A stretch of 34,165 nt of DNA, taken from IMG/VR virus record IMGVR_UViG_3300027985_000326, positions 1-34,165 of that record; one strand, written 5' to 3'. This document shows, in pieces, positions 1-34,165 of this stretch. A model generated the notes under the pieces. The model searched no databases. It was not told where the DNA came from and worked only from the letters and a program-made list of their open reading frames with translations. The DNA comes from a virus. Within the stretch, counting starts at the first letter, position 1, and each line of letters opens with the position of its first letter. The translations under genes and the position numbers were made by a program.

Positions 1-144
1 AGGGCATCGTCGCCGCCTACAACGGCGAGAAGACCGAGGCCGTGCTGACTGGAATCGGCGCACTTGACAGGATCTGCGGTGGTTTTAACCCGGGCGATCT
101 GATCATTCTCGGCGGCAGGCCGTCGATGGGAAAGACTGCGCTCG
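1..144. repeat. Terminal direct repeat copy 1 (identical to 34022-34165)
   Basis: Base-by-base identity of 1-144 with 34022-34165. The repeat lies inside the dnaB-like coding frame. Confidence 0.97.
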
Positions 145-875
145 CCCTGTCGATCGCGCTGAATGCTGCACGATCCGGTGACGGTGTGGCCATCGCATCG
201 CTGGAAATGACCCCTGATGCTATGGCGCTGCGTGCGCTGTCAGAGGCGACGGCTCAGGCCGGGCATGCCTCCAGCTACAAGCAGCTGCGGCGTGGAGAGA
301 TTGCGGAGAGCCAATTCGACACGGTGCGAAATGTCGCACAGGGCGTCGCGGATCTGCCGATCATTTTCCTTGAGCGCAAGTTCGCGGACATCGACGCTCT
401 GGTGGCTGGCTGCCGCCAGATCAAGCGCAGCATGGGGGATGGGCTCAAGCTGCTCATCATCGACTACATGCAGCTGATCGAGGCAAAGGGAGAGAACCGG
501 ACGCAGGAAATCAGCCGCATCAGCCGGGCGCTCAAGGCGCTGGCAGGTGCGCTGAATGTTCCGGTCATCGCCCTGTCGCAGCTCTCACGTGCCGTCGAGA
601 GCCGAGAAGACAAGCGCCCAATGCTGTCCGACCTGCGCGAATCCGGGCAGATCGAGCAGGACGCAGACGCCGTGCTGTTCTGCTACCGGCACGAGTATTA
701 TGTCGAACGCGCCAAGCCGGACGAGAGCGATTTCGAGAAGGTCGAGAAGTGGCGGTCCATCATGGAGGCCACGCGCAACAGGCTCGACATCATCGTGGCC
801 AAGCAGCGCCAAGGCGAGATCGGGACGGCAAAGGTTCGCTGCAACGTCGCTCTCAACCTGATCTGGGAGGACTGA
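3..875 (+). CDS. dnaB: Replicative DNA helicase DnaB-like, C-terminal RecA-fold part (continuation of 33505..34021)
   Basis: Walker A 'GGRPSMGKTALAL', 'LLIIDYMQLI', 'SQLSRAVESR', 'LRESGQIEQDAD', 'IVAKQRQG'. The track ORF 42..875 is the same frame. Confidence 0.88.
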   Translation, partial: GIVAAYNGEKTEAVLTGIGALDRICGGFNPGDLIILGGRPSMGKTALALSIALNAARSGDGVAIASLEMTPDAMALRALSEATAQAGHASSYKQLRRGEIAESQFDTVRNVAQGVADLPIIFLERKFADIDALVAGCRQIKRSMGDGLKLLIIDYMQLIEAKGENRTQEISRISRALKALAGALNVPVIALSQLSRAVESREDKRPMLSDLRESGQIEQDADAVLFCYRHEYYVERAKPDESDFEKVEKWRSIMEATRNRLDIIVAKQRQGEIGTAKVRCNVALNLIWED

Positions 876-878
876 GCG

Positions 879-1694
879 ATGGCTGACAAGCATGCCTCAT
901 GGTTCAAATTCTACCCGGCAGATTTCATGAACGGCGTCCGAGGCCTGAGCGCGCAGGAAGTCGGCCTCTATACGATGATCCTTTGCCGGATCTATGAGGA
1001 GTCCGGCCCCGTCGAATACAACCCGCTGCGCCTCGCCACCTACTGCGGGATGCGCGAGAAAACCTTTGTCTCAGCATTCGAAAAACTGGTCGCTTTGGGC
1101 AAGCTTACCCTCGCTGACGGCATGATCTCGAATGCCCGCGCGGAGGCTGAAATTTCAAACCGTGCGCACGACTTGAAAAATGCAATCACAGCAGGAAAAG
1201 CAAGCGCCGAAAAAAGGCAACAAAAACAACGATTGCTTCCAGCGCCCGTTGAACGCGCGTTCAACCATACAGATACAGATACAGATACTGCTAGCGCAGT
1301 AGCGTGCGCGGGCGCGAAGCCCGAAAATCAACCATCAGACCAGACCACCCGTGAGCGCCTTCTCACGGCAATCGGTGCCGACCCGATTTCTGGGATGATG
1401 GGGCCGAACGGGGCGATGCTCGGGCGTCAATCCGACATGCAAACCGCTGCAGGCTGGGCCGACCTCGGACTGACCATCGACCAGCAATGCCGGATCATCG
1501 GGGAGCGCATGGAAAGCGCCAAGGCGAAGGCGCCGCACTTCGTGCCGCGTTCATTCGCCTACTTCACCGGAGCGATGCAGGATGCCGTCTCCGCACGCTC
1601 AACAGCGGGTTCCGCCCCGCGCAAACCGCAATCGACAGGGCCGTTCGGTGATCCGACGCTGGATTGGATCGCCCGGCAGGTAGGAAAGGCATGA
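879..1694 (+). CDS. DUF1376 (YdaU-like) replication-associated protein
   Basis: N-terminus 'WFKFYPADFMNGVRGLSAQEVGLYTMIL' is typical of DUF1376. Starts 4 nt after the dnaB stop. Contains an internal AT-rich and palindromic patch. Confidence 0.75.
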   Translation: MADKHASWFKFYPADFMNGVRGLSAQEVGLYTMILCRIYEESGPVEYNPLRLATYCGMREKTFVSAFEKLVALGKLTLADGMISNARAEAEISNRAHDLKNAITAGKASAEKRQQKQRLLPAPVERAFNHTDTDTDTASAVACAGAKPENQPSDQTTRERLLTAIGADPISGMMGPNGAMLGRQSDMQTAAGWADLGLTIDQQCRIIGERMESAKAKAPHFVPRSFAYFTGAMQDAVSARSTAGSAPRKPQSTGPFGDPTLDWIARQVGKA

Positions 1695-2002
1695 CCATGC
1701 GAAACGCAATCGATACCCGCGCCAAGATCCTCATGGCGTTCTGGCACCGCGGCCGCCGGCAACCCGTGCCGCTCATCACCAGCGAGGCCGCGGAGAGGGC
1801 AGGGGCGAGCCTGAGCTGCGCACGCGACACCCTGGCTCGACTTGAGGCAGACGGGTGGCTGTCCAGCGAAAAACACCACGGCGACGTGAAGGCGCGGATC
1901 TACCGTCTGGCGCCGAAGGGGGAGGAGATGGTCATGAAGGCCGTCGAGGCTCGGAAAACCTTGGCGTCGCAACGTGAGGCTCGCGTCACAGCCTCGGCAT
2001 AG
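1691..2002 (+). CDS. Small winged-helix (MarR/ArsR-like) DNA-binding protein
   Basis: ATGA start/stop overlap at 1691-1694. 'ITSEAAERAGASLSCARDTLARLEADGWL...YRLAPKG' resembles a wHTH. Confidence 0.6.
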   Translation: MTMRNAIDTRAKILMAFWHRGRRQPVPLITSEAAERAGASLSCARDTLARLEADGWLSSEKHHGDVKARIYRLAPKGEEMVMKAVEARKTLASQREARVTASA

Positions 2003-2107
2003 CGCCAGAGGCCACAGGATGAGCTCTGGTAGCGAAGTCGAGATTTTTCGAGTGCAGGTAGCCGGAAGAAAGGAATGCCGCTCAGCGGTGAAAATAGAGG
2101 GCAGAGC

Positions 2108-2638
2108 ATGAGTAAGCGCAAACCGGCACGCAAGCGCCACCAACCGAAAGGAAAGCCAGTGACCATTCACCAGCCGCAATGGGACCAGGGAGCATCGGGA
2201 CCGGCAAACCGGGAGCGACTGCACGAGGAACCGGCAACCGACATTGACCCGGAAACCGGCCGCGAGACGCCGAACCCGAACGGGATTCGTCGGCAGAGAC
2301 GGCAGACGTGGGTGACAATCTACGCGGCCAAGGGGCAGATCACGCGGGAACAGGAGGCCGCAGCTGAGAAGCTTCGCATGGCGGCTGATGGGATGCCTGA
2401 CCGCGACCCGCTGGCCGCAATAGGCGAGGTGCGCATTCGGCATAGCGCGGGAGACGCAGCAGCGGCGCGGATCGACGCACGCCGGTTCTATCACGAGCTG
2501 ATGGCGCGCATCCCGAAGGTATCGATGCCGGTCGTTGAGCGCGTCGTCGTGGATGATCTGCCAATCTGGCACGGCAACAGCGCACAGCGCGAGCGCCACA
2601 TGCAGCGGTTGCGCGACGGCCTCGACGCTCTCGCTTGA
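2108..2638 (+). CDS. Hypothetical basic protein (176 aa), last gene before the late-operon terminator; candidate late regulator
   Basis: ATG 2108 preceded by GAGGGCAGAGC. Lys/Arg-rich N-terminus 'MSKRKPARKRHQPKGKP'; helical C-terminal half. The regulator role is inferred from position only. Confidence 0.6.
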   Translation: MSKRKPARKRHQPKGKPVTIHQPQWDQGASGPANRERLHEEPATDIDPETGRETPNPNGIRRQRRQTWVTIYAAKGQITREQEAAAEKLRMAADGMPDRDPLAAIGEVRIRHSAGDAAAARIDARRFYHELMARIPKVSMPVVERVVVDDLPIWHGNSAQRERHMQRLRDGLDALA

Positions 2639-2678
2639 CAGGCGCGGCTAAGTCGGACAAATTGGCATCATCGCCAGA

Positions 2679-2712
2679 GGCGCGCGGGAGGGAAACCACT
2701 GCGCGCCTTTTG
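2679..2712 (+). terminator. Intrinsic terminator closing the rightward early operon
   Basis: GGCGCGC (2679-85) / GCGCGCC (2701-07), 7-bp GC stem, 15-nt loop, then TTTTG. Confidence 0.6.
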
Positions 2713-2777
2713 CGTTCTCTCCCTCGTTGCTTGGTCGCGGCGGTTTGTTCAGGCCGTCGCGGTTCGGGTGGTGTGTG

Positions 2778-3143
2778 ATGGCTCCGGCACCTGGAAAACA
2801 CAAGCTGCCGCACCAGAAGCTCAGGCAGCACAAGCCTAGTGGAGGGTGGAAAGACCGCGCAGGGACGCGGCAAGAGCGAGGATATGGGGCAGACTGGCAG
2901 CGCATCAGGCGGGCAGTCATCGCCCGAGACTGCGCCCTGTGCCAGCCATGTATGCGGCTTGGCAAGATCACGCCGTTTGTGGCAGTCGACCACATCATCC
3001 CGATCTCTCAAGGCGGCGAGAATAGCATCGAGAACGCAGAGTGCATCTGCTGGGCGTGCCACAAGCGCAAGACCGCGCGAGAGGCCGCGGCAGGCAGGAG
3101 GGCCAGCCGACCGGGAGGGGGTGGGTCAATCTCTGGGGGGTAG
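2778..3143 (+). CDS. HNH endonuclease (terminase-associated)
   Basis: 'CALCQPC...VDHIIPISQGGENSIENAECICWACHKRKT' is an HNH/zinc-finger motif. Sits immediately upstream of TerS, as in HK97-like cos phages. Confidence 0.88.
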   Translation: MAPAPGKHKLPHQKLRQHKPSGGWKDRAGTRQERGYGADWQRIRRAVIARDCALCQPCMRLGKITPFVAVDHIIPISQGGENSIENAECICWACHKRKTAREAAAGRRASRPGGGGSISGG

Positions 3144-3213
3144 GCCGGGGAACTGGCGCGCTCCGTAAACTTCTTGCACGGACGAAACCAAGACAGTTTT
3201 CCGGGGGTGTCAG

Positions 3214-3669
3214 ATGGGACGCAAACCGAAGCCGACTCACCTGAAAATCCTAGGCGGCGAGACGCGGCCAAGCCGGGTGAACTATGACGAGCCCTCCGCG
3301 AGGATCGGAGAGGCGACGGCACCGGAATGGCTGTCGGCCCGCGCGTCAGAGATCTTTGCTCAGATCAGCGCCACGCTTCTTGGGATGGGCATTTCGTCGC
3401 CGGATGATCAGGCGGCGCTGGCGCTGCTCGCGTCTCGCCTTGAGGAGGTCGAAATCCTGACGGCGGTGATCGAGGATCAGGGGCGGACCTATTGCACAGA
3501 CGCCGGGCTGTGGAAGGCCCGCCCAGAGGTATCGCAGCGCAGCGAGGCGATGCGGCATGCACAAAGCTTGCTGGTGGAATTTGGCCTGACGCCATCGGCG
3601 CGCAGCAAGGTGAGCGTCGGCAAGACGAAGGAATCGAACCCCTTCGGCGCGCTTGACGAAGCGGTGTGA
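3214..3669 (+). CDS. Terminase small subunit (P27 family-like)
   Basis: 'MGRKPKPTHLKILGGETRPSRVN...' N-terminus and the 'LLVEFGLTPSARSKV' C-terminus are typical of P27-family TerS. Overlaps the TerL start. Confidence 0.85.
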   Translation: MGRKPKPTHLKILGGETRPSRVNYDEPSARIGEATAPEWLSARASEIFAQISATLLGMGISSPDDQAALALLASRLEEVEILTAVIEDQGRTYCTDAGLWKARPEVSQRSEAMRHAQSLLVEFGLTPSARSKVSVGKTKESNPFGALDEAV

Positions 3670-5345
3670 AGCAGGGCTACGGAGCGACGGCCGAGGCATA
3701 TGCGCGCGCTGTTGTGAAAGGTGAGATACCGGCGGGGCGATACATCGTTGCCGCGTGCCGGCGCCATCTGGACGATCTGGAATGGCAGGACGATGACGGG
3801 TTCAAGTTCCGCTTCGACCCAAAGGCCGGGGCTCGGGTCTGCGCCTTCATCGAGCAACTGCCACACACCAAGGGGAAATGGGCGGCCAAGGGGGAACGCC
3901 TGAAGCTTGAACCGTGGCAGGTGTTCTTCATCGTCTGCCTATTCGGGTGGCTGCGGAAGAAGGACGGGAAGCGGAGGTTTCGCAGGGCGCTGCTGCTGGT
4001 GCCGCGGAAGAACGGAAAGAGCGCGCTTGCCGCGGGAATCGGGCTTTACATGCTCTGCGCCGATGGGGAACACGGCGCCGAGGTCTATTCCGGCGCTACG
4101 AGCGAAAAGCAAGCATGGGAGGTCTTCCGTCCGGCGAAGCTGATGGCGCAGAAAAGCCCGGCGCTGGTCGACCATTTTTGCCTGACGGTCAACGCGAAGA
4201 ACCTGCACATCATCAGCAATGGGTCTCGGTTTGAGCCGATCATCGGGAACCCCGGAGACGGGGCCTCTCCGTCCTGCGCCATCGTCGACGAATACCACGA
4301 GCACGACACTGACGCGCTTTATTCGACCATGGAAACCGGGATGGGGGCACGGGAGCAGCCGCTCATGCTGGTGATCACGACCGCGGGCGACAATATCGCC
4401 GGGCCCTGCTACGCGATGCAGCACGAGGCCCAGCAGATGCTGGATGGATCGCGCCGAGATGATGAGACATTCGCGCTGATCTATGGCGTGGATGATGGAG
4501 ACGACTGGACAGACCGGGCGGTGCTGCGCAAGGCAAACCCGAATTTTGGGGTGAGCGTCTTCGAGGACTTCCTTCTGGCGCGGCAGGCAGAGGCCATGAA
4601 CAGCCCGCGCAAGGCCGGGGCGTTCAAGACCAAGCACCTCAATATCTGGGTGCAGAGCCGGGCGGCCTATTTCGACACGCTGCGATACCAGAAGGCGCCA
4701 AAGGTCAGGCTTGAGGATTTCGAGGGGCAAGAGTGCATCATCGGCATTGACCTTGCCGAGAAGCGAGACCTCACGGCGGTTGAACTGCTGTTCCGCCACG
4801 GCGACGGCTTCGCGCGCTTCGGGCGCTACTACCTGCCCGAGGAAACGGTCGATCGGCCGGAAAACGAACACCTGCAGCGGTGGCGCGATGAGGGACTCCT
4901 GATCCAGACGGACGGCGCCGTCACCGACGACCGCGAAATCCGCGACGACATTCTGGAGCTGGCCGAGCGGTTTAAAGTGCGCGAAGTCGCATTCGACCCG
5001 CTGCACAGCCGGCAGATGGCGGTGGAACTGATGGAGCGTGGCTTGACCTGCATCGACTATGCGAACCGGCCAACGCTGATGAATGAGCCGATGCGCAAGA
5101 TGGATGCGCTGATCGCGGACGGGAAACTGGCGCATGACGGTGACCCCGTCTTTGCATGGATGGTGTCGAACGTCGTGAACCGGAGCCGAACCGGCGACAT
5201 TCACAGCCCGGCGAAAGAGCGGGCAGAGAACAAGATCGACGGGCCGGTGGCCTGCATGATGGCGCTCGGGCGGTGGCTGCTCGATGAGGCCGGAGACGAG
5301 AGCACCCCGTGGGATGCTGACCCAGATTACAGGATGGCGATCTGA
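3666..5345 (+). CDS. Terminase large subunit
   Basis: 559 aa. Walker A-like 'VPRKNGKSALAAG', Walker B-like 'AIVDEYHEH', C-terminal nuclease-size domain. Located between TerS and portal. Confidence 0.9.
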   Translation: MKQGYGATAEAYARAVVKGEIPAGRYIVAACRRHLDDLEWQDDDGFKFRFDPKAGARVCAFIEQLPHTKGKWAAKGERLKLEPWQVFFIVCLFGWLRKKDGKRRFRRALLLVPRKNGKSALAAGIGLYMLCADGEHGAEVYSGATSEKQAWEVFRPAKLMAQKSPALVDHFCLTVNAKNLHIISNGSRFEPIIGNPGDGASPSCAIVDEYHEHDTDALYSTMETGMGAREQPLMLVITTAGDNIAGPCYAMQHEAQQMLDGSRRDDETFALIYGVDDGDDWTDRAVLRKANPNFGVSVFEDFLLARQAEAMNSPRKAGAFKTKHLNIWVQSRAAYFDTLRYQKAPKVRLEDFEGQECIIGIDLAEKRDLTAVELLFRHGDGFARFGRYYLPEETVDRPENEHLQRWRDEGLLIQTDGAVTDDREIRDDILELAERFKVREVAFDPLHSRQMAVELMERGLTCIDYANRPTLMNEPMRKMDALIADGKLAHDGDPVFAWMVSNVVNRSRTGDIHSPAKERAENKIDGPVACMMALGRWLLDEAGDESTPWDADPDYRMAI

Positions 5346-6565
5346 TGTTCGGACGGAAGCGCAAAATCGAGGCCCGCGCCGCCGAAACGGTCGTGCAGTC
5401 GAGCCCGGAATTCCTGAAATTCTTCGGGATCGACGATTGGGTGCGCGCCGGGTCTGGCGAGACAGTGACGGTTGAAAGCGCGCTTGGTGTTCCCGCCGTC
5501 TTCGCCGCGGTCAACTTCATCGCAGGGACCATCGCGGGGCTGCCGCTCTACGTCTACCGGCGCACCGAAGGAGGGCGTGAAGTCGTCAAAGGTGGCCTGT
5601 CTGACGTGCTCGGCAGCGTGGCGAACGACGACGCGATGATTTCGAGCTTTGACCTGATCAAATGGTGGGTCGAGCAGGCCTTGACGGTCGGGCGCGGCGT
5701 GCTTTTCATCGACCGCGACGCGCGTCAGGACGTGCGCAACTTGTGGCCACTTGAGCCGTCGAAGCTGACGATCCGGCGCATCTCCGGGCGGCGCGTCTAC
5801 GGCTATCAGGACGGCGGCGGGCCTGCGGCCTATGCTTCGGCGGACGTAATCGACCTGCCGTTTATGCTCAAGGCGGACGGGCTGGAACATCGCAGCCCGA
5901 TCATGACGAACCGCGAGGTGATCGGCATGGCGCAGGCCATGACGCGCTATGGCGGAGCATTCTTCCGCAACGGAGGCGTGCCTCCGTTTGCGGTAACGGG
6001 GAATTTCCAGGGCGGCAAATCCATGCAGCGCGCGGCGGACGATCTCGACGCAGCGGTGCGCAAGGCGGCCAAAGAGGCGCGGCAGGCGCTGGTGTTGCCG
6101 GCAGGGCTGGAGATCAAGCCGATCGGTGGCGACCCTGACAAGAACCAGATGATCGAGGCGCAGAGGTTCATGATCGAGCAGATCGCGCGCATCTTCTCGT
6201 TGCCTCCGGTGTTCCTCCAAGACCTTACCCACGGCACCTACTCGAACACCGAGCAACAAGACCTGCACTTCGTGAAGCACACCCTGAAGCGGTGGGTGGA
6301 GCAGATCGAGCAGGAGATGAACCTCAAGTTCTTCGGTCGCGGATCTGACTTCTACGTCGAATTCAATCTCGACGGCCTGCTTCGCGGCGACTTCAAAACG
6401 CGCATGGAAGGCTATGCGCAGGCTGTGCAAAACGCGATCATGACGCCGAACGAGATCGCCGCGCTGGAAAACCGCCCGGCGCGTGATGGCGGAGATCGGC
6501 TTTACATCCAAGGCGCGACGGTCCCGCTCGAGCAGGCCGGGCAGCAACAGGGGGCGCAGGTATGA
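5345..6565 (+). CDS. Portal protein (HK97 family-like)
   Basis: 406 aa, directly after TerL with a 1-nt overlap. C-terminal 'TPNEIAALENRPA' resembles HK97-family portals. Confidence 0.88.
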   Translation: MFGRKRKIEARAAETVVQSSPEFLKFFGIDDWVRAGSGETVTVESALGVPAVFAAVNFIAGTIAGLPLYVYRRTEGGREVVKGGLSDVLGSVANDDAMISSFDLIKWWVEQALTVGRGVLFIDRDARQDVRNLWPLEPSKLTIRRISGRRVYGYQDGGGPAAYASADVIDLPFMLKADGLEHRSPIMTNREVIGMAQAMTRYGGAFFRNGGVPPFAVTGNFQGGKSMQRAADDLDAAVRKAAKEARQALVLPAGLEIKPIGGDPDKNQMIEAQRFMIEQIARIFSLPPVFLQDLTHGTYSNTEQQDLHFVKHTLKRWVEQIEQEMNLKFFGRGSDFYVEFNLDGLLRGDFKTRMEGYAQAVQNAIMTPNEIAALENRPARDGGDRLYIQGATVPLEQAGQQQGAQV

Positions 6566-7155
6566 CGCACGAAATTCGCATCCTCGCCGGGATGCAGGTC
6601 GAGGATCGCGCTGACAAACCGCAGCGGCTGGTTGGATATGCGGCGGTGTTTGACCAAGAGGCAGACATTGGCGGGTATTTCCGTGAGGTGATCCGGCGCG
6701 GTGCGTTCTCCGATGCAATCACGCGCGACGATGTGTTTGCGCTCTACAACCACGACAATGGCGCGGTTCTCGGCCGCCGATCGGCAGGGACGCTTGCGCT
6801 TTCCGAGGATGACCACGGGCTTCGGGTGGAGATCACGCCGCCGAATACGCAAGTTGCGCGCGATTTGATCGAGAACATGCGCGCCGGAAATATCGACGAA
6901 ATGTCGTTTTCGTTCTCCATGAAGGATGGGAAGCAGTCTTGGAGCGAAACCGGCAGCACGGCCGTTCGCTCGATTGAGAAAGTCGGCAAGCTGTTCGAGG
7001 TATCGGTGGTTCCGCGTGGCGCATATCCGACGACCGAGATCGGCCTGCGCTCGCTGGACGAGGCGCGCAAGGACCGGCGCCGCGCAAACTTCAATGCCGC
7101 AAAGCTGCGGCGGACCATGAAATTTGGCCTCGATCTGCGCACGCGCGGCATCTGA
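6562..7155 (+). CDS. Prohead maturation protease (HK97/S78 family-like)
   Basis: 'GYAAVFDQE...REVIRRGAF', 'LYNHDNGAVLGR', 'FEVSVVPRGAYP'. ATGA overlap with the portal gene. Confidence 0.88.
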   Translation: MTHEIRILAGMQVEDRADKPQRLVGYAAVFDQEADIGGYFREVIRRGAFSDAITRDDVFALYNHDNGAVLGRRSAGTLALSEDDHGLRVEITPPNTQVARDLIENMRAGNIDEMSFSFSMKDGKQSWSETGSTAVRSIEKVGKLFEVSVVPRGAYPTTEIGLRSLDEARKDRRRANFNAAKLRRTMKFGLDLRTRGI

Positions 7156-7249
7156 GGCGACCCCCGCCACTGGCGAGCACCCCGGAAGGGAGTAAGGCCG
7201 CAGCGATGAGCGCCGCGGCTGAATTGACACGCTCAATCGGGAGAACACC

Positions 7250-8503
7250 ATGAGCATCAAGGAACTGCGCGAGAAACAGGCGCGCATCACCGCCGAGGCG
7301 CGCGAGCGCCTTGACCTGATCAACGCGGAAACCGACGAAGCGCGGGCCGCCGAACTCGAAGCCGCGCACGACAAGGCGATGGCTGAATTCGACAAGATCG
7401 AGGAGCAGATCAAGCGCGAGCAGCGCATCGCCGACATGGAAGCGCGGATGCTGCAAGGCGACCCGCGCGCCCCGCGTGGCGACGACAAGCAGACGCGCGG
7501 GCAGGATGACGGCAAGACCGCAGAGTATCGCCACGTCTTTGCCAAGATCGTCTGCGGCGTCTCGCCCGCCGATCTGGAACCTGAAGAGCGCGCCGTCCTG
7601 AAAACCGGCATGGCCGAATTCCGAGCACAGACCGCCGGCACGACCACGGCGGGCGGCTACACCGTCCCGACCGAACTGATGAACCAGATCGAGCGCGCGA
7701 TGAAGGCGTGGGGCCCGATGTATGACACCGATGTCTGCACCGTGATCACCACGACCGGCGGCGGTGCGCTGAAGCTCCCGACCGTGGACGACACCGGCGT
7801 TTCGGCCGTTGCGCACGCCGAGGGAACGGCGCTCACCGATGACGGCGGCAGCGACGTGACGTTCGGCCAGAAGTCGCTCGACGCCTATGCCTTCGACACC
7901 GAATTCCTGCGCTGGTCGTGGGAACTCGACATGGACTCGATCTTCTCAATGGAGGCGCTGCTCGGTGACCTGCTCGGGGAGCGTCTGGCGCGCATCGCCA
8001 ATGCGCAGCTCACCACCGGCACCGGGTCCAGTGCGCCGAATGGTATCGTGACCGCCTCGGCTACGGGCAAGACCGCCGCCAGCGCGACCGCCATCACGTC
8101 CGACGAGATCATCGACCTTCTGCACTCGGTCGACCCGGCCTATCGCACCTCTCCGAAGGCCGCGTTCATGTTCAACGATGCGACCCTTGCGGCGGTGCGC
8201 AAACTCAAGGACGGCGACGGCAACTATCTGTGGCAGATGGGCAACGTTCAGGGCGGCGTTCCGGGCTCGCTGCTCGGGTATCGCTACTTCGTCAACCAGG
8301 CGATGGACAGCATCGCGGCCTCGAAAAAGGTCATGCTGTTCGGCGATCTCGGGAAATACTACGTCCGCAAGGTCGGCGGTCCGATCATCGGCGTGATGCG
8401 CGAGCGCTTCTGGCCGGATATGGGCATTGCCGGCCTGATCCGCTTCGATGGCGAGCTGGCGCAGTCTGGCGCGGTCAAGCACCTGGTCACTGCCGCGTCG
8501 TAA
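7250..8503 (+). CDS. Major capsid protein (HK97 fold) with N-terminal coiled-coil delta domain
   Basis: 417 aa. Charged helical N-terminus of about 100 aa, 'TTGTGSSAPNGIV', capsid-typical C-terminus. Follows the protease. Confidence 0.9.
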   Translation: MSIKELREKQARITAEARERLDLINAETDEARAAELEAAHDKAMAEFDKIEEQIKREQRIADMEARMLQGDPRAPRGDDKQTRGQDDGKTAEYRHVFAKIVCGVSPADLEPEERAVLKTGMAEFRAQTAGTTTAGGYTVPTELMNQIERAMKAWGPMYDTDVCTVITTTGGGALKLPTVDDTGVSAVAHAEGTALTDDGGSDVTFGQKSLDAYAFDTEFLRWSWELDMDSIFSMEALLGDLLGERLARIANAQLTTGTGSSAPNGIVTASATGKTAASATAITSDEIIDLLHSVDPAYRTSPKAAFMFNDATLAAVRKLKDGDGNYLWQMGNVQGGVPGSLLGYRYFVNQAMDSIAASKKVMLFGDLGKYYVRKVGGPIIGVMRERFWPDMGIAGLIRFDGELAQSGAVKHLVTAAS

Positions 8504-8529
8504 CGGCGCCGCGTCATAACGGCTTCAGG

Positions 8530-8552
8530 ATGGGGCGCCGTGTGCGCCCCAT
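8530..8552 (+). other. GC hairpin downstream of the capsid gene (no U-tract)
   Basis: ATGGGGCGC-CGTGT-GCGCCCCAT, 9-bp stem, 27 nt after the capsid stop. Possible mRNA stabiliser or partial terminator. Confidence 0.45.
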
Positions 8553-8577
8553 CGTCTCAAGCCGAAAGAGGACCGCC

Positions 8578-8760
8578 ATGAAAATCAAACTGCTATGCAG
8601 CCGCGCCGGGAACGGCTTTTCGCAGAACCGCGGCGACGAGATCGAAGTGGGCGCCGAAGAGGGCAAGCGCATGATCGACGCCGGGCAGGCCGAGCTTATG
8701 CGTGAGGCCACGGTCGAGCGCGCGGTGAAATCCGAGAAGGCGGAGCGCACCGCAAAATGA
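8578..8760 (+). CDS. Small head-module protein (60 aa), hypothetical
   Basis: ATG 8578 preceded by GAAAGAGGA. Its stop overlaps the start of the next gene. Confidence 0.6.
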   Translation: MKIKLLCSRAGNGFSQNRGDEIEVGAEEGKRMIDAGQAELMREATVERAVKSEKAERTAK

Positions 8761-9320
8761 TCATGCGGCGCATCACCATCGGTGCATCGGCGCTCTCCTT
8801 GGATGATGCAAAGGCGCATCTGCGCGTCGATCACGACGACGAGGATGACCTGATCACGGCGCTGGCGGAATCGGCATGCGCGTCGATTGCTGAGAATGTC
8901 GGGCGCATCCTGACAGATGAGCAATGGGAGATTTCCATCGCGGCAGTTGACGGCGATCTGGTGCTTCCGCTGGCCCCGGTGCAATCGGTGGACGCGATCA
9001 CCTATTTCGACGCCGATGACATCGAGCAAACTGCCCCGGTCACAGATTTCTACTTCTTCGCCGACGATGACCGCGCCATTCTGCGGCCAAAGGCTGGGAG
9101 GTCGTGGCCCGCGACGATTGCGCGCGAGGATGCAATCACGATCACGATCACGGTCGGAATGACGATGATCCCGCCCGGTCTGATCGCCGCGGCAAAACTG
9201 CTGCTCGGGCATTGGTATGACACGCGCGCGGCGGTGAATATCGGCAACATCACCAGTGAGCTACCGCTCGGGGTGCAGTATCTCTGCGACCAGGCGCGGC
9301 GCAATTGGGTGACCGCATGA
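8757..9320 (+). CDS. Head-tail connector (gp6-like)
   Basis: 'LSLDDAKAHLRVDHDDEDDLITALAESACASIAENVGR' is the typical gp6-like head-tail connector opening. Confidence 0.8.
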   Translation: MIMRRITIGASALSLDDAKAHLRVDHDDEDDLITALAESACASIAENVGRILTDEQWEISIAAVDGDLVLPLAPVQSVDAITYFDADDIEQTAPVTDFYFFADDDRAILRPKAGRSWPATIAREDAITITITVGMTMIPPGLIAAAKLLLGHWYDTRAAVNIGNITSELPLGVQYLCDQARRNWVTA

Positions 9321-9670
9321 CCGCCGGGCGCCTGAAGGAGCGGGTCACCTTCCAGCGACTTACCGAGGGCGACGACGGCTACGGCAACACGGTGACCGGC
9401 TGGGCGAACATGGAGCGATCCGCGGGCGTTGCGCTGACTGTCTGGGCCGATGTGCGCGAGACGCCCGGCAAGGAGCGTGTCGACGCGGGGCGTGTCGAGG
9501 CGAGCCGGACGGCGACGATCCGCATCCGGGCCTCGTCCGAAGTGTCGGGCGTCACCGGCGCCGACCGCGTGATCGCGCGGGGCGAGGCGTGGAACATTCG
9601 CAGCATCGCGCCGGTGGGCAATGACCGGGCGATGCTGGACCTTCTCGTTGAGAATGGGGTGGCGACATGA
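9317..9670 (+). CDS. Head closure / head-tail adaptor (SPP1 gp16 / HK97 gp9-like)
   Basis: ATGA overlap at 9317. 'RLKERVTFQR...DGYGN...W...VWADVRETPGKE' adaptor signature. Confidence 0.8.
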   Translation: MTAGRLKERVTFQRLTEGDDGYGNTVTGWANMERSAGVALTVWADVRETPGKERVDAGRVEASRTATIRIRASSEVSGVTGADRVIARGEAWNIRSIAPVGNDRAMLDLLVENGVAT

Positions 9671-10026
9671 CGGTGATCGGAGCCGACCGAGTAATGCGAA
9701 AGATCTCGCAGCTGCCAGATCGCATAAAATCCAAGGTCGACGCCTCGGTCAAGAAATCCGGTGACGAGCTTGTACGCACTGCAAAGATGCTGATCCCGAT
9801 CGGCGGAGATGTGCACGGTGACGGACACGAGCGCGAAAAGATCAAGGCGACGCAAAATGCCGATGGCTCGGTTCTGGTGGACTTTGGGCCGAAGTCGAAG
9901 GTGATCGAGGGAGAGAGCGGGCCGCGGCCTTTCGTGAATCCGGCGCTTGCTGTGCTTCGCAAGAAGCACAAAGCGCGCGCAAAGCGGGCAGTGAACAGAG
10001 CAGTGAAGGAGCTGTTCAGTGGCTGA
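9667..10026 (+). CDS. Tail component, HK97 gp10-like
   Basis: 119 aa. 'VMRKISQLPDRIKSKVDASVKKSGDELVRTAKMLIP...RPFVNPA' pattern. ATGA overlap. Confidence 0.75.
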   Translation: MTVIGADRVMRKISQLPDRIKSKVDASVKKSGDELVRTAKMLIPIGGDVHGDGHEREKIKATQNADGSVLVDFGPKSKVIEGESGPRPFVNPALAVLRKKHKARAKRAVNRAVKELFSG

Positions 10027-10429
10027 CGGCCCCGCGCTCGCCCTGCAAGCCGCGCTGGTTGCGGTACTGCGAGCCGATGCTGGCGTTGCGGCGCTGGTGG
10101 GCGCGCGGGTCTATGATGAGCCACCGGACGGCGCGATGCTGCCGCTGGTGCGCATCGGCATGATCGATGCTGCCCCGGAGCGCCTGAGCTGCCGCACCGA
10201 CGAGGACATCACGTTCTCAATCGAGGCTCACTCGCGCCCCATCGCTGGACGTGTTGAGGCCTCGCGCATTGCCCATGCGATCCGGGTCGCGCTCGATGAA
10301 ACCGATTTCGCTGTCACCGGCTATCACCTCGACTGGTGCCAGTGGCTCACGCAGGCCGTCACGCGTGCTGCGGACGGTAAAACCTATGTCGCCACGGTCG
10401 CCTTTCAGGCGGCCCTGAGCGCGCCCTGA
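10019..10429 (+). CDS. Tail completion protein (DUF3168 / gp11-like)
   Basis: 'LQAALVAVLRADAGVAALVGARVYDEPP...PLVRIG' is typical of DUF3168. GTG start overlaps the upstream gene. Confidence 0.75.
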   Translation: MADGPALALQAALVAVLRADAGVAALVGARVYDEPPDGAMLPLVRIGMIDAAPERLSCRTDEDITFSIEAHSRPIAGRVEASRIAHAIRVALDETDFAVTGYHLDWCQWLTQAVTRAADGKTYVATVAFQAALSAP

Positions 10430-10468
10430 TGCCCTTGGGCAAGGCAATCTCAAGGACAGGAGCCTGAC

Positions 10469-10894
10469 ATGGCAAAGCAAAAGGGGCGCACGCTCCTGGT
10501 CAAAATTGGTGACGGGGAGGTCGGCGAGACGTTCTCGAGCCTCTGCGGTCTGACCTCGAAAACGCTCACGATCAACAACACCGAGATCGATGTGACCACG
10601 GCTGACTGCACCGATCCTGGCGGCGCGTTGTGGACCGAGGTTCTCGCCGGCGCCAAGCGCGTGAGTGTCACCGGGAACGGTCTGTTCCTCGATGCCACGA
10701 GCGAGGCCAGAATGAACACCGTCGTCATGGCTGATGACCCTGTCGCGAACTTCCAGGTTGTCGTGCCGGACTTCGGCACCTTCGCGGGCGCGTTCTTCGT
10801 GTCGAGCGTCGATTACGGCGGCGAGCAGGAGGGCGGCGTTACCTACTCCCTGTCGCTGGCATCGACTGGTCCTGTGACGTTCACGGCGGCCTGA
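10469..10894 (+). CDS. Major tail (tube) protein
   Basis: 141 aa. 'GRTLLVKIGDG...FSSLCGLTSKTLTINNTEIDVT' resembles TP901-1-type tube proteins. Strong RBS AGGACAGGAG. Confidence 0.82.
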   Translation: MAKQKGRTLLVKIGDGEVGETFSSLCGLTSKTLTINNTEIDVTTADCTDPGGALWTEVLAGAKRVSVTGNGLFLDATSEARMNTVVMADDPVANFQVVVPDFGTFAGAFFVSSVDYGGEQEGGVTYSLSLASTGPVTFTAA

Positions 10895-11274
10895 TGGCTA
10901 TCGCGGACAGCGCCCCAGTCCTGACTGAGGAGATTGGCGGAGAGCCCCGCCGTCTCCTGCTGCGGAATGCCGAGATCGAGCGCTTCGAGATGCAGCATGG
11001 CATGGGCATCTTCGAGTTGTGGGACCAGCTGTGCGGTCGCGGACCTGCCCCGCAACTGCGCCATATCCGTGACTTGATCGCGCTCGCCATGGTGGGCGGT
11101 GGGATGATGGATCGCGCCGCCGATGCTGTCATGGCCGGGGTTTGCCTTGACCGCGCGCTTGAGCTTCGAGTCACGGCTCAGCGCGTTCTTGGCGTGGCGT
11201 TCCTGCCGTCGATCCTTGATCCGGATGCGGGTAAAAAAAAAGCTGGCTCGTCGCGGGCAAAGAAGAGCGCGTGA
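10894..11274 (+). CDS. Tail assembly chaperone (G-like, zero-frame product)
   Basis: Lies between the tube and tape-measure genes. Ends 'AGKKKAGSSRAKKSA' just after an A9 run. Confidence 0.75.
   Translation: MAIADSAPVLTEEIGGEPRRLLLRNAEIERFEMQHGMGIFELWDQLCGRGPAPQLRHIRDLIALAMVGGGMMDRAADAVMAGVCLDRALELRVTAQRVLGVAFLPSILDPDAGKKKAGSSRAKKSA
11233..11241 (+). promoter_or_regulatory. A9 slippery run for a programmed -1 ribosomal frameshift
   Basis: G GGT AAA AAA AAA G. The -1 frame has TAA at 11232-34 and is then open from 11235 through to 11471. Confidence 0.65.
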
Positions 11275-11471
11275 CGCATTGGGGCACGGCTGAGCGGGTG
11301 CGCAATATCTGCGGCACAATGGGGAGGCTGCCCGCCGAGGTGCGGGCCATGACGCCAAGCGAAACAATGGATCTCGTTGCGGGCTGGAATGCAGCACAGG
11401 CCGAGGCAAGCGGAAAGGTCGAAGCCCCGTCGCGGGCGGTCACTGAGGATCTGATGGCGCGCTATGGCTGA
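11235..11471 (+). CDS. -1 frame extension of the tail chaperone (T-like part, made as a GT-type fusion)
   Basis: The -1 frame opens exactly at the slippery run. The track ORF 11271..11471 is the same frame but has no convincing start or RBS of its own. Confidence 0.6.
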   Translation, partial: KKSWLVAGKEERVTHWGTAERVRNICGTMGRLPAEVRAMTPSETMDLVAGWNAAQAEASGKVEAPSRAVTEDLMARYG

Positions 11472-11893
11472 GCGCGCAGGGCTTTTTCCACAACCTGAAT
11501 GCAGAATGCAATCAACTCTGCATCTGGCTGATGCTTCTTCATGCAGGCCTCGGTGGATTTCTTGGTGATCATGTCGCCGCCGGCCATGTCATGTTCCACA
11601 CGTCGCGCGGCAACTTGTTGCTTCGCAGCGCATTGCCGGATCATAGCCCAGTCGAACCGCCACTTGCGCTCGCAGCTTTCTATGGCGCGTCGAGAAAAAT
11701 CGCTTTGCGCGGTATCTAGAATGATCTGCGCGCGCGTGAAATCAGCCCGATTCCGGTCGATGCACTGCCATACATCAAAGTTTTCCGGTCCGACTAACGG
11801 CTCGCAATAGGCACGCTGATCCGCCTCGGAAAAAATGAAGGCTGATGCAGGCGAGGCTAGTGTCGCGCAAGCAACTGCAAGGCGAATAATCAT
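11462..11893 (-). CDS. Antisense moron: secreted 143-aa protein with three Cx13C units
   Basis: ATG 11893 with GAGGA 7 nt upstream. Signal peptide 'MIIRLAVACATLASPASA'. Six mature Cys arranged as 3 x C-X13-C. Local GC about 55%, below the genome average. It is the C-terminal third of track ORF 11462..12739. Confidence 0.7.
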   Translation of the reverse strand: MIIRLAVACATLASPASAFIFSEADQRAYCEPLVGPENFDVWQCIDRNRADFTRAQIILDTAQSDFSRRAIESCERKWRFDWAMIRQCAAKQQVAARRVEHDMAGGDMITKKSTEACMKKHQPDAELIAFCIQVVEKALRAQP

Positions 11894-11912
11894 GGCGAAT
11901 CCTCGGTGAAAA

Positions 11913-14204
11913 ATGTCTGAAGATCTCGAACGTATCACGATTCTCCTGCAGGCCAAGGACAAGGATTTGACGCGGGCATTGGACCGCATGAACAAGAAAA
12001 TCGAGGCATCGACTCGTGCTGGGCGAAACAATGTCAGAAAGATGAATGAGGATTTCGACAGCCATATGGCGAAGATGTCGAAAAGCGTGCTTGGCCTCGG
12101 TGCATCATTCGTAAAGGGTCTTGCAGTCGGTGCCATTACCACAGCGTTCTCAGCTGTGACCTCGAACATCAGACAGACCATTGTTGGCATCGCGGAAGTC
12201 GGAGACGAGGCGAAGCGCTCTGGCCTTGGCCTCGAGGCATTCCAGGAGTGGAAATATGTAGCCGAGCAAAACCGCATCGGGGTGGATAGCCTGACGGACG
12301 GGTTCAAGGAGCTTTCCCTCAGAGCTGATGAGTTCATCACGACCGGAGCCGGCTCTGGAGCGGAGTCTTTCCGTCGCCTTGGGCTCACCGCATCAGATCT
12401 GAAGGAAAAGCTGAAAGACCCGTCAGAGCTCATGCTGGAGATCATCGGCCGCCTCGAAGGAATGGATAAGGCAGCGCAGATCCGCATCGCTGATGAAGTC
12501 TTTGGCGGCACCGGCGGCGAACGTTTCGTCGAGCTGCTGAGCAAGGGAGAGGCTGGCATCCGTAGCACCATTGCCGCGGCGCATGAGGCCGGCGCCGTTC
12601 TCGATGCCGAGATGATTGCGAAGGCCGATGAGATCGACAAGAAGTGGAGCTCCCTCACCACGAAAATTGGCAGCTGGCTGAAGCTGGTGGCCATAAGTCT
12701 CGCAGATCTACCGTTCGATATGTTCGACACGCGCATCAACGAGATTTTCGGCAGTGAGGCTCAGGCTCGTTCGATCCTCGGAGATCAGGCATTTGAAGAG
12801 CTACGCGCGGCAGTAGCGCTAACAGATCAGCAGGCGGATGCGGCAGAGGGGTTGCGGGGGATCTATCAGGGCATCGCGGATGATGCGAGCCAGTTGTCGA
12901 TGGAACTGGCTGGAGCTGCGAGCATGGCAGACATGCTCGGGAACGACGATCTATGGAATGTGCTGGCATCGGCATCGAATGACATGCGGGATCTGGAGGA
13001 TCATTTTGCGGCTGGGGAGATCAGCGGAGATCAGTTTGCGACGTCGCTTGAGGCGGTCAGGTCACGCGCAGCTGATGCGCTTTCACAGCTGAGCGACATC
13101 GACAAGCAGGGCTTTTCCGGGGTGATTTCTAACCTAGGATCAATCGGAGATGCGCTGACGTCGCTCATTCCAAAGGCATTGGCGCTCAAGAATGCCCTGC
13201 CTGGAAAACCGGTATCACCGACTGAGAAAGATGACGGACACGGGTTCGCGACTGGCAATGCCGACAATGCCTGGACCGGGACGAGCCTCGCACCGACGAC
13301 GACGCCAAAGCCGACGAGCGCACCATCAAATCTGGATTTCGATTGGACTGGTAAGAACTGGGGAAAAGGCGGCGGCGGAAAGAGCAGCCGGTCCAGCGAT
13401 AATTTCGCCAATCAGATGGACAAGTTCAAAGAGGAGACGGCGGCGCTGATCGCCGAGGCTGAGGCTCTGAACAATGCAGCGCTTGGTTTCGATGAATACG
13501 GGATCGCGCAGGACGTCGCGCGCCGGAAGGCTGAGCTGCTCCAAGCAGCGCAGAACGCGGGAAAGAAGATCACGCCTGAACTTACGACTGAGATCGATGC
13601 ACTTGCGGAGAGCTATGCCGATGCAGCGCTCCGTGCGGAGGAGGCACGGAAGCGTCACGACGAGTTCAATAGCGCTCTGGACGGCATGAAGGGAACGATG
13701 AGCAATGCATTCGAGGGTCTGGTGACCGGGGCAATGTCATTCAAAGACGCGCTGCGTTCGGTTATCGCGCAGCTCGCGGCGATGGCTGCACAGCGGGCAT
13801 TCTCGGCGCTTTGGACTGGTGGGCTCGGGGCATCGACTGGCGGGATTCTCTCTGGCCTATTCGGATTTTCCAGCGGCGGATATACCGGCCCCGGAGGTCG
13901 CAATGAGGTGGCCGGCATTGCGCACAAGGGCGAGGTTGTCTTTTCGCAGGACGATGTGCGTCGAGCTGGCGGCGTGGCAGCAGTCGAAGCCGCACGGCGC
14001 AGCGGCATGGCTACGGCGCAGCCAGCTCGATCAACGGTGGCTCAGCCTCAGCCGCAGGCGACGCAGGTATATGTCACCCCGTCACCGTATTTCGATGCCC
14101 GCGTGAGCGAGATCAGCGGCTATGGCGATGCCGTCGTGAGCCGTGCCCAGCGACAGGCGATGCCGGGGATGATCCGGGATGCACAGGCACGGGGGCTGCT
14201 GTGA
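11913..14204 (+). CDS. Tape measure protein
   Basis: 763 aa, helical and repetitive, Gly-rich C-terminal region, located after the chaperone pair. Confidence 0.88.
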   Translation: MSEDLERITILLQAKDKDLTRALDRMNKKIEASTRAGRNNVRKMNEDFDSHMAKMSKSVLGLGASFVKGLAVGAITTAFSAVTSNIRQTIVGIAEVGDEAKRSGLGLEAFQEWKYVAEQNRIGVDSLTDGFKELSLRADEFITTGAGSGAESFRRLGLTASDLKEKLKDPSELMLEIIGRLEGMDKAAQIRIADEVFGGTGGERFVELLSKGEAGIRSTIAAAHEAGAVLDAEMIAKADEIDKKWSSLTTKIGSWLKLVAISLADLPFDMFDTRINEIFGSEAQARSILGDQAFEELRAAVALTDQQADAAEGLRGIYQGIADDASQLSMELAGAASMADMLGNDDLWNVLASASNDMRDLEDHFAAGEISGDQFATSLEAVRSRAADALSQLSDIDKQGFSGVISNLGSIGDALTSLIPKALALKNALPGKPVSPTEKDDGHGFATGNADNAWTGTSLAPTTTPKPTSAPSNLDFDWTGKNWGKGGGGKSSRSSDNFANQMDKFKEETAALIAEAEALNNAALGFDEYGIAQDVARRKAELLQAAQNAGKKITPELTTEIDALAESYADAALRAEEARKRHDEFNSALDGMKGTMSNAFEGLVTGAMSFKDALRSVIAQLAAMAAQRAFSALWTGGLGASTGGILSGLFGFSSGGYTGPGGRNEVAGIAHKGEVVFSQDDVRRAGGVAAVEAARRSGMATAQPARSTVAQPQPQATQVYVTPSPYFDARVSEISGYGDAVVSRAQRQAMPGMIRDAQARGLL

Positions 14205-14851
14205 CAGTGATCGTTGATGTGCCGCTGCTGTTCATGCGCATGACCACTGTGCCGTGGCGGATCGACTGGCGCGGGCAGGGTGAGCTGAGCGGTTTGGATG
14301 GGTCGGCGCAGTTCATCTACAATGCAATGCCGCGTTTCGTCGGGTCAGTGACGCCTGTTCTGCCGCCGAAAATGGTTCTGGCATGGCGCGCGATCATCGC
14401 GCGCGGTCAGGGCCGTGCGAATGCCTATCGTGTGCGGATGCTTGACCCTCTCGCCGGACAGTCTCGGGCGGCGTCGTGGTCGATGGACTGGCGCGCCTAT
14501 CATGCCGGCATCTATGTCGAGCCGCGGCCGCAGGCAATCTGCATCGGCGGTGCCTCGGCCGGCGCGACAGAGATCACGATCGATGAGACCACGCTACGCA
14601 TGCCGGTGCGGGTCGGGTCGTATCTGTCCTATGGCGATTGGCCGATGGTCGTGACCGGGCGCAGTGGCGCCGGCGCAGCCGTGGTGCTGACCGTCGACCT
14701 GTTGCGCACGGATATACCGGACGGCGCTGCAATCGACTGCATCGCGCGAGGGCTTTTCCGGGCGAGCGACGATGCGAGCGGCTGGCCCGTCTACGGGGTC
14801 GACCGGGTCGCGACGCCGACGCTCGACCTGGTCGAGTGGATCACGCGATGA
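14201..14851 (+). CDS. Minor tail protein (distal-tail position), hypothetical
   Basis: 216 aa. ATGA-type overlap with the tape-measure stop. Assigned by position only. Confidence 0.6.
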   Translation: MTVIVDVPLLFMRMTTVPWRIDWRGQGELSGLDGSAQFIYNAMPRFVGSVTPVLPPKMVLAWRAIIARGQGRANAYRVRMLDPLAGQSRAASWSMDWRAYHAGIYVEPRPQAICIGGASAGATEITIDETTLRMPVRVGSYLSYGDWPMVVTGRSGAGAAVVLTVDLLRTDIPDGAAIDCIARGLFRASDDASGWPVYGVDRVATPTLDLVEWITR

Positions 14852-15417
14852 CCGTCGACCCGCGCGCGGATGTCCAGCGCATCCTGAACCTGGTGGCAAT
14901 CGATACGCCGGATGGGGTCTTCCGATTCATGGCGGGTACGGACGGGATATTCCGCGATGTCGATGGGCATGAGTGGATGGGGTCTCGGCTGATCATTGCC
15001 GATGACCTGCAGGCATCGATTCAGGGGACGGCGCCATCCGGGAAACTGACGCTGTCGTTCATCCCGGATCCGTCTGACCCGGACCTGATCGGGAAGATTG
15101 CAGAGCTCGGCACGGATTATGTGCGCGGCCGAGCGGTCGCTTTCTATGAGCAGAGGATCGGCAGCATCAGCGAATTCTATGCACCGACCGAGGCGCAGGA
15201 TCTGCTGATGACCCGCCGGGCGAGAGAGATCAGCTATTCGATGAGCGGCGCCATGGATCGGTCGATCAGCCTGTCCTATGAGGGCGAATTTTCCGGGCGC
15301 AATACGGCGCCCGGGTGGCAATACACGACGACCGATCATCAGGCGCTGATGGGGACGACGGACACCTCCGTGCGGTTTTTCCCGACGACAGACAATCAAG
15401 AAGAGAAGTTGTTCTGA
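14848..15417 (+). CDS. Minor tail protein, hypothetical
   Basis: ATG 14848 overlaps the upstream TGA (14849-51). 189 aa. Confidence 0.6.
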   Translation: MTVDPRADVQRILNLVAIDTPDGVFRFMAGTDGIFRDVDGHEWMGSRLIIADDLQASIQGTAPSGKLTLSFIPDPSDPDLIGKIAELGTDYVRGRAVAFYEQRIGSISEFYAPTEAQDLLMTRRAREISYSMSGAMDRSISLSYEGEFSGRNTAPGWQYTTTDHQALMGTTDTSVRFFPTTDNQEEKLF

Positions 15418-15833
15418 TGACCCCTCTCTATGCCGAGTTGAACCGCTGGCATGCGATCGAGCACCAGTGGGGTATCGCTGACTGCATCACGCTGCTGGCG
15501 GATTGGGTGCTGCGCTGCACCGGGATCGACCCGGCAGAGGATGTGCGCCTGACCTATAGGAGCGCCGGAGAGGTGCAGAGGGTGTGGCGGTTCTATTCCG
15601 ACCCATTGCGCGTCGTCGCGCCGCGGCTCGAGCGGTGCGGGCTGTCACGGACAGGTGATCCTGTGGCAGGTGATGTCGGCGTGGTGATGATCGAGGACTG
15701 CGCCGGAGCCATGCCACATGGTGCGATCTGTCTCGGCGGTCAGTCATGGGCCACGAAATCCGTCGATTGCGGCGTGATGCGCTATGAGGCGCCGGTCGTG
15801 CTGGCGGCATGGGGTGTTGGCTATGCTGCGTAG
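15417..15833 (+). CDS. Tail-associated protein, possible NlpC/P60-like cysteine peptidase
   Basis: ATG 15417 overlaps the upstream TGA. 'WGIADCITLLADWV' resembles the Cys-containing motif of small tail-associated peptidases. Not verified. Confidence 0.45.
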   Translation: MTPLYAELNRWHAIEHQWGIADCITLLADWVLRCTGIDPAEDVRLTYRSAGEVQRVWRFYSDPLRVVAPRLERCGLSRTGDPVAGDVGVVMIEDCAGAMPHGAICLGGQSWATKSVDCGVMRYEAPVVLAAWGVGYAA

Positions 15834-18300
15834 GGCCTTCTTCGCCGCGCTTCTGGGGTCGACATGCCTGACCGCGCATCCGGCAGAGGCTGGGCCAGTC
15901 GTCAACTTTCTGGCAGGTATCGTGACAGGCGTGTCGACAGGTGTTGCCGCTGGCGCGGGTATTTCCGGCGCCTATGCCGCCGGCATGACTGTTGGTGCGG
16001 CCGTCTCGGCATTTGCCGCGACAACGGCGGGTAGCATGCTGTTCTCAGTCGGTTTCGCATCCCTTGCCAGTAAAATCCTGGCGCCGCAGGTCACACCGCA
16101 GAAGCTGAAGAAAAATTTCGCGCAGGAGCTCTCCTACATGGAGTGGGCCTATGGCGAGGTCAGGAAGGGTGGGCCGTATTCCTTCTCTGCATGGTCAAAA
16201 TCTGCATCTCCGTCCAACGGCTTGACCGCGGCCAAGCGCCGCCGTCATTTTGGCGTCGCGCTATGCGCAAATCCGATCGAGCGCGTCGTTGCGCACTATC
16301 TCGACGAATGGGAGGTCGACATCGCCGGCACGGCTCCTGACGCCGTCGCTGATGTGCTGTGGGCGTTCGAGGATGAGCAGCTGCTGTCCGGGGAGAGGGT
16401 GCTTTACAGCCATGGTGGCGATGTCAGCTCTGACGGCAGCCGTGTTCTGCTGATTGGGCAGTCGGACCAGACGGAAAATGGCGTCTGGGTCACGGCGCCG
16501 GGGGCATGGTCCAGGCCGGCAGATTTTGCGGATGCCGCGATATTTCCTGGCACGGTTGTCGCCACGCGAGCGACGCTTGGGACCCGGGCCTCCTATCACT
16601 GTGCTTTCGATGGTGGAGCCGTCGGGGCCATCGCCCAGGTCTGGGCGCGCGGGTATCCGCATCAGGGTGGGAAGGTCTCGACCGGCCCGGTCAGCGAGCA
16701 TTTCAGCATCCGCGTGCATGATGGCACGCAGACCACTGCCGATCCGGTATGGCTCGATATTTTTGATGAGGTGTCCGGGACGGACGCCTTCACCGGGATT
16801 TCATACCTCGGGATGTCGGCAGACCGCGTCGGCGCATCGAATTACGCGACAATTTACCCCAATGGGCTTTACACCGTGGCCCCTGCTTTCAGGGGGGAAA
16901 ACCGCATCCTTGACCCGCGGACGGGGCTCCGTGGGTGGAGCAAGAATGCGGCGCTGGTAATCGCGGATGTCGCGACGCGCATCTACGGGAAAACAGTCGA
17001 CTGGGATGCGGTTGCGGTCGAGGCGGATGTGGCAGAGGCACAGGTCGAGAACCGCAACGGCGTGCTTCAGGACCGCTGGACGATCAGCACCACGATCACC
17101 GCCGGGATGACCTGGGAGGATGCCAGGTCCCATCTGATGACCTGTTGCGACGCATTCTTTTTCGAGCGCACGGATGGCGCGCTTGGGTTTTACCTCGGCC
17201 GATATATCGAGCCGACGGTGACCCTGACGGATGCCGATTTCATCTCGATCTCGCCGACGGATCAGCCTGTTGGTCCCGATGATGTATACTCCTATGCCTA
17301 TCGCTATACCGAGCCCGCAGCGCGCTGGTCGGAGGAGGCCACCGGTGCCGTCATCGTCGGGTCAAATCCTGCCGGCGGGAGGCAAGAGCAATCGGCCTAT
17401 GGCATCGACAGCCACAATCAGGCGTGGCGCTGCGCCTATCGATGGGCGCATGTGAGCCGGCCGAGATGGTCGATTTCCGGCGCGACGAAATACATCGGAC
17501 GGCGCTTGCTTGGGCAGCGGTTTTTCCGCCTGCAGCTGGCGCGCCCATCGATCAACATGACATTCGAGATTCAGAGCCTGACACGCAATTCCGGCGGTGG
17601 GTCATGGTCTGTCGAGGCGGTCAGTGTCGAGGCCGCAGATTTTGCGCCGGATGCCCTGACACTGGAGCCTGCACCGCCGACGCGCGAGGTGATCACCACG
17701 GACGACACGGTCGACGTCGTGACTGGCCTGTCAGGCGAGGTGATCGAGGCGACGGGCGGCATCGCGCAGATCCTGTGGTCGTGGCCAGAGCAGAGTGATG
17801 ATCTGACACAGCGCCTGCGCGTCAGAGTCGGTGCGGAGGACTGGAGGTCGATCGACATCACCGAGGGTGAGACGTCGTATCTTATGACCGGCCTGATCGA
17901 CGGTGCGACCTATGGGGCGCAAATCCGGAATCTGACCGGATCCGGACGCCTGTCTGACTGGGCTCCGGATGAACCGATCACCGTGGTGGCTGTCGCGAAC
18001 AGTGTGGCCCCAGCTGCGGTGAGCGATTTTGCGGTCACACTGACTGGCTCCTCTGCTCTCCTGAGCTGGACCGCGCCGAACGACGAAAACTATGCCGCGG
18101 CACGGATCTATCGCGCTGACGGCAGTACTGATTTTGCCGATGCAGATCTGATTTACACCGAGCACGGGGCCCCGAGCACGTCCGACGACTGGACAGACGT
18201 GGCCCCGGGGGTCGGGACGTGGTCGTACTGGATTATTCCGATCAACGCCTCTGGCGTCGGATCTGCCGTCAGCGGCCCGCAGACTATCTCTATTTCCTGA
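15823..18300 (+). CDS. Tail tip / host-specificity protein with two C-terminal FN3-like repeats
   Basis: 825 aa from ATG 15823, in the position of a J-like protein. C-terminal repeats '...LSWTAPNDENYAAARIYR...' look FN3-like. The N-terminus is a hydrophobic Gly/Ala-rich segment. Confidence 0.75.
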   Translation: MLRRAFFAALLGSTCLTAHPAEAGPVVNFLAGIVTGVSTGVAAGAGISGAYAAGMTVGAAVSAFAATTAGSMLFSVGFASLASKILAPQVTPQKLKKNFAQELSYMEWAYGEVRKGGPYSFSAWSKSASPSNGLTAAKRRRHFGVALCANPIERVVAHYLDEWEVDIAGTAPDAVADVLWAFEDEQLLSGERVLYSHGGDVSSDGSRVLLIGQSDQTENGVWVTAPGAWSRPADFADAAIFPGTVVATRATLGTRASYHCAFDGGAVGAIAQVWARGYPHQGGKVSTGPVSEHFSIRVHDGTQTTADPVWLDIFDEVSGTDAFTGISYLGMSADRVGASNYATIYPNGLYTVAPAFRGENRILDPRTGLRGWSKNAALVIADVATRIYGKTVDWDAVAVEADVAEAQVENRNGVLQDRWTISTTITAGMTWEDARSHLMTCCDAFFFERTDGALGFYLGRYIEPTVTLTDADFISISPTDQPVGPDDVYSYAYRYTEPAARWSEEATGAVIVGSNPAGGRQEQSAYGIDSHNQAWRCAYRWAHVSRPRWSISGATKYIGRRLLGQRFFRLQLARPSINMTFEIQSLTRNSGGGSWSVEAVSVEAADFAPDALTLEPAPPTREVITTDDTVDVVTGLSGEVIEATGGIAQILWSWPEQSDDLTQRLRVRVGAEDWRSIDITEGETSYLMTGLIDGATYGAQIRNLTGSGRLSDWAPDEPITVVAVANSVAPAAVSDFAVTLTGSSALLSWTAPNDENYAAARIYRADGSTDFADADLIYTEHGAPSTSDDWTDVAPGVGTWSYWIIPINASGVGSAVSGPQTISIS

Positions 18301-18315
18301 TTTCCGGAGGATCAC

Positions 18316-18933
18316 GTGGCAACAACAATCGCGGATACCGTGGTGCTCGCCGATGGGTCAGTGCCCACGAGCGGACGCATCATTTTCGGGTGCAGAGAGG
18401 CGCCTGATGCGGATGTTCTGAGGACTGCGATCGCAGTGACTCTCGACGCTGGGGGGGCATTTTCCGTCGATCTGGAGGGGAATGGCGATGCGACGGCGTA
18501 TGCCGTTCTGGTCGAGTGCTATTCTGGCGTAACCGACGCGCTGATATCAGAGGCGCGTCCGGATGTCGTGGTCGATGGCTCTGGGTCTGGTACGCTGGCG
18601 GATTATTCCGCGGTACTGCTGCCTGCCGATGCCTCTGACACGGCAGTGCTGCGGCGCGGTGCGACGCTCGATTTTCCGGTGCAGATCCTCGACGAATTCA
18701 GGCGCCCCGTTGACCTGACCGGCAGCACGGTCTCGAGCCGGTTGATTGGCCCGGATGGCGTGACGCGTACACTGACTGCAGAGATCACAGACGCAACTGC
18801 TGGATGGATCGGAATTTATCTGTCAGCGGACAATACGGCGTCTCTGCCGACCGGAAATCATCTCTGGGATCTGACTGTGACGACTGGGTCAGTCGTTGCG
18901 ATCACCCCCGCCAGCACAATCACCGTGGAGTGA
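18316..18933 (+). CDS. Tail/fibre-associated protein with an Ig-like C-terminal half
   Basis: GTG 18316 after GGAGGA. 205 aa. 'RGATLDFPVQILDEFRRPVDLTGSTVSSRLIGPDG...' looks like an Ig-like phage domain. Confidence 0.6.
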   Translation: MATTIADTVVLADGSVPTSGRIIFGCREAPDADVLRTAIAVTLDAGGAFSVDLEGNGDATAYAVLVECYSGVTDALISEARPDVVVDGSGSGTLADYSAVLLPADASDTAVLRRGATLDFPVQILDEFRRPVDLTGSTVSSRLIGPDGVTRTLTAEITDATAGWIGIYLSADNTASLPTGNHLWDLTVTTGSVVAITPASTITVE

Positions 18934-18939
18934 GCAAAA

Positions 18940-20553
18940 ATGAGCACCATTTCCGCTAGGGCGTTCATCCTCGGGTCGCGCCCTGTATCCGGCGTGTCGC
19001 CGTCAGAGCATGCGGCAGATATCGCGGCGCTTAATGATGATCTAGCGACAGAGGTCACGCGCGCCGAGGCGGCGGAGGCTGCAGTCGGCACCGCACTCGC
19101 AGCAGAGGTCAATCGCGCGACCAGCGCCGAGGCTCTCCTTGCCCCGCTCACCAGTCCGGCCCTGACTGGTACGCCGACGGCTCCGACTGCGGAGGTCGGG
19201 ACGAGCTCTGCGCAGATTGCAACTACGGCCTATGTGAATGCTGCCATCGATGGGGGCATCGATGGGCTTGCGTCACAGGCTGATCTTGACGCACGGGTCA
19301 GCCTGATCGGTGGCCCCCTCTGGCTGGATGGCCTCGCGCTGATCGGCGCCGTGCGTGACGCGGCGAAGCGCGTCACCGTCGGGTGGACAGCCGACGGTCA
19401 GACTGTGATCTATAGAGCCGCGATCGAGAAATTGGCCGTCGGTACATCTCTGCTCATTGGAGCCTCTGCGCTGGTCACTCAGGCCGCGCAGTACGTCGGA
19501 AACCTCACTATTCTCCACGGTTGGCGTGACAGCGCCTCGCGGCTGGCGCTGGGCATTTTGTCTGACGGATCAGTCTATGCCCACCACGCGCGGATCACCG
19601 CCCTTGAGGTCGAGAGCCACAACATCCGGGGCCTGACGCCGTTGCTTGATCAGGTGGTGCTGATCGGTGACAGCCTGACTCAGCCCGATGCAAATACGTT
19701 TGCATGGGCGGCAGCGACGGGGTGGGATGTCGTAAATCTCGGGATCGGCGGCCAGACGTCGGTGCAGTGCTCGGCTCGTATTGGAGGCCGCGTGATCGGG
19801 GTGACGATCGACGGCGACCAGATCGTCAGCGGCGCGAATACGATCACTGCGATGGATGGCGCGGCGATCGACATGACAGAGGATGCATTGGATACGCAAA
19901 TTCTGTCCACAGCGAGCGATGGCAAGACGCGGACGCTCCGGGGCAGGCTGGGGTCCGTACTGGGCACGATGCAGCGCAGCACGGAGAGCGGCGTGGGAAC
20001 GGCGGAGATCTATATTTTTACCCCGGATGAGGGTGAGACTGTGCCTGTCTACTGCCCGCCGAACTCGCCTTTCGTGATCGAGGACGCTCTGGCGGACAGC
20101 TATCATCGGTCCATGGTGATTATCGCAATAGGACGCAATGACAATCCATGGGAAGACCCGGACGGAATCATCGCGAATATCGCCGCCATAGTCGAGCGGC
20201 TGCGCGAACGCGGCAATGACCGATTTGTCATTATCCCTCCGCCGAATGGGTATCGTGAGGTCGAGCGGCTCAGCGTCATACCGCATGACGGCTATGACAA
20301 TATTTTGACGCTGGAGCATGCGATAATCGCACGCTGGCCACAAAACACGTTCTCTGCGCGTCGGTGGCTAATCGACTGCGGTCTGGAATCCCTGTCGATT
20401 ACTCCGACGACACAGGATGAAATTGATATCGCCGACGACACGGTTCCGGCGTCTCTGCGCCGCGACGGCATCCACTGGATCAATGAAGCCTATGCCCCAA
20501 TCGTCGCGGCAATCATGGCCCAAATCATCACCCCGAAAGGCTGGCTACAATGA
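18940..20553 (+). CDS. Tail fibre with a C-terminal SGNH/GDSL hydrolase domain
   Basis: N-terminal fibre motif 'LTGTPTAPTAEVGTSSAQIATTAYVNAAI'. SGNH blocks: I 'VVLIGDSLTQ', II 'NLGIGGQTS', III 'IIAIGRNDN', V 'RRDGIHW'. Confidence 0.8.
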   Translation: MSTISARAFILGSRPVSGVSPSEHAADIAALNDDLATEVTRAEAAEAAVGTALAAEVNRATSAEALLAPLTSPALTGTPTAPTAEVGTSSAQIATTAYVNAAIDGGIDGLASQADLDARVSLIGGPLWLDGLALIGAVRDAAKRVTVGWTADGQTVIYRAAIEKLAVGTSLLIGASALVTQAAQYVGNLTILHGWRDSASRLALGILSDGSVYAHHARITALEVESHNIRGLTPLLDQVVLIGDSLTQPDANTFAWAAATGWDVVNLGIGGQTSVQCSARIGGRVIGVTIDGDQIVSGANTITAMDGAAIDMTEDALDTQILSTASDGKTRTLRGRLGSVLGTMQRSTESGVGTAEIYIFTPDEGETVPVYCPPNSPFVIEDALADSYHRSMVIIAIGRNDNPWEDPDGIIANIAAIVERLRERGNDRFVIIPPPNGYREVERLSVIPHDGYDNILTLEHAIIARWPQNTFSARRWLIDCGLESLSITPTTQDEIDIADDTVPASLRRDGIHWINEAYAPIVAAIMAQIITPKGWLQ

Positions 20554-21350
20554 CCTTCACCTCTTTTAACCTCAGCGATGCTTTCACTGGCGACGATCTG
20601 CCGCCCATTGCCTATCCCATTCCCGGCATGAATGCGGGCACAATCCTGGCACTGGATTTCACCAATACACAGTGCGTATCGGCGTCTGGTCTGATCACGG
20701 AGGATACCGAGATCGTGGATCTGTCCGGAGTGCAGAGTGGGTGCCTGCTGGAGGGCACGTTGGGGGGGCGTATCACGGTGTCTACGACCGGTCTCGTTTT
20801 TCCCTCTGGCGGATTTTTCGGGAATACCTGCGGGATCAAGGTGCCGATGCCGGATTTCGATGTCACTGCACCGCATCTTGTCTCCCTGTGGATGGCCGAG
20901 ACAACGGAGCCGCCCGACGGATCCATGAAGACGTTCGGCATTAGCCCGGCGGCCAACCGCAGCGCGAATAAAAATCTTTCGTCGATTTTTTTCGACAATG
21001 GCCCAGACGCCGGCGTCGGCATGCGCGGCTCTTTTTTACCGAGCGGGGCGGAGCTTGGCGTTTTTACGACCACCTCCATACCCGGCGTGGCCCTCGGCAC
21101 TGTGTTCTGTTATGGCTTTGCCTGGGTCCCGGGGTATGGATCGATCGAGTCATTGAACGGCACGGCAGTTCGGTCCACGACCTCAACTGCGACTGAGCTG
21201 GAGACTGTCGTGGACCCCACTCTCTACGCGACTGTTCCTGCGGGCGGTGAAATCTATGCGCTGATGATCGAGCGGCTCGACCTGTCTGGCCGGTCTGCCG
21301 CCGTCGCAGCGGCCGCAGAGTACGCAGCGCGGGCTGAGCAGTTCATGTGA
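20550..21350 (+). CDS. Hypothetical fibre-module protein (266 aa), possibly a lectin-like beta-sandwich
   Basis: ATGA overlap with the fibre gene and beta-rich composition. Function unknown. Confidence 0.6.
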   Translation: MTFTSFNLSDAFTGDDLPPIAYPIPGMNAGTILALDFTNTQCVSASGLITEDTEIVDLSGVQSGCLLEGTLGGRITVSTTGLVFPSGGFFGNTCGIKVPMPDFDVTAPHLVSLWMAETTEPPDGSMKTFGISPAANRSANKNLSSIFFDNGPDAGVGMRGSFLPSGAELGVFTTTSIPGVALGTVFCYGFAWVPGYGSIESLNGTAVRSTTSTATELETVVDPTLYATVPAGGEIYALMIERLDLSGRSAAVAAAAEYAARAEQFM

Positions 21351-21428
21351 TCTGCTGGCCCCTGGGCGCAATCCAACGCGATCTCGTGGTTGTTGGGTAA
21401 AGACTGCCGAATGCTTTGCTGCAACTGA

Positions 21429-21557
21429 GTGAACTGCCCGGAGACGATCGCGTCCGGGCTCGCCGGGATCGCCGGCGTGACGCTGGGGGAGAGCTGGGGG
21501 CAGACCTATGCTTCCGCCGGGGTGCAGGTCATCGCGCCCGATGCCCCCACGCCCTGA
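21429..21557 (+). CDS. Candidate unannotated 42-aa ORF
   Basis: GTG 21429 directly after an in-frame TGA. 38 of 41 third positions after the GTG are G/C. Ends 30 nt before a terminator. No clear RBS. Confidence 0.3.
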   Translation: MNCPETIASGLAGIAGVTLGESWGQTYASAGVQVIAPDAPTP

Positions 21558-21587
21558 CGGGGCCAAAAAACCAACCCAAGAAGATGC

Positions 21588-21609
21588 ACCCGCCACTGGC
21601 GGGTTTTTT
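21588..21609 (+). terminator. Intrinsic terminator between the fibre and lysis genes
   Basis: A-CCCGCC-ACT-GGCGGG-TTTTTT, 6-7 bp GC stem plus T6. Confidence 0.75.
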
Positions 21610-21631
21610 GTTGCCGGAAAGGGGCAGGACA

Positions 21632-21898
21632 GTGACGACTGACAAACTGGATCAGATTGCGACGCGGGCAGGGTGGGCCACGATCCCGGGGGCGATCAGC
21701 TTCCCGGCCTGGTGGCCTTCGCTCGAGAGTGCTTCCAGCCTCGCCTCGCAGCTGGTGCCGATCGTGGGGCTGCTGATCGCGGTGGTGAACCTCGCGCTGC
21801 TGATCCGCAAATGGCGGCGGGGCCGGGGCTTCTGCGCCGACGAGAATGGCGCCGTGGGCCGGATGGATTTTCATGGAGAACGAGATGCGCACATCTGA
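21632..21898 (+). CDS. Holin-like membrane protein (88 aa)
   Basis: GTG 21632 after AGGGGCAGGA. TM segment 'LVPIVGLLIAVVNLALLI' followed by 'RKWRRGRG'. Overlaps the endolysin start. Confidence 0.6.
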   Translation: MTTDKLDQIATRAGWATIPGAISFPAWWPSLESASSLASQLVPIVGLLIAVVNLALLIRKWRRGRGFCADENGAVGRMDFHGERDAHI

Positions 21899-22715
21899 CC
21901 GCGGCATTGCCGCGCTGATCGGGCATGAGGGGATCGTGCCCGGTCCATACCTCGATAGTGTCAACATCTGGACGTGGGGCGTCGGTCACACGGCTGCAGC
22001 TGGGGCCCCGATCCCGGCCGCGATGCCGCGCGGGATGCCCGCCGATCTCGATGCTGCGATCCGCGAGGCAATGACCGTGTTTGCTGCTGATCTCGCTAGC
22101 TATGAGGCTGAGGTCAATCTCGCGCTGACGCGAGAGATCACGCAGGCGCAGTTCGATGCACTGGTGTCGTTTCATTTCAACACCGGGGCGATCAGGCGCG
22201 CTACCCTGACGCAGCGCATCAACGCGGGCGACATGGCTGGCGCCGCCAGGGCGTTCCTAAACTGGAAAACGCCGTCGAGCATCGTCGGCCGGCGCACCGC
22301 TGAGATGATGCTGTTTCGCGATGGCGTCTATCCGAACGCTTCGATCAACGTCTGGCAGGCGTCCACGGCTGGAAAGGTCATCTACAAAGCCGTCAGAACA
22401 CTCACGCCGGCGGAGGCCATTACCCTCATGCGCGCTGACTGGGGCGATGACGCCCCGCTGGTCGCGAGCACCGAGGACAGCGGCGCCGAGGAAACAGATC
22501 AGGTCACCGGCCTGCCTATCCTCGCGCGAGGCTCTAAGGGCGAACATGTCAGGCTCGCGCAGACGCGCCTCGTCTCGCGCGGCTATGACCTAACGATCGA
22601 CGGAGATTTTGGCCGTCGCACAGAGCGCGCCGTGCGCCGGTTCCAAGCTGCGACGCTTCTCAGGATCGACGGTCGCATCGGGCCGATTACTTGGAACCAC
22701 CTCAACCTCATCTGA
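21885..22715 (+). CDS. Endolysin: GH24-type lysozyme plus C-terminal peptidoglycan-binding domain
   Basis: 'ALIGHEGIVPGPYLDSVNIWTWGVGHT' gives E..D..T spacing of T4/lambda-type lysozymes. C-terminal 'GEHVRLAQTRLVSRGYDLTIDGDFGRRTERAVRRFQ' resembles PG_binding_1. Confidence 0.85.
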   Translation: MRTSDRGIAALIGHEGIVPGPYLDSVNIWTWGVGHTAAAGAPIPAAMPRGMPADLDAAIREAMTVFAADLASYEAEVNLALTREITQAQFDALVSFHFNTGAIRRATLTQRINAGDMAGAARAFLNWKTPSSIVGRRTAEMMLFRDGVYPNASINVWQASTAGKVIYKAVRTLTPAEAITLMRADWGDDAPLVASTEDSGAEETDQVTGLPILARGSKGEHVRLAQTRLVSRGYDLTIDGDFGRRTERAVRRFQAATLLRIDGRIGPITWNHLNLI

Positions 22716-22729
22716 AAGGAACACATCCG

Positions 22730-22924
22730 ATGAACGCTGTTTACGTCCGCATCCTCGCATATACCCTGAGCACTGTCCTCACTTCGCTTCTCGCGGCGGT
22801 CCCTGATTGGGGGGCTGTTGTGTCTGACGGAAAGCTAGTCATCGATCTGAGCACATTCGCCGGAGCTACAATCGCAGCGCTCGGGCTGAACGGCATGATC
22901 TTCGCGAAATGGGGCGTCAAGTGA
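22730..22924 (+). CDS. Two-TM small membrane protein (64 aa), second holin or antiholin-like
   Basis: ATG 22730 after GAAAGGAAC. Hydrophobic segments at about residues 5-24 and 43-60. Confidence 0.6.
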   Translation: MNAVYVRILAYTLSTVLTSLLAAVPDWGAVVSDGKLVIDLSTFAGATIAALGLNGMIFAKWGVK

Positions 22925-22939
22925 ATCTCACCAGCGCCG

Positions 22940-23065
22940 GTGGAGATCCCGGCGCGGGATCTGACCGGCGCCGAGGTCGAGGTGATGTGGGGGCGTGACC
23001 GCTCGGCACTGCGCGCCTGTGGCAGTCAGGCGGAGGCGCTGGCGGGGTGGGTAGTCATCCAGTAA
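22940..23065 (+). CDS. Candidate short ORF (41 aa from GTG 22940, or 26 aa from ATG 22985), in frame with 22730..22924 beyond its TGA
   Basis: About 83% GC3 over 46 codons. GAGG lies 8 nt before ATG 22985. Product '...MWGRDRSALRACGSQAEALAGWVVIQ'. Confidence 0.3.
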   Translation: MEIPARDLTGAEVEVMWGRDRSALRACGSQAEALAGWVVIQ

Positions 23066-23081
23066 TCGGCCGGCCCCTCAT

Positions 23082-23104
23082 CACTATGCATGCCGTGCAT
23101 AGTG
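23082..23104 (+). other. AT-rich 9-bp inverted repeat in the attP arm / possible late-operon terminator
   Basis: CACTATGCA-TGCCG-TGCATAGTG followed by a U-rich-ish CTTGGGGTTTGCTCTTTGG. Located 17 nt after the last late ORF. Confidence 0.4.
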
Positions 23105-23213
23105 CTTGGGGTTTGCTCTTTGGTGCGTTGAACCTGCGCGGACCGTGAATGCCTGCGAATTTCTGCTACATTCCTCCTGAAAACATTGCTCTTTTGCGTG
23201 AAATCCCTTGTTT

Positions 23214-23276
23214 TGTGGTAGGTGCTGCCTCCTCCTAAGGGGCAGGTTGGTGGTTCGAATCCACTCGGGGTCACCA
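23214..23276 (+). tRNA. Partial (3' ~50-60 nt) tRNA-Arg(CCU)-like segment = attP core; not a complete tRNA gene
   Basis: Anticodon stem GCCTC/GGGGC, loop CT-CCT-AA, variable AGGTT, T-arm GGTGG-TTCGAAT-CCACT, acceptor 3' strand CGGGGTC-A-CCA. No matching 5' acceptor strand upstream. The integrase stop is 14 nt away. Confidence 0.75.
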
Positions 23277-23290
23277 ATAAAATCAAGGAC

Positions 23291-24325
23291 TTATGTAGTT
23301 TTCAGGGTTTTCCCTCTGGTGCGCTGGACTAAAACGGGTCCAGAGAGCTCCAGCGAACCGGCTGCGGCACGCAGGTGCTGCGGGCTAAACTGCGCATAGG
23401 TCGACCTGGTCACGCTCGGGTTCGAGTGCCCGAGATACTGCGCCACCTCCTCGATCGGGACGCCGGCCTCTACCATGAATCGGCCAGCAGTCCGGCGCAG
23501 ATCGTGCGGCGTGCAGTGCTCGATGCCGGCGCGCTTCACCGCAGCATTGAACCCGGTCTTGATCGAGCCGACCTTGCGCCCTCCCCACTCGACCACATAG
23601 GGAGAGATCGCGGCGGCCTTCGCCGTCTGCAGGGCGGCCATCAGCGAGTCGTTGATCGGCACGGTAGCACGCCCCTTTTTCGGTCCGATGTCATTCGTCG
23701 CGAGCCTCACCAGGCGGCGCTGCATGTCGACGCGATCCCAGGTCAGTTCGAGGATCGCGCCGATACGGCCGGCCGTGGTGAGTGCGAGCAGGATCGCGAG
23801 CTTGACATGCGGGTCCTGTGCGCCGTCCAGCAAGAGGCGCGTCTCGTCTCTGGTCAGGTATCTGTCCCTCGGCGGCGGCGCCTTCGGCAGCTCGATCTGT
23901 GGCACGACGGTGATCATGCGCCTCTTCTGGGCCCACAACAGCGCCGCGCGCAGGCAATTGAGCTCGGTGCGGATCGTGCCGTCCATGCGGCCCGCTTTGC
24001 GACGTCCGGCGATGTAGGCGCGACAGTCCTCGACGGCCACCTGCTCGGCGGCGAAATGGCCGAAGACGGGCAGGATGTTTCTGCCAACCTGAGCCAGCTT
24101 CGACGCCTGCCGCCGCTCCCCCATGTCGACGCGATACGCCTCCCAGATCTGCGCGACGGTGACCCCTGAAGCCGGCGCCTGCGCGTGGACGATCAGGTCG
24201 CGGGCCTCGCGCTCCGCATCTGTCTTTGTCTCAGCCGCAAGACGGTATCGACGGCGCTTGCCGTCGTCGTCGTTCCAGACGACGACCCACCGCCCTTTGA
24301 GGCGCCCGAGGCGATAGTCCCGCAT
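23291..24325 (-). CDS. int: Tyrosine integrase
   Basis: 344 aa. N-terminal arm-type domain 'YRLGRLKGRWVVVWNDDDGKRRRYRL'. C-terminal 'HDLRRTAGRFMVEAGVPIEEVAQYLGHSNPSVTRSTYAQF' shows the R..H..R..Y catalytic pattern. RBS GGAGGA. Confidence 0.92.
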   Translation of the reverse strand: MRDYRLGRLKGRWVVVWNDDDGKRRRYRLAAETKTDAEREARDLIVHAQAPASGVTVAQIWEAYRVDMGERRQASKLAQVGRNILPVFGHFAAEQVAVEDCRAYIAGRRKAGRMDGTIRTELNCLRAALLWAQKRRMITVVPQIELPKAPPPRDRYLTRDETRLLLDGAQDPHVKLAILLALTTAGRIGAILELTWDRVDMQRRLVRLATNDIGPKKGRATVPINDSLMAALQTAKAAAISPYVVEWGGRKVGSIKTGFNAAVKRAGIEHCTPHDLRRTAGRFMVEAGVPIEEVAQYLGHSNPSVTRSTYAQFSPQHLRAAAGSLELSGPVLVQRTRGKTLKTT

Positions 24326-24489
24326 TCATGTTCCTCCACGGTATCGGTGGTGATGCGCCATCCTGCAGACCCGACTCGGAATGCAGGCAGCGTGCCGGCG
24401 CGGATCATCGCCCGCACCGTCTCGGCAGAGCAAGACCAGCGTTTCGCCAGCGTCTCCGGGGTGAAAGGTGGTCTGTCGATTTTCGCCAT
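24193..24489 (-). CDS. xis: Excisionase-like HTH protein (AlpA/MerR-type)
   Basis: ATG 24489 after GGGAGGG. 'FTPETLAKRWSCSAETVRAMIRAGTLPAFRVGSAGWRI' is an HTH_17-like excisionase fold. The frame stays open 133 nt into int. Confidence 0.65.
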   Translation of the reverse strand: MAKIDRPPFTPETLAKRWSCSAETVRAMIRAGTLPAFRVGSAGWRITTDTVEEHECGTIASGASKGGGSSSGTTTTASAVDTVLRLRQRQMRSARPAT

Positions 24490-24749
24490 CAATTCCCTCC
24501 CATCTTCTCGAGCGCATCCAGCGCGATGCGGCGGATCGGGCCGCCGCTGATTGCTGCGATTTCGGAGAGGGCTGCAGCTGCCTGTGTGATGCCGCCTCCG
24601 AGCACGTAGTCTGCCCACGGCTCGTAGCGGTCGAGCGCTTCCTGGGCGCGCTCGATGTCGCCGGCCTGCACCGCGGCTCTGAGATCGGCGTAGGCGGAGC
24701 GGATCTTGGTCACGCGCGTGCGGCCGTAGCGATGAGTGTCATCGGTCAT
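24489..24749 (-). CDS. Hypothetical protein (86 aa)
   Basis: Its stop overlaps the xis start by 1 nt. High GC3. No recognisable motif. Confidence 0.55.
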   Translation of the reverse strand: MTDDTHRYGRTRVTKIRSAYADLRAAVQAGDIERAQEALDRYEPWADYVLGGGITQAAAALSEIAAISGGPIRRIALDALEKMGGN

Positions 24750-25371
24750 TGCGCGCCTCCTTCTCGATCTCTTCGGCGCGGGCGAGGATCGCGGCTTCCG
24801 CTCTGTCGTGGCCCCTTGCGATGCAGTCGATGTAGTTGCGCTGTGCGCTGTGGATGACCTCCTCGCGCGATTTCTTGACGGCTTCCAGCGCCTCGCGCAT
24901 CCCCTGCGCCCGGGCCTGTGCGGTCAGGCTGGCGAGTGCAGCGGCAGCGTCAGTCGGCATGGTGATGGCGCGGATCAGCCGTGCGGCATCATATGGGCTC
25001 TGCCCAAGCCATTCCCCGTCTACCCATGATGCCGCAGCCTCAATCGCCGCCGTCCATCCGGCCGCGAACAGCTTCTGGTCTTTCTCTGCGGCAGCTTCAG
25101 GCGAGCATTCAGGGCAACATTCGTCACCCCAATACATGACCCCGCCGCAGGTCGCGCAGCTCTCCGCCCGCAGCCGCTCGACCTCTGCCTCAAGCTCAGC
25201 CACGCGTGCCTCGGCCCGCGCAACCGCGGCGTCTCGCTCTGAGGCAAGGGCGTTGATCATGGCATCCGCTTCTTCGCGGAGATAGATGAGACCACAAGGA
25301 TTTGGCGCGACACCGCCACCACTAGGGATATAGTATCGCTGCGGCTTTTTGCTCGTGTCGATCTCGCTCAT
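24739..25371 (-). CDS. Hypothetical coiled-coil protein with a CxxC...CxxC zinc-ribbon-like motif (210 aa)
   Basis: 'AVARAEARVAELEAEVERLRAESCATCGGVMYWGDECCPEC'. ATGA coupling to the upstream gene. Confidence 0.6.
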   Translation of the reverse strand: MSEIDTSKKPQRYYIPSGGGVAPNPCGLIYLREEADAMINALASERDAAVARAEARVAELEAEVERLRAESCATCGGVMYWGDECCPECSPEAAAEKDQKLFAAGWTAAIEAAASWVDGEWLGQSPYDAARLIRAITMPTDAAAALASLTAQARAQGMREALEAVKKSREEVIHSAQRNYIDCIARGHDRAEAAILARAEEIEKEARNDR

Positions 25372-25541
25372 TTCCAGACCTCTCCGTCAGGGCCAAAGCA
25401 GACCACCGAGACGTGCCCCTGCAGCGGGCGCAGCTCATCGACGATCTGCTTGCACTGTGCCTCACCAGAGGTCTGCATGACCTTGACATCGCTAATGCTG
25501 AAGCTGCCTGCGATCGCCAGAATTACGATCCAACCACTCAT
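25368..25541 (-). CDS. Small membrane-anchored protein (57 aa)
   Basis: ATG 25541 after GGGGAACAGGG. N-terminal 'MSGWIVILAIAGSFSI'. ATGA overlaps on both sides. Confidence 0.55.
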   Translation of the reverse strand: MSGWIVILAIAGSFSISDVKVMQTSGEAQCKQIVDELRPLQGHVSVVCFGPDGEVWK

Positions 25542-25720
25542 CCCTGTTCCCCTTCTTGCTTCACTCCGATCACCGGCAGCGCGACCGCTACGACGATGAC
25601 CAGCGCCTCGATCTGCTCGACCGACAGATCCGTGATGCCGCGGTGCCCCCATTGGTCGACGTGGCGGACCGCCTCGGCGGCGAGGCGGTGGACGGTGGCG
25701 GCGGAGGGTGCATCACTCAT
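25538..25720 (-). CDS. Small C-terminally membrane-anchored protein (60 aa)
   Basis: ATG 25720. C-terminal TM 'IEALVIVVAVALPVIGV'. Overlaps the Lar-like gene stop by 8 nt. Confidence 0.5.
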   Translation of the reverse strand: MSDAPSAATVHRLAAEAVRHVDQWGHRGITDLSVEQIEALVIVVAVALPVIGVKQEGEQG

Positions 25721-26114
25721 GGCGCACCGCATGTTCCAGTGCGGTGAGGGCGCGTAGAGCTGGCTGACGAACTTTCCGCTCAAACACGTCTGGGCGCTTG
25801 GCTGCGGTAGGTAGACGGTCGAACTCATCGAACGACCTTACTGCCTCCACCAGCGCCATCACCTCCGGGCAGCGCATGGCCTCGGCCGGGGTTGGCAGCA
25901 GATCGGCGCGGCTGTTCCATCTGTTTATCGCGCGAGCGCGCTCAACATTAGCGCGCTCAACATTGTCACTGAGCGAAAACCCAATACACGGAGCAATCGG
26001 GCAGGTTCTATCTTCATCAACACAGCCACACACTCCGACATTGCCAAGCCTCTGGACCCACGTTTTCGCTTTCCCGCCACAGAATGGGCACGGCTTGAGT
26101 TCATGCTCGCTCAT
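25713..26114 (-). CDS. Lar-family restriction-alleviation-like protein with a C-terminal extension (133 aa)
   Basis: 'LKPCPFCGGKAK...C..C...' followed by 'ARAINRWNSRA' matches the Lar zinc-ribbon pattern. RBS AGGAGG. ATGA overlap with the upstream MTase. Confidence 0.65.
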   Translation of the reverse strand: MSEHELKPCPFCGGKAKTWVQRLGNVGVCGCVDEDRTCPIAPCIGFSLSDNVERANVERARAINRWNSRADLLPTPAEAMRCPEVMALVEAVRSFDEFDRLPTAAKRPDVFERKVRQPALRALTALEHAVRHE

Positions 26115-26800
26115 GCGGTCCTCCTGATCTCTTCGAGGGCGTGATCGCCCCATTGCTCGGCCGCCGCCCGCATCATCCCCGAGAAAGACCGGCTGCGCAG
26201 GCGGGCGCGGTCGGGGCCGGGAGGCATCCGGTGCACGCGGTTCCAGGACTTCCATTCGTCACTGCCGCGAACGGGCTCCTCGAGCCTGTCGGTCGGCCGA
26301 AGCGGCGGCAGCCCGCGCAGATACCAGCCGGTTCCCTTGTATTCCGGGTGACCGAACCAATGCGGCTGCACGACCTGCGGCGCCGGCAGGTCGGCGGGCA
26401 TGCGTGCTTTGGCGAGGTCGTGCATCTCCGGGTTCTCGATCGCCACGCGCGCGATCGGAGCGCGCCAGCAGGCGGTAAACAGGTCGACGCCATCCTCGAA
26501 CTCGGCGATCATGCTGGCCCAGCTGCGCCCCTTCGGCAGGGTCTTGGGCGGGGTCATCGCCCCGGGCCCGGACAGCCAGCGGCGGCCAGCGCGGCACAGG
26601 CGCGTGCAGGGCGGATGTGCGACCAGCAGCAGGTCCCAGCCATCGCCCAGAACGTCGCGGATGTCGCAAACCATATGCCGGTTGCTGCCGTCCTCGGCGG
26701 GCAGGATATCGCAGGACCAGACGTCATGGCCGCGGGCGGAAAATGCCCGCCGGCCGATGCCGCTGGTCTCGCAGCCGATCAGGACGCGCATGGCGGTCAT
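26111..26800 (-). CDS. Orphan DNA cytosine-C5 methyltransferase-like protein (229 aa)
   Basis: 'MRVLIGCETSG' (motif I-like), 'LLVAHPPCTRL' (PC catalytic motif IV), 'VAIENPEM' (ENV-like motif VI). No cognate endonuclease is present. Confidence 0.55.
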   Translation of the reverse strand: MTAMRVLIGCETSGIGRRAFSARGHDVWSCDILPAEDGSNRHMVCDIRDVLGDGWDLLLVAHPPCTRLCRAGRRWLSGPGAMTPPKTLPKGRSWASMIAEFEDGVDLFTACWRAPIARVAIENPEMHDLAKARMPADLPAPQVVQPHWFGHPEYKGTGWYLRGLPPLRPTDRLEEPVRGSDEWKSWNRVHRMPPGPDRARLRSRSFSGMMRAAAEQWGDHALEEIRRTA

Positions 26801-26907
26801 TCGTCGTCCTCCTCGTCCAGCTCCGCGAATGCCGCGAGCGCCATAAGCCCCAGCAGGACCACAACCAGCGCGCCGGTCAGCAGAAGGTTGATGGCGATGT
26901 CAGTCAT
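26797..26907 (-). CDS. Mini membrane protein (36 aa), below the ORF-track threshold
   Basis: ATG 26907 after GGAGGGAGG. 'MTDIAINLLLTGALVVVLLGLMALAAFAELDEEDDE'. ATGA overlap with the MTase start. Confidence 0.5.
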   Translation of the reverse strand: MTDIAINLLLTGALVVVLLGLMALAAFAELDEEDDE

Positions 26908-26909
26908 GG

Positions 26910-27095
26910 TCAGCCTCCCTCCGTTCCGATGAATTCGCGCAGGCGCTCAACGCTCAGGCCATGGTGCCGTGCGACGCTGTTGATGATGGCGGCGCGCTCA
27001 GTCTCGAGCAGCACACCGCCAGGGGTGTGCAGAGCCGCGGCGCGCAGGCGCTCATGCAACTCATCGCAGGCGTTGGAGATGGTGGAGCTGGTCAT
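26910..27095 (-). CDS. Hypothetical protein (61 aa)
   Basis: ATG 27095 with an ATGA overlap to the upstream gene. Helical. Confidence 0.5.
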   Translation of the reverse strand: MTSSTISNACDELHERLRAAALHTPGGVLLETERAAIINSVARHHGLSVERLREFIGTEGG

Positions 27096-27334
27096 GCGGC
27101 ACCGCCGGTCTCGCGAGCTGTGATCATGGCGTCTGCGATTTCGTATGCCCACGCCGCATGGTCTTGCGGTGAAAGCGACCATCCATCTGGCGCCGGGCAA
27201 CAAGCCCCGCTGATTGCCTGCCCGGCGAACCAGTCTCGCAGTGTCATGCCGGCATAACCTGGCACGAAATCAGGCCCAATTGACTGCAACGGAAACGCGG
27301 GGCCGCCGTCCTTGATCTCATCACTCATCGTCAT
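27092..27334 (-). CDS. Hypothetical phage protein (80 aa)
   Basis: 'GGPAFP...GMTLRDWFAGQA' is a motif seen in small conserved phage proteins. RBS GAGGA. Confidence 0.6.
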   Translation of the reverse strand: MTMSDEIKDGGPAFPLQSIGPDFVPGYAGMTLRDWFAGQAISGACCPAPDGWSLSPQDHAAWAYEIADAMITARETGGAA

Positions 27335-27343
27335 GTCCTCGTT

Positions 27344-27401
27344 GATCTCTCGGGATGCCGCCCGGCTCGCGGGCGGTCACCGGAGAGGTCAGATCAGGCG
27401 G
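27344..27401 (-). promoter_or_regulatory. Conserved stop-codon/hairpin RNA element, copy A (after recT)
   Basis: On the transcribed strand: CCGCCTGATCTGACCTCTCCGGTGA-CCGCCCG-CGAGC-CGGGCGG-CATCCCGAGAGATC. Near-identical to 32404-32458, with two compensatory stem base-pair swaps. Confidence 0.7.
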
Positions 27402-28198
27402 CCATCCTCAGCCTGCTCGTCCTGATGATGGATCACGGACATCGCTTCCTCCTCCGCGCGGGCGAGGTCTTCGGCGCTCGGCCAGAGGTCATGCGCCTGC
27501 TCGATCTGCGCCGGCGCAGCATCGTGGATTTCGTCGACTACGGTGTCGTCGACATAGACGGATCGGCCGGGACGCGGTGCTGCGCGAGGGGTCACATCGC
27601 GCGCGGTGTCGGGGCCGTAGTCCTGCACCTCCTCGGCAATCGAGAGTCCGAGCAGCGCATCCGGGGCTCCGTCGCGGATCGCGAAGGCCCGCGCGCGCAT
27701 CTGCAACATGCGCTCAGGATACTGCGTCCACGGGCCGGGCTTCTTCGACAGGCCTGCGCGCTCGGCATCGGACCATGAAAACCGGCGCACGATCTTCTTG
27801 CCGTCCTTGCGGGTCAGCGTGGCAACAGCGGCGCGTGTTTTGCCCTCGCCTTCCATCTCGACATCGACGAAATGGCCAGCAGCCATGACCATCGCAGGGA
27901 GGGCATCCCCCCAGACCGAGGGACGGCCATTGATGACTGCGATGTATTGCAGCGCCTGCATCGGCGCGAGGCCGACGTTCGCCCCCTGAAGGATCGCAGC
28001 CATGACGGCTTCGGGCTTGCCCTGAAAGTGCTTCGGGATCATGTCGCCCGCCTGCGAGAGCGCCTTCGCGAGGCGAAAGGCGTCCTCAATGGTGTGCGGC
28101 GTCATGGCTTCGATCAGGCCGGACTTGATGCCGCCAGCGATCGGCTTGAGCTTCGGAGGCTTCGGCGCAGCCTGAGCGGACAGTGCGGTTTCGGTCAT
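27389..28198 (-). CDS. recT: Single-strand annealing recombinase (RecT/Redbeta-type)
   Basis: 269 aa from ATG 28198 (RBS AGGAGGG). 'GANVGLAPMQALQYIAVINGRPSVWGDAL', 'YPERMLQMRARAFAIRD'. Paired with an exonuclease gene. Confidence 0.65.
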   Translation of the reverse strand: MTETALSAQAAPKPPKLKPIAGGIKSGLIEAMTPHTIEDAFRLAKALSQAGDMIPKHFQGKPEAVMAAILQGANVGLAPMQALQYIAVINGRPSVWGDALPAMVMAAGHFVDVEMEGEGKTRAAVATLTRKDGKKIVRRFSWSDAERAGLSKKPGPWTQYPERMLQMRARAFAIRDGAPDALLGLSIAEEVQDYGPDTARDVTPRAAPRPGRSVYVDDTVVDEIHDAAPAQIEQAHDLWPSAEDLARAEEEAMSVIHHQDEQAEDGRLI

Positions 28199-28212
28199 GG
28201 ATATTCCCTCCT

Positions 28213-29223
28213 TCACGGGGCTTGGAATTGCATCGAGGCGGCGCGGGCGGCCTCGCTCGGTTTGGGTTTCGGCGCGATTTCCGGGAAGCCGTGCGCGGCT
28301 GCGCTGTTGCGGCGGTGCCAGATCGGAGCGGCGATCTGCGCCACGCGGCGCGGGTATCCCGGCCACTCGCCACTATCGAGACAGGCCCGCCACTGGCGGC
28401 GCGCACGCCTGAGTTTCTGCTCGGCATCTGCGAACCAGTCTCCGGTCAGCGTCTCATCCGGCTCGTAATCGCTGGCCGGGCGCATCGTGCCATCTGACCA
28501 GAGTTCAACCACGCCGACCTCGAATGGCGGAGCCTTCTCGACGAACACGAACCGCATGGTGCGCTCCTCGCCGGTCAGCTCCTTCAGGATGCGCAGGTAA
28601 TGTGCCGCGCTGATGTCGTAGCCGCGATCTGCGACTGTCTTCGCCAGCGCATCCGGGTGAACGCTACCAGCCGTGGTCTTGAGGTCGAGCGCATATGTCT
28701 TTCCTGGCGGCAGGTTGTCGAACATGCAGCGGTTCCAGACGCCATCGAACTTCGCCAGCATCGCCACCTCGGAATGGTCCGGGTCGATGGGCATGTTCAT
28801 CTCGCGGAGCGCCGCTCCGACCTTGCGAGCGATGTGGTTAATGGCCTCGACCTCCGCCTCCTTGAGCGGCGTGACGCCCCGGTTTCGGCAGTCGGCGACG
28901 AATTCCTTCGCCTCCTTCGTGCGGATGCCGCCGTCGGCAGACAGCATTCCGTCGGGGATCGCCTCGAAGTCCTCACCCACTCCCAGCACCAGTCGGTGCG
29001 CGGCGGTGCCGATGTCGAAGGCCTTCTTCACCTCCGGCTCCCAATCCGGGTTCAGGCGAGGCGAGGCCGTCCAGGCATGAAGCGGCGTCTCCGAGATCAG
29101 CACCTTGGCGACGCTCGACGACAGGCTCGGCTCGGGCGCCGGATCGCTGTGATAGACATCGGCTGGCAGGCGGTAGACACCAGCGCCGAGGTGGACATTT
29201 TCAGGATGCAGGATTCCGTCCAT
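28213..29223 (-). CDS. PD-(D/E)XK exonuclease (RecE/DUF3799-like)
   Basis: 336 aa. 'GVYRLPADVYHSDPAPEPSLSSSVAKVL' opening, 'YALDLKTT' (D/E-x-K) core. Immediately upstream of recT. Confidence 0.7.
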   Translation of the reverse strand: MDGILHPENVHLGAGVYRLPADVYHSDPAPEPSLSSSVAKVLISETPLHAWTASPRLNPDWEPEVKKAFDIGTAAHRLVLGVGEDFEAIPDGMLSADGGIRTKEAKEFVADCRNRGVTPLKEAEVEAINHIARKVGAALREMNMPIDPDHSEVAMLAKFDGVWNRCMFDNLPPGKTYALDLKTTAGSVHPDALAKTVADRGYDISAAHYLRILKELTGEERTMRFVFVEKAPPFEVGVVELWSDGTMRPASDYEPDETLTGDWFADAEQKLRRARRQWRACLDSGEWPGYPRRVAQIAAPIWHRRNSAAAHGFPEIAPKPKPSEAARAASMQFQAP

Positions 29224-29474
29224 TACCTGGCCTCCATATGATCCGCCTGCCAGCGCGCGGCGGCATATCGCCCGAGAGGGTCGATGGCGCACAGGGCCAC
29301 CAGAGCGCAGACAGAGGCCGCGATCACCAGTAGCCGCAGTGCGGCAGGCATCTCCGCCTCCGCGCGCATCTGAGCGGCGTTGAGATTGGCCTGAGGCGCA
29401 CGGATCGCGTCGGCCTCCCGGATCATCCGGTCGCGCTCGATGTCGAGCCAGCTCGGGGTGATGATGGCGGTCAT
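29223..29474 (-). CDS. Hypothetical membrane protein (83 aa)
   Basis: TM segment 'LRLLVIAASVCALVALCAI'. Overlapping start and stop with both neighbours. Confidence 0.55.
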   Translation of the reverse strand: MTAIITPSWLDIERDRMIREADAIRAPQANLNAAQMRAEAEMPAALRLLVIAASVCALVALCAIDPLGRYAAARWQADHMEAR

Positions 29475-29644
29475 TTCGACACCGCCGCCGCCATCGCGTC
29501 TGCATCGACAAGCTCATCCGTCATCAGTGCGATCTGGCGCAGAGACTGGCGGTCAACCATCGGATGCTCGGTCGTGTCGCGGCATGCGCGGATAGCGGCA
29601 TAGGCCGCTCTGTTCAGCGCCCGGATTGCCTCACTGTAGGTCAT
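29471..29644 (-). CDS. Hypothetical protein (57 aa), below the ORF-track threshold
   Basis: ATG 29644 after AGGAG. 58 codons with high GC3. ATGA overlap with the next gene. Confidence 0.5.
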   Translation of the reverse strand: MTYSEAIRALNRAAYAAIRACRDTTEHPMVDRQSLRQIALMTDELVDADAMAAAVSK

Positions 29645-29658
29645 CTGAATCTCCTGTG

Positions 29659-29706
29659 AAAAAGCCGCGGGCTGAGTATGGGGAGGAGTACGCCTCAGCC
29701 CGCGGC
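29659..29706 (-). terminator. Strong intrinsic terminator inside the leftward early operon
   Basis: 13-bp perfect stem GCCGCGGGCTGAG/CTCAGCCCGCGGC, 17-nt loop, followed on the minus strand by TTTTT. It abuts the RBS of the 57-aa gene. Confidence 0.7.
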
Positions 29707-29769
29707 AGGTGTCCGCGCGATCCCCCGGCTAGAGGAGGGAGGCAGCAGCGCGGCGGTTATCTCGATCTG

Positions 29770-29807
29770 CCCCGGCCCTATGTGTCGTGAGTGGTGGCGG
29801 GCCGGGG
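29770..29807 (-). other. Second GC hairpin just after the first leftward gene
   Basis: CCCCGGCCC / GGGCCGGGG, 9-bp stem, 20-nt loop, no U-tract. Lies 8 nt downstream of the stop at 29815-17. Confidence 0.45.
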
Positions 29808-29814
29808 CGCGGTG

Positions 29815-30054
29815 TCAGCTGTTGTCCGGGTCGGACAGGAAGGCGGAGTGGCGCCACATCAGATCGCGCAGCTTCTCGGCCTCCTGATCGATCTGGATCA
29901 CGAGGTCGTCGATCTCGTCGGCCGCCTCGGGGTTATAGTCGCTGTAAGGGGCGATCCGCTGGGACTGCTCATACATCGCCACGATGCGGCTCAGCGGGTG
30001 CAGCGGGTCTGCCTTCCAGCGCTCCGCGACAGGGATGGAGGTATGGGCGTTCAT
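29815..30054 (-). CDS. First gene of the leftward early operon, acidic 79-aa hypothetical protein
   Basis: ATG 30054 after GGGAGA. Lies between the candidate PL/operators and the internal terminator. Confidence 0.6.
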   Translation of the reverse strand: MNAHTSIPVAERWKADPLHPLSRIVAMYEQSQRIAPYSDYNPEAADEIDDLVIQIDQEAEKLRDLMWRHSAFLSDPDNS

Positions 30055-30119
30055 TCATGTCTCCCATCTGTGGTCCCGCGATCGGCCCGGGGTGGGTGTC
30101 AGCGGCGGGTGATGGGGAT

Positions 30120-30148
30120 ACAGTAGCGTTCAGCGCTACTTTGCGCAA
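30120..30148 (-). promoter_or_regulatory. Candidate early-left promoter (TTGCGC-N17-TACTGT)
   Basis: Minus-strand -35 at 30148-30143 and -10 at 30125-30120. Operator O1 fills the spacer and the -10. Confidence 0.45.
30122..30140. promoter_or_regulatory. Operator O1: AGTAGCG-TTCAG-CGCTACT
   Basis: Perfect 7-bp inverted repeat with a 5-bp spacer. Confidence 0.7.
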
Positions 30149-30155
30149 CATAAAA

Positions 30156-30174
30156 AATAGCGATTAGCGCTACT
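30156..30174. promoter_or_regulatory. Operator O2: AATAGCG-ATTAG-CGCTACT
   Basis: Same 19-bp dyad with one mismatch. Centre is 34 bp from the O1 centre. Confidence 0.65.
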
Positions 30175-30230
30175 CTGTGTTGAGATCGGCATGTCGTTAG
30201 AATGGATGAGTTTTCTCGCTTCCAGACAGC

Positions 30231-30252
30231 AAAAAGCCCGCGCATGGCGGGC
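30231..30252 (-). terminator. Intrinsic terminator after the repressor gene
   Basis: Minus strand reads GCCCGC-CATGC-GCGGGC-TTTTT, 29 nt downstream of the stop at 30281. Confidence 0.7.
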
Positions 30253-30280
30253 CTCATGGCGTGGTCATGATAGAGATTGC

Positions 30281-30946
30281 TCAGATCTTCTGGACAAACT
30301 CGGGCGGCAGCGCTAGCCGAACTGGGGCCGCCCAGGTGAGCCTGACCCCGTGCATATTCTCGGCCTCCGGGTTCAGCGAGATCAGGCTGAAGGTGCCCTC
30401 CTCAGCCCCGATCTTGACTTGCTTCACCCAAGCCATGCCGGCCTCATCCTCGCAGACGCAGATGCGACCGATAGCCTCGGTCGGAACGCCAATCGTATCA
30501 CGCCGGTAGAATAGCACGGATCCCGGCTCATAGGTCGGCGCCATGCTAGTGCCTTCGACCTCGACAGCGACGATTCCGTGGGGGCTGATCTGCGGCGGAC
30601 AGGCAACGTGATAGAGCCCGTCGCCCTTCGAGTAGGCATCGACCAGATCGACCTTAGCGCCGGCACCGACTTTGCCTGCTACTGCGACGGCACGCGCATC
30701 TTCGATGGGATATCCAGTGAACTCAGCGATCACTCGAGCCTCTGACGCCTTCACGTCGCGGATCGTCGTCATCTTCTGAACCATAGACTTGTCGTAAGTC
30801 TGGCCGATCTTCGCCTTCGTCAGTGCATCAGCAAGAAGGTCAAACGTGACCTTTTTCCCGCGGATCTCCGCATGCTCAATGGCATCGCGGACCCACTGGT
30901 TAATCTGCGCCATCGGCGGTGTCTTATATGCGCGTTTGCGTGCCAT
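30281..30946 (-). CDS. CI-type repressor with an S24 (LexA-like) autopeptidase domain
   Basis: 221 aa. C-terminal 'VEVEGTSMAPTY' (Ser nucleophile) and 'AWVKQVKIG' (Lys), matching LexA/CI S24. N-terminal helical DNA-binding region. Alternative start at 30913. Confidence 0.82.
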   Translation of the reverse strand: MARKRAYKTPPMAQINQWVRDAIEHAEIRGKKVTFDLLADALTKAKIGQTYDKSMVQKMTTIRDVKASEARVIAEFTGYPIEDARAVAVAGKVGAGAKVDLVDAYSKGDGLYHVACPPQISPHGIVAVEVEGTSMAPTYEPGSVLFYRRDTIGVPTEAIGRICVCEDEAGMAWVKQVKIGAEEGTFSLISLNPEAENMHGVRLTWAAPVRLALPPEFVQKI

Positions 30947-30952
30947 GTCGCG

Positions 30953-30981
30953 ATTGTAGCGGTGACCGCTAATCGCGTCAG
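30953..30981 (-). promoter_or_regulatory. Candidate repressor maintenance promoter (CTGACG-N17-TACAAT)
   Basis: The -10 TACAAT ends 6 nt before ATG 30946, implying a leaderless mRNA. O3 overlaps the spacer and -10. Confidence 0.35.
30955..30973. promoter_or_regulatory. Operator O3: TGTAGCG-GTGAC-CGCTAAT
   Basis: Core TAGCG-N5-CGCTA dyad shared with O1, O2 and O4. Confidence 0.6.
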
Positions 30982-31004
30982 TCGCTCGCTGCGCTACAAT
31001 CCCA

Positions 31005-31033
31005 TTGCCAAAAGTAGCGTTGAGCGCTACCTT
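31005..31033 (+). promoter_or_regulatory. Candidate early-right promoter (TTGCCA-N17-TACCTT)
   Basis: Same layout as the left promoter. Spacer AAAGTAGCGTTGAGCGC compares with AAAGTAGCGCTGAACGC. The -10 ends 6 nt before ATG 31040. Confidence 0.45.
31013..31031. promoter_or_regulatory. Operator O4: AGTAGCG-TTGAG-CGCTACC
   Basis: 19-bp dyad with 6 of 7 bp per arm symmetric. Sits in the PR spacer. Confidence 0.7.
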
Positions 31034-31039
31034 GCCGTC

Positions 31040-31279
31040 ATGGAACCTGCAAAGAACATCATCGCAAGGCTGGGTGGACCCGCGCAGGTCGCGGATGCCC
31101 TCGGCATTCATCGCACCCGCCCTTACTGCTGGATGAAGTCGCGAGAGCGCGGCGGAACTGGCGGGCTGATCCCGCAAGAGCACTTTCAGCGCCTCATTGA
31201 GATTGGCGCCGAGAGGGGAGTCGTCCTCACCGGGGACGATTTTGTCCCAACCCCGTCGGTGCGTAAGGCCTCCGCATGA
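31040..31279 (+). CDS. Cro/YdaS-like small HTH protein (79 aa)
   Basis: Divergent from the repressor. 'IIARLGGPAQVADALGIHRTRPYCWMK' is a Cro/YdaS-type HTH. No SD upstream of the ATG. Confidence 0.65.
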   Translation: MEPAKNIIARLGGPAQVADALGIHRTRPYCWMKSRERGGTGGLIPQEHFQRLIEIGAERGVVLTGDDFVPTPSVRKASA

Positions 31280-31343
31280 CCGACCACCCTGAAAATTCAT
31301 CTCTTCCATGGCGCCACCATGGCAACCCGGAGGCCGCACGGCC

Positions 31344-31793
31344 ATGAGAAACGGCATTCTGATTTCGCAGGAAGATGCGGCGCGGCGCATGGAAGATGCT
31401 CTGCGCCTTCGGGTCGGACGTGGAAGGCGTTTCTCGTTTCCGGCGCTTTCGGATGCGACCGGCATTCCGACGCGAACGCTCGAAAGCTATGTGCAGGGGG
31501 CAACTCCTCAATTGCATGCGCTGCTGTCGATCTGCTCCGTCCTCGGGCCGTCGTTCACGAGTGACGTTCTGTCGCCCTGCGGACAGGCGGCGCATGATGC
31601 GGCCCCGGGCGAACCGGAGCACATGCGTGTCGTCGCTGCCCTTGGTGAGCTGGTGACGCAGATTTCAGAGGCTATCTCCGATGGCCATGTCGACCACCGA
31701 GAGGCAGCGCGGATGCGGCCGATCGCGGCGCGTCTGATCGAACTGCTGGAGCCTCTGGCGCAGGTGTCTCACGTCGCAGGGATTGGGAAATGA
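31344..31793 (+). CDS. HTH regulator, CII-like by position (149 aa)
   Basis: 'LSDATGIPTRTLESYVQGATPQLHALLSICSVLG' is an XRE-type HTH. Second gene of the rightward operon. Start 31344 (GGAGG upstream) or 31308. Confidence 0.55.
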   Translation: MRNGILISQEDAARRMEDALRLRVGRGRRFSFPALSDATGIPTRTLESYVQGATPQLHALLSICSVLGPSFTSDVLSPCGQAAHDAAPGEPEHMRVVAALGELVTQISEAISDGHVDHREAARMRPIAARLIELLEPLAQVSHVAGIGK

Positions 31794-32011
31794 CTGACCT
31801 CCGCACCGTCCATATCCCGGTGTCCCTCTCTGACGGGAACCGCGCCGCAACCGTGTCGCTCGCCCGGGCACCGTGGGAGCCGCAGTCGTCGCAGGTCACA
31901 GACCACAGCGAGACGGCGCCCACAGGCCGGGTGATCCGGCATGAGAGGCCCCGCCGCATCTTCGAGGGCGTCACGCTGGCGCATCTGCATGAGCGTGGGG
32001 TGGATGCATGA
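31790..32011 (+). CDS. Hypothetical protein (73 aa)
   Basis: ATGA overlap at 31790. Confidence 0.5.
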   Translation: MTDLRTVHIPVSLSDGNRAATVSLARAPWEPQSSQVTDHSETAPTGRVIRHERPRRIFEGVTLAHLHERGVDA

Positions 32012-32169
32012 CCGACGCCGCCACCATCGCCAGCGACATCCGCATGATCCGCGCGTGTCGATCCATCGAGGAGCTGGACGCATACGAGGCCGAGGCGCGC
32101 CGCCGCGGTCTCGATCCGCACGAGGTCACCGCCATCGCTGAGCAGCGGCGGCGGATGGCGAAGAGATGA
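32008..32169 (+). CDS. Hypothetical protein (53 aa), below the ORF-track threshold
   Basis: ATG 32008 overlaps the TGA at 32009-11. 54 codons with high GC3. Its stop overlaps the ATG at 32166. Confidence 0.45.
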   Translation: MTDAATIASDIRMIRACRSIEELDAYEAEARRRGLDPHEVTAIAEQRRRMAKR

Positions 32170-32240
32170 CCGCGCCGCGGTCCAGATTTCCCAGCTGGGA
32201 AGCAACAGCGGAAAGAGCCGCGCAACACAAGGAGAAACCC

Positions 32241-32411
32241 ATGAACGACCTCACCGATGCCCAGAAGGCCACGCTCGAGCGCATCAAGGCTGCAACCGGC
32301 GCCATCGTCCTGCCCGTGTCCGCGGCACGCGCGCTCGTTGCCAAGGGCCTGATCAAGTCGGACGGCACCAAAGGCCACGGCAAGGCCAAGGCCGCCTACA
32401 TCGCCGCCTGA
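32241..32411 (+). CDS. Hypothetical protein (56 aa; 81 aa if started at 32166)
   Basis: ATG 32241 preceded by AAGGAGAAACCC. Its stop TGA is embedded in hairpin element copy B. Confidence 0.55.
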   Translation: MNDLTDAQKATLERIKAATGAIVLPVSAARALVAKGLIKSDGTKGHGKAKAAYIAA

Positions 32412-32478
32412 TCTGACCTCTCCGGTGACCGGCCCCGCGCGGGCCGGCATCCCGAAAGCCAGTGAGCGAGAGGAGATC
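32404..32478 (+). promoter_or_regulatory. Conserved stop-codon/hairpin RNA element, copy B, including the SD-pairing arm
   Basis: CCGCCTGATCTGACCTCTCCGGTGA-CCGGCCC-CGCGC-GGGCCGG-CATCCCGAAAG. The arm GATCT(GA)CCTCTC (32410-22) is complementary to GAGAGGAGATC (32468-78), the SD region of the gene at 32482. Confidence 0.7.
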
Positions 32479-32481
32479 GCC

Positions 32482-32994
32482 ATGAACAAAAGAGCCGACA
32501 TTCACCACGACATGGAAGGGGCGGAGCCCGAGCTGAAGCTCGACACGCTCAAGGGAGACATCCGGGATGCGATGCTGTCGCGGATCCGGCAGATGAAGAC
32601 CGGCTGGCCGCTGCTGGTAGAGGCTGAGCAGGCCGAAATCGTCAACGGCATCGAGATGGCTGCCGGGCACATCATCCGCTCCGTGGTGCGTGAGTTGACC
32701 GCTCATCAGTGGCCCTATGCCGTCGTCACGCTCGGCGAGGTCAAGATCAAGGGCGAGAAGGGGATCGAAGCCAAGATCGGGTGCTCGAACATCGAGCACA
32801 ACCGTTCGGTCCTGGGCGAGCATGTCGGCCAGATGGTGCAGATCGTCATGGTCGACAGCGACCAGTTCATGGGCCAGCGCGACGACCCGGAAATCCAGCC
32901 CGATCAGTCAGACATGTTCTCCGGCCAGAATGAGGACGATGGCCCCGATGATGACGGCCCCCGTATGCTTCCGCGCCCGGAGGATCTGGACTGA
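32482..32994 (+). CDS. Hypothetical protein with an acidic C-terminal tail (170 aa)
   Basis: ATG 32482 after GAGAGGAG. C-terminus 'NEDDGPDDDGPRMLPRPEDLD'. Function unknown. Confidence 0.6.
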   Translation: MNKRADIHHDMEGAEPELKLDTLKGDIRDAMLSRIRQMKTGWPLLVEAEQAEIVNGIEMAAGHIIRSVVRELTAHQWPYAVVTLGEVKIKGEKGIEAKIGCSNIEHNRSVLGEHVGQMVQIVMVDSDQFMGQRDDPEIQPDQSDMFSGQNEDDGPDDDGPRMLPRPEDLD

Positions 32995-33407
32995 TGAAGC
33001 GAGCCGAGTTCACCGTTCCTGGGCTGCCAAAGGGGAAGGCCCGCCCGCGCGCGACCTTCGTGAACGGCCGGGCTCGGCTCTACACCCCGAAGACCACTGT
33101 CGAGTTCGAGGACAAGGTGCGCACCGCGGCTACGCCGCATTTCAACCGGCCCATCAGCGGGCCGGTGAAGCTGCGCATCGTCGCCTATTTCCCCATGCCG
33201 AAGAGCTGGTCGAAGCGTCGGCGCGCGGAAATGGACGGCAAGCTGCACACGCAAAAGCCGGACAAAGACAATGTGGAAAAGGCGATCTGCGACGGCCTGA
33301 ACGGCACGGCATGGGTCGACGATTGTCTCGTGGCCGATGGCCGGTGCGTGAAGCGCTGGTCCACCGTCGCCGAGACATTCGTGCAGGTCGAGGAGGTCGA
33401 GGAGTGA
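32994..33407 (+). CDS. rusA: RusA-family Holliday junction resolvase
   Basis: 'FTVPGLPKGKARPR...', 'KPDKDNVEKAICDGLNGTAWVDDCLV' are RusA signature blocks. Confidence 0.88.
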   Translation: MKRAEFTVPGLPKGKARPRATFVNGRARLYTPKTTVEFEDKVRTAATPHFNRPISGPVKLRIVAYFPMPKSWSKRRRAEMDGKLHTQKPDKDNVEKAICDGLNGTAWVDDCLVADGRCVKRWSTVAETFVQVEEVEE

Positions 33408-33508
33408 GCCCCGAGAAGACGACGCAGGTGCCAGCGTCTGCCGCTCCAGCATGGAGGAGCATCGGCTCTATCGCAGCCGAAATCGTGAAGAAAGCCTCTG
33501 GAAAATGA
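33404..33508 (+). CDS. Candidate 34-aa ORF between rusA and dnaB
   Basis: GTGA overlap with the rusA stop and ATGA-type overlap with the dnaB start. No RBS evident. Confidence 0.3.
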   Translation: MSPEKTTQVPASAAPAWRSIGSIAAEIVKKASGK

Positions 33509-34165
33509 ACACCGTGACCGCCATTCGTGCTGATGCGCTCCCGATGAATATCGAGGCGGAGCAGCAGCTGATCGGGATGGCACTCCTGGAGCCGTCGATC
33601 CTGTCGCGCATCGCCATGCGTGGAGGGGCCGCCCTGTTCGCTGAGCCGACGCATGCTCGCGCATTCGAGGCTATGGTCGCCAAGGAGCGCGTCGGGCACC
33701 AGGTAGATATTGTGACGGTCGGGGAGGCCATGAGGGGGGAGGAGTGCCTCTCCGCTCTCGGCGGGCCGTCATATCTGGCGCGCTGTGCAGGGGCCTGCAT
33801 GAGCCCTGTCGCGGCACCTGGCTACATCGACATTTTGGCAGATCTCGCCGCCAAGCGCAGCCTGATCTCGGCCATGTCGGAGGCGCAAGCATCCATTGCC
33901 CGCGGTGACATGCAGGCCGCGCAGATCGCGGCGCGGCTGGAGGCGTCTCTGATCGCGGCATCCGACGTCGACGCAAAGCGCGGTCCCGTGTCGATGCAGG
34001 CCGCCGTTTTGAAGGCGCTCAAGGGCATCGTCGCCGCCTACAACGGCGAGAAGACCGAGGCCGTGCTGACTGGAATCGGCGCACTTGACAGGATCTGCGG
34101 TGGTTTTAACCCGGGCGATCTGATCATTCTCGGCGGCAGGCCGTCGATGGGAAAGACTGCGCTCG
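33505..34165 (+). CDS. dnaB: Replicative DNA helicase DnaB-like, N-terminal part (runs off the window end and continues at 1..875 on the circle)
   Basis: ATG at 33505 overlaps the upstream TGA (33506-08). The frame stays open to the window end. N-terminal 'NIEAEQQLIGMALLEPS' is DnaB N-domain-like. The frame is continuous with 3..875 through the repeat; the joined ORF is 1,392 nt (463 aa). Confidence 0.85.
   Translation, partial: MNTVTAIRADALPMNIEAEQQLIGMALLEPSILSRIAMRGGAALFAEPTHARAFEAMVAKERVGHQVDIVTVGEAMRGEECLSALGGPSYLARCAGACMSPVAAPGYIDILADLAAKRSLISAMSEAQASIARGDMQAAQIAARLEASLIAASDVDAKRGPVSMQAAVLKALKGIVAAYNGEKTEAVLTGIGALDRICGGFNPGDLIILGGRPSMGKTAL
34022..34165. repeat. Terminal direct repeat copy 2 (identical to 1-144)
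   Basis: Same as copy 1. Position 34022 corresponds to position 1. Confidence 0.97.

Follow-up and report, generated by a model that had tools for sequence, protein, structure and literature searches.

The minus-strand open reading frame at positions 11462-11893 of the window (the window being the whole 34,165-nt stretch of viral DNA analysed, IMG/VR record IMGVR_UViG_3300027985_000326) is a real gene, confirmed by syntenic homologues of the same length, by dN/dS values of 0.07-0.12 between the phages that carry it and by invariant cysteines. It is a moron lying between the gene of the tail assembly chaperone and that of the tape measure protein, and that it is a moron whose product is exported can be held with considerable confidence. 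Superinfection exclusion as the specific role of this product is put forward tentatively, from three things: position, compartment and analogy. The statement as a whole, a moron for an exported protein with a role in superinfection exclusion, appears reasonably likely to be correct. The phage in the window is complete and temperate, encoding both an integrase and an S24 repressor; it is an RcapNL-like siphovirus of the Rhodobacter type. The features of the locus are as follows.

10894-11274: tail assembly chaperone, G part, with matches to PF11836 and phrog_8985
11271-11471, plus strand: tail assembly chaperone, T-frame part, in the -1 frame relative to G, from the list of open reading frames
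11456-12145: mosaic block of low GC, about 690 bp long, from sliding identity and GC content
11462-11893, minus strand: moron gene encoding a 143-aa precursor, from the translation, syntenic homologues, family alignment and AlphaFold modelling
11472-11912: insertion of 441 nt relative to phages without the gene, from the comparison with L014, L015 and L061
11900-11904, minus strand: ribosome-binding site GAGGA with a 6-nt spacer to the ATG, read directly from the sequence
11913-14204, plus strand: tape measure protein of 763 aa (phrog_10574, E 6.7e-123), divergent from the moron gene
11929-11956, minus strand: candidate promoter of the extended -10 type (TTGGCC, 16 nt, TG-n-TACGTT), hypothetical

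The layout given in the preliminary description, which was made from the letters of the DNA, was reproduced in nearly every detail. Positions 11462-11893 translate into the 143-aa protein quoted there; the gene has its own ribosome-binding site (GAGGA at 11904-11900), its 3' end and the T-frame ORF overlap convergently by exactly 10 nt (11462-11471), and the gene calls agree that, from the terminase to the tail fibres, this is the only opposite-strand gene of the late region. The start codons of the moron and tape measure genes are adjacent, as had been described, and the spacer between them measures 19 nt (11894-11912); it holds both ribosome-binding sites, the Shine-Dalgarno sequence of the tape measure gene being GGTGA. 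The same minus frame is open farther, up to 12739 in the list of open reading frames, and comprises 425 codons without a stop; the ATG at 11893 is backed by GAGGA, by equal-length homologues with the same start and by independent gene calls, and GAGG or GGGG is found at the matching position in the related phages L001 and L003. The G part of the chaperone matched PF11836 with an E-value of 4.6e-06 and 27.1 bits, the gathering cut-off being 27.8 bits, and a run of nine A (11233-11241) could serve as the slippery site of the chaperone.

Three relatives without the gene (L014, L015 and L061), the chaperones of which are 62-63% identical to that of the window phage, show what the locus looks like when it is empty: the T-frame stop overlaps the ATG of the tape measure gene as ATGGCTGA, and there is no space for a further gene. 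In the window, the relic of this junction (ATGGCTGA, 11464-11471) and the new start of the tape measure gene (ATGTCTGA, 11913-11920) flank the additional DNA. Because of the stop/start overlap in the three relatives, the gene is a 441-nt insertion and a true moron. The old chaperone/tape-measure junction supplies the C-terminal QP* of the encoded protein. Two properties in the definition of a moron (sensu Juhala/Hendrix) quoted in PMC3594210 are seen here, namely extra DNA absent from related phages, as found with the same three relatives, and a composition unlike that of the surrounding genes. The moron ORF has a GC content of 55.1% and a GC3 of 59.7%, against a GC content of 63.0% for the window and GC3 values of 72-85% for the neighbouring genes; as low a GC content occurs in only 1.7% of 432-nt windows. 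The gene is thus shown to be compositionally foreign, and the local GC content of about 55% that had been counted by hand against a higher background proved accurate. The trough of low GC is, however, wider than the ORF, spanning 11456-12145 and extending, in weaker form, over most of the tape measure gene, so composition alone fails to single out the ORF.

The trough coincides with a block of different ancestry. Sliding identity between the window and L001 is 0.85-1.00 up to 11455 (at least 0.90 from about 11040), falls to about 0.6 inside 11456-12145 and is about 0.8 past the block, and identity between L001 and RcapNL is high only inside it; the breakpoints lie near 11456 and 12145. The block has a GC content of 53.9%, includes the GC minimum of the window (11691-12122) and contains the moron gene together with about 250 nt upstream of it, which are codons 1 to about 80 of the tape measure gene. 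This shows that the moron and its upstream region lie together in a block of about 690 bp bounded by recombination, and the moron status claimed in the preliminary description now has behind it the insertion relative to three phages, the atypical composition and this block. A more far-reaching reading, which we regard as decidedly unlikely, is that the protein represents a new periplasmic exclusion class recognising the tape measure or the tail tip, in which case the block would keep the factor matched to its target or to its promoter, and the start of the tape measure gene would also be silenced in lysogens by an antisense transcript that lacks a terminator.

Homologues of equal length, at the same site and in the same orientation, are present in three RcapNL-like phages (L001, L003 and RcapNL); they are 57-62% identical to the moron protein, the six cysteines are invariant, and the dN/dS values show strong purifying selection on the gene. 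Among isolated phages, a tblastn search with the chaperone found RcapNL only, and the RcapNL papers neither mention the gene nor contain transcript data. The RcapNL GenBank record gives the homologue (gp17) as 86 aa and the tape measure protein as two pieces. The frame of the homologue is disrupted there by the loss of a single T in a run of six, and a disrupted frame in a related phage had been named beforehand as an observation that would speak against the gene. The disruption is present in the record as such, but it most likely is a sequencing error, since a second single-T loss in the same record splits the essential tape measure gene, and both the moron homologue and the tape measure gene are intact in an IMG/VR contig otherwise identical to RcapNL; the short gp17 and the split tape measure are thus probably homopolymer errors. 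The disrupted record and the 425-codon minus frame, of a kind that is common opposite GC-rich genes, are the points that would favour a gene without function, either a chance antisense frame or a decaying remnant. Against this, the ORF occupies plus-strand non-coding DNA missing from relatives, one of the two T losses in RcapNL hits the tape measure gene, and the low dN/dS is accompanied by the 56 family members and the confident model described below; such a reading is already refuted by the conservation of the gene and by its family, and it retains practically no credence.

The definition of a moron also includes an own promoter and terminator and expression from the repressed prophage. As the gene lies on the opposite strand, it has to be transcribed independently of the late operon, and, as there is no room for regulatory DNA of its own, its promoter would have to be written into codons of the tape measure gene. 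A candidate is located inside tape measure codons 6-15. Its pattern, TTGNCN-N13-TGNTANNNT, has a single match on both strands of the whole window, with 0.06 expected for what is a pattern defined post hoc; every carrier (L001-L004) has it at the corresponding position, and it is absent from L014 and L015, the two non-carriers covered by that scan, the codon choices that create it being carrier-specific. A standard, stricter sigma-70 scan found no promoter for the moron gene, and the candidate fails that scan. Transcription may start from a weak promoter in the first codons of the tape measure gene. No intrinsic terminator, for which the preliminary description saw no room, was found on the minus strand; a GC-rich hairpin spans the moron stop codon, but it lacks a U tract and its z-score in RNA folding is not significant. 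A terminator-like hairpin of the plus strand (11457-11477) was dismissed as being at chance level (two such hairpins found, 1.5 expected), and in L001 and L003 it is not followed by a T run.

These signals also bear on the notion that the antisense RNA is the main product, silencing leaky tail genes in lysogens or tuning the chaperone/tape-measure ratio. The predicted 5' UTR of the moron is complementary to the ribosome-binding site and start of the tape measure gene, and a transcript without a terminator must enter the chaperone gene; what is conserved, however, is a protein under purifying selection with invariant cysteines, whose family has a confidently predicted fold, so the RNA effect would be at most additional and the RNA as the main product is very improbable.

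A precedent for an antisense accessory gene in the late region with an envelope-targeted product is the bor gene of phage lambda, an opposite-strand gene near the lysis genes, which encodes an exported lipoprotein expressed in lysogens and conferring serum resistance. By the logic of prophage expression that bor suggests, the head-on orientation of the moron gene towards the late operon would mean that its product is made mainly while this operon is shut off, namely in the lysogenic state. Bor is a lipoprotein of another family, encoded elsewhere, whereas the moron protein has no conserved lipobox.

The precursor begins with a signal-peptide-like region (residues 1-18, ASA|F), followed by a mature part of 125 aa. 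By eye, the N-terminus consists of R4, a hydrophobic stretch LAVACATLA and ASA, and this region ahead of ASA is the sole hydrophobic segment of the protein; a crude heuristic based on hydrophobicity and an AxA motif was passed by 31 of the 35 family members. What visual inspection and this rough heuristic point to is an exported-type N-terminus, in line with the signal peptide proposed earlier. The reading of the protein as a lipoprotein was rejected: Cys9 is too near the N-terminus and is not conserved in the homologues. The three C-x13-C units that had been described were recovered at residues 30-44, 74-88 and 117-131, and in the family they are mutually homologous (hhalign probability 99%, E 4e-18 to 9e-20); repeat 2 (CERKWRFDWAMIRQC) is canonical, and repeats 1 and 3 are without the W-G-x-D-[YF]-x-M core. 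AlphaFold modelling with 35 family sequences (pLDDT 93.3, pTM 0.82) predicted six helices (23-34, 38-60, 65-78, 82-105, 108-121 and 125-140); a model obtained with two sequences alone had a pLDDT of 52 and was not used. In the predicted structure, the helices form hairpins, as had been anticipated, each with one cysteine pair, placed four residues before and six residues after the turn. The precursor would be exported by Sec and cleaved after ASA18, and oxidation in the periplasm would then yield a compact protein of six helices in which each hairpin has its own disulfide, three in all.

Disulfide-stapled helix-turn-helix hairpins in an oxidising compartment are also characteristic of the CHCH (twin Cx9C) proteins, which are eukaryotic and reside in the mitochondrial intermembrane space; the likeness is architectural only; these proteins have a Cx9C spacing, two disulfides per hairpin and no known sequence similarity to the moron protein. 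Spackle of phage T4, a disulfide-bonded bundle of helices residing in the periplasm, there blocks superinfection and the lysozyme of an incoming tail (PMC7677548). The moron protein resembles it in being small and alpha-helical and in its predicted disulfides and periplasmic location, but Spackle is encoded by an early gene of a lytic phage and is a non-repeat protein with one disulfide, against three predicted here. This likeness, and the fact that the endolysin of the window phage combines a GH24 lysozyme and a PG_binding_1 domain, would suit a periplasmic inhibitor of peptidoglycan hydrolases, Spackle-like or LprI-like, that shields the wall of the lysogen from the lysozymes of related phages. 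Yet Pfam searches with the moron protein and 10 relatives matched no inhibitor family, DUF1311/LprI included, Foldseek results against the PDB contained neither Spackle nor Ivy or MliC (the DUF1311 structure 3gi7 appeared at E 8.4 with a TM-score of 0.18-0.25, which is not a significant match), and no hydrolase domain was detected in the scanned tail proteins of the window phage. The lysozyme-inhibitor guess of the preliminary description is thus unsupported, and we consider it improbable.

That description also stated that no family was recognised, and for the curated databases this is correct: Pfam, PHROGs and NCBIfam gave no match to the moron protein at E<=1, and a model of the family is absent from Pfam and NCBIfam. 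The protein is nevertheless not an orphan, since an exhaustive HMM search with a two-sequence profile revealed 56 proteins at E<=1e-3, many of about 145-155 aa and matching end to end. The relatives contain three repeats, sometimes one to six, and have signal-peptide-like N-termini; the six cysteine columns are invariant in alignments of 29 and 35 sequences. With the canonical members the moron protein shares 16-30% identity only, and with the three-repeat members of 145-155 aa it has the six cysteines and Q92 in common. The family includes PHROG 25501 (function unknown), and all its NCBI members are annotated as hypothetical proteins; it ranges over Rhodobacterales, Pseudomonas, Halomonadaceae, Desulfobacterales, Bacteroidota and others, and in some proteins the repeats are joined to DUF4124, TPR, a nuclease-like domain or membrane anchors. 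A search of genome and metagenome contigs with the two-sequence profile returned no relatives, a Pfam search with 10 relatives gave sub-threshold noise only (e.g., DUF2256), the family profile had no match among PDB sequences at E<=10, and a literature search for 'CX13C' together with 'periplasmic' found nothing. Foldseek searches of the PDB and BFVD with the pLDDT-93 model gave a best E-value of 1.3-1.4 and TM-scores of at most 0.31 (0.44 if the length of one viral target of 78 residues is used for normalisation); the globins and phycobiliproteins in these lists were set aside as generic helical noise. The CRISPR-associated Csx20 (PADLOC, NCBIfam) matched canonical relatives with 14-16 bits over short stretches, against a cut-off of 70, and was judged spurious; the Csx20 models did not match the moron protein, and PADLOC assigned it to no defence family.

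The genomic contexts of the relatives, sought by a degenerate DNA motif scan, fall on both sides of the question of function. Four of the seven nearest relatives could be mapped, and all four (P0003, P0004, P0012 and P0040) are in prophages and adjoin HTH/S24 regulators, two of them antisense to neighbouring early genes; P0047, from a lambda-like phage, is oriented against the genes around it. These contexts show that temperate phages have captured the hairpin-repeat family repeatedly, at lysogeny-associated positions. Most canonical members are encoded on chromosomes, where they adjoin unrelated housekeeping genes and have no phage genes nearby, and the ancestral function of the family is therefore probably not anti-phage. 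This distribution is what one would expect of lysogenic conversion apart from phage exclusion, where the phage copy retains what the chromosomal family does in the periplasm, such as binding a component of the cell wall or outer membrane, protecting from envelope stress or giving immunity to a periplasm-acting toxin; the fusion of the repeats to extracytoplasmic modules, as is often seen with binding or anchoring modules, points the same way. On the other hand, the mapped members of the nearest subfamily are all phage-borne, the slot next to the tape measure gene repeats that of a proven exclusion gene, and no conserved neighbour hints at a toxin/immunity pair, a census of domains in 104 flanking ORFs having found no consistent functional partner. 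We regard lysogenic conversion of this kind as unlikely, while it is probable that the moron protein alters the cell envelope of the lysogen.

The proven exclusion gene is gene 15 of phage HK97, which sits between the tail assembly chaperone and tape measure genes and excludes superinfecting phages; it is an add-on missing from relatives, with an atypical GC content, and encodes a small YebO-like protein that inserts into the inner membrane, has its origin in a family of bacterial proteins that occur largely outside prophages, and has the cell envelope as its site of action (PMC3594210). The parallel with HK97, drawn in the preliminary description, is correct as to position: the two genes have the chaperone/tape-measure slot in common, and the window gene shares the moron character. 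The proteins are not related, since Pfam, PHROG and NCBIfam searches at E<=1 gave no sequence relation of the moron protein to gp15/YebO and its HMM relatives form a different family; gp15 is membrane-inserted, whereas the moron protein has a cleavable-looking signal peptide and a predicted soluble six-helix body, and the moron gene, unlike gene 15, is on the opposite strand, has only 19 nt ahead of its start and shows no terminator. HK97 gp15 is likewise host-derived, and host ancestry fits exclusion as well as lysogenic conversion.

In the exclusion reading that we put forward, the periplasmic factor would hinder superinfecting related phages in crossing the envelope, to the benefit of the lysogen, and it might act on the incoming tail tip, on the tape measure or on a host periplasmic partner needed by the phage. 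HK97 gp15 works in this manner at the inner membrane, and T4 Spackle within the periplasm. Nothing in the sequence or in the model indicates which target this is.

Morons of tail operons are a known source of prophage defence and host-fitness genes, of which HK97 gp15 is the founding example, and the gene described here is a second, unrelated solution at the slot of HK97 gene 15, placed on the opposite strand and with a predicted exported product. For the reference phage RcapNL, the case also yields a corrected annotation. The protein offers an entry point to a widespread, unnamed family of hairpin repeats that has a confident predicted structure, for which the PDB and BFVD searches gave no neighbour in fold, and the repeated capture of this family at lysogeny-associated positions gives a concrete hypothesis for its function.

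The window represents a complete temperate siphovirus genome. Rhodobacter phage RcapNL, which R. capsulatus SB1003 carries as a temperate prophage, is the sole isolated relative of this phage. The contig begins within a DnaB-like helicase gene, and its other end lies in the early region (33000-34165); such ends fit a phage genome that is complete and circularly permuted, and not a prophage flanked by host DNA. The genes follow in this order:

1-875 region: DnaB-like helicase, truncated at the contig end
next: small and large terminase, portal, protease, capsid
next: head-tail connectors, major tail protein (PF06199)
next: GTA-gp10-like tail assembly chaperone (PF11836 match just under the gathering cut-off, plus phrog_8985)
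11462-11893, minus strand: moron gene, 143-aa translation
next: 763-aa tape measure, tail tip proteins
next: endolysin (GH24 and PG_binding_1)
next: integrase, S24 repressor, RusA

The G frame of the chaperone has an A9 run close to its end (11233-11241, GGT AAA AAA AAA GCT), and the T part follows in the -1 frame; this run is likely a programmed frameshift site yielding the G-T fusion. In the related Logan contig L001, PAPS_reduct-like and Csf3-annotated genes (9734-11033) are located upstream of the terminase.

Translation of 11462-11893 yields the same 143-aa product as in the preliminary description, and gene calls indicate that the moron gene is, as claimed there, the sole opposite-strand gene between the terminase and the tail fibres. 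Its frame has no stop for 425 codons, reaching 12739 antisense to the tape-measure gene (ORF list); the start is placed at 11893 because a GAGGA ribosome-binding site, also reported earlier, lies six nt 5' of this ATG, the homologues have the same length and start position, the same start was called independently in two public copies of the contig, and the signal-peptide-like stretch begins at residue 1. The distance to the tape-measure ATG (11913) is 19 nt, previously given as 20 bp, and this spacer contains the ribosome-binding sites of both divergent genes back to back. The 3' overlap with the chaperone -1 (T) frame comprises exactly the 10 nt described before (11462-11471). The GC content of the gene is 55.1% (GC3 59.7%), matching the earlier estimate of about 55%, versus 63.0% for the window and a GC3 of 72-85% for the neighbouring structural genes. 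No terminator was found for the gene on the minus strand, in line with the preliminary description; a GC hairpin across the stop codon lacks a U tract and, according to RNA folding, is not statistically unusual. A primarily RNA-level role of the locus is very improbable.

The moron gene is a real, conserved gene. Homologues in the same place and orientation are encoded by L001 (62% identity), the IMG/VR contig L003 (57%) and RcapNL (58.5% over residues 21-143), and pairwise dN/dS values of 0.07-0.12, at or below those of the flanking structural genes, show that the gene is under purifying selection. A non-functional ORF is hardly tenable, being refuted by this conservation (dN/dS, syntenic homologues) and by the family and fold evidence. 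In the RcapNL record (L004, NC_020489), the moron frame is broken and only an 86-aa 'gp17' is annotated; over 4366 nt, its only two differences from L003 are T runs that are each one T shorter (L004 4541 and 5999, corresponding to L003 2362 and 3821). One loss breaks the moron homologue, and because of the other the tape measure is divided between gp18 and gp19. A tape measure is indispensable to a phage that was recovered as virions, and so homopolymer sequencing errors most likely account for both losses; the disruption of the frame in relatives, which the preliminary description took as a possible argument against the gene, is therefore most likely not genuine. The fused 190-aa chaperone gp16 of the RcapNL record may have the same cause.

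Comparison with relatives shows that the moron gene is a compositionally foreign, recombination-bounded insertion. The gene is absent from two IMG/VR contigs (L014 and L015) and a metagenomic one (L061), whose chaperones are 62-63% identical to that of the window; in each of them, the stop of the T frame overlaps the start of the tape measure, reading ATGGCTGA. This octamer persists in the window at 11464-11471 as a relic of the chaperone/tape-measure junction, from which the last codons of the moron gene (Q-P-stop) are read, and a second copy, ATGTCTGA (11913-11920), forms the new tape-measure start, so that 441 nt (11472-11912) are bracketed by two junction copies. The two octamers make up a near-perfect 8-nt direct repeat on both sides of the insertion, which may be a duplication from the insertion event or a rebuilt start-codon context of the tape measure, whose translation is no longer coupled to that of the chaperone and now has a GGTGA site of its own. 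A plus-strand terminator-like hairpin (11457-11477, GCGCGCT...AGCGCGC then CTTTTT) is located exactly at the insertion junction; it does not exceed chance expectation and is not conserved as a terminator in L001 and L003. If it were active, less late transcription would reach the tape measure.

Sliding-window comparison with L001 gives an identity of 85-100% up to 11455 (at least 90% from about 11040), only about 60% over 11456 to about 12145 and about 80% further on; the likeness of L001 to RcapNL is confined to 11456 to about 12145. Nowhere in the window is GC lower than in this segment (53.9%, trough 11691-12122). The exchanged unit therefore comprises the moron gene and about 250 nt upstream of it, that is, the first 80 or so tape-measure codons. 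Over the first two thirds of the tape-measure gene (11913-13592), GC is 50-58% and GC3 60-67%, below the rest of the phage, and the N-terminal 194 residues share 31-71% identity among carriers, compared with 91-97% for upstream tail genes (window vs L001), which points to a second mosaic zone.

Since only 19 nt upstream of the moron gene are non-coding, its promoter would have to lie in tape-measure codons. On the minus strand, the carriers have in common TTGGCC, 16 nt and TG-n-TACG(T/C)T (window 11956-11929), where the candidate -35 TTG and the second base (A) of the candidate -10 stem from carrier-specific codons (GCC AAG vs GCG CGG, CGT vs CGC). The generalised pattern, defined post hoc with the site already seen, has one match in the whole window on both strands (0.06 expected); it occurs at the homologous place in all carriers and not in L014 and L015, the non-carriers covered by the scan. 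The candidate fails a stricter sigma-70 scan, and this carrier-specific site, given its post hoc definition, is only suggestive of a moron promoter.

Searches of curated libraries with the moron protein gave no match. When 1.84 billion representatives were searched exhaustively by HMM, 56 relatives were found, which places the protein, for which no family had been recognised earlier, in an unnamed C-x13-C hairpin-repeat family; NCBI-deposited members are all 'hypothetical protein', and PHROG 25501 (function unknown) matches four family members. Most relatives have 145-155 aa, a hydrophobic N-terminus and the motif C-x2-[KE]-W-G-x-D-[YF]-x-M-[VI]-x-[YF]-C-[IV]-x-x-Q in triplicate. In other members the copy number ranges from one to six, and the repeats either stand alone or are joined to DUF4124, TPR, nuclease-like or membrane-anchor modules. 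C-terminal repeat arrays follow other N-terminal parts in P0022 (DUF4124 in Pfam), P0020 (sub-threshold TPR matches in Pfam), P0053 (nuclease-like region, by eye) and P0037 (Cys-pair motif, then a hydrophobic segment, by eye), which hints at a binding or anchoring module. The moron protein is a divergent member (16-30% identity to canonical proteins), with repeat 2 canonical and repeats 1 and 3 degenerate; the three units are mutually homologous (hhalign 99%, E 4e-18 to 9e-20), and the six cysteines are invariant across the 35-sequence family alignment.

AlphaFold modelling with this alignment predicted six helices arranged as three hairpins (pLDDT 93.3, pTM 0.82), in agreement with the exported triple-hairpin protein proposed in the preliminary description from three C-x13-C units and a signal-peptide-like N-terminus, export itself being predicted. 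In each pair, one cysteine precedes a turn by four residues and its partner follows the turn by six, a modelled geometry that would suit intra-hairpin disulfides. Foldseek searches of PDB and BFVD found no neighbour of the model (best E 1.3-1.4), and the family profile had no match among PDB sequences. The protein does not belong to the gp15/YebO family, to Csx20 or to any lysozyme-inhibitor family; the earlier guess of a lysozyme inhibitor, and a hydrolase inhibitor in general, is improbable, as neither sequence nor fold supports it.

In a strict DNA motif scan, canonical repeats were present at 38 loci in named genomes, many of Rhodobacterales, Pseudomonas, Halomonadaceae and Desulfobacterales, and also of Bacteroidota and others, as well as in 7 IMG/VR contigs. 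A census of 104 flanking ORFs revealed mostly unrelated housekeeping genes and a minority of S24/HTH regulators; P0029 is plainly chromosomal. The subfamily closest to the moron protein has a different setting: all four of its members that were mappable on informative contigs are in prophages, antisense to adjoining early genes in two cases. These four, P0003, P0004, P0012 (Rhodobacter sp. NTK016B) and P0040, directly adjoin the early-switch regulator (HTH or S24). P0047, in a lambda-like phage, is oriented against the genes around it. In prophages L011 (10624-10854) and L012 (2820-3050), a gene for an Acb2/Tad1-hairpin-like protein (anti-defence sponge family) lies about 2.2-2.6 kb downstream of the nearest-subfamily member in the same early region. 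A four-repeat version (155 aa; longest ORF 177 aa in L018 and L026) is common to viral contigs (L017, L018, L020-L022, IMG/VR) and Halomonadaceae genomes (L026, L046, L049; Salinicola, Halomonas, Chromohalobacter), which suggests another independent phage-borne lineage.

Export of the predicted protein, with expression independent of the late operon, is very probable. The precursor would be exported via Sec and cleaved after Ala18, and three disulfides would form in the periplasm; expression would occur mainly in the lysogen, given the head-on orientation of the gene to the late operon, the temperate nature of the phage and the location of the gene's nearest relatives at lysogeny switches. The periplasmic protein might then interfere with superinfecting relatives as they cross the envelope or deliver their DNA. 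Superinfection exclusion is the leading but tentative assignment, made only by analogy: the HK97 exclusion moron, gene 15, occupies the same slot beside the tape measure, so that the positional parallel drawn earlier holds, and T4 Spackle is a small disulfide-bonded helical periplasmic protein able to hinder superinfecting phage (PMC7677548). The gp15/YebO case is similar in origin, too, as a host family from which temperate phages repeatedly took a copy (PMC3594210). A lysogenic-conversion function inherited from the host family and unrelated to exclusion is rather unlikely.

The gene is a moron by its workings, and two of the four defining features were found, namely extra DNA absent from relatives and a composition unlike that of its neighbours; the moron status claimed in the preliminary description thus stands on an insertion absent from three relatives, atypical GC and recombination boundaries. 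In general, the initial observation is confirmed and its interpretation is partly supported. New are the opposite-strand architecture with a candidate promoter within codons at the classic chaperone/tape-measure slot, the undescribed C-x13-C hairpin-repeat family with its predicted fold, and the recurrent capture of this family by temperate phages.

Follow-up and report, generated by a model that had tools for sequence, protein, structure and literature searches.

What does a temperate phage gain from carrying nearly the same hairpin, in sense orientation, in both of its divergent early operons? The question is raised by two short sequences, here called copy A and copy B, in IMG/VR record IMGVR_UViG_3300027985_000326, a circular phage genome of which the whole 34,165 nt were analysed and are referred to as the window. 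Copy A follows recT in the leftward operon and copy B follows a 56-aa gene in the rightward one. A first-pass annotation had described them as a selected, structured and non-coding unit with the geometry of lambda nutL/nutR and, alternatively, as a module-boundary sequence. We have followed both readings into related phages and prophages, and describe here the family to which the two copies belong, its structure, its place between genes and the roles that these features suggest.

RESULTS

The Two Copies Form a Longer Hairpin than First Described

The longest inverted repeat of the genome consists of copies A and B (59 nt, 88%), and each copy occupies the entire gap between its flanking genes (Table 1). 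Read directly on the minus strand from 27401 to 27347, copy A is CCGCCTGATCTGACCTCTCCGGTGA-CCGCCCG-CGAGC-CGGGCGG-CATCCCGAGAG; copy B, from 32404 to 32458 on the plus strand, has the 5' flank of copy A and then CCGGCCC-CGCGC-GGGCCGG-CATCCCGAAAG. Re-reading of the sequence reproduced the flank identity previously given, 25/25 on the 5' side and 10/11 on the 3' side, and the two swapped stem pairs, each altered on both sides, are genuine and are backed by covariation throughout the family. A 23-mer from the flank occurs exactly twice in the window and 0 times in 100 shuffles.

The hairpin extends beyond the stem that was first recognised, with a lower stem, CTCTCCGG/CCCGAGAG, around a 3x3 internal loop, UGA/CAU. 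The 25 nt that had been taken for a linear, boxA-like part are mostly the 5' arm of this lower stem together with the upstream stop codons. Nor is one stop codon shared by the two operons, as had been thought: recT uses the second TGA and the 56-aa gene the first, in different frames of cc-TGA-tc-TGA-cc. The folding energies, with z = -1.9 and -0.7, do not stand out from those of shuffles of such GC-rich sequence; the support for the structure comes from covariation and not from folding energy.

Table 1. Position of the two hairpin copies, their parts and the adjoining genes in the window
Feature	Coordinates	Strand	Remarks
recT, 5' of copy A	27389..28198 (ORF 27389..28366)	-	Pfam RecT and phrog_561
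Copy A, intercistronic hairpin element	27337..27405	-	Inverted repeat I1; entire gap between recT and 80-aa gene
Copy A, two out-of-frame TGAs	27396-27394 and 27391-27389 (within 27389..27396)	-	Second is the recT stop; both in 5' arm of extended lower stem
Copy A, lower stem, 5' arm CTCTCCGG	27380..27387	-	Pairs with 27347-27354; lower stem covaries, 46 sequences
Copy A, internal loop, 5' side UGA	27377..27379	-	UG invariant in family (alignment A1); diverged copies retain GGUG
Copy A, upper hairpin CCGCCCG-CGAGC-CGGGCGG	27358..27376	-	Upper-stem pairs show double-sided changes across family
Copy A, internal loop, 3' side CAU	27355..27357	-	Family-invariant
Copy A, lower stem, 3' arm CCCGAGAG	27347..27354	-	Pairs with 27380-27387
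80-aa gene, 3' of copy A (SD GAGGA 27340-27336, ATG 27334-27332)	27332..27340	-	phrog_2201
56-aa gene, 5' of copy B	32241..32411 (ORF 32166..32411)	+	Homologues in Rhodobacterales prophages
Copy B of hairpin element	32400..32468	+	Inverted repeat I1; entire gap between 56-aa and 170-aa genes
Copy B, two out-of-frame TGAs	32409..32416	+	First (32409-32411) ends the 56-aa gene
Copy B, lower stem, 5' arm CTCTCCGG	32418..32425	+	Pairs with 32451-32458; one C.A mismatch from a G-to-A change
Copy B, upper hairpin CCGGCCC-CGCGC-GGGCCGG	32429..32447	+	Direct reading
Copy B, lower stem, 3' arm CCCGAAAG	32451..32458	+	Direct reading
170-aa gene, 3' of copy B (SD GAGGAG, ATG 32482)	32470..32484	+	phrog_6576

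The gene context was found as annotated, with RecT, an exonuclease, an S24-type CI-like repressor and cro-like and cII-like genes. Four operator-like palindromes, TAGCG-N5-CGCTA, sit at the two divergent promoter regions, and the copies lie ~2.7 kb (left) and ~1.4 kb (right) from the regions so marked. The next start codon is 8 nt from the modelled element at copy A and 14 nt at copy B.

Related Copies Occur in Temperate Phages of Alphaproteobacteria

Searches with the window's own flanks returned nothing beyond chance. Neither an exact 21-mer nor a 20-mer with two free positions had a match in viral contigs, and chance accounts for all 3 matches to a two-block flank pattern, all 47 matches to a window-specific 18-mer in species-representative genomes and all 43 matches to a 20-mer pattern in metagenome contigs. 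By these searches, flanks of the window type are restricted to a narrow lineage, and the family was recognised only after close relatives, reached via their proteins, had revealed the conserved positions. The resulting core pattern, which consists of CGGTGACCG, a GC hairpin and CGGCATCC, occurs in at least 120 stretches in viral contigs, with a GC hairpin in the gap of 47 of the 121 matches listed.

A covariance-model search of related phages, which had been proposed as a check on the element, gave 73 non-redundant copies among the loci examined here (model R1). In the window R1 finds exactly two sites, copy A at 27337-27398 on the minus strand (70.3 bits, E 1.9e-17) and copy B at 32407-32467 on the plus strand (59.5 bits, E 2e-14); the next match reaches 13.6 bits, and the reverse strand only 11.8 bits. 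Other matches include Rhodobacter phage RcapNL (66 bits), Rhizobium phage RR1-A (51 bits), a Pseudodonghicola prophage and the close relatives of the window phage L114, L116, L162 and L171. Early regions hold from one to about seven copies. There is a single copy in RcapNL, a prophage of R. capsulatus SB1003, where it separates gp42 from gp41, and a single copy in RR1-A, where it follows the first gene beside the repressor; in related phages the copies form arrays, all on the same strand, between small genes. The upper hairpin of copy B is also present, identical, in the unrelated contigs L175, L180, L262 and L283. On sequence comparison, the two copies in the window are members of a large hairpin family at early-gene boundaries in temperate phages and prophages of Alphaproteobacteria (Rhodobacterales, Rhizobiales).

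The view that the motif had not been described before agrees with our searches. Rfam 15 had no match at either copy, in a scan of the whole window at E<=1 or of 141 nt at E<=10, and only one chance miRNA match in the two-copy region of L194. A literature search with the core sequence returned primers and unrelated papers only, and the papers on RcapNL and on the Paracoccus virome mention neither hairpins nor intergenic repeats. BLAST of a plasmid collection gave no convincing copy beyond a probable Paracoccus prophage; BLAST matches in a Ralstonia megaplasmid were rejected as chance GC hairpins, which score 13.6 bits with R1.

Stems Covary around an Invariant Internal Loop

Covariation across the family supports a long hairpin of ~45-60 nt. 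Its lower stem has 8-13 bp and varies in sequence, its internal loop, GGUG(A)/CAUCC, is invariant, and its upper stem has 7-8 bp and is rich in GC. The consensus of the internal-loop region is Y-GG-UG-N ... CAU-CC-R, and the loop is symmetric in the family, either 3x3 or two single bulges. In the family alignment 82.8% of the cells are paired, compared with 65.9% in shuffles, and in 14 pairs both partners change. Covariation scores 0.416 versus 0.139, with 0 of 500 shuffles coming up to 0.416, and slid controls stay at or below 0.09. RNAalifold recovered the hairpin independently.

In the upper stem, both partners of pairs 26-42, 27-41, 28-40 and 31-39 are altered across the family, although statistics for this stem are biased because the scan matches were chosen for a paired upper stem. 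The lower stem, which played no part in the selection of sequences, covaries strongly (46 sequences): pair 16-52 is CG in 21, UA in 16 and GC in 4, pair 15-53 is UA in 30 and AU in 14, and pair 10-58 is GC in 20, AU in 15 and UA in 4. Diverged copies that the pattern scan had missed retain GGUG...CAUCC and carry compensatory changes even at pairs that are otherwise fixed. The apical loop varies freely, with 24 different sequences of 3-7 nt, none of them GNRA-like, among the 47 hairpin-bearing matches listed. The evidence points to a structured element with an invariant core of ~17 nt and extensively covarying stems, which recurs where genes adjoin in many temperate phages, otherwise unrelated, of Rhodobacterales and Rhizobiales. 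These changes, with the compensatory changes between the window's own copies, support the earlier description of a selected, structured and non-coding unit that lies in sense in both divergent early operons.

Assignment of the functional strand from wobble pairs was also tried and proved ambiguous. In the lower stem A.C cells are more frequent than G.U cells (overall 68 versus 34), so that the sense strand is not singled out; this excess would fit pairing of the antisense strand or of DNA, or simply the constraint of a fixed UGA.

The Element Lies between a Stop Codon and a Start Codon

In 73/73 copies an open reading frame of the same strand ends in the 5' arm, and all copies are in sense to the flanking genes, with which the annotated genes of RcapNL, RR1-A and Pben1 agree. 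The two copies in the window follow the two divergent operons, and copies in arrays are always on one strand. The upstream stop is UGA in 63/72 copies and UGAC in 42/72, the distance from the stop to GGUG is 9-12 nt in 54/72, and stop codons within the element are often present in two frames. A Shine-Dalgarno sequence and a start codon follow on the 3' side in 68 of the 73 copies, in 63 of these within ~30 nt of the end of the element. A promoter in or after the element was rejected, as there is too little space before the next start codon; inspection by eye found no sigma-70-like or sigma-54-like match at the element.

This layout could point to a translational device, in which a very stable hairpin 9-12 nt after a weak UGA-C stop and shortly before the next ribosome-binding site tunes termination and couples or limits downstream initiation. 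The fixed distance from stop to core, the preference for UGA and UGAC and the closeness of the next start (within ~30 nt in 63 of all 73 copies) are in keeping with such a device, and from the size of the ribosome footprint a terminating ribosome would be expected to melt the lower stem exactly as far as the invariant loop. However, a simple occlusion switch is not to be expected where, as in most copies, the hairpin does not include the ribosome-binding site, and tuning of this kind leaves an invariant internal loop between variable stems unexplained. Programmed read-through or gene fusion was rejected: the extensions are of random length, 1-227 codons, and hence yield no conserved read-through product. 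We regard a translational role as improbable.

A GC-rich hairpin directly after a gene in both operons also recalls an intrinsic terminator closing the immediate-early transcription units, but here the details are contrary throughout. As the first-pass annotation had noted, there is no U tract: in every copy the upper stem is followed by CAUCC, and the lower stem by sequence that contains the Shine-Dalgarno motif. Neither window site appears in the output of a terminator scan, the next start codon 8-14 nt after the window elements leaves no space for a new promoter, and up to about seven terminators within one operon would block its expression. Termination at this hairpin is hardly credible.

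The Element Coincides with Joints between Gene Modules

The alternative that had been offered for the two copies, a module-boundary sequence, was borne out by comparison with relatives, in which homology to the window always stops 0-25 nt 3' of the element. Of 103 breakpoints in other phages, 22 are no more than 30 nt away from an element where 5.0 were expected, an expectation that refers to random positions and not to other gene boundaries, and to contig pairs that are non-independent; the other 81 lie away from elements. The copy at the B position of L171 is identical to copy A of the window at 61/61 positions. A GapR-like gene follows the element in both L117 and L171, but in the left operon of the former and the right operon of the latter, and whole cassettes between copies are replaced in L272 relative to L203, L281 and L286. 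Both variable arms of the lower stem travel with the upstream gene, and the breakpoints come after the element, with no fixed crossover within it. These comparisons suggest that the element often marks sites of gene-module swapping.

Clustered breakpoints and replaced cassettes would also be expected of a recombination or mobility signal acting at the level of DNA, that is, a hairpin cassette boundary like integron attC or REP at which a recombinase or transposase moves or exchanges adjacent genes. Arrays in which every small open reading frame is followed by one co-oriented copy, stop codons that keep a fixed position and often occupy two frames, and the excess of A.C over G.U in the lower stem, which does not favour sense RNA over DNA, are all compatible with such a signal. 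Arrays of attC sites too consist of small open reading frames in one orientation, each with an imperfect palindrome that has an unpaired central spacer and often contains the stop. In contrast to attC, the copies on reading have no R''/R' core sites (RYYYAAC/GTTRRRY) at the palindrome ends, the element is conserved in the middle of the hairpin and not at its base, and the joints fall after it rather than at a fixed internal crossover. The annotated genes include no integron integrase and nothing IntI- or RAYT-like, and the loci contain ordinary phage tyrosine integrases only.

REP elements, which affect mRNA stability and, when near a stop codon, translation, share with the present family imperfect palindromes that are rich in GC and interrupted by a small mismatch or loop, compensatory stems, many copies and a position after stops inside operons. 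They differ in being spread over the chromosome in hundreds of copies and both orientations and in their link to RAYT, whereas among the loci examined here all 73 copies are in sense and are found in phage or prophage early regions only. A DNA site has no need of strict co-orientation with transcription in both divergent operons, no protein is common to the motif loci, most breakpoints are not at elements, and no dedicated recombinase is needed to explain the joints, for which homologous recombination of the RecT/Exo type on a conserved patch is enough. We therefore give a dedicated DNA signal a low probability.

Comparison with nut and put Sites

If the likeness to nut sites first noted extends to function, the hairpin would belong with nut and put as a site of processive antitermination and, alone or with a phage or host protein, would modify RNA polymerase so that downstream terminators in both early operons are read through. 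The window does have the arrangement of lambda nutL/nutR and HK022 putL/putR in that there is one sense copy per divergent early operon, with similar sequences and compensatory stems; the single copy of RR1-A has the position beside the repressor mentioned above, and an RNA so structured, through its invariant internal loop, could be a ligand of an arginine-rich peptide or of the polymerase itself. In addition, the gene directly 3' of the element in L114 has a precomputed Pfam match to 'Phage_N_antitermin' (PF26859), a family whose members occupy N-like and Q-like positions in other prophages.

The comparison with lambda fails, however, at each of the parts of a nut site. With window loops CGAGC and CGCGC and no conserved loop sequence among the 47 hairpin-bearing matches listed, there is nothing that corresponds to boxB, and the conserved part is the internal loop. 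The 5' part consists of stem and stop codons and varies across the family except for the stop codon, and comparison with the boxA consensus by eye found no conserved linear element. Nut sites are single in each operon and close to the promoter; in the window the distance from the copies to the promoter regions with operators is 1.4-2.7 kb, and in relatives the copies form arrays of up to about seven that flank single small genes. There are no terminator-like sites 3' of the window copies. HK022 put RNA comprises two adjacent stem-loops (~65-70 nt) and acts on RNA polymerase without protein factors, whereas the structure that covariation supports here is a single long hairpin.

The search for an N-like protein confirmed the earlier failure to identify one, with no Pfam or PHROG antiterminator match among the early genes of the window; tblastn of the L114 protein against the window gave a best E-value of 0.038. 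The PF26859 label of the L114 gene was not reproduced with another copy of Pfam, and the protein has no relative in the PDB. Genes of this family are absent from ~1.7 Mb of other motif-bearing loci, and four loci that have them are without a strong motif match. Antitermination of the nut or put kind is on this evidence decidedly improbable.

DISCUSSION

The reading that we prefer, tentatively and as somewhat short of probable, is a widespread intercistronic hairpin that serves as a cistron-boundary element at the RNA level, by RNase III-type processing and/or as a barrier to 3' decay, is recognised by a host factor and doubles as a homology patch. Action on RNA and a role in processing or stability are suggested by the anatomy of the element and by analogy with the RNase III sites of T7 and the Rhodobacter puf hairpin. 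The motif would be transcribed in sense within the early polycistronic mRNA, and the transcript would fold into a lower stem with the upstream stop codon in its 5' arm, the invariant internal loop and the GC-rich upper stem. The loop would be the recognition site of a conserved factor, and we infer that this comes from the host because we found no phage protein common to all motif-bearing loci; a shared phage-encoded binder was rejected. Most likely the hairpin would be an RNase III-type processing site, a 3' decay barrier insulating the upstream cistron, or both, much like the RNase III sites between T7 genes. Because the same conserved stretch of ~30-60 nt recurs at many gene boundaries, it could also act as a homology patch for the exchange of modules between operons and between phages, and such exchange would account for the way in which each of the window's divergent early modules is bordered on its outer side by one copy.

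The T7 sites (R0.3, R0.5, R1.1 and others) are hairpins of about two helical turns with a conserved internal loop, present in multiple copies at cistron boundaries. They resemble the present element in lying between cistrons on the sense strand, in helix length, in the internal loop, in the number of copies per genome and in the likeness among the sequences of sites from a single phage. The element differs in having no sequence similarity to them, in its alphaproteobacterial hosts, in a loop that is symmetric and invariant across many unrelated phages and in the stop codon within its stem. We know of no requirement of RNase III for a conserved internal-loop sequence, and the invariant GGUG/CAUCC may therefore indicate a different, more specific binder. 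The intercistronic hairpin of the puf operon of R. capsulatus, which shields the upstream segment from 3' decay, offers a second parallel as a stable hairpin within a polycistronic mRNA of a Rhodobacterales host, although it is a single chromosomal locus, does not belong to a repeated family with an invariant internal loop and has no homology to the element.

A broader reading, which we consider possible but rather unlikely, is a new class of cis-acting regulatory RNA, found in temperate phages of Alphaproteobacteria, in which the GGUG(N)/CAUCC loop docks a specific host protein or RNA polymerase and so, wherever two early cistrons adjoin, controls read-through, processing or translation. The element would then correspond in function to nut/put or to the RNase III sites of T7 but have a recognition code of its own, and would double as a recombination linker driving the shuffling of modules in these phages.

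As a sequence at mosaic joints, the element may be compared with the PeSL (promoter-early stem-loop) cassettes of T4-type phages, which are composite units of a terminator and an early promoter (PMC2839356, PMC4122927). Both are short conserved intergenic stem-loop motifs repeated at the boundaries of small accessory early genes (PMC2839356, PMC4122927), and both coincide with joints of insertion, deletion and replacement between related phages. Unlike PeSL, the element lacks a U tract and does not leave enough space for a promoter (of the 68 copies with a start codon, 63 have it within ~30 nt), and its conserved part is the internal loop of a long covarying hairpin.

With joints visible at the element, the family provides a physical candidate for the linker sequences long postulated at the mosaic joints of temperate phages. 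It also offers a testable handle on the organisation of early polycistronic transcripts in phages of Alphaproteobacteria, in which early regulation is far less studied than in lambda or T7. RcapNL in R. capsulatus SB1003 is cultivable and has a single copy, which makes the function directly testable, and the covariance model R1 can be used for annotating the motif in genomes.

The two copies and their structure

Direct reading of copies A and B, the elements that follow recT and the 56-aa gene, reproduces the counts of the first-pass annotation, with 25 of 25 positions identical in the 5' flank, 10 of 11 in the 3' flank and two stem pairs altered in both arms. The stem stands as annotated, but the hairpin is longer downward, CTCTCCGG pairing with CCCGAGAG (CCCGAAAG in copy B), and in both copies a 3 × 3 internal loop, UGA/CAU, separates the upper stem from this added lower stem. 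The supposedly common stop codon is in fact two: cc-TGA-tc-TGA-cc offers stops in two frames, recT using the second and the 56-aa gene the first. No inverted repeat in the window is longer than that formed by the two copies (59 nt, 88%), and a 23-mer common to both occurs twice there vs 0 occurrences in 100 shuffles; the folding energy of the element is unremarkable. A search of the window with R1, a covariance model of the wider family, returned exactly two sites, at 70.3 and 59.5 bits, the next match scoring 13.6 bits and the reverse strand only 11.8 bits.

Features of the window and of the compared loci
Locus	Feature	Positions	Strand	Remarks
Window	terminal repeat	1-144, 34022-34165		identical over 144 nt
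Window	COG3860 RNA motif match (Rfam)	25469-25509	plus	22.9 bits vs gathering score 42.5, E 0.33
Window	229-aa protein	26111-26800	minus	phrog_757, annotated DNA methyltransferase, without Pfam match
Window	copy A	27337-27405	minus	after recT (27389-28198); ...GGCCGCCTGATCTGACCTCTCCGGTGA-CCGCCCG-CGAGC-CGGGCGG-CATCCCGAGAGATCAACGAGGACATG
Window	TAGCG-N5-CGCTA perfect palindromes	30124-30138, 30158-30172, 30957-30971, 31015-31029
Window	copy B	32400-32468	plus	after 56-aa gene (32241-32411); ...ATCGCCGCCTGATCTGACCTCTCCGGTGA-CCGGCCC-CGCGC-GGGCCGG-CATCCCGAAAGCC...
L114	PF26859 gene	2454-2774		inserted after element
L117	tRNA-like sequence	10810-10940		after recT
L117	element	11696-11757
L165	GTAGC-N5-GCTAC repeats	3971-4025, 8285-8345
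L165	unrelated hairpin	10172-10233		after 56-aa gene
L166	unrelated hairpin	10172-10256		after 56-aa gene
L170	unrelated hairpin	250-331		after 56-aa gene
L165	four 28-nt direct repeats	12427-12565		spacing 33-45 nt
L296	PF26859 gene	10001-10315		first gene adjoining repressor region
L297	PF26859 gene	10001-10318		just before terminase genes; likewise in L298, L299 (Q-like position)
Rhodobacter phage RcapNL	element			between gp42 and gp41; 66 bits (R1)
Rhizobium phage RR1-A	element			after first gene adjoining repressor; 51 bits (R1)
Paracoccus phage Pben1	diverged copy			32 bits (R1)

A covarying hairpin family

Exact-flank scans of viral contigs, species-representative genomes and metagenome contigs gave chance matches only, and RecT relatives in IMG/VR (≤64% identical) lack the flank sequence of the window; close relatives came by the protein route, from short public assemblies. 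After recT, L114 and L115 (recT 92% identical) carry the stem CCGGGCC/GGCCCGG with loop CACGC, L116 (89%) carries the stem of copy A, and L162 (85%) carries that stem with loop CCGC and a diverged 5' flank, while the copy after the 56-aa gene of L171 is identical to copy A at 61 of 61 positions. A homologous element is also present in the Pseudodonghicola flavimaris prophage L165 and in L166, there in the leftward operon 3' of a different gene, encoding an AAA_24 ATPase. The relatives' copies conserve YCGGTGACCG, followed by the hairpin and CGGCATCCCRAG.

In L117 (RecT 85% identical) and L118, a tRNA-like sequence (anticodon-loop CUCAUAA, T arm GGTTCGAATCC) replaces the element after recT, and L117 has the element farther along the same operon. 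The gap after the 56-aa gene in three more distant relatives (L165, L166 and L170) holds other, unrelated GC-rich hairpins, so that a hairpin at this boundary seems to be conserved even without the motif; L166 and L170 keep the TGATCTGA double stop.

At least 120 stretches in viral contigs matched the pattern CGGTGACCG-N(11-16)-CGGCATCC; 47 of the 121 matches listed have a GC hairpin in the gap, and the remainder look like chance. We aligned 46 distinct copies, dropping by eye three pattern matches that had no lower stem, and found 17 invariant columns, CGGUGACCG and CGGCAUCC. On the proposed structure 82.8% of cells are paired vs 65.9% after shuffling, 14 of 20 pairs vary in both partners, and the covariation score is 0.416 vs 0.139 (none of 500 shuffles as high; slid controls ≤0.09), statistics that are biased for the upper stem because it was used in choosing sequences. 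The lower stem was not a selection criterion, the by-eye removal favouring it slightly, and its covariation is clear: CG 21, UA 16 and GC 4 at pair 16-52, UA 30 and AU 14 at pair 15-53, and GC 20, AU 15 and UA 4 at pair 10-58. RNAalifold recovered the same hairpin; it also suggested a different pairing locally, with U-A and G-C pairs and with one bulged A and one bulged U. The family covariation agrees with the initial view that the compensatory changes reflect selection on structure; the element is a hairpin under selection, and its internal loop is invariant.

The covariance-model search for further copies, an idea of the first-pass annotation, matched many in other loci, including cores unlike the scan pattern. 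These unselected copies keep GGUG...CAUCC and show compensatory changes in pairs that are fixed in the alignment, e.g. CCA...UGG and a U-A at the mismatch position. As kinds, hairpins repeated between the cistrons of phage operons and sequences conserved at mosaic joints are already known. This family has its own invariant core and built-in stop codon; Rfam 15 holds no match for it and the papers searched do not describe it, in line with the first-pass annotation, which recognized no described motif. One isolate genome (IMG taxon 2547132467) holds four different prophage contigs (L200, L258, L278 and L288) with one or two copies each, suggesting that prophages sharing a host have exchanged the element.

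Placement between cistrons and at mosaic joints

A long same-strand reading frame ends within the 5' part of the element in 73 of 73 non-redundant copies, and a Shine-Dalgarno sequence and start codon lie downstream in 68 of these, at most about 30 nt beyond the element's end in 63 of the 68. The element is thus the whole intercistronic region (stop, hairpin, ribosome-binding site and start), always between two cistrons and on the transcribed strand, with no U tract 3' of it and no room for a promoter before the next gene. Of 72 copies, 63 use UGA as stop (UGAC in 42), and the stop lies 9–12 nt 5' of GGUG in 54; this fixed UGA-to-hairpin spacing suggests a translational device as one alternative function. 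The upstream genes are mutually unrelated, typical early genes (RecT of two PHROG families, AAA_24, DUF2303 and others). Copy number runs from one (RcapNL, RR1-A, L165) through two in the window to a maximum of five to seven, packed into 3 kb of L272. All copies of any other contig share one strand; those of the window follow two divergent operons.

The element is also frequently at module joints. Nucleotide homology shared by the window and its relatives spans the upstream gene and the element and ends 0–25 nt past it, a different gene then following: an additional 106-aa gene is inserted exactly there in L114, other small genes stand there in L116 and L162, and a GapR-like gene in L171. That GapR-like gene recurs in L117, where it lies downstream of an element in the leftward operon, whereas in L171 the operon is the rightward one. 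In array-bearing contigs entire genes between copies are swapped out. In 20 contig pairs the internal ends of homology number 103, of which 22 fall ≤30 nt from an element vs 5.0 expected from coverage; the test is rough, its pairs being non-independent and its null a random position, not other gene boundaries. A signal acting at the DNA level on cassettes is a second alternative, and the wobble count (68 A.C vs 34 G.U cells) does not settle the functional strand.

Comparison with lambda nut sites

The likeness to lambda nutL/nutR that had been drawn from the two copies does not extend to the defining features: loops vary freely, the conserved part is the internal loop, and the family has no conserved linear boxA-like block. 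Unlike nut sites, the copies form arrays, and those of the window lie 1.4–2.7 kb from the operators. A terminator scan found no terminator-like sites downstream of the window copies, and no N-like protein is recognizable among those the window encodes, as first noted.

An antitermination site of a new type is a third alternative. In L114 the gene inserted behind the element carries a precomputed match to PF26859 ('Phage_N_antitermin'; ~105-aa family, phrog_25091), a match not reproduced with a local Pfam copy; all 52 homologues found of its protein carry the label. Family members occur in Roseobacter-group prophages; the one in a Salipiger prophage has an N-like position, and gene positions suggest an N-like or Q-like role. 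As cognate antiterminator of the element this protein was rejected: ~1.7 Mb of other motif-bearing loci contain no homologue, and four PF26859 loci contain no strong motif match, the best (21.7 bits) being a different hairpin. The association in L114 therefore looks incidental.

Probable role of the element

From the selected hairpin, its sense intercistronic placement and the module joints, we infer that the element acts as RNA. No protein is common to all motif-bearing loci, and the conservation of a fixed core across phages with no protein in common points to recognition by a conserved host factor. RNase III sites lie between T7 genes, and the Rhodobacter puf operon has an intercistronic decay-terminator hairpin. 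The former are the closest working analogy, and the latter a second. By these analogies the element would be a processing and/or 3' protection site insulating adjacent cistrons, the mechanism that we prefer; a secondary use of its conserved sequence may be as a homology patch for exchange, plausibly via the phage's own RecT/Exo. Phage RcapNL offers a direct experimental route to motif function.

Gene context and probable operators of the window

The terminal repeat marks the window contig as a genome that is circular or was assembled as a circle, with a unit of 34,021 bp and ~63% G+C. Its gene context is as first described: RecT, a DUF3799 exonuclease, an S24-type CI-like repressor, cro-like and cII-like genes and RusA. 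Four palindromes mark two divergent promoter/operator regions, one pair in the interval from the 3' end of the repressor gene to the leftward operon, the other in the interval from the repressor to the cro-like gene. They very probably represent the operators OL and OR; similar repeats occupy the same two positions in L165. The COG3860 RNA motif match is probably due to chance. The 229-aa phrog_757 protein is the window protein most often in common with other motif loci (L200, L180, L266, L242 and L165). The direct repeats of L165 (CAAACCCCGCAG-N-GTGCACC type), in or beside an HTH_36 replication-protein gene, look like iterons of a replication origin.

Follow-up and report, generated by a model that had tools for sequence, protein, structure and literature searches.

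The closest known counterparts of the element reported here are the cuckoo RNAs, whose representatives CcsR and NfeR1 are global translational regulators of stress, C1/nitrogen metabolism and symbiosis in Rhodobacterales and Rhizobiales. In a cuckoo RNA, 2–4 hairpins stand side by side, without a multiloop and with no linker longer than 10 nt, and have anti-Shine-Dalgarno (anti-SD) motifs in the loops (CCUCCUCCC or an accepted variant in every hairpin loop); each hairpin is 24–50 nt long with a loop of 9–27 nt, a helix of at least 6 bp and interruptions of no more than 6 nt, and the stems are variable with compensatory changes, in hosts from Rhodobacterales and Rhizobiales (PMC4615179). The members, CcsR in Rhodobacter and ar14/NfeR1 in rhizobia, present C/U-rich anti-SD sequences on hairpins that are GC-rich, and they finish with a Rho-independent terminator. 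Candidates with two hairpins are, as the authors of the family warn, the least significant and rich in false positives (Reinkensmeier & Giegerich 2015). CcsR RNAs are cut by RNase E from the 3′ UTR of a small-protein mRNA (PMC8034643), and the anti-SD seeds of the NfeR1/ar14 family silence mRNAs by occluding ribosome-binding sites (PMC10746234). These RNAs have been described as chromosomal or plasmid genes; phages are unmentioned in the family paper (PMC4615179) and in the CcaF1 paper (PMC8034643).

Phages offer two further points of comparison. Lambda produces the small RNAs PreS (LPR1) and 6S from its early and late operon transcripts, respectively; 6S is ended by tR′, and the genes beyond tR′ are reached only by read-through of this sRNA terminator (bioRxiv 10.1101/2024.10.31.621285). 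Lambda tL1 with N/nutL and HK022 putL concern the first terminator after PL, which precedes the genes for recombination, xis and int.

We analysed a virus sequence of 34,165 nt (IMG/VR record IMGVR_UViG_3300027985_000326, positions 1–34,165), referred to as the window. The phage is temperate and probably alphaproteobacterial; its genes have relatives in Rhizobium and Hyphomicrobiales genomes and among proteins named from Gemmobacter and Pseudogemmobacter, a range that would fit the cuckoo family. A search of the phage GenBank collection gave no close relatives, nor did IMG/VR searches with the 79-aa protein or the 57-aa protein (see below) as sole query. The element had no exact 26-mer match in IMG/VR or in JGI metagenomes, and BLAST of the region against 401 sampled Hyphomicrobiales genomes gave short chance matches only, with no close prophage. 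The leftward side of the genome runs from cI (with its own terminator) through OL/PL, a small first gene, a terminator and recombination genes to xis and int. Its first part contains the following features, where L003, L004 and so on denote the compared loci.

30120–30175, minus strand: candidate PL with two dyad operators (AGTAGCG-N5-CGCTACT), read from the sequence
30055–30113, minus strand: leader at the 5′ end of the early-left transcript, conserved (CAUCACCCGCCGCUGACACCCACCCCGGGCCGAUCGCGGGACCAC... followed by the SD)
29815–30054, minus strand: gene for a 79-aa acidic protein, first after PL (GC3 0.90)
29769–29808, minus strand: hairpin 1, 10 bp, with a 20-nt C/A-rich loop (GCCACCACUCACGACACAUA) and no U-run after it
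29713–29753, minus strand: hairpin A, with a 6-bp outer stem (CCGCGC/GCGCGG) and a 5-bp inner stem (29737–29733 with 29726–29722)
29707–29712, minus strand: 6-nt linker ACACCU between hairpins A and B
29664–29706, minus strand: hairpin B (5′ arm 29706–29694; 17-nt loop 29693–29677, GCGUACUCCUCCCCAUA; 3′ arm 29676–29664)
29659–29663, minus strand: U5 tract of the terminator (T5, directly after the hairpin B stem)
29471–29644, minus strand: 57-aa gene (ATG at 29644; SD AGGAG at 29655–29651)

The candidate PL has a −35 box TTGCGC (30148–30143) and a −10 box TACTGT (30125–30120) with a spacer of 17 nt, so placed that transcription would start at about 30113; its −10 box and everything downstream of it are shared with L003, where the operators differ. 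The 5′ leader recurs almost unchanged downstream of eight or more different operator/promoter regions and upstream of five or more different first genes, and between the window and L003 it differs at 2 of 58 nt as compared to 46 of 240 in the adjacent ORF. The 79-aa protein is conserved at the protein level in five relatives, and its AlphaFold model is a helical hairpin (pLDDT 88). It is an ORFan: Pfam, PHROGs and a fold search gave no match, and 1.84 billion representatives contained no remote homologue. Hairpin 1 (−25.6 kcal/mol, z −4.1, matched by none of 200 shuffles) accompanies the 79-aa gene, including in L003, and in L092/L095 its loop sequence is retained on a different stem (CCCCGGCGGC/GCCGCCGGGG). 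Downstream of the 57-aa gene come an 83-aa gene, the exonuclease, RecT and eventually xis and int. A second terminator (2679–2711) lies directly ahead of the late genes, behind a 176-aa protein that has 158 homologues, yet no family and no fold match. We rejected as a terminator the hairpin at 31221–31243, a candidate tR1 analogue after cro, since it lies within the cro-like ORF (31040–31279).

Hairpin B has 13 of 13 perfect pairs (11 G-C and 2 A-U) and a predicted energy of about −29 to −30 kcal/mol (z −6.5), equalled by none of 200 shuffles. Among the hairpin-plus-T-run sites of the 34-kb genome it ties for the top in stability; the other top site is antisense, within a tail gene. Together with U5 it forms the GC-rich hairpin and U-run on the transcribed strand that characterize an intrinsic (Rho-independent) terminator, and the element is very probably a working one within the leftward early transcription unit. 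The terminator scan that we ran missed it only because it permits loops of 3–8 nt; the 17-nt loop is longer than usual and is matched by the ar14 terminators, whose loops are of 9–10 nt or more. The U-run lies 3 nt before the SD of the 57-aa gene. There is no room for a promoter between the terminator and that gene, so that the downstream genes would require read-through. The only sigma-70-like match in this area (TTCACA-16-TACAGT, 29660–29633) was judged to be a chance match; its −10 lies within the 57-aa ORF, so it could not express the 57-aa gene. Reading the upstream sequence by eye for an alternative pairing of the attenuator type, we saw no stretch that could pair with the 5′ arm of hairpin B; in default folds this hairpin stays closed.

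These structures agree with an earlier note on this DNA, in which the hairpins, the T5 tract and its junction with the ribosome-binding site of the next gene were given at essentially the same coordinates. Two details need adjusting: the hairpin described as 9 bp with a 20-nt loop at 29770–29807 is the same helix with its closing G-C pair omitted (10 bp, 29808–29769), and the 13-bp stem, perfect as described, is not purely GC. Hairpin A, which lies between these two, is missing from that note. The argument that transcription must either stop here or be read through is supported by the strong hairpin with U5 and the lack of promoter room downstream.

What changes the likeliest purpose of this terminator is the CCUCC-type anti-SD motif in hairpins A and B, which the earlier note had missed. 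Loop B carries CUCCUCCCC at 29688–29680, which matches 8 contiguous positions of 9 in CCUCCUCCC, and hairpin A has a C/U-rich tract, CCUCCCUCCUC, at 29742–29732, with 7 contiguous positions of 9, partly within the inner stem. The two hairpins are adjacent, joined by the 6-nt linker. At 43 nt, with a 13-bp helix and a 17-nt loop, hairpin B stays within all cuckoo size limits. Hairpin A measures 41 nt and has a 6-bp outer helix, and its 29-nt loop exceeds the cuckoo limit; when the inner stem is counted, the internal loop of 10–11 nt is likewise beyond the limit. The A+B element is present in one copy in the genome, which rules out a REP-like repeat.

Related phages retain hairpin B in four stem-divergent sequence versions. 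Using a covariance model built from the window-type element and searched against related loci, we found full-length relatives in L004 (29.7 bits, E 3e-6), L029 (29.6 bits) and L033 (24.7 bits). Each of them runs in the sense direction of the same early operon. In the alignment of hairpin B all cells pair, and 7 of the 13 pairs have changed on both sides (reached by none of 500 shuffles), as compared to 33–52% pairing in slid controls; G-U pairs occur in the sense-strand reading only. We note that stem covariation by itself would also be expected of a plain terminator. The terminator tails elsewhere read ACUUUCUC (L004), CUUUUC (L029 and L033) and AUUUUUUU (the bacterial locus L097), and the linker sequence CACCU is common to the window type, L004, L029, L033 and L097. 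Hairpin A retains its outer stem in L004, L029 and L033, and its inner pair 29736/29723 is U-G in the window, U-A in L014, L015, L016 and L002, and G-C in L013.

Three of the four stem-divergent versions retain the motif in loop B: CUCCUCCCC in the window type, CCUCCUC in L004–L006 and UCCUCCC in L029, each on a different stem. Any of the three loop 7-mers occurs about 25 times in 68 kb (both strands), which by our own arithmetic corresponds to roughly 0.003–0.006 per loop by chance, and in 549 kb of DNA from related phages there are 14 hairpins with such a motif, 12 of them on the sense strand of the operon. These sequence comparisons show selection on the anti-SD motif of loop B. In hairpin A the motif is disrupted in L013 and missing from L004 and L029, and L033 has the motif in neither hairpin loop. 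A hairpin in L012 with a perfect CCUCCUCCC was excluded as a member; it lies within an apparently real ORF.

As to known RNA families, the element resembles CcsR1 and ar14 weakly but repeatedly. CcsR1 (RF02791) is the best Rfam match of the window element over the full model (17.2 bits, model positions 1–83, E 0.05 locally; gathering score 65.3), and ar14 (RF02344) matches over its full length with 13.3 bits (gathering score 58.8). The L004 variant matches ar14 with 23.3 bits (E 0.007) and the L029 variant matches CcsR1 with 16.9 bits (E 0.04), both below gathering. All Rfam scores of the element and its variants (13–26 bits) are far below gathering, Rfam at gathering score finds nothing in the whole genome, and a 7-Mb genome yields several chance CcsR1 matches of 16–19 bits. 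As a control, another terminator of the same phage has no CcsR1 or ar14 match. In the reverse comparison, the phage model matches four of four ar14 copies at the ar14 site in three Rhizobium loci (10–13 bits). Among 151 alphaproteobacterial genomes it has a single match, L097 (28.9 bits, same build), which is a bacterial homologue located after a gene and not before one, and whose own best Rfam match is ar14 (25.7 bits, E 0.004). Atu_C7 is an additional Rfam match for L004 and L033.

Like CcsR1–4 (RSs0680a–d) of Rhodobacter/Cereibacter sphaeroides, the phage element has two adjacent GC-rich hairpins with a CCUCCUCCC-type anti-SD motif and an alphaproteobacterial range, and its RNA would likewise come from the 3′ UTR of a small-protein mRNA with no promoter of its own. 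It differs from them in its imperfect motifs (8/9 and 7/9), in the gene upstream (not DUF1127), in being a single copy rather than a tandem cluster, and in being carried by a phage within its early operon, where the second hairpin is the terminator and more genes follow directly. With ar14/NfeR1 (Smr14C; Rhizobiales) it shares a terminal hairpin with a 12–13-bp GC stem, an anti-SD loop and a U-run (Rhizobium ar14 RNAs have CCUCCUCCC or UCCUCCCC in this loop), and ar14 is the best match for the L004 variant and for L097; ar14 members, however, have three hairpins with an exact motif in each and their own regulated promoter, and true members score at least 100 bits as compared to 13–26 for the phage element. 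PreS and 6S of lambda are phage sRNAs from operon transcripts, as the RNA proposed here would be, but they have no sequence or structural relation to the element. PreS activates dnaN via specific pairing, and the read-through of 6S uses Q, of which we found no counterpart in this phage.

The distribution of the element bears on what it belongs to. The 57-aa gene has 18 homologues, and A+B stands directly upstream of this gene only in close relatives, plus variants in L004–L006 and L033. Most of the distant relatives of the operon are without A+B, and there the 57-aa gene adjoins its upstream gene. In L014 the gene before the element is another one, of 69 aa; this 69-aa gene comes directly after the 79-aa gene and hairpin 1 in L003. 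By this distribution, A+B is a mobile accessory cassette accompanying the 57-aa gene. The earlier note had tied the terminator to the first leftward gene, an association that breaks down in L014 (69-aa gene before the element) and in L003 (79-aa gene without the element).

We consider it somewhat more likely than not, judging from these sequence features, that the element is a phage-borne RNA of divergent cuckoo type, which is cut from the PL transcript and attenuates the downstream genes through its own terminator; most likely the terminator ends a phage-made regulatory RNA and is not merely a stop sign in need of an antiterminator. Hairpins A and B with U5 (about 29757–29659, minus strand) would then form a two-hairpin cuckoo-type module of about 100 nt. 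RNA polymerase starting at the repressor-controlled PL would transcribe the leader, the 79-aa gene, hairpin 1 and the module, and a fraction of the polymerases would halt at hairpin B with its U5. On the transcript released there, or on a 3′ fragment possibly cut at the sole A/U-rich stretch (GAGAUAAC) as RNase E does on CcsR RNAs, CUCCUCCCC would be exposed, and it could pair with strong SDs of mRNAs from host or phage and thereby block translation of these mRNAs. The remaining polymerases would pass this point, allowing expression of the 57-aa gene, the recombination genes, xis and int. With such a partial stop, hairpin B would have two roles, closing an sRNA at its 3′ end and attenuating the delayed-early genes. 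Beyond the observed structure, conservation, covariation and cassette behaviour, this proposal includes three steps that we infer, namely termination, accumulation of a discrete RNA and action in trans on ribosome-binding sites. No promoter of the module's own is visible, so a discrete sRNA would hinge on the putative processing.

It could instead be a plain tL1-like terminator that is overcome by dedicated antitermination, through a protein (e.g. the 79-aa protein) or a nut/put-like leader RNA, with the C/U-rich loops being incidental. The earlier note had argued along these lines, with lambda tL1 and the HK022 put RNAs as its comparison, and the reading draws on the strong hairpin with U5 between PL and all delayed-early genes with no promoter room, on a gene layout that is lambda-like from cI to int, and on a leader far more conserved than the ORF that follows it and retained behind many operators; the late-gene terminator described above also hints at antitermination-style control elsewhere in the genome. 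The components of such a system, however, were not found: in line with the earlier note, Pfam, PHROGs, an exhaustive HMMER search and a fold search gave no N or Q homologue, and the acidic 79-aa protein has no arginine-rich motif and no relatives by remote search or fold match. The leader, the sole candidate for a cis signal that is conserved, has no Rfam match and no evident boxA/boxB-like pair, and it is predicted to fold no better than shuffles (z +0.66), whereas a put RNA consists of two stable stem-loops. Nor do the parts travel together. The leader occurs in four phage contigs (L092–L095) with no strong intrinsic terminator or related element within 3–5 kb downstream (Rho-dependent sites would not be visible to this search), thus it is not coupled to the terminator. 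The 79-aa protein is separable from the terminator as well (L003 and L014), and the terminator, as part of an accessory cassette, is missing at the same place in most of the distant operon relatives. A need for dedicated antitermination is therefore not borne out by the comparison, and this reading, which also leaves the selected anti-SD loop motif unexplained, seems to us quite unlikely.

Equally low in our estimation is a cis-acting translation or stability element of the read-through mRNA, in which the anti-SD loops pair with the SD of the 57-aa gene 8 nt downstream, or the hairpins protect the 3′ end of the upstream mRNA, without any trans-acting RNA. CUCCU in loop B is indeed complementary to AGGAG at 29655–29651, the cassette always accompanies the 57-aa gene in close relatives, and stable 3′ hairpins commonly stabilise the upstream mRNA. 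On the other hand, the SD is unpaired in minimum-energy folds, where the 13-bp stem closes loop B, and a pseudoknot of loop and SD, which would have to span a 13-bp helix by means of an 8-nt connector, appears sterically doubtful; moreover, the element of L029 is about 100 nt from the next start codon, and L097 precedes no gene. Least probable, we think, are neutral or DNA-level features with no RNA function, such as palindromes or recombination hot spots at module boundaries. Mosaic joints do coincide precisely with element edges, those of hairpin 1 in L003 (after GAUCGAG) and those of the A+B cassette in L014, but the compensatory changes maintain an RNA helix with G-U pairs in the sense reading only, the U-run is on the transcribed strand only, the loop motif is conserved across different stems, and a single-copy element is not REP-like.

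If the cuckoo-type reading is true, temperate phages of Rhodobacterales and Rhizobiales would tap the same regulatory seed as their hosts to reprogram host or phage translation (cf. lambda PreS), and a single hairpin would provide a simple case of an sRNA 3′ end that is also an operon attenuator. For annotation, it cautions that a strong early-operon terminator is not by itself evidence for an N- or Q-like antiterminator. A bolder version, which we regard as possible though rather unlikely, is that one of the first transcripts made after repressor loss is a mimic of the host's global anti-SD stress sRNAs (CcsR/NfeR1 type), with the stop/read-through choice at hairpin B as a built-in timer, and that the mimic either hijacks the host cuckoo regulon or damps those replication genes of the phage itself that have a strong SD (the DUF1376 gene at 879 is preceded by GGGAGGA, as is a start near 33750); it would mean that a virus has captured and re-used a core host riboregulator family. 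Within the phage genome there is no long specific target complementarity for loop B or for the loop of hairpin 1, and predicted loop pairing is with generic SDs only, the best being that of the DUF1376 replication gene at 879 (−17.9 kcal/mol).

The window spans a complete virus record of 34,165 bp, has terminal repeats and a G+C content of 63%, and represents a small lambda-like temperate siphovirus, with the following layout.

Plus strand: late genes (HNH, terminase, portal, capsid, tail)
23291-24325, minus: integrase
Up to 30054, leftward: early operon, containing RecT (27389-28366) and a DUF3799 exonuclease
29655-29651, minus: SD AGGAG, followed by the 57-aa gene (ATG at 29644)
29663-29659, minus: U5 tract, directly after hairpin B
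29706-29664, minus: hairpin B, 13-bp perfect stem (11 G-C, 2 A-U), 17-nt loop
29753-29713, minus: hairpin A, between hairpins 1 and B
29808-29769, minus: hairpin 1, 10 bp, 20-nt loop, -25.6 kcal/mol
30113-30055, minus: 5' leader of ~58 nt, beginning at the inferred PL transcription start
Between repressor terminator and 79-aa gene: PL region, two dyad operators and promoter TTGCGC-17-TACTGT
Ending at 30281: S24 CI-like repressor, with its own small terminator (30252-30231)
31040-31279, plus: cro-like gene (weak P22_Cro match), first in the rightward operon, its mRNA probably leaderless because the gene starts only 9 nt past the -10 of PR
31308-31793, plus: cII-like gene (weak CII (Phage_CP76) and HTH matches)

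A hairpin with T4 at 31221-31243 was considered as tR1 and rejected, as it sits within the cro-like ORF.

All features described in the earlier note are present in the sequence, and hairpin A is an addition to them. Hairpin 1 is far stabler than shuffles (z -4.1) and lacks a U-run. Hairpin B (about -29 to -30 kcal/mol, z -6.5 in the shuffle comparison) ranks joint first among the genome's hairpin-plus-T-run sites in a separate scan; the standard terminator scan missed it solely through its loop-size limit. Loop B reads GCGUA-CUCCUCCCC-AUA, and CCUCCCUCCUC lies within hairpin A.

In a permissive Rfam scan of the region, exactly the stretch of hairpins A and B with U5 matched the whole CcsR1 model (RF02791, 'Conserved CCUCCUCCC motif stress-induced RNA') with 17.2 bits; the whole ar14 model (RF02344) was matched with 13.3 bits. 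Both belong to the cuckoo RNAs, whose definition asks for 2-4 neighbouring hairpins with the anti-Shine-Dalgarno (aSD) motif CCUCCUCCC in their loops; their stems vary through compensatory change, and they are found in Rhodobacterales and Rhizobiales (PMC4615179). The aSD seeds of NfeR1 silence mRNAs through occlusion of the ribosome-binding site (PMC10746234), and RNase E excises CcsR RNAs from a small-protein mRNA, in whose 3' UTR they lie (PMC8034643). In two Rhizobium-type genomes, the terminal hairpin of true ar14 RNAs is a GC stem of 12-13 bp that carries a CCUCCUCCC or UCCUCCCC loop and precedes a U-run, the build also seen in the phage hairpin B. The phage scores are far under gathering, and chance also yields CcsR1 matches of 16-19 bits in a genome of 7 Mb; a single Rfam match thus proves little, and independent support was therefore sought.

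Database relatives number 2 for the 79-aa protein vs 18 for the 57-aa protein, mostly on short metagenomic contigs. Contigs of these relatives yielded five more copies of the window-type element (L013, L014, L015, L016 and L002, the last truncated at the contig end), which agree at every stem position of the hairpins and vary at a few sites, located in hairpin A or, within loop B, outside the C/U tract. R1, a covariance model built from five window-type copies, found full-length matches in three stem-divergent versions (L004, 29.7 bits; L029, 29.6 bits; L033, 24.7 bits), all on the early-operon sense strand and sharing the outer GCGCG stem of hairpin A, the linker CACCU and the U-rich tail, with a different stem sequence in hairpin B. 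In the model-fitted alignment, hairpin B is paired in all cells and shows changes on both sides in 7 of 13 pairs, a covariation reached by 0 of 500 shuffles, and slid controls drop to 33-52% pairing; the alignment was fitted to the structure and so favours it, yet the four stem versions are plainly complementary by eye. An inner pair of hairpin A (29736/29723) is U-G in the window; four relatives have U-A there and L013 has G-C.

The loop motif is under selection: it is kept on three of the four different hairpin B stems, and any of three motif 7-mers turns up at only ~25 sites in 68 kb, a chance expectation of a few per thousand for each loop. Motif-bearing hairpins lie on the operon sense strand in 12 of 14 cases across 549 kb of related phage DNA. 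Separate Rfam scans matched L004 to ar14 (23.3 bits, E 0.007) and L029 to CcsR1 (16.9 bits, E 0.04); neither model matched L033, which has no motif in loop B, or the terminator at 2590-2760 of this phage, scanned as a control. With filters off, R1 recovered each of the four ar14 copies that three Rhizobium loci contain, at the place of ar14 (10-13 bits, E 0.1-0.5); default filters gave correct-place matches in only 2 of 12 loci. Among 151 sampled alphaproteobacterial genomes, R1 had one match (28.9 bits), a bacterial locus, L097, with the order hairpin, CACCU, hairpin with CCCUCCCC loop, U7, for which ar14 scores highest among the Rfam models (25.7 bits, E 0.004).

Against cuckoo membership, the motifs are imperfect, hairpin A is outside the published size limits and its motif is not retained in L004, L029 and L013; two-hairpin candidates are also prone to false positives, according to the family's authors. 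We therefore class the phage element not as a proven member but as a divergent variant, one whose mode of action is very probably that of a cuckoo RNA. The literature searched contains no report of a phage-borne cuckoo RNA; functionally, the phage module is comparable to lambda PreS, which comes from the early left operon, and to lambda 6S RNA with tR'.

About 60 nt downstream of its R1-like element, L097 (995-1090, minus) has a second C/U-rich tract, CACUCCUCCCUCUCU, with a further terminator, CCCCCGCCGGC...GCCGGCGGGGG-UUUUCUUU; these too give a weak ar14 match (16.7 bits), so the locus may hold a tandem pair. In another phage, a 13-bp hairpin with a perfect ACUCCUCCUCCC loop (L012, 4464-4501, plus) lies just 3' of a 57-aa homologue, inside an apparently genuine high-GC3 ORF (codons Y-S-S-S-R), and scores only 16 bits with R1.

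A strong terminator behind the first gene had been taken in the earlier note to imply antitermination or attenuation. Like that note, we found no recognisable N or Q homologue; the 79-aa protein, a predicted acidic helical hairpin (pLDDT 88), matched no family, remote homologue or fold. The candidate signal would be the 5' leader, also present in L002, L003, L013, L015 and L092-L095. It is nearly invariant, with at least 8 different operator/promoter sets upstream and at least 5 different first genes downstream, and between the window and L003 it differs at 2 of 58 positions vs 46 of 240 in the ORF behind. Its predicted fold is weak and no better than shuffles. In L092-L095, the 3-5 kb examined downstream of the leader contain neither a strong intrinsic terminator nor an R1-like element. 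The leader is thus not coupled to downstream terminators and does not serve hairpin B as a dedicated read-through signal. Read-through would be most simply explained by incomplete termination at the five-U tract.

Two mosaic relatives show how the region is assembled. L003 carries the 79-aa gene and hairpin 1, then a 69-aa gene straight after GAUCGAG; L014 carries a homologue of that 69-aa gene, then directly hairpins A and B and the 57-aa gene. These joints indicate that hairpin 1 is part of the 79-aa module and that A and B are a cassette moving with the 57-aa gene. In the majority of distant relatives of the 57-aa gene, the gap upstream of it is absent altogether; the terminator is therefore accessory, not a fixed component of this operon type.

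The C/A-rich loop of hairpin 1, GCCACCACUCACGA, recurs in L092 and L095 ~560-620 nt past the leader on another stem with compensating changes (CCCCGGCGGC/GCCGCCGGGG), and two more conserved hairpins come next in place of the aSD cassette; in L093 an apparent deletion joins the leader to this loop. A search of the window for a target complementary to the loop found none.

We propose that the leader, 79-aa mRNA, hairpin 1 and the A and B module would all be transcribed from PL. A fraction of transcription would stop at hairpin B/U5, leaving a transcript whose 3' end exposes the aSD loop and which may be trimmed at the A/U-rich GAGAUAAC right before hairpin A, and the remainder would continue into the 57-aa gene and further. 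The sequence analysis shows the structure, its conservation and the selected motif; that transcription terminates here and that the RNA is processed and acts in trans is inferred. Pairing predicted with phage start regions is of a generic kind, with no long specific target in the phage; the strongest, at -17.9 kcal/mol, involves the GGGAGGA ahead of the DUF1376 replication gene at 879. The best in-phage complements of the CUCCUCCC loop are two extended SD tracts on the plus strand, this GGGAGGA (865-871, before the DUF1376 primosomal gene) and GGGAGGAG (33737-33744, inside or upstream of the DnaB region).

ARAGORN predicts a complete tRNA-Arg(CCU) gene at 23202-23276 (plus), adjoining the integrase gene; this probably marks the attP region or is a tRNA that the phage carries, and its anticodon arm accounts for the CCTCCTCC match at this place. 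Elsewhere, in the region 2636-2727 (plus), a promoter-like TTGACA-N17-ACAAAT overlaps the stop of a 176-aa gene, whose product has at least 158 homologues (Gemmobacter-type prophages) and no Pfam, PHROG or PDB fold match. Directly after the promoter-like sequence comes a terminator (2679-2711, -21 kcal/mol, T4) abutting HNH and the late genes, an arrangement that resembles lambda PR'-tR'.

Follow-up and report, generated by a model that had tools for sequence, protein, structure and literature searches.

The inverted repeat carried by this phage genome consists of two members of a previously undescribed family of ~55-nt intergenic hairpins. The structure, covariation, placement and orientation of the family are shown by the sequences that we compared, and the view that the element is a new structured motif absent from Rfam, belonging in kind with conserved intercistronic phage hairpins, is well supported. 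The original prediction took the repeat for a cassette reused in two operons, with an outer helix that in one copy hides the Shine-Dalgarno (SD) sequence of the next gene until a ribosome terminates on the upstream gene, or for a protein- or RNase-controlled switch; taken as a whole, this interpretation is partly supported.

The window, i.e. the whole stretch of 34,165 nucleotides that was analysed, represents the complete genome of a temperate phage, circularly permuted and 34,021 bp long (positions 1-144 recur at 34022-34165), with a GC content of 63%. Its gene content was assigned by Pfam and PHROG searches:

23291-24325, leftward early operon: integrase; the operon also holds Lar and a DNA methyltransferase
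27092-27334, leftward early operon: 80-aa gene
27389-28366, leftward early operon: RecT
28213-29517, leftward early operon: exonuclease
~30281-31300, minus strand, immunity region: CI-like S24 repressor
31308-31793, rightward early operon: cro/cII-like gene; the operon also holds three small ORFs
32241-32411, rightward early operon: 56-aa gene
32482-32994, rightward early operon: 170-aa gene
32994-33407, rightward early operon: RusA
past RusA, rightward early operon: DnaB-like helicase spanning the window end, primosomal protein, HNH endonuclease and terminase

The closest relatives of the 170-aa protein (65-69% identity) are encoded in prophages of Paracoccus, Salipiger and Pseudodonghicola; the protein has no Pfam or PDB relative, and its sole match is PHROG 6576. 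A megablast search of window positions 26000-34000 against phages gave no match.

Two copies of the element in the window

The arms of the inverted repeat (27347-27405 and 32400-32458) are 59 nt long and 88% complementary, and the 23-mer CTGATCTGACCTCTCCGGTGACC occurs exactly twice in the window even when up to three mismatches are allowed, where shuffled sequences are expected to hold none. Copy A, in the leftward operon, and copy B, in the rightward operon, are identical over 33 nt 5' of a 19-nt hairpin core and over 10 nt 3' of it; all five differences between them fall within the core, and these include two compensatory pairs and the central loop base. The upstream stop codons of the two copies are different TGAs of CTGATCTGA, and the two stops are therefore in different frames. 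The parts of both copies, with scores from the covariance model R1 described below, are as follows:

32409-32411, plus strand: TGA stop of the 56-aa gene (ATG 32241; open reading frame 32166-32411), whose C-terminus, AAYIAA*, is native to its gene family, as seen in L064 and L160
32413-32462, plus strand: canonical family hairpin of copy B (model R1, 62.7 bits; alignment A3)
32413-32420, plus strand: copy B 5' basal arm, CTGACCTC
32421-32427, plus strand: copy B box TCCGGTG, followed by a bulged A at 32428
32429-32435 with 32441-32447, plus strand: copy B stem, closed by the loop CGCGC at 32436-32440
32448-32455, plus strand: copy B box CATCCCGA
32456-32462, plus strand: copy B family 3' arm, AAGCCAG
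32468-32478, plus strand: copy-specific second 3' partner, GAGAGGAGATC, pairing with 32410-32422
27343-27392, minus strand: canonical family hairpin of copy A (model R1, 68.3 bits; present in the minimum-energy fold)
27392-27385, minus strand: copy A 5' basal arm, CTGACCTC, containing the RecT stop TGA at 27391-27389
27384-27378, minus strand: copy A box TCCGGTG, followed by a bulged A at 27377
27376-27370 with 27364-27358, minus strand: copy A stem, closed by the loop CGAGC at 27369-27365
27357-27350, minus strand: copy A box CATCCCGA
27349-27343, minus strand: copy A 3' arm, GAGATCA
27326-27340, minus strand: SD GAGGA (27340-27336) and start region of the 80-aa gene, outside the hairpin

The geometry originally proposed for copy B is borne out by the sequence: the extended 5' arm GATCTGACCTCTC at 32410-32422 starts inside the TGA at 32409-32411, which lies 2 nt 5' of the canonical arm; it pairs as 5 + 6 bp around a GA bulge with GAGAGGAGATC at 32468-32478 and encloses the GC hairpin; and GAGAGGAGATC holds the GGAG SD (32472-32475) of the 170-aa gene, 6 nt before the ATG at 32482. 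This 3' arm pairs as proposed but is an addition specific to the copy, and the prediction had missed the family arm AAGCCAG at 32456-32462, whose GCCAG pairs with CUGAC. For copy A, GAGAGATC is found on the minus strand at 27351-27344, just 5' of GAGGA, as had been described; it comprises the family 3' arm together with the GA of the box, and the outer helix proposed there is indeed the family basal helix, but this helix does not cover the SD. The 80-aa gene has an ATG at 27334 where its start had been placed, but an in-frame ATG at 27328 has the better SD spacing. In keeping with the prediction, the outer helix is present when either 32395-32490 or the reverse complement of 27325-27410 is folded to minimum energy; the z-scores of these whole-segment folds are only −1.7 and −1.6, respectively.

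The sequence of the window's own arm appears to be private to this phage, since exact-flank searches of IMG/VR and of metagenomes gave no genuine match: in IMG/VR, the 16-mer GACCTCTCCGGTGACC of the exact arm and the pattern CTCCGGTGACC-N17-21-GGCATCC gave chance matches within coding sequence only, and two scans of JGI metagenomes with the exact flanks gave no matches. A second copy was sought in the relative L045/L051 and was not found. We also considered whether copy A could derive from copy B, duplicated along with the last part of the 56-aa gene. This idea was weakened by the presence of GCCGCC-UGA before four unrelated family members as well, and an alignment of RecT C-termini, inspected for a chimeric end, had tails too variable to show one.

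A family of covarying intercistronic hairpins

A sensitive blastn search of GenBank phages with copy B gave intergenic matches in Microcystis phages Mae-JY02 and Mel-JY03 and in Paracoccus phage Pben1; these loci have the same boxes, a different stem, and an outer helix that differs in sequence yet remains complementary. A pattern constraining nothing but the boxes and the loop (TCCGGTG-N8-CGNGC-N7-CATCCNGA) was then run against IMG/VR and matched 17 loci, 16 of which are perfect hairpins; because the pattern left the stem and arms free, their covariation was not built in by the search. A covariance model (R1), built from 18 sequences, added diverged members and extra copies on the same contigs (L050, L064, L165, L166 and L185), and a scan with the loop left unconstrained, in which CGNGC was kept in five of seven matches, added L185 and L186. 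The family now comprises at least 26 members with R1 scores of 43-75 bits, and no score above 29 bits was obtained on a background of ~1.03 Mb of other GC-rich viral loci. There are one or two copies per contig, several contigs other than the window also having two, and the idea of a reused cassette thus extends well beyond this phage.

The members were found in temperate phages and prophages of Rhodobacterales-type hosts; the family was seen only in phage or prophage contexts, and no R1-family copy was found in 7.3 Gb of plasmids. Rfam 15 gave no match at the gathering threshold on the whole window; at E ≤ 10, only chance matches of 3-12 bits were obtained on 32380-32500, and none on L173. 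A literature search found no published description of the hairpin family. No protein is common to all element-bearing contigs, the most frequent neighbour being PHROG 210 (7 of 19 contigs).

The consensus of the family, (GCC)CUGAC-NN-UCCGGUG-W-[7-bp GC stem, loop CGNGC]-CAUCCNGA-NN-GYCAG, describes a hairpin of ~20 bp in three parts: a basal helix, in which CUGAC-NN pairs with NN-GYCAG; an invariant irregular middle, in which UC pairs with GA, a mismatch (C.C or C.A) precedes GG/CC, and UG/CA has unpaired bases on either side, a bulged U before it and a bulged A, U or C after it; and an apical, variable 7-bp GC stem capped by CGNGC. The boxes UCCGGUG and CAUCCNGA and the loop CGNGC are nearly invariant across the family. 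In an ungapped alignment (A3) scored against the named 20-pair structure, 91% of cells pair and two-sided changes are seen at 14 of the 20 pairs; 500 shuffles all fall short on every pairing measure, and partners slid out of register pair at 32-47%. RNAalifold gives the same fold unaided.

Covariation is also seen between orthologous copies. L180 and L168 carry elements after a PHROG 210 gene with flanks that are 82% identical, and their basal helices differ by compensatory changes (CCCU/AUGG vs. CGC/GCG), with a U.G to C-G change in the stem; such changes indicate selection on structure in place. The comparisons, both across the family and between orthologous copies, support the outer (basal) helix as a selected feature. 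Hairpins of other kinds recur at the same slots: before the 170-aa gene, the relative L064 has a plain 8-bp GC hairpin, and the hairpin of L041-L044, L049 and L060-L063 combines a 5-bp stem and an 8-nt loop, GGNGNUCR, that itself covaries; after PHROG 210, degenerate forms of the element are present in L163 and L166.

In the placements examined, the element lies sense-oriented between co-directional ORFs, with a same-strand ORF ending at or just before it, and the GenBank annotation of Pben1 and Mae-JY02, made by the authors of those records, agrees with this placement. Many members share the stop codon inside the outer helix that was described for the window: of 20 placements, 13 use the UGA of CUGAC to end the upstream gene, and in A3 the GC stem starts 12-13 nt downstream of the U in this UGA. 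On the downstream side, a start codon with an SD could be called for 19 of 22 members (all but L181, L169 and L179). The distance from the basal helix to this start is 8-23 nt in 17 of the 19, 4 nt in L064 and 78 nt in L168. The neighbouring genes are mutually unrelated, those upstream including RecT, PHROG 210, the major head protein and a recombination directionality factor, and a gene-specific leader or riboswitch is thereby ruled out. Some contigs have two members within one operon, and one member follows the major head gene.

Further candidates were also rejected. On inspection of the sequences, readthrough or frameshifting at UGA-C does not agree with arms of 7 nt in some cases and 8 nt in others, which shift the frames of the boxes, and the UGA of GGUGA closes one frame. 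A CRISPR-repeat mimic, a ribozyme or a riboswitch was set aside on the lack of an Rfam match, the unrelated neighbours, and a basal helix unlike a CRISPR repeat.

Proposed ribosome-dependent opening and competing explanations

SD sequestration had been put forward for copy B, as part of a cassette reused in two operons. For this copy, the folding models agree with this proposal: the 11 pairs of the SD arm have probabilities of 0.86-1.00 each; the fold that includes them has an energy of −44.4 kcal/mol, compared to −33.3 kcal/mol for the canonical fold with the SD arm barred from pairing; and the probability that the SD is unpaired rises from 0.02 in the free RNA to 0.90 with 32397-32421 held open, as by a ribosome on the stop, in line with the release originally predicted. 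Copy B is thus strongly predicted, from modelled folds, to be set up as an SD-sequestering translational coupler. Its 5' arm contains GAUCUGACCUCUC, which we take to resemble the anti-SD end of 16S rRNA, and this likeness would explain its capture of the extended SD.

The proposal does not carry over to the family. The SD region of copy A lies outside the helix, with a mean probability of being unpaired of 0.47; values of 0.39-0.87 are predicted for most other members; and of the members whose downstream start could be called, just two, copy B (0.02) and Pben1 (0.18), seem to have a sequestered SD, Pben1 being the sole other member with a similar duplicated SD-bearing arm. Since the SD is predicted to be free in most members and sequestered in copy B, sequestration does not define the family and is, on these models, an elaboration of copy B. 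SD sequestration with translational coupling is in itself an ordinary mechanism, limited here to one copy.

For the family as a whole, our preferred reading, which we hold tentatively, is that the element may well be an intercistronic mRNA hairpin opened by terminating ribosomes, which would tune the expression ratio of the flanking cistrons. We favour an RNA role because of the fixed sense orientation, the geometry of stop and start, the selection on structure in place, and the recurrence of hairpins at these slots. The hairpin fills the gap between two co-directional genes, usually with the upstream stop in the 5' strand of the basal helix; a ribosome terminating on this stop would open the basal and middle helices, whereas the GC stem, at the mouth of the mRNA channel, would stay folded; and the opened 3' strand, which adjoins the downstream ribosome-binding site, would be freed. 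Downstream initiation would then depend on upstream termination, strongly in copy B and weakly or not at all where the SD is free. Coupling needs no sequence-specific boxes, yet the boxes and loop are nearly invariant, so coupling alone does not explain them; the invariant boxes would imply a binding factor, and boxes and loop might be read by a putative RNase III-type nuclease or other RNA-binding protein. Counted against coupling are the SD predicted to be free in most members and the lack of a nearby downstream start in L181, L169, L179 and L168.

The nearest rival, which we consider unlikely but which may coexist with coupling, is that the element is an RNA processing or stability hairpin, at which an RNase III-type cut or a block to 3'-to-5' decay would segment the polycistronic mRNA, in the way known from the RNase III sites of T7 and lambda and from the Rhodobacter puf hairpin, and any effect on downstream translation would be secondary. 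The helix has the size of an RNase III site (~two turns of irregular dsRNA, 18-20 predicted pairs, one mismatch and two bulges), and its length and conserved irregularities would fit a site recognised by a nuclease or another protein; the element follows phage genes that are typically highly expressed, e.g. RecT and the major head protein; and the GC stem, 12-13 nt past the stop, would persist under a terminating ribosome. A second hairpin, tailed by AAUUUU, stands downstream of the element in Mae-JY02, and the degenerate copy of L163 precedes a separate U-tract hairpin; both are consistent with processing. However, with the stop in the basal helix, translating ribosomes would keep opening half of the proposed substrate.

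Somewhat less probable again is a function in DNA, in which the element would be a folded or palindromic junction at module boundaries, recombination-promoting or mobile like attC or REP sequences, and its sense orientation and built-in stop would be by-products of terminating the upstream ORF. In all four comparisons of related phages, nucleotide similarity spans the upstream gene and is lost where the element ends on its 3' side; L173 and L175 share elements of 96% identity amid unrelated adjoining DNA; an identical 35-nt core occurs in at least five unrelated contexts; and six members, including both window copies, have GCCGCC directly before UGA although the upstream proteins are unrelated. 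These breakpoints, cores and GCCGCC runs point to movement or exchange, and the breakpoints and shared cores count against the RNA reading in that they fit a DNA-level explanation equally well. In 20 of 22 members the antisense strand is the more stable when folded (by 6.3 kcal/mol on average), which also suits a DNA element, and counts of wobble pairs (19 A.C vs. 11 G.U) do not point to the sense strand; both results count against the RNA reading. attC sites have extrahelical bases, which the conserved mismatch and bulges of the element recall.

Several observations nevertheless speak against a DNA junction. No dedicated recombinase was found, and the window integrase scores 28 bits against the integron-integrase model TIGR02249, for which the cut-off is 265; there are one or two copies per contig rather than arrays, and none in the plasmids searched; and the ends read (GC)CUGAC/GYCAG rather than RYYYAAC/GTTRRRY. 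Compensatory evolution in place argues for a selected phage function and not for decay after insertion; joints in mosaic phage genomes fall at gene boundaries in any case, and the element fills the whole boundary; and the window copies follow the direction of transcription, probably on the same side of the replication genes. A narrower version, by analogy with attC, is more doubtful than the general one: a portable ~55-nt DNA hairpin with its own stop, tied to the 3' end of a gene and acting as a crossover point for swaps of downstream modules between tailed phages, with no integron integrase.

It is improbable that the element is a transcription terminator or attenuator that parts segments of the early operons in the manner of tR1 or tL, possibly with the help of a factor. 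Each early operon does have a strong GC hairpin, which follows the recombination genes in the leftward operon and the small early genes in the rightward one, and relatives have other hairpins at the same slot; however, the tails, which read CAUCCNGA-NN-GYCAG, are devoid of a U tract in every member, which makes termination unlikely, neither copy was listed by a terminator scan, the U-tract hairpin of L163 follows the degenerate copy as a separate structure, and no antiterminator gene was found in the window by Pfam and PHROG annotation.

Least probable of all is a mimic of 5S rRNA helix III and loop C that would bind uL5, uL18 or the ribosome: the boxes joined without the inner hairpin give UCCCAUCCCGA(A), which equals the helix III closing pairs plus loop C and is identical in real 5S genes of Paracoccus and Sulfitobacter, the basal helix resembles 5S helix III, and for most members the hairpin-deleted elements match three 5S sequences in local alignment better than all but 1-19 of 2000 shuffles, but this comparison was made post hoc after many mental ones and amounts to a single test given the invariant boxes, CAUCC pairs with GGUG in the element instead of being looped, and the Rfam 5S model does not match it.

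If the element acts as RNA, as we tentatively prefer, it would be a compact and portable module connecting consecutive phage genes, the end of the first with the beginning of the second, and its invariant recognition surface points to a putative Rhodobacterales factor encoded by host or phage; a cultivable system for the element is available in Pben1 of Paracoccus. If it acts as DNA, it would be a defined sequence that joins phage modules and would bear on the origin of mosaic phage genomes. In addition, the motif would improve the annotation of stops, starts and operons in these phages.

Comparison with known systems

SD-sequestering translational coupling is known from, e.g., the MS2 coat-replicase and rpmI-rplT pairs. 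Copy B resembles these in that the anti-SD-like GAUCUGACCUCUC pairs with the extended SD and is predicted to be displaced by a terminating ribosome, freeing the SD; the likeness is, however, limited to copy B and perhaps Pben1, whereas the family leaves the SD outside the helix and adds invariant boxes. The RNase III intercistronic hairpins of T7 and lambda, at which processing alters translation of the downstream cistron and a protective hairpin remains at the 3' end, are likewise irregular, ~20 bp long and placed between phage cistrons, and have conserved internal-loop features; they share no sequence similarity with the family, whose stop codon lies inside the helix. REP sequences and the intercistronic decay-terminator hairpin of Rhodobacter puf are, like the family, GC-rich and placed after genes, and can set differential expression of neighbouring cistrons, but REPs are spread across the host genome in both orientations, whereas the family was found only in phages and prophages and is in the sense orientation wherever this was checked.

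Integron attC sites have core sites R'' (RYYYAAC) and R' (GTTRRRY). Like the family, they are imperfect hairpins, ~55-60 nt long, placed in a fixed orientation where an ORF ends and often with the stop in the 5' inverse core, and they also have a variable central stem, conserved unpaired bases and homology that ends at the 3' end; they differ in core sequence, and the family is found without an integron integrase or cassette arrays. Like lambda nut and HK022 put, the window copies are short and stand once in each of the leftward and rightward early operons, in inverted orientation. Unlike those sites, they lie 1-2.5 kb from the likely promoters, overlap a stop and have no boxA, and no antiterminator gene was found; each is a single long hairpin, one after RecT and one after four small genes, and other members occur twice in one operon or after a major head gene.

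The closest published analogue of the family is formed by the extended start-associated sequences (ESAS) of Cluster K mycobacteriophages, in which a 13-bp SAS containing an SD occurs ~11-19 times per genome and an ESAS accompanies about half of these (PMC3203893). Both the ESAS and the family are conserved imperfect inverted repeats with a variable centre, found at several junctions of temperate phage genomes in one orientation, just upstream of translation starts, and both are suspected of a role in translation. They differ in sequence and hosts, and the family is set apart by its tie to the upstream stop, its one or two copies per contig, and its long covarying helix.

Parallels to copy B and the borders of the element

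The architecture of copy B, in which the intercistronic hairpin carries, besides its canonical 3' arm, a second 3' arm that contains the Shine-Dalgarno sequence, recurs in L180 (Paracoccus phage Pben1) at record positions of about 4440-4510: there, CU separates the canonical 3' arm, GGUCAG, from a second arm downstream of it, GUCAGGAGG, which bears the Shine-Dalgarno sequence. The predicted minimum-energy fold of the Pben1 element uses this second arm. At copy A, the downstream 80-aa gene contains two in-frame ATGs, at 27334 and 27328 of the window. GAGGAC ends only 1 nt upstream of the former and 7 nt upstream of the latter, and ATG 27328 is the likelier start.

At its 5' border, the element is preceded in six members by GCCGCC immediately 5' of the UGA stop codon:

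Window 32403-32411, copy B
Window 27397-27389, copy A
L168, L170, L173 and L175, four other viral loci

GCCGCC encodes a C-terminal Ala-Ala in copy B and the four other loci; in RecT at copy A it is read in another frame, and the C-terminus is GRLI*. Because the upstream proteins of these six members are unrelated, the conserved unit of the element may reach into the upstream ORF.

Folding of the two strands was compared in the family alignment A4. The antisense strand folds better than the sense strand for 20 of the 22 members, and its average advantage is 6.3 kcal/mol. The sense strand contains 19 A.C mismatches vs. 11 G.U pairs; the A of the stop codon takes part in nine of these 19 A.C cases.

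Members, lookalikes and other hairpins

A member that scores fully against the family covariance model R1 (68 bits) is present in L181 (PP395635, Microcystis phage Mae-JY02) at record positions 29576-29634. The host recorded for this phage is the cyanobacterium Microcystis; for the other members and relatives, those named hosts that could be identified belong to Rhodobacterales (Paracoccus, Pseudodonghicola). The host given in the Mae-JY02 record may deserve checking. In L182 (Mycobacterium phage Che9c, whose host is an actinobacterium), an intergenic hairpin follows the head-tail adaptor gene at record positions 8388-8430, with the sequence CCUGA-CGGUGA-UCGGCCC-CGCGC-GGGCCG-CGAUCCAG; R1 scores it at 28.8 bits (E about 3e-5).

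In the relatives L041-L044, L049 and L060-L063, the slot that copy B occupies ahead of the 170-aa gene holds a second, different conserved hairpin, which lies about 20-60 nt upstream of the homologue of that gene. Its stem is 5 bp long (GCCGC/GCGGC; compensatory variants read GCUGC/GCAGC or GCCAC/GUGGC), and its loop, GGNGNUCR, has 8 nt. In L064, a plain GC hairpin of 8 bp fills the slot instead.

The window is a complete phage genome, circular or circularly permuted and 34,021 bp in length. Window positions 1-144 are duplicated exactly at 34022-34165, and a DnaB-like helicase gene crosses the window end. It contains a further hairpin, unrelated to the intercistronic family:

Window 8529-8553, perfect 10-bp GC-rich hairpin GATGGGGCGC-CGTGT-GCGCCCCATC, 26 nt past ORF 7250-8503

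The flanks of this hairpin, CGGCUU and AAGCCG, are mutually complementary too. ORF 7250-8503, which carries no annotation here, is probably the major capsid gene, judged by its place after the terminase genes.

Likeness to 5S rRNA

We compared the element with the 5S rRNA genes L183 and L184, a comparison made post hoc and of uncertain significance: without the inner hairpin, the invariant boxes (alignment A3, columns 13-15 plus 40-47) join as UCCCAUCCCGA(A). In Rhodobacterales 5S rRNA, the identical sequence makes up the closing pairs of helix III together with loop C, and helix III also resembles the basal helix of the element.
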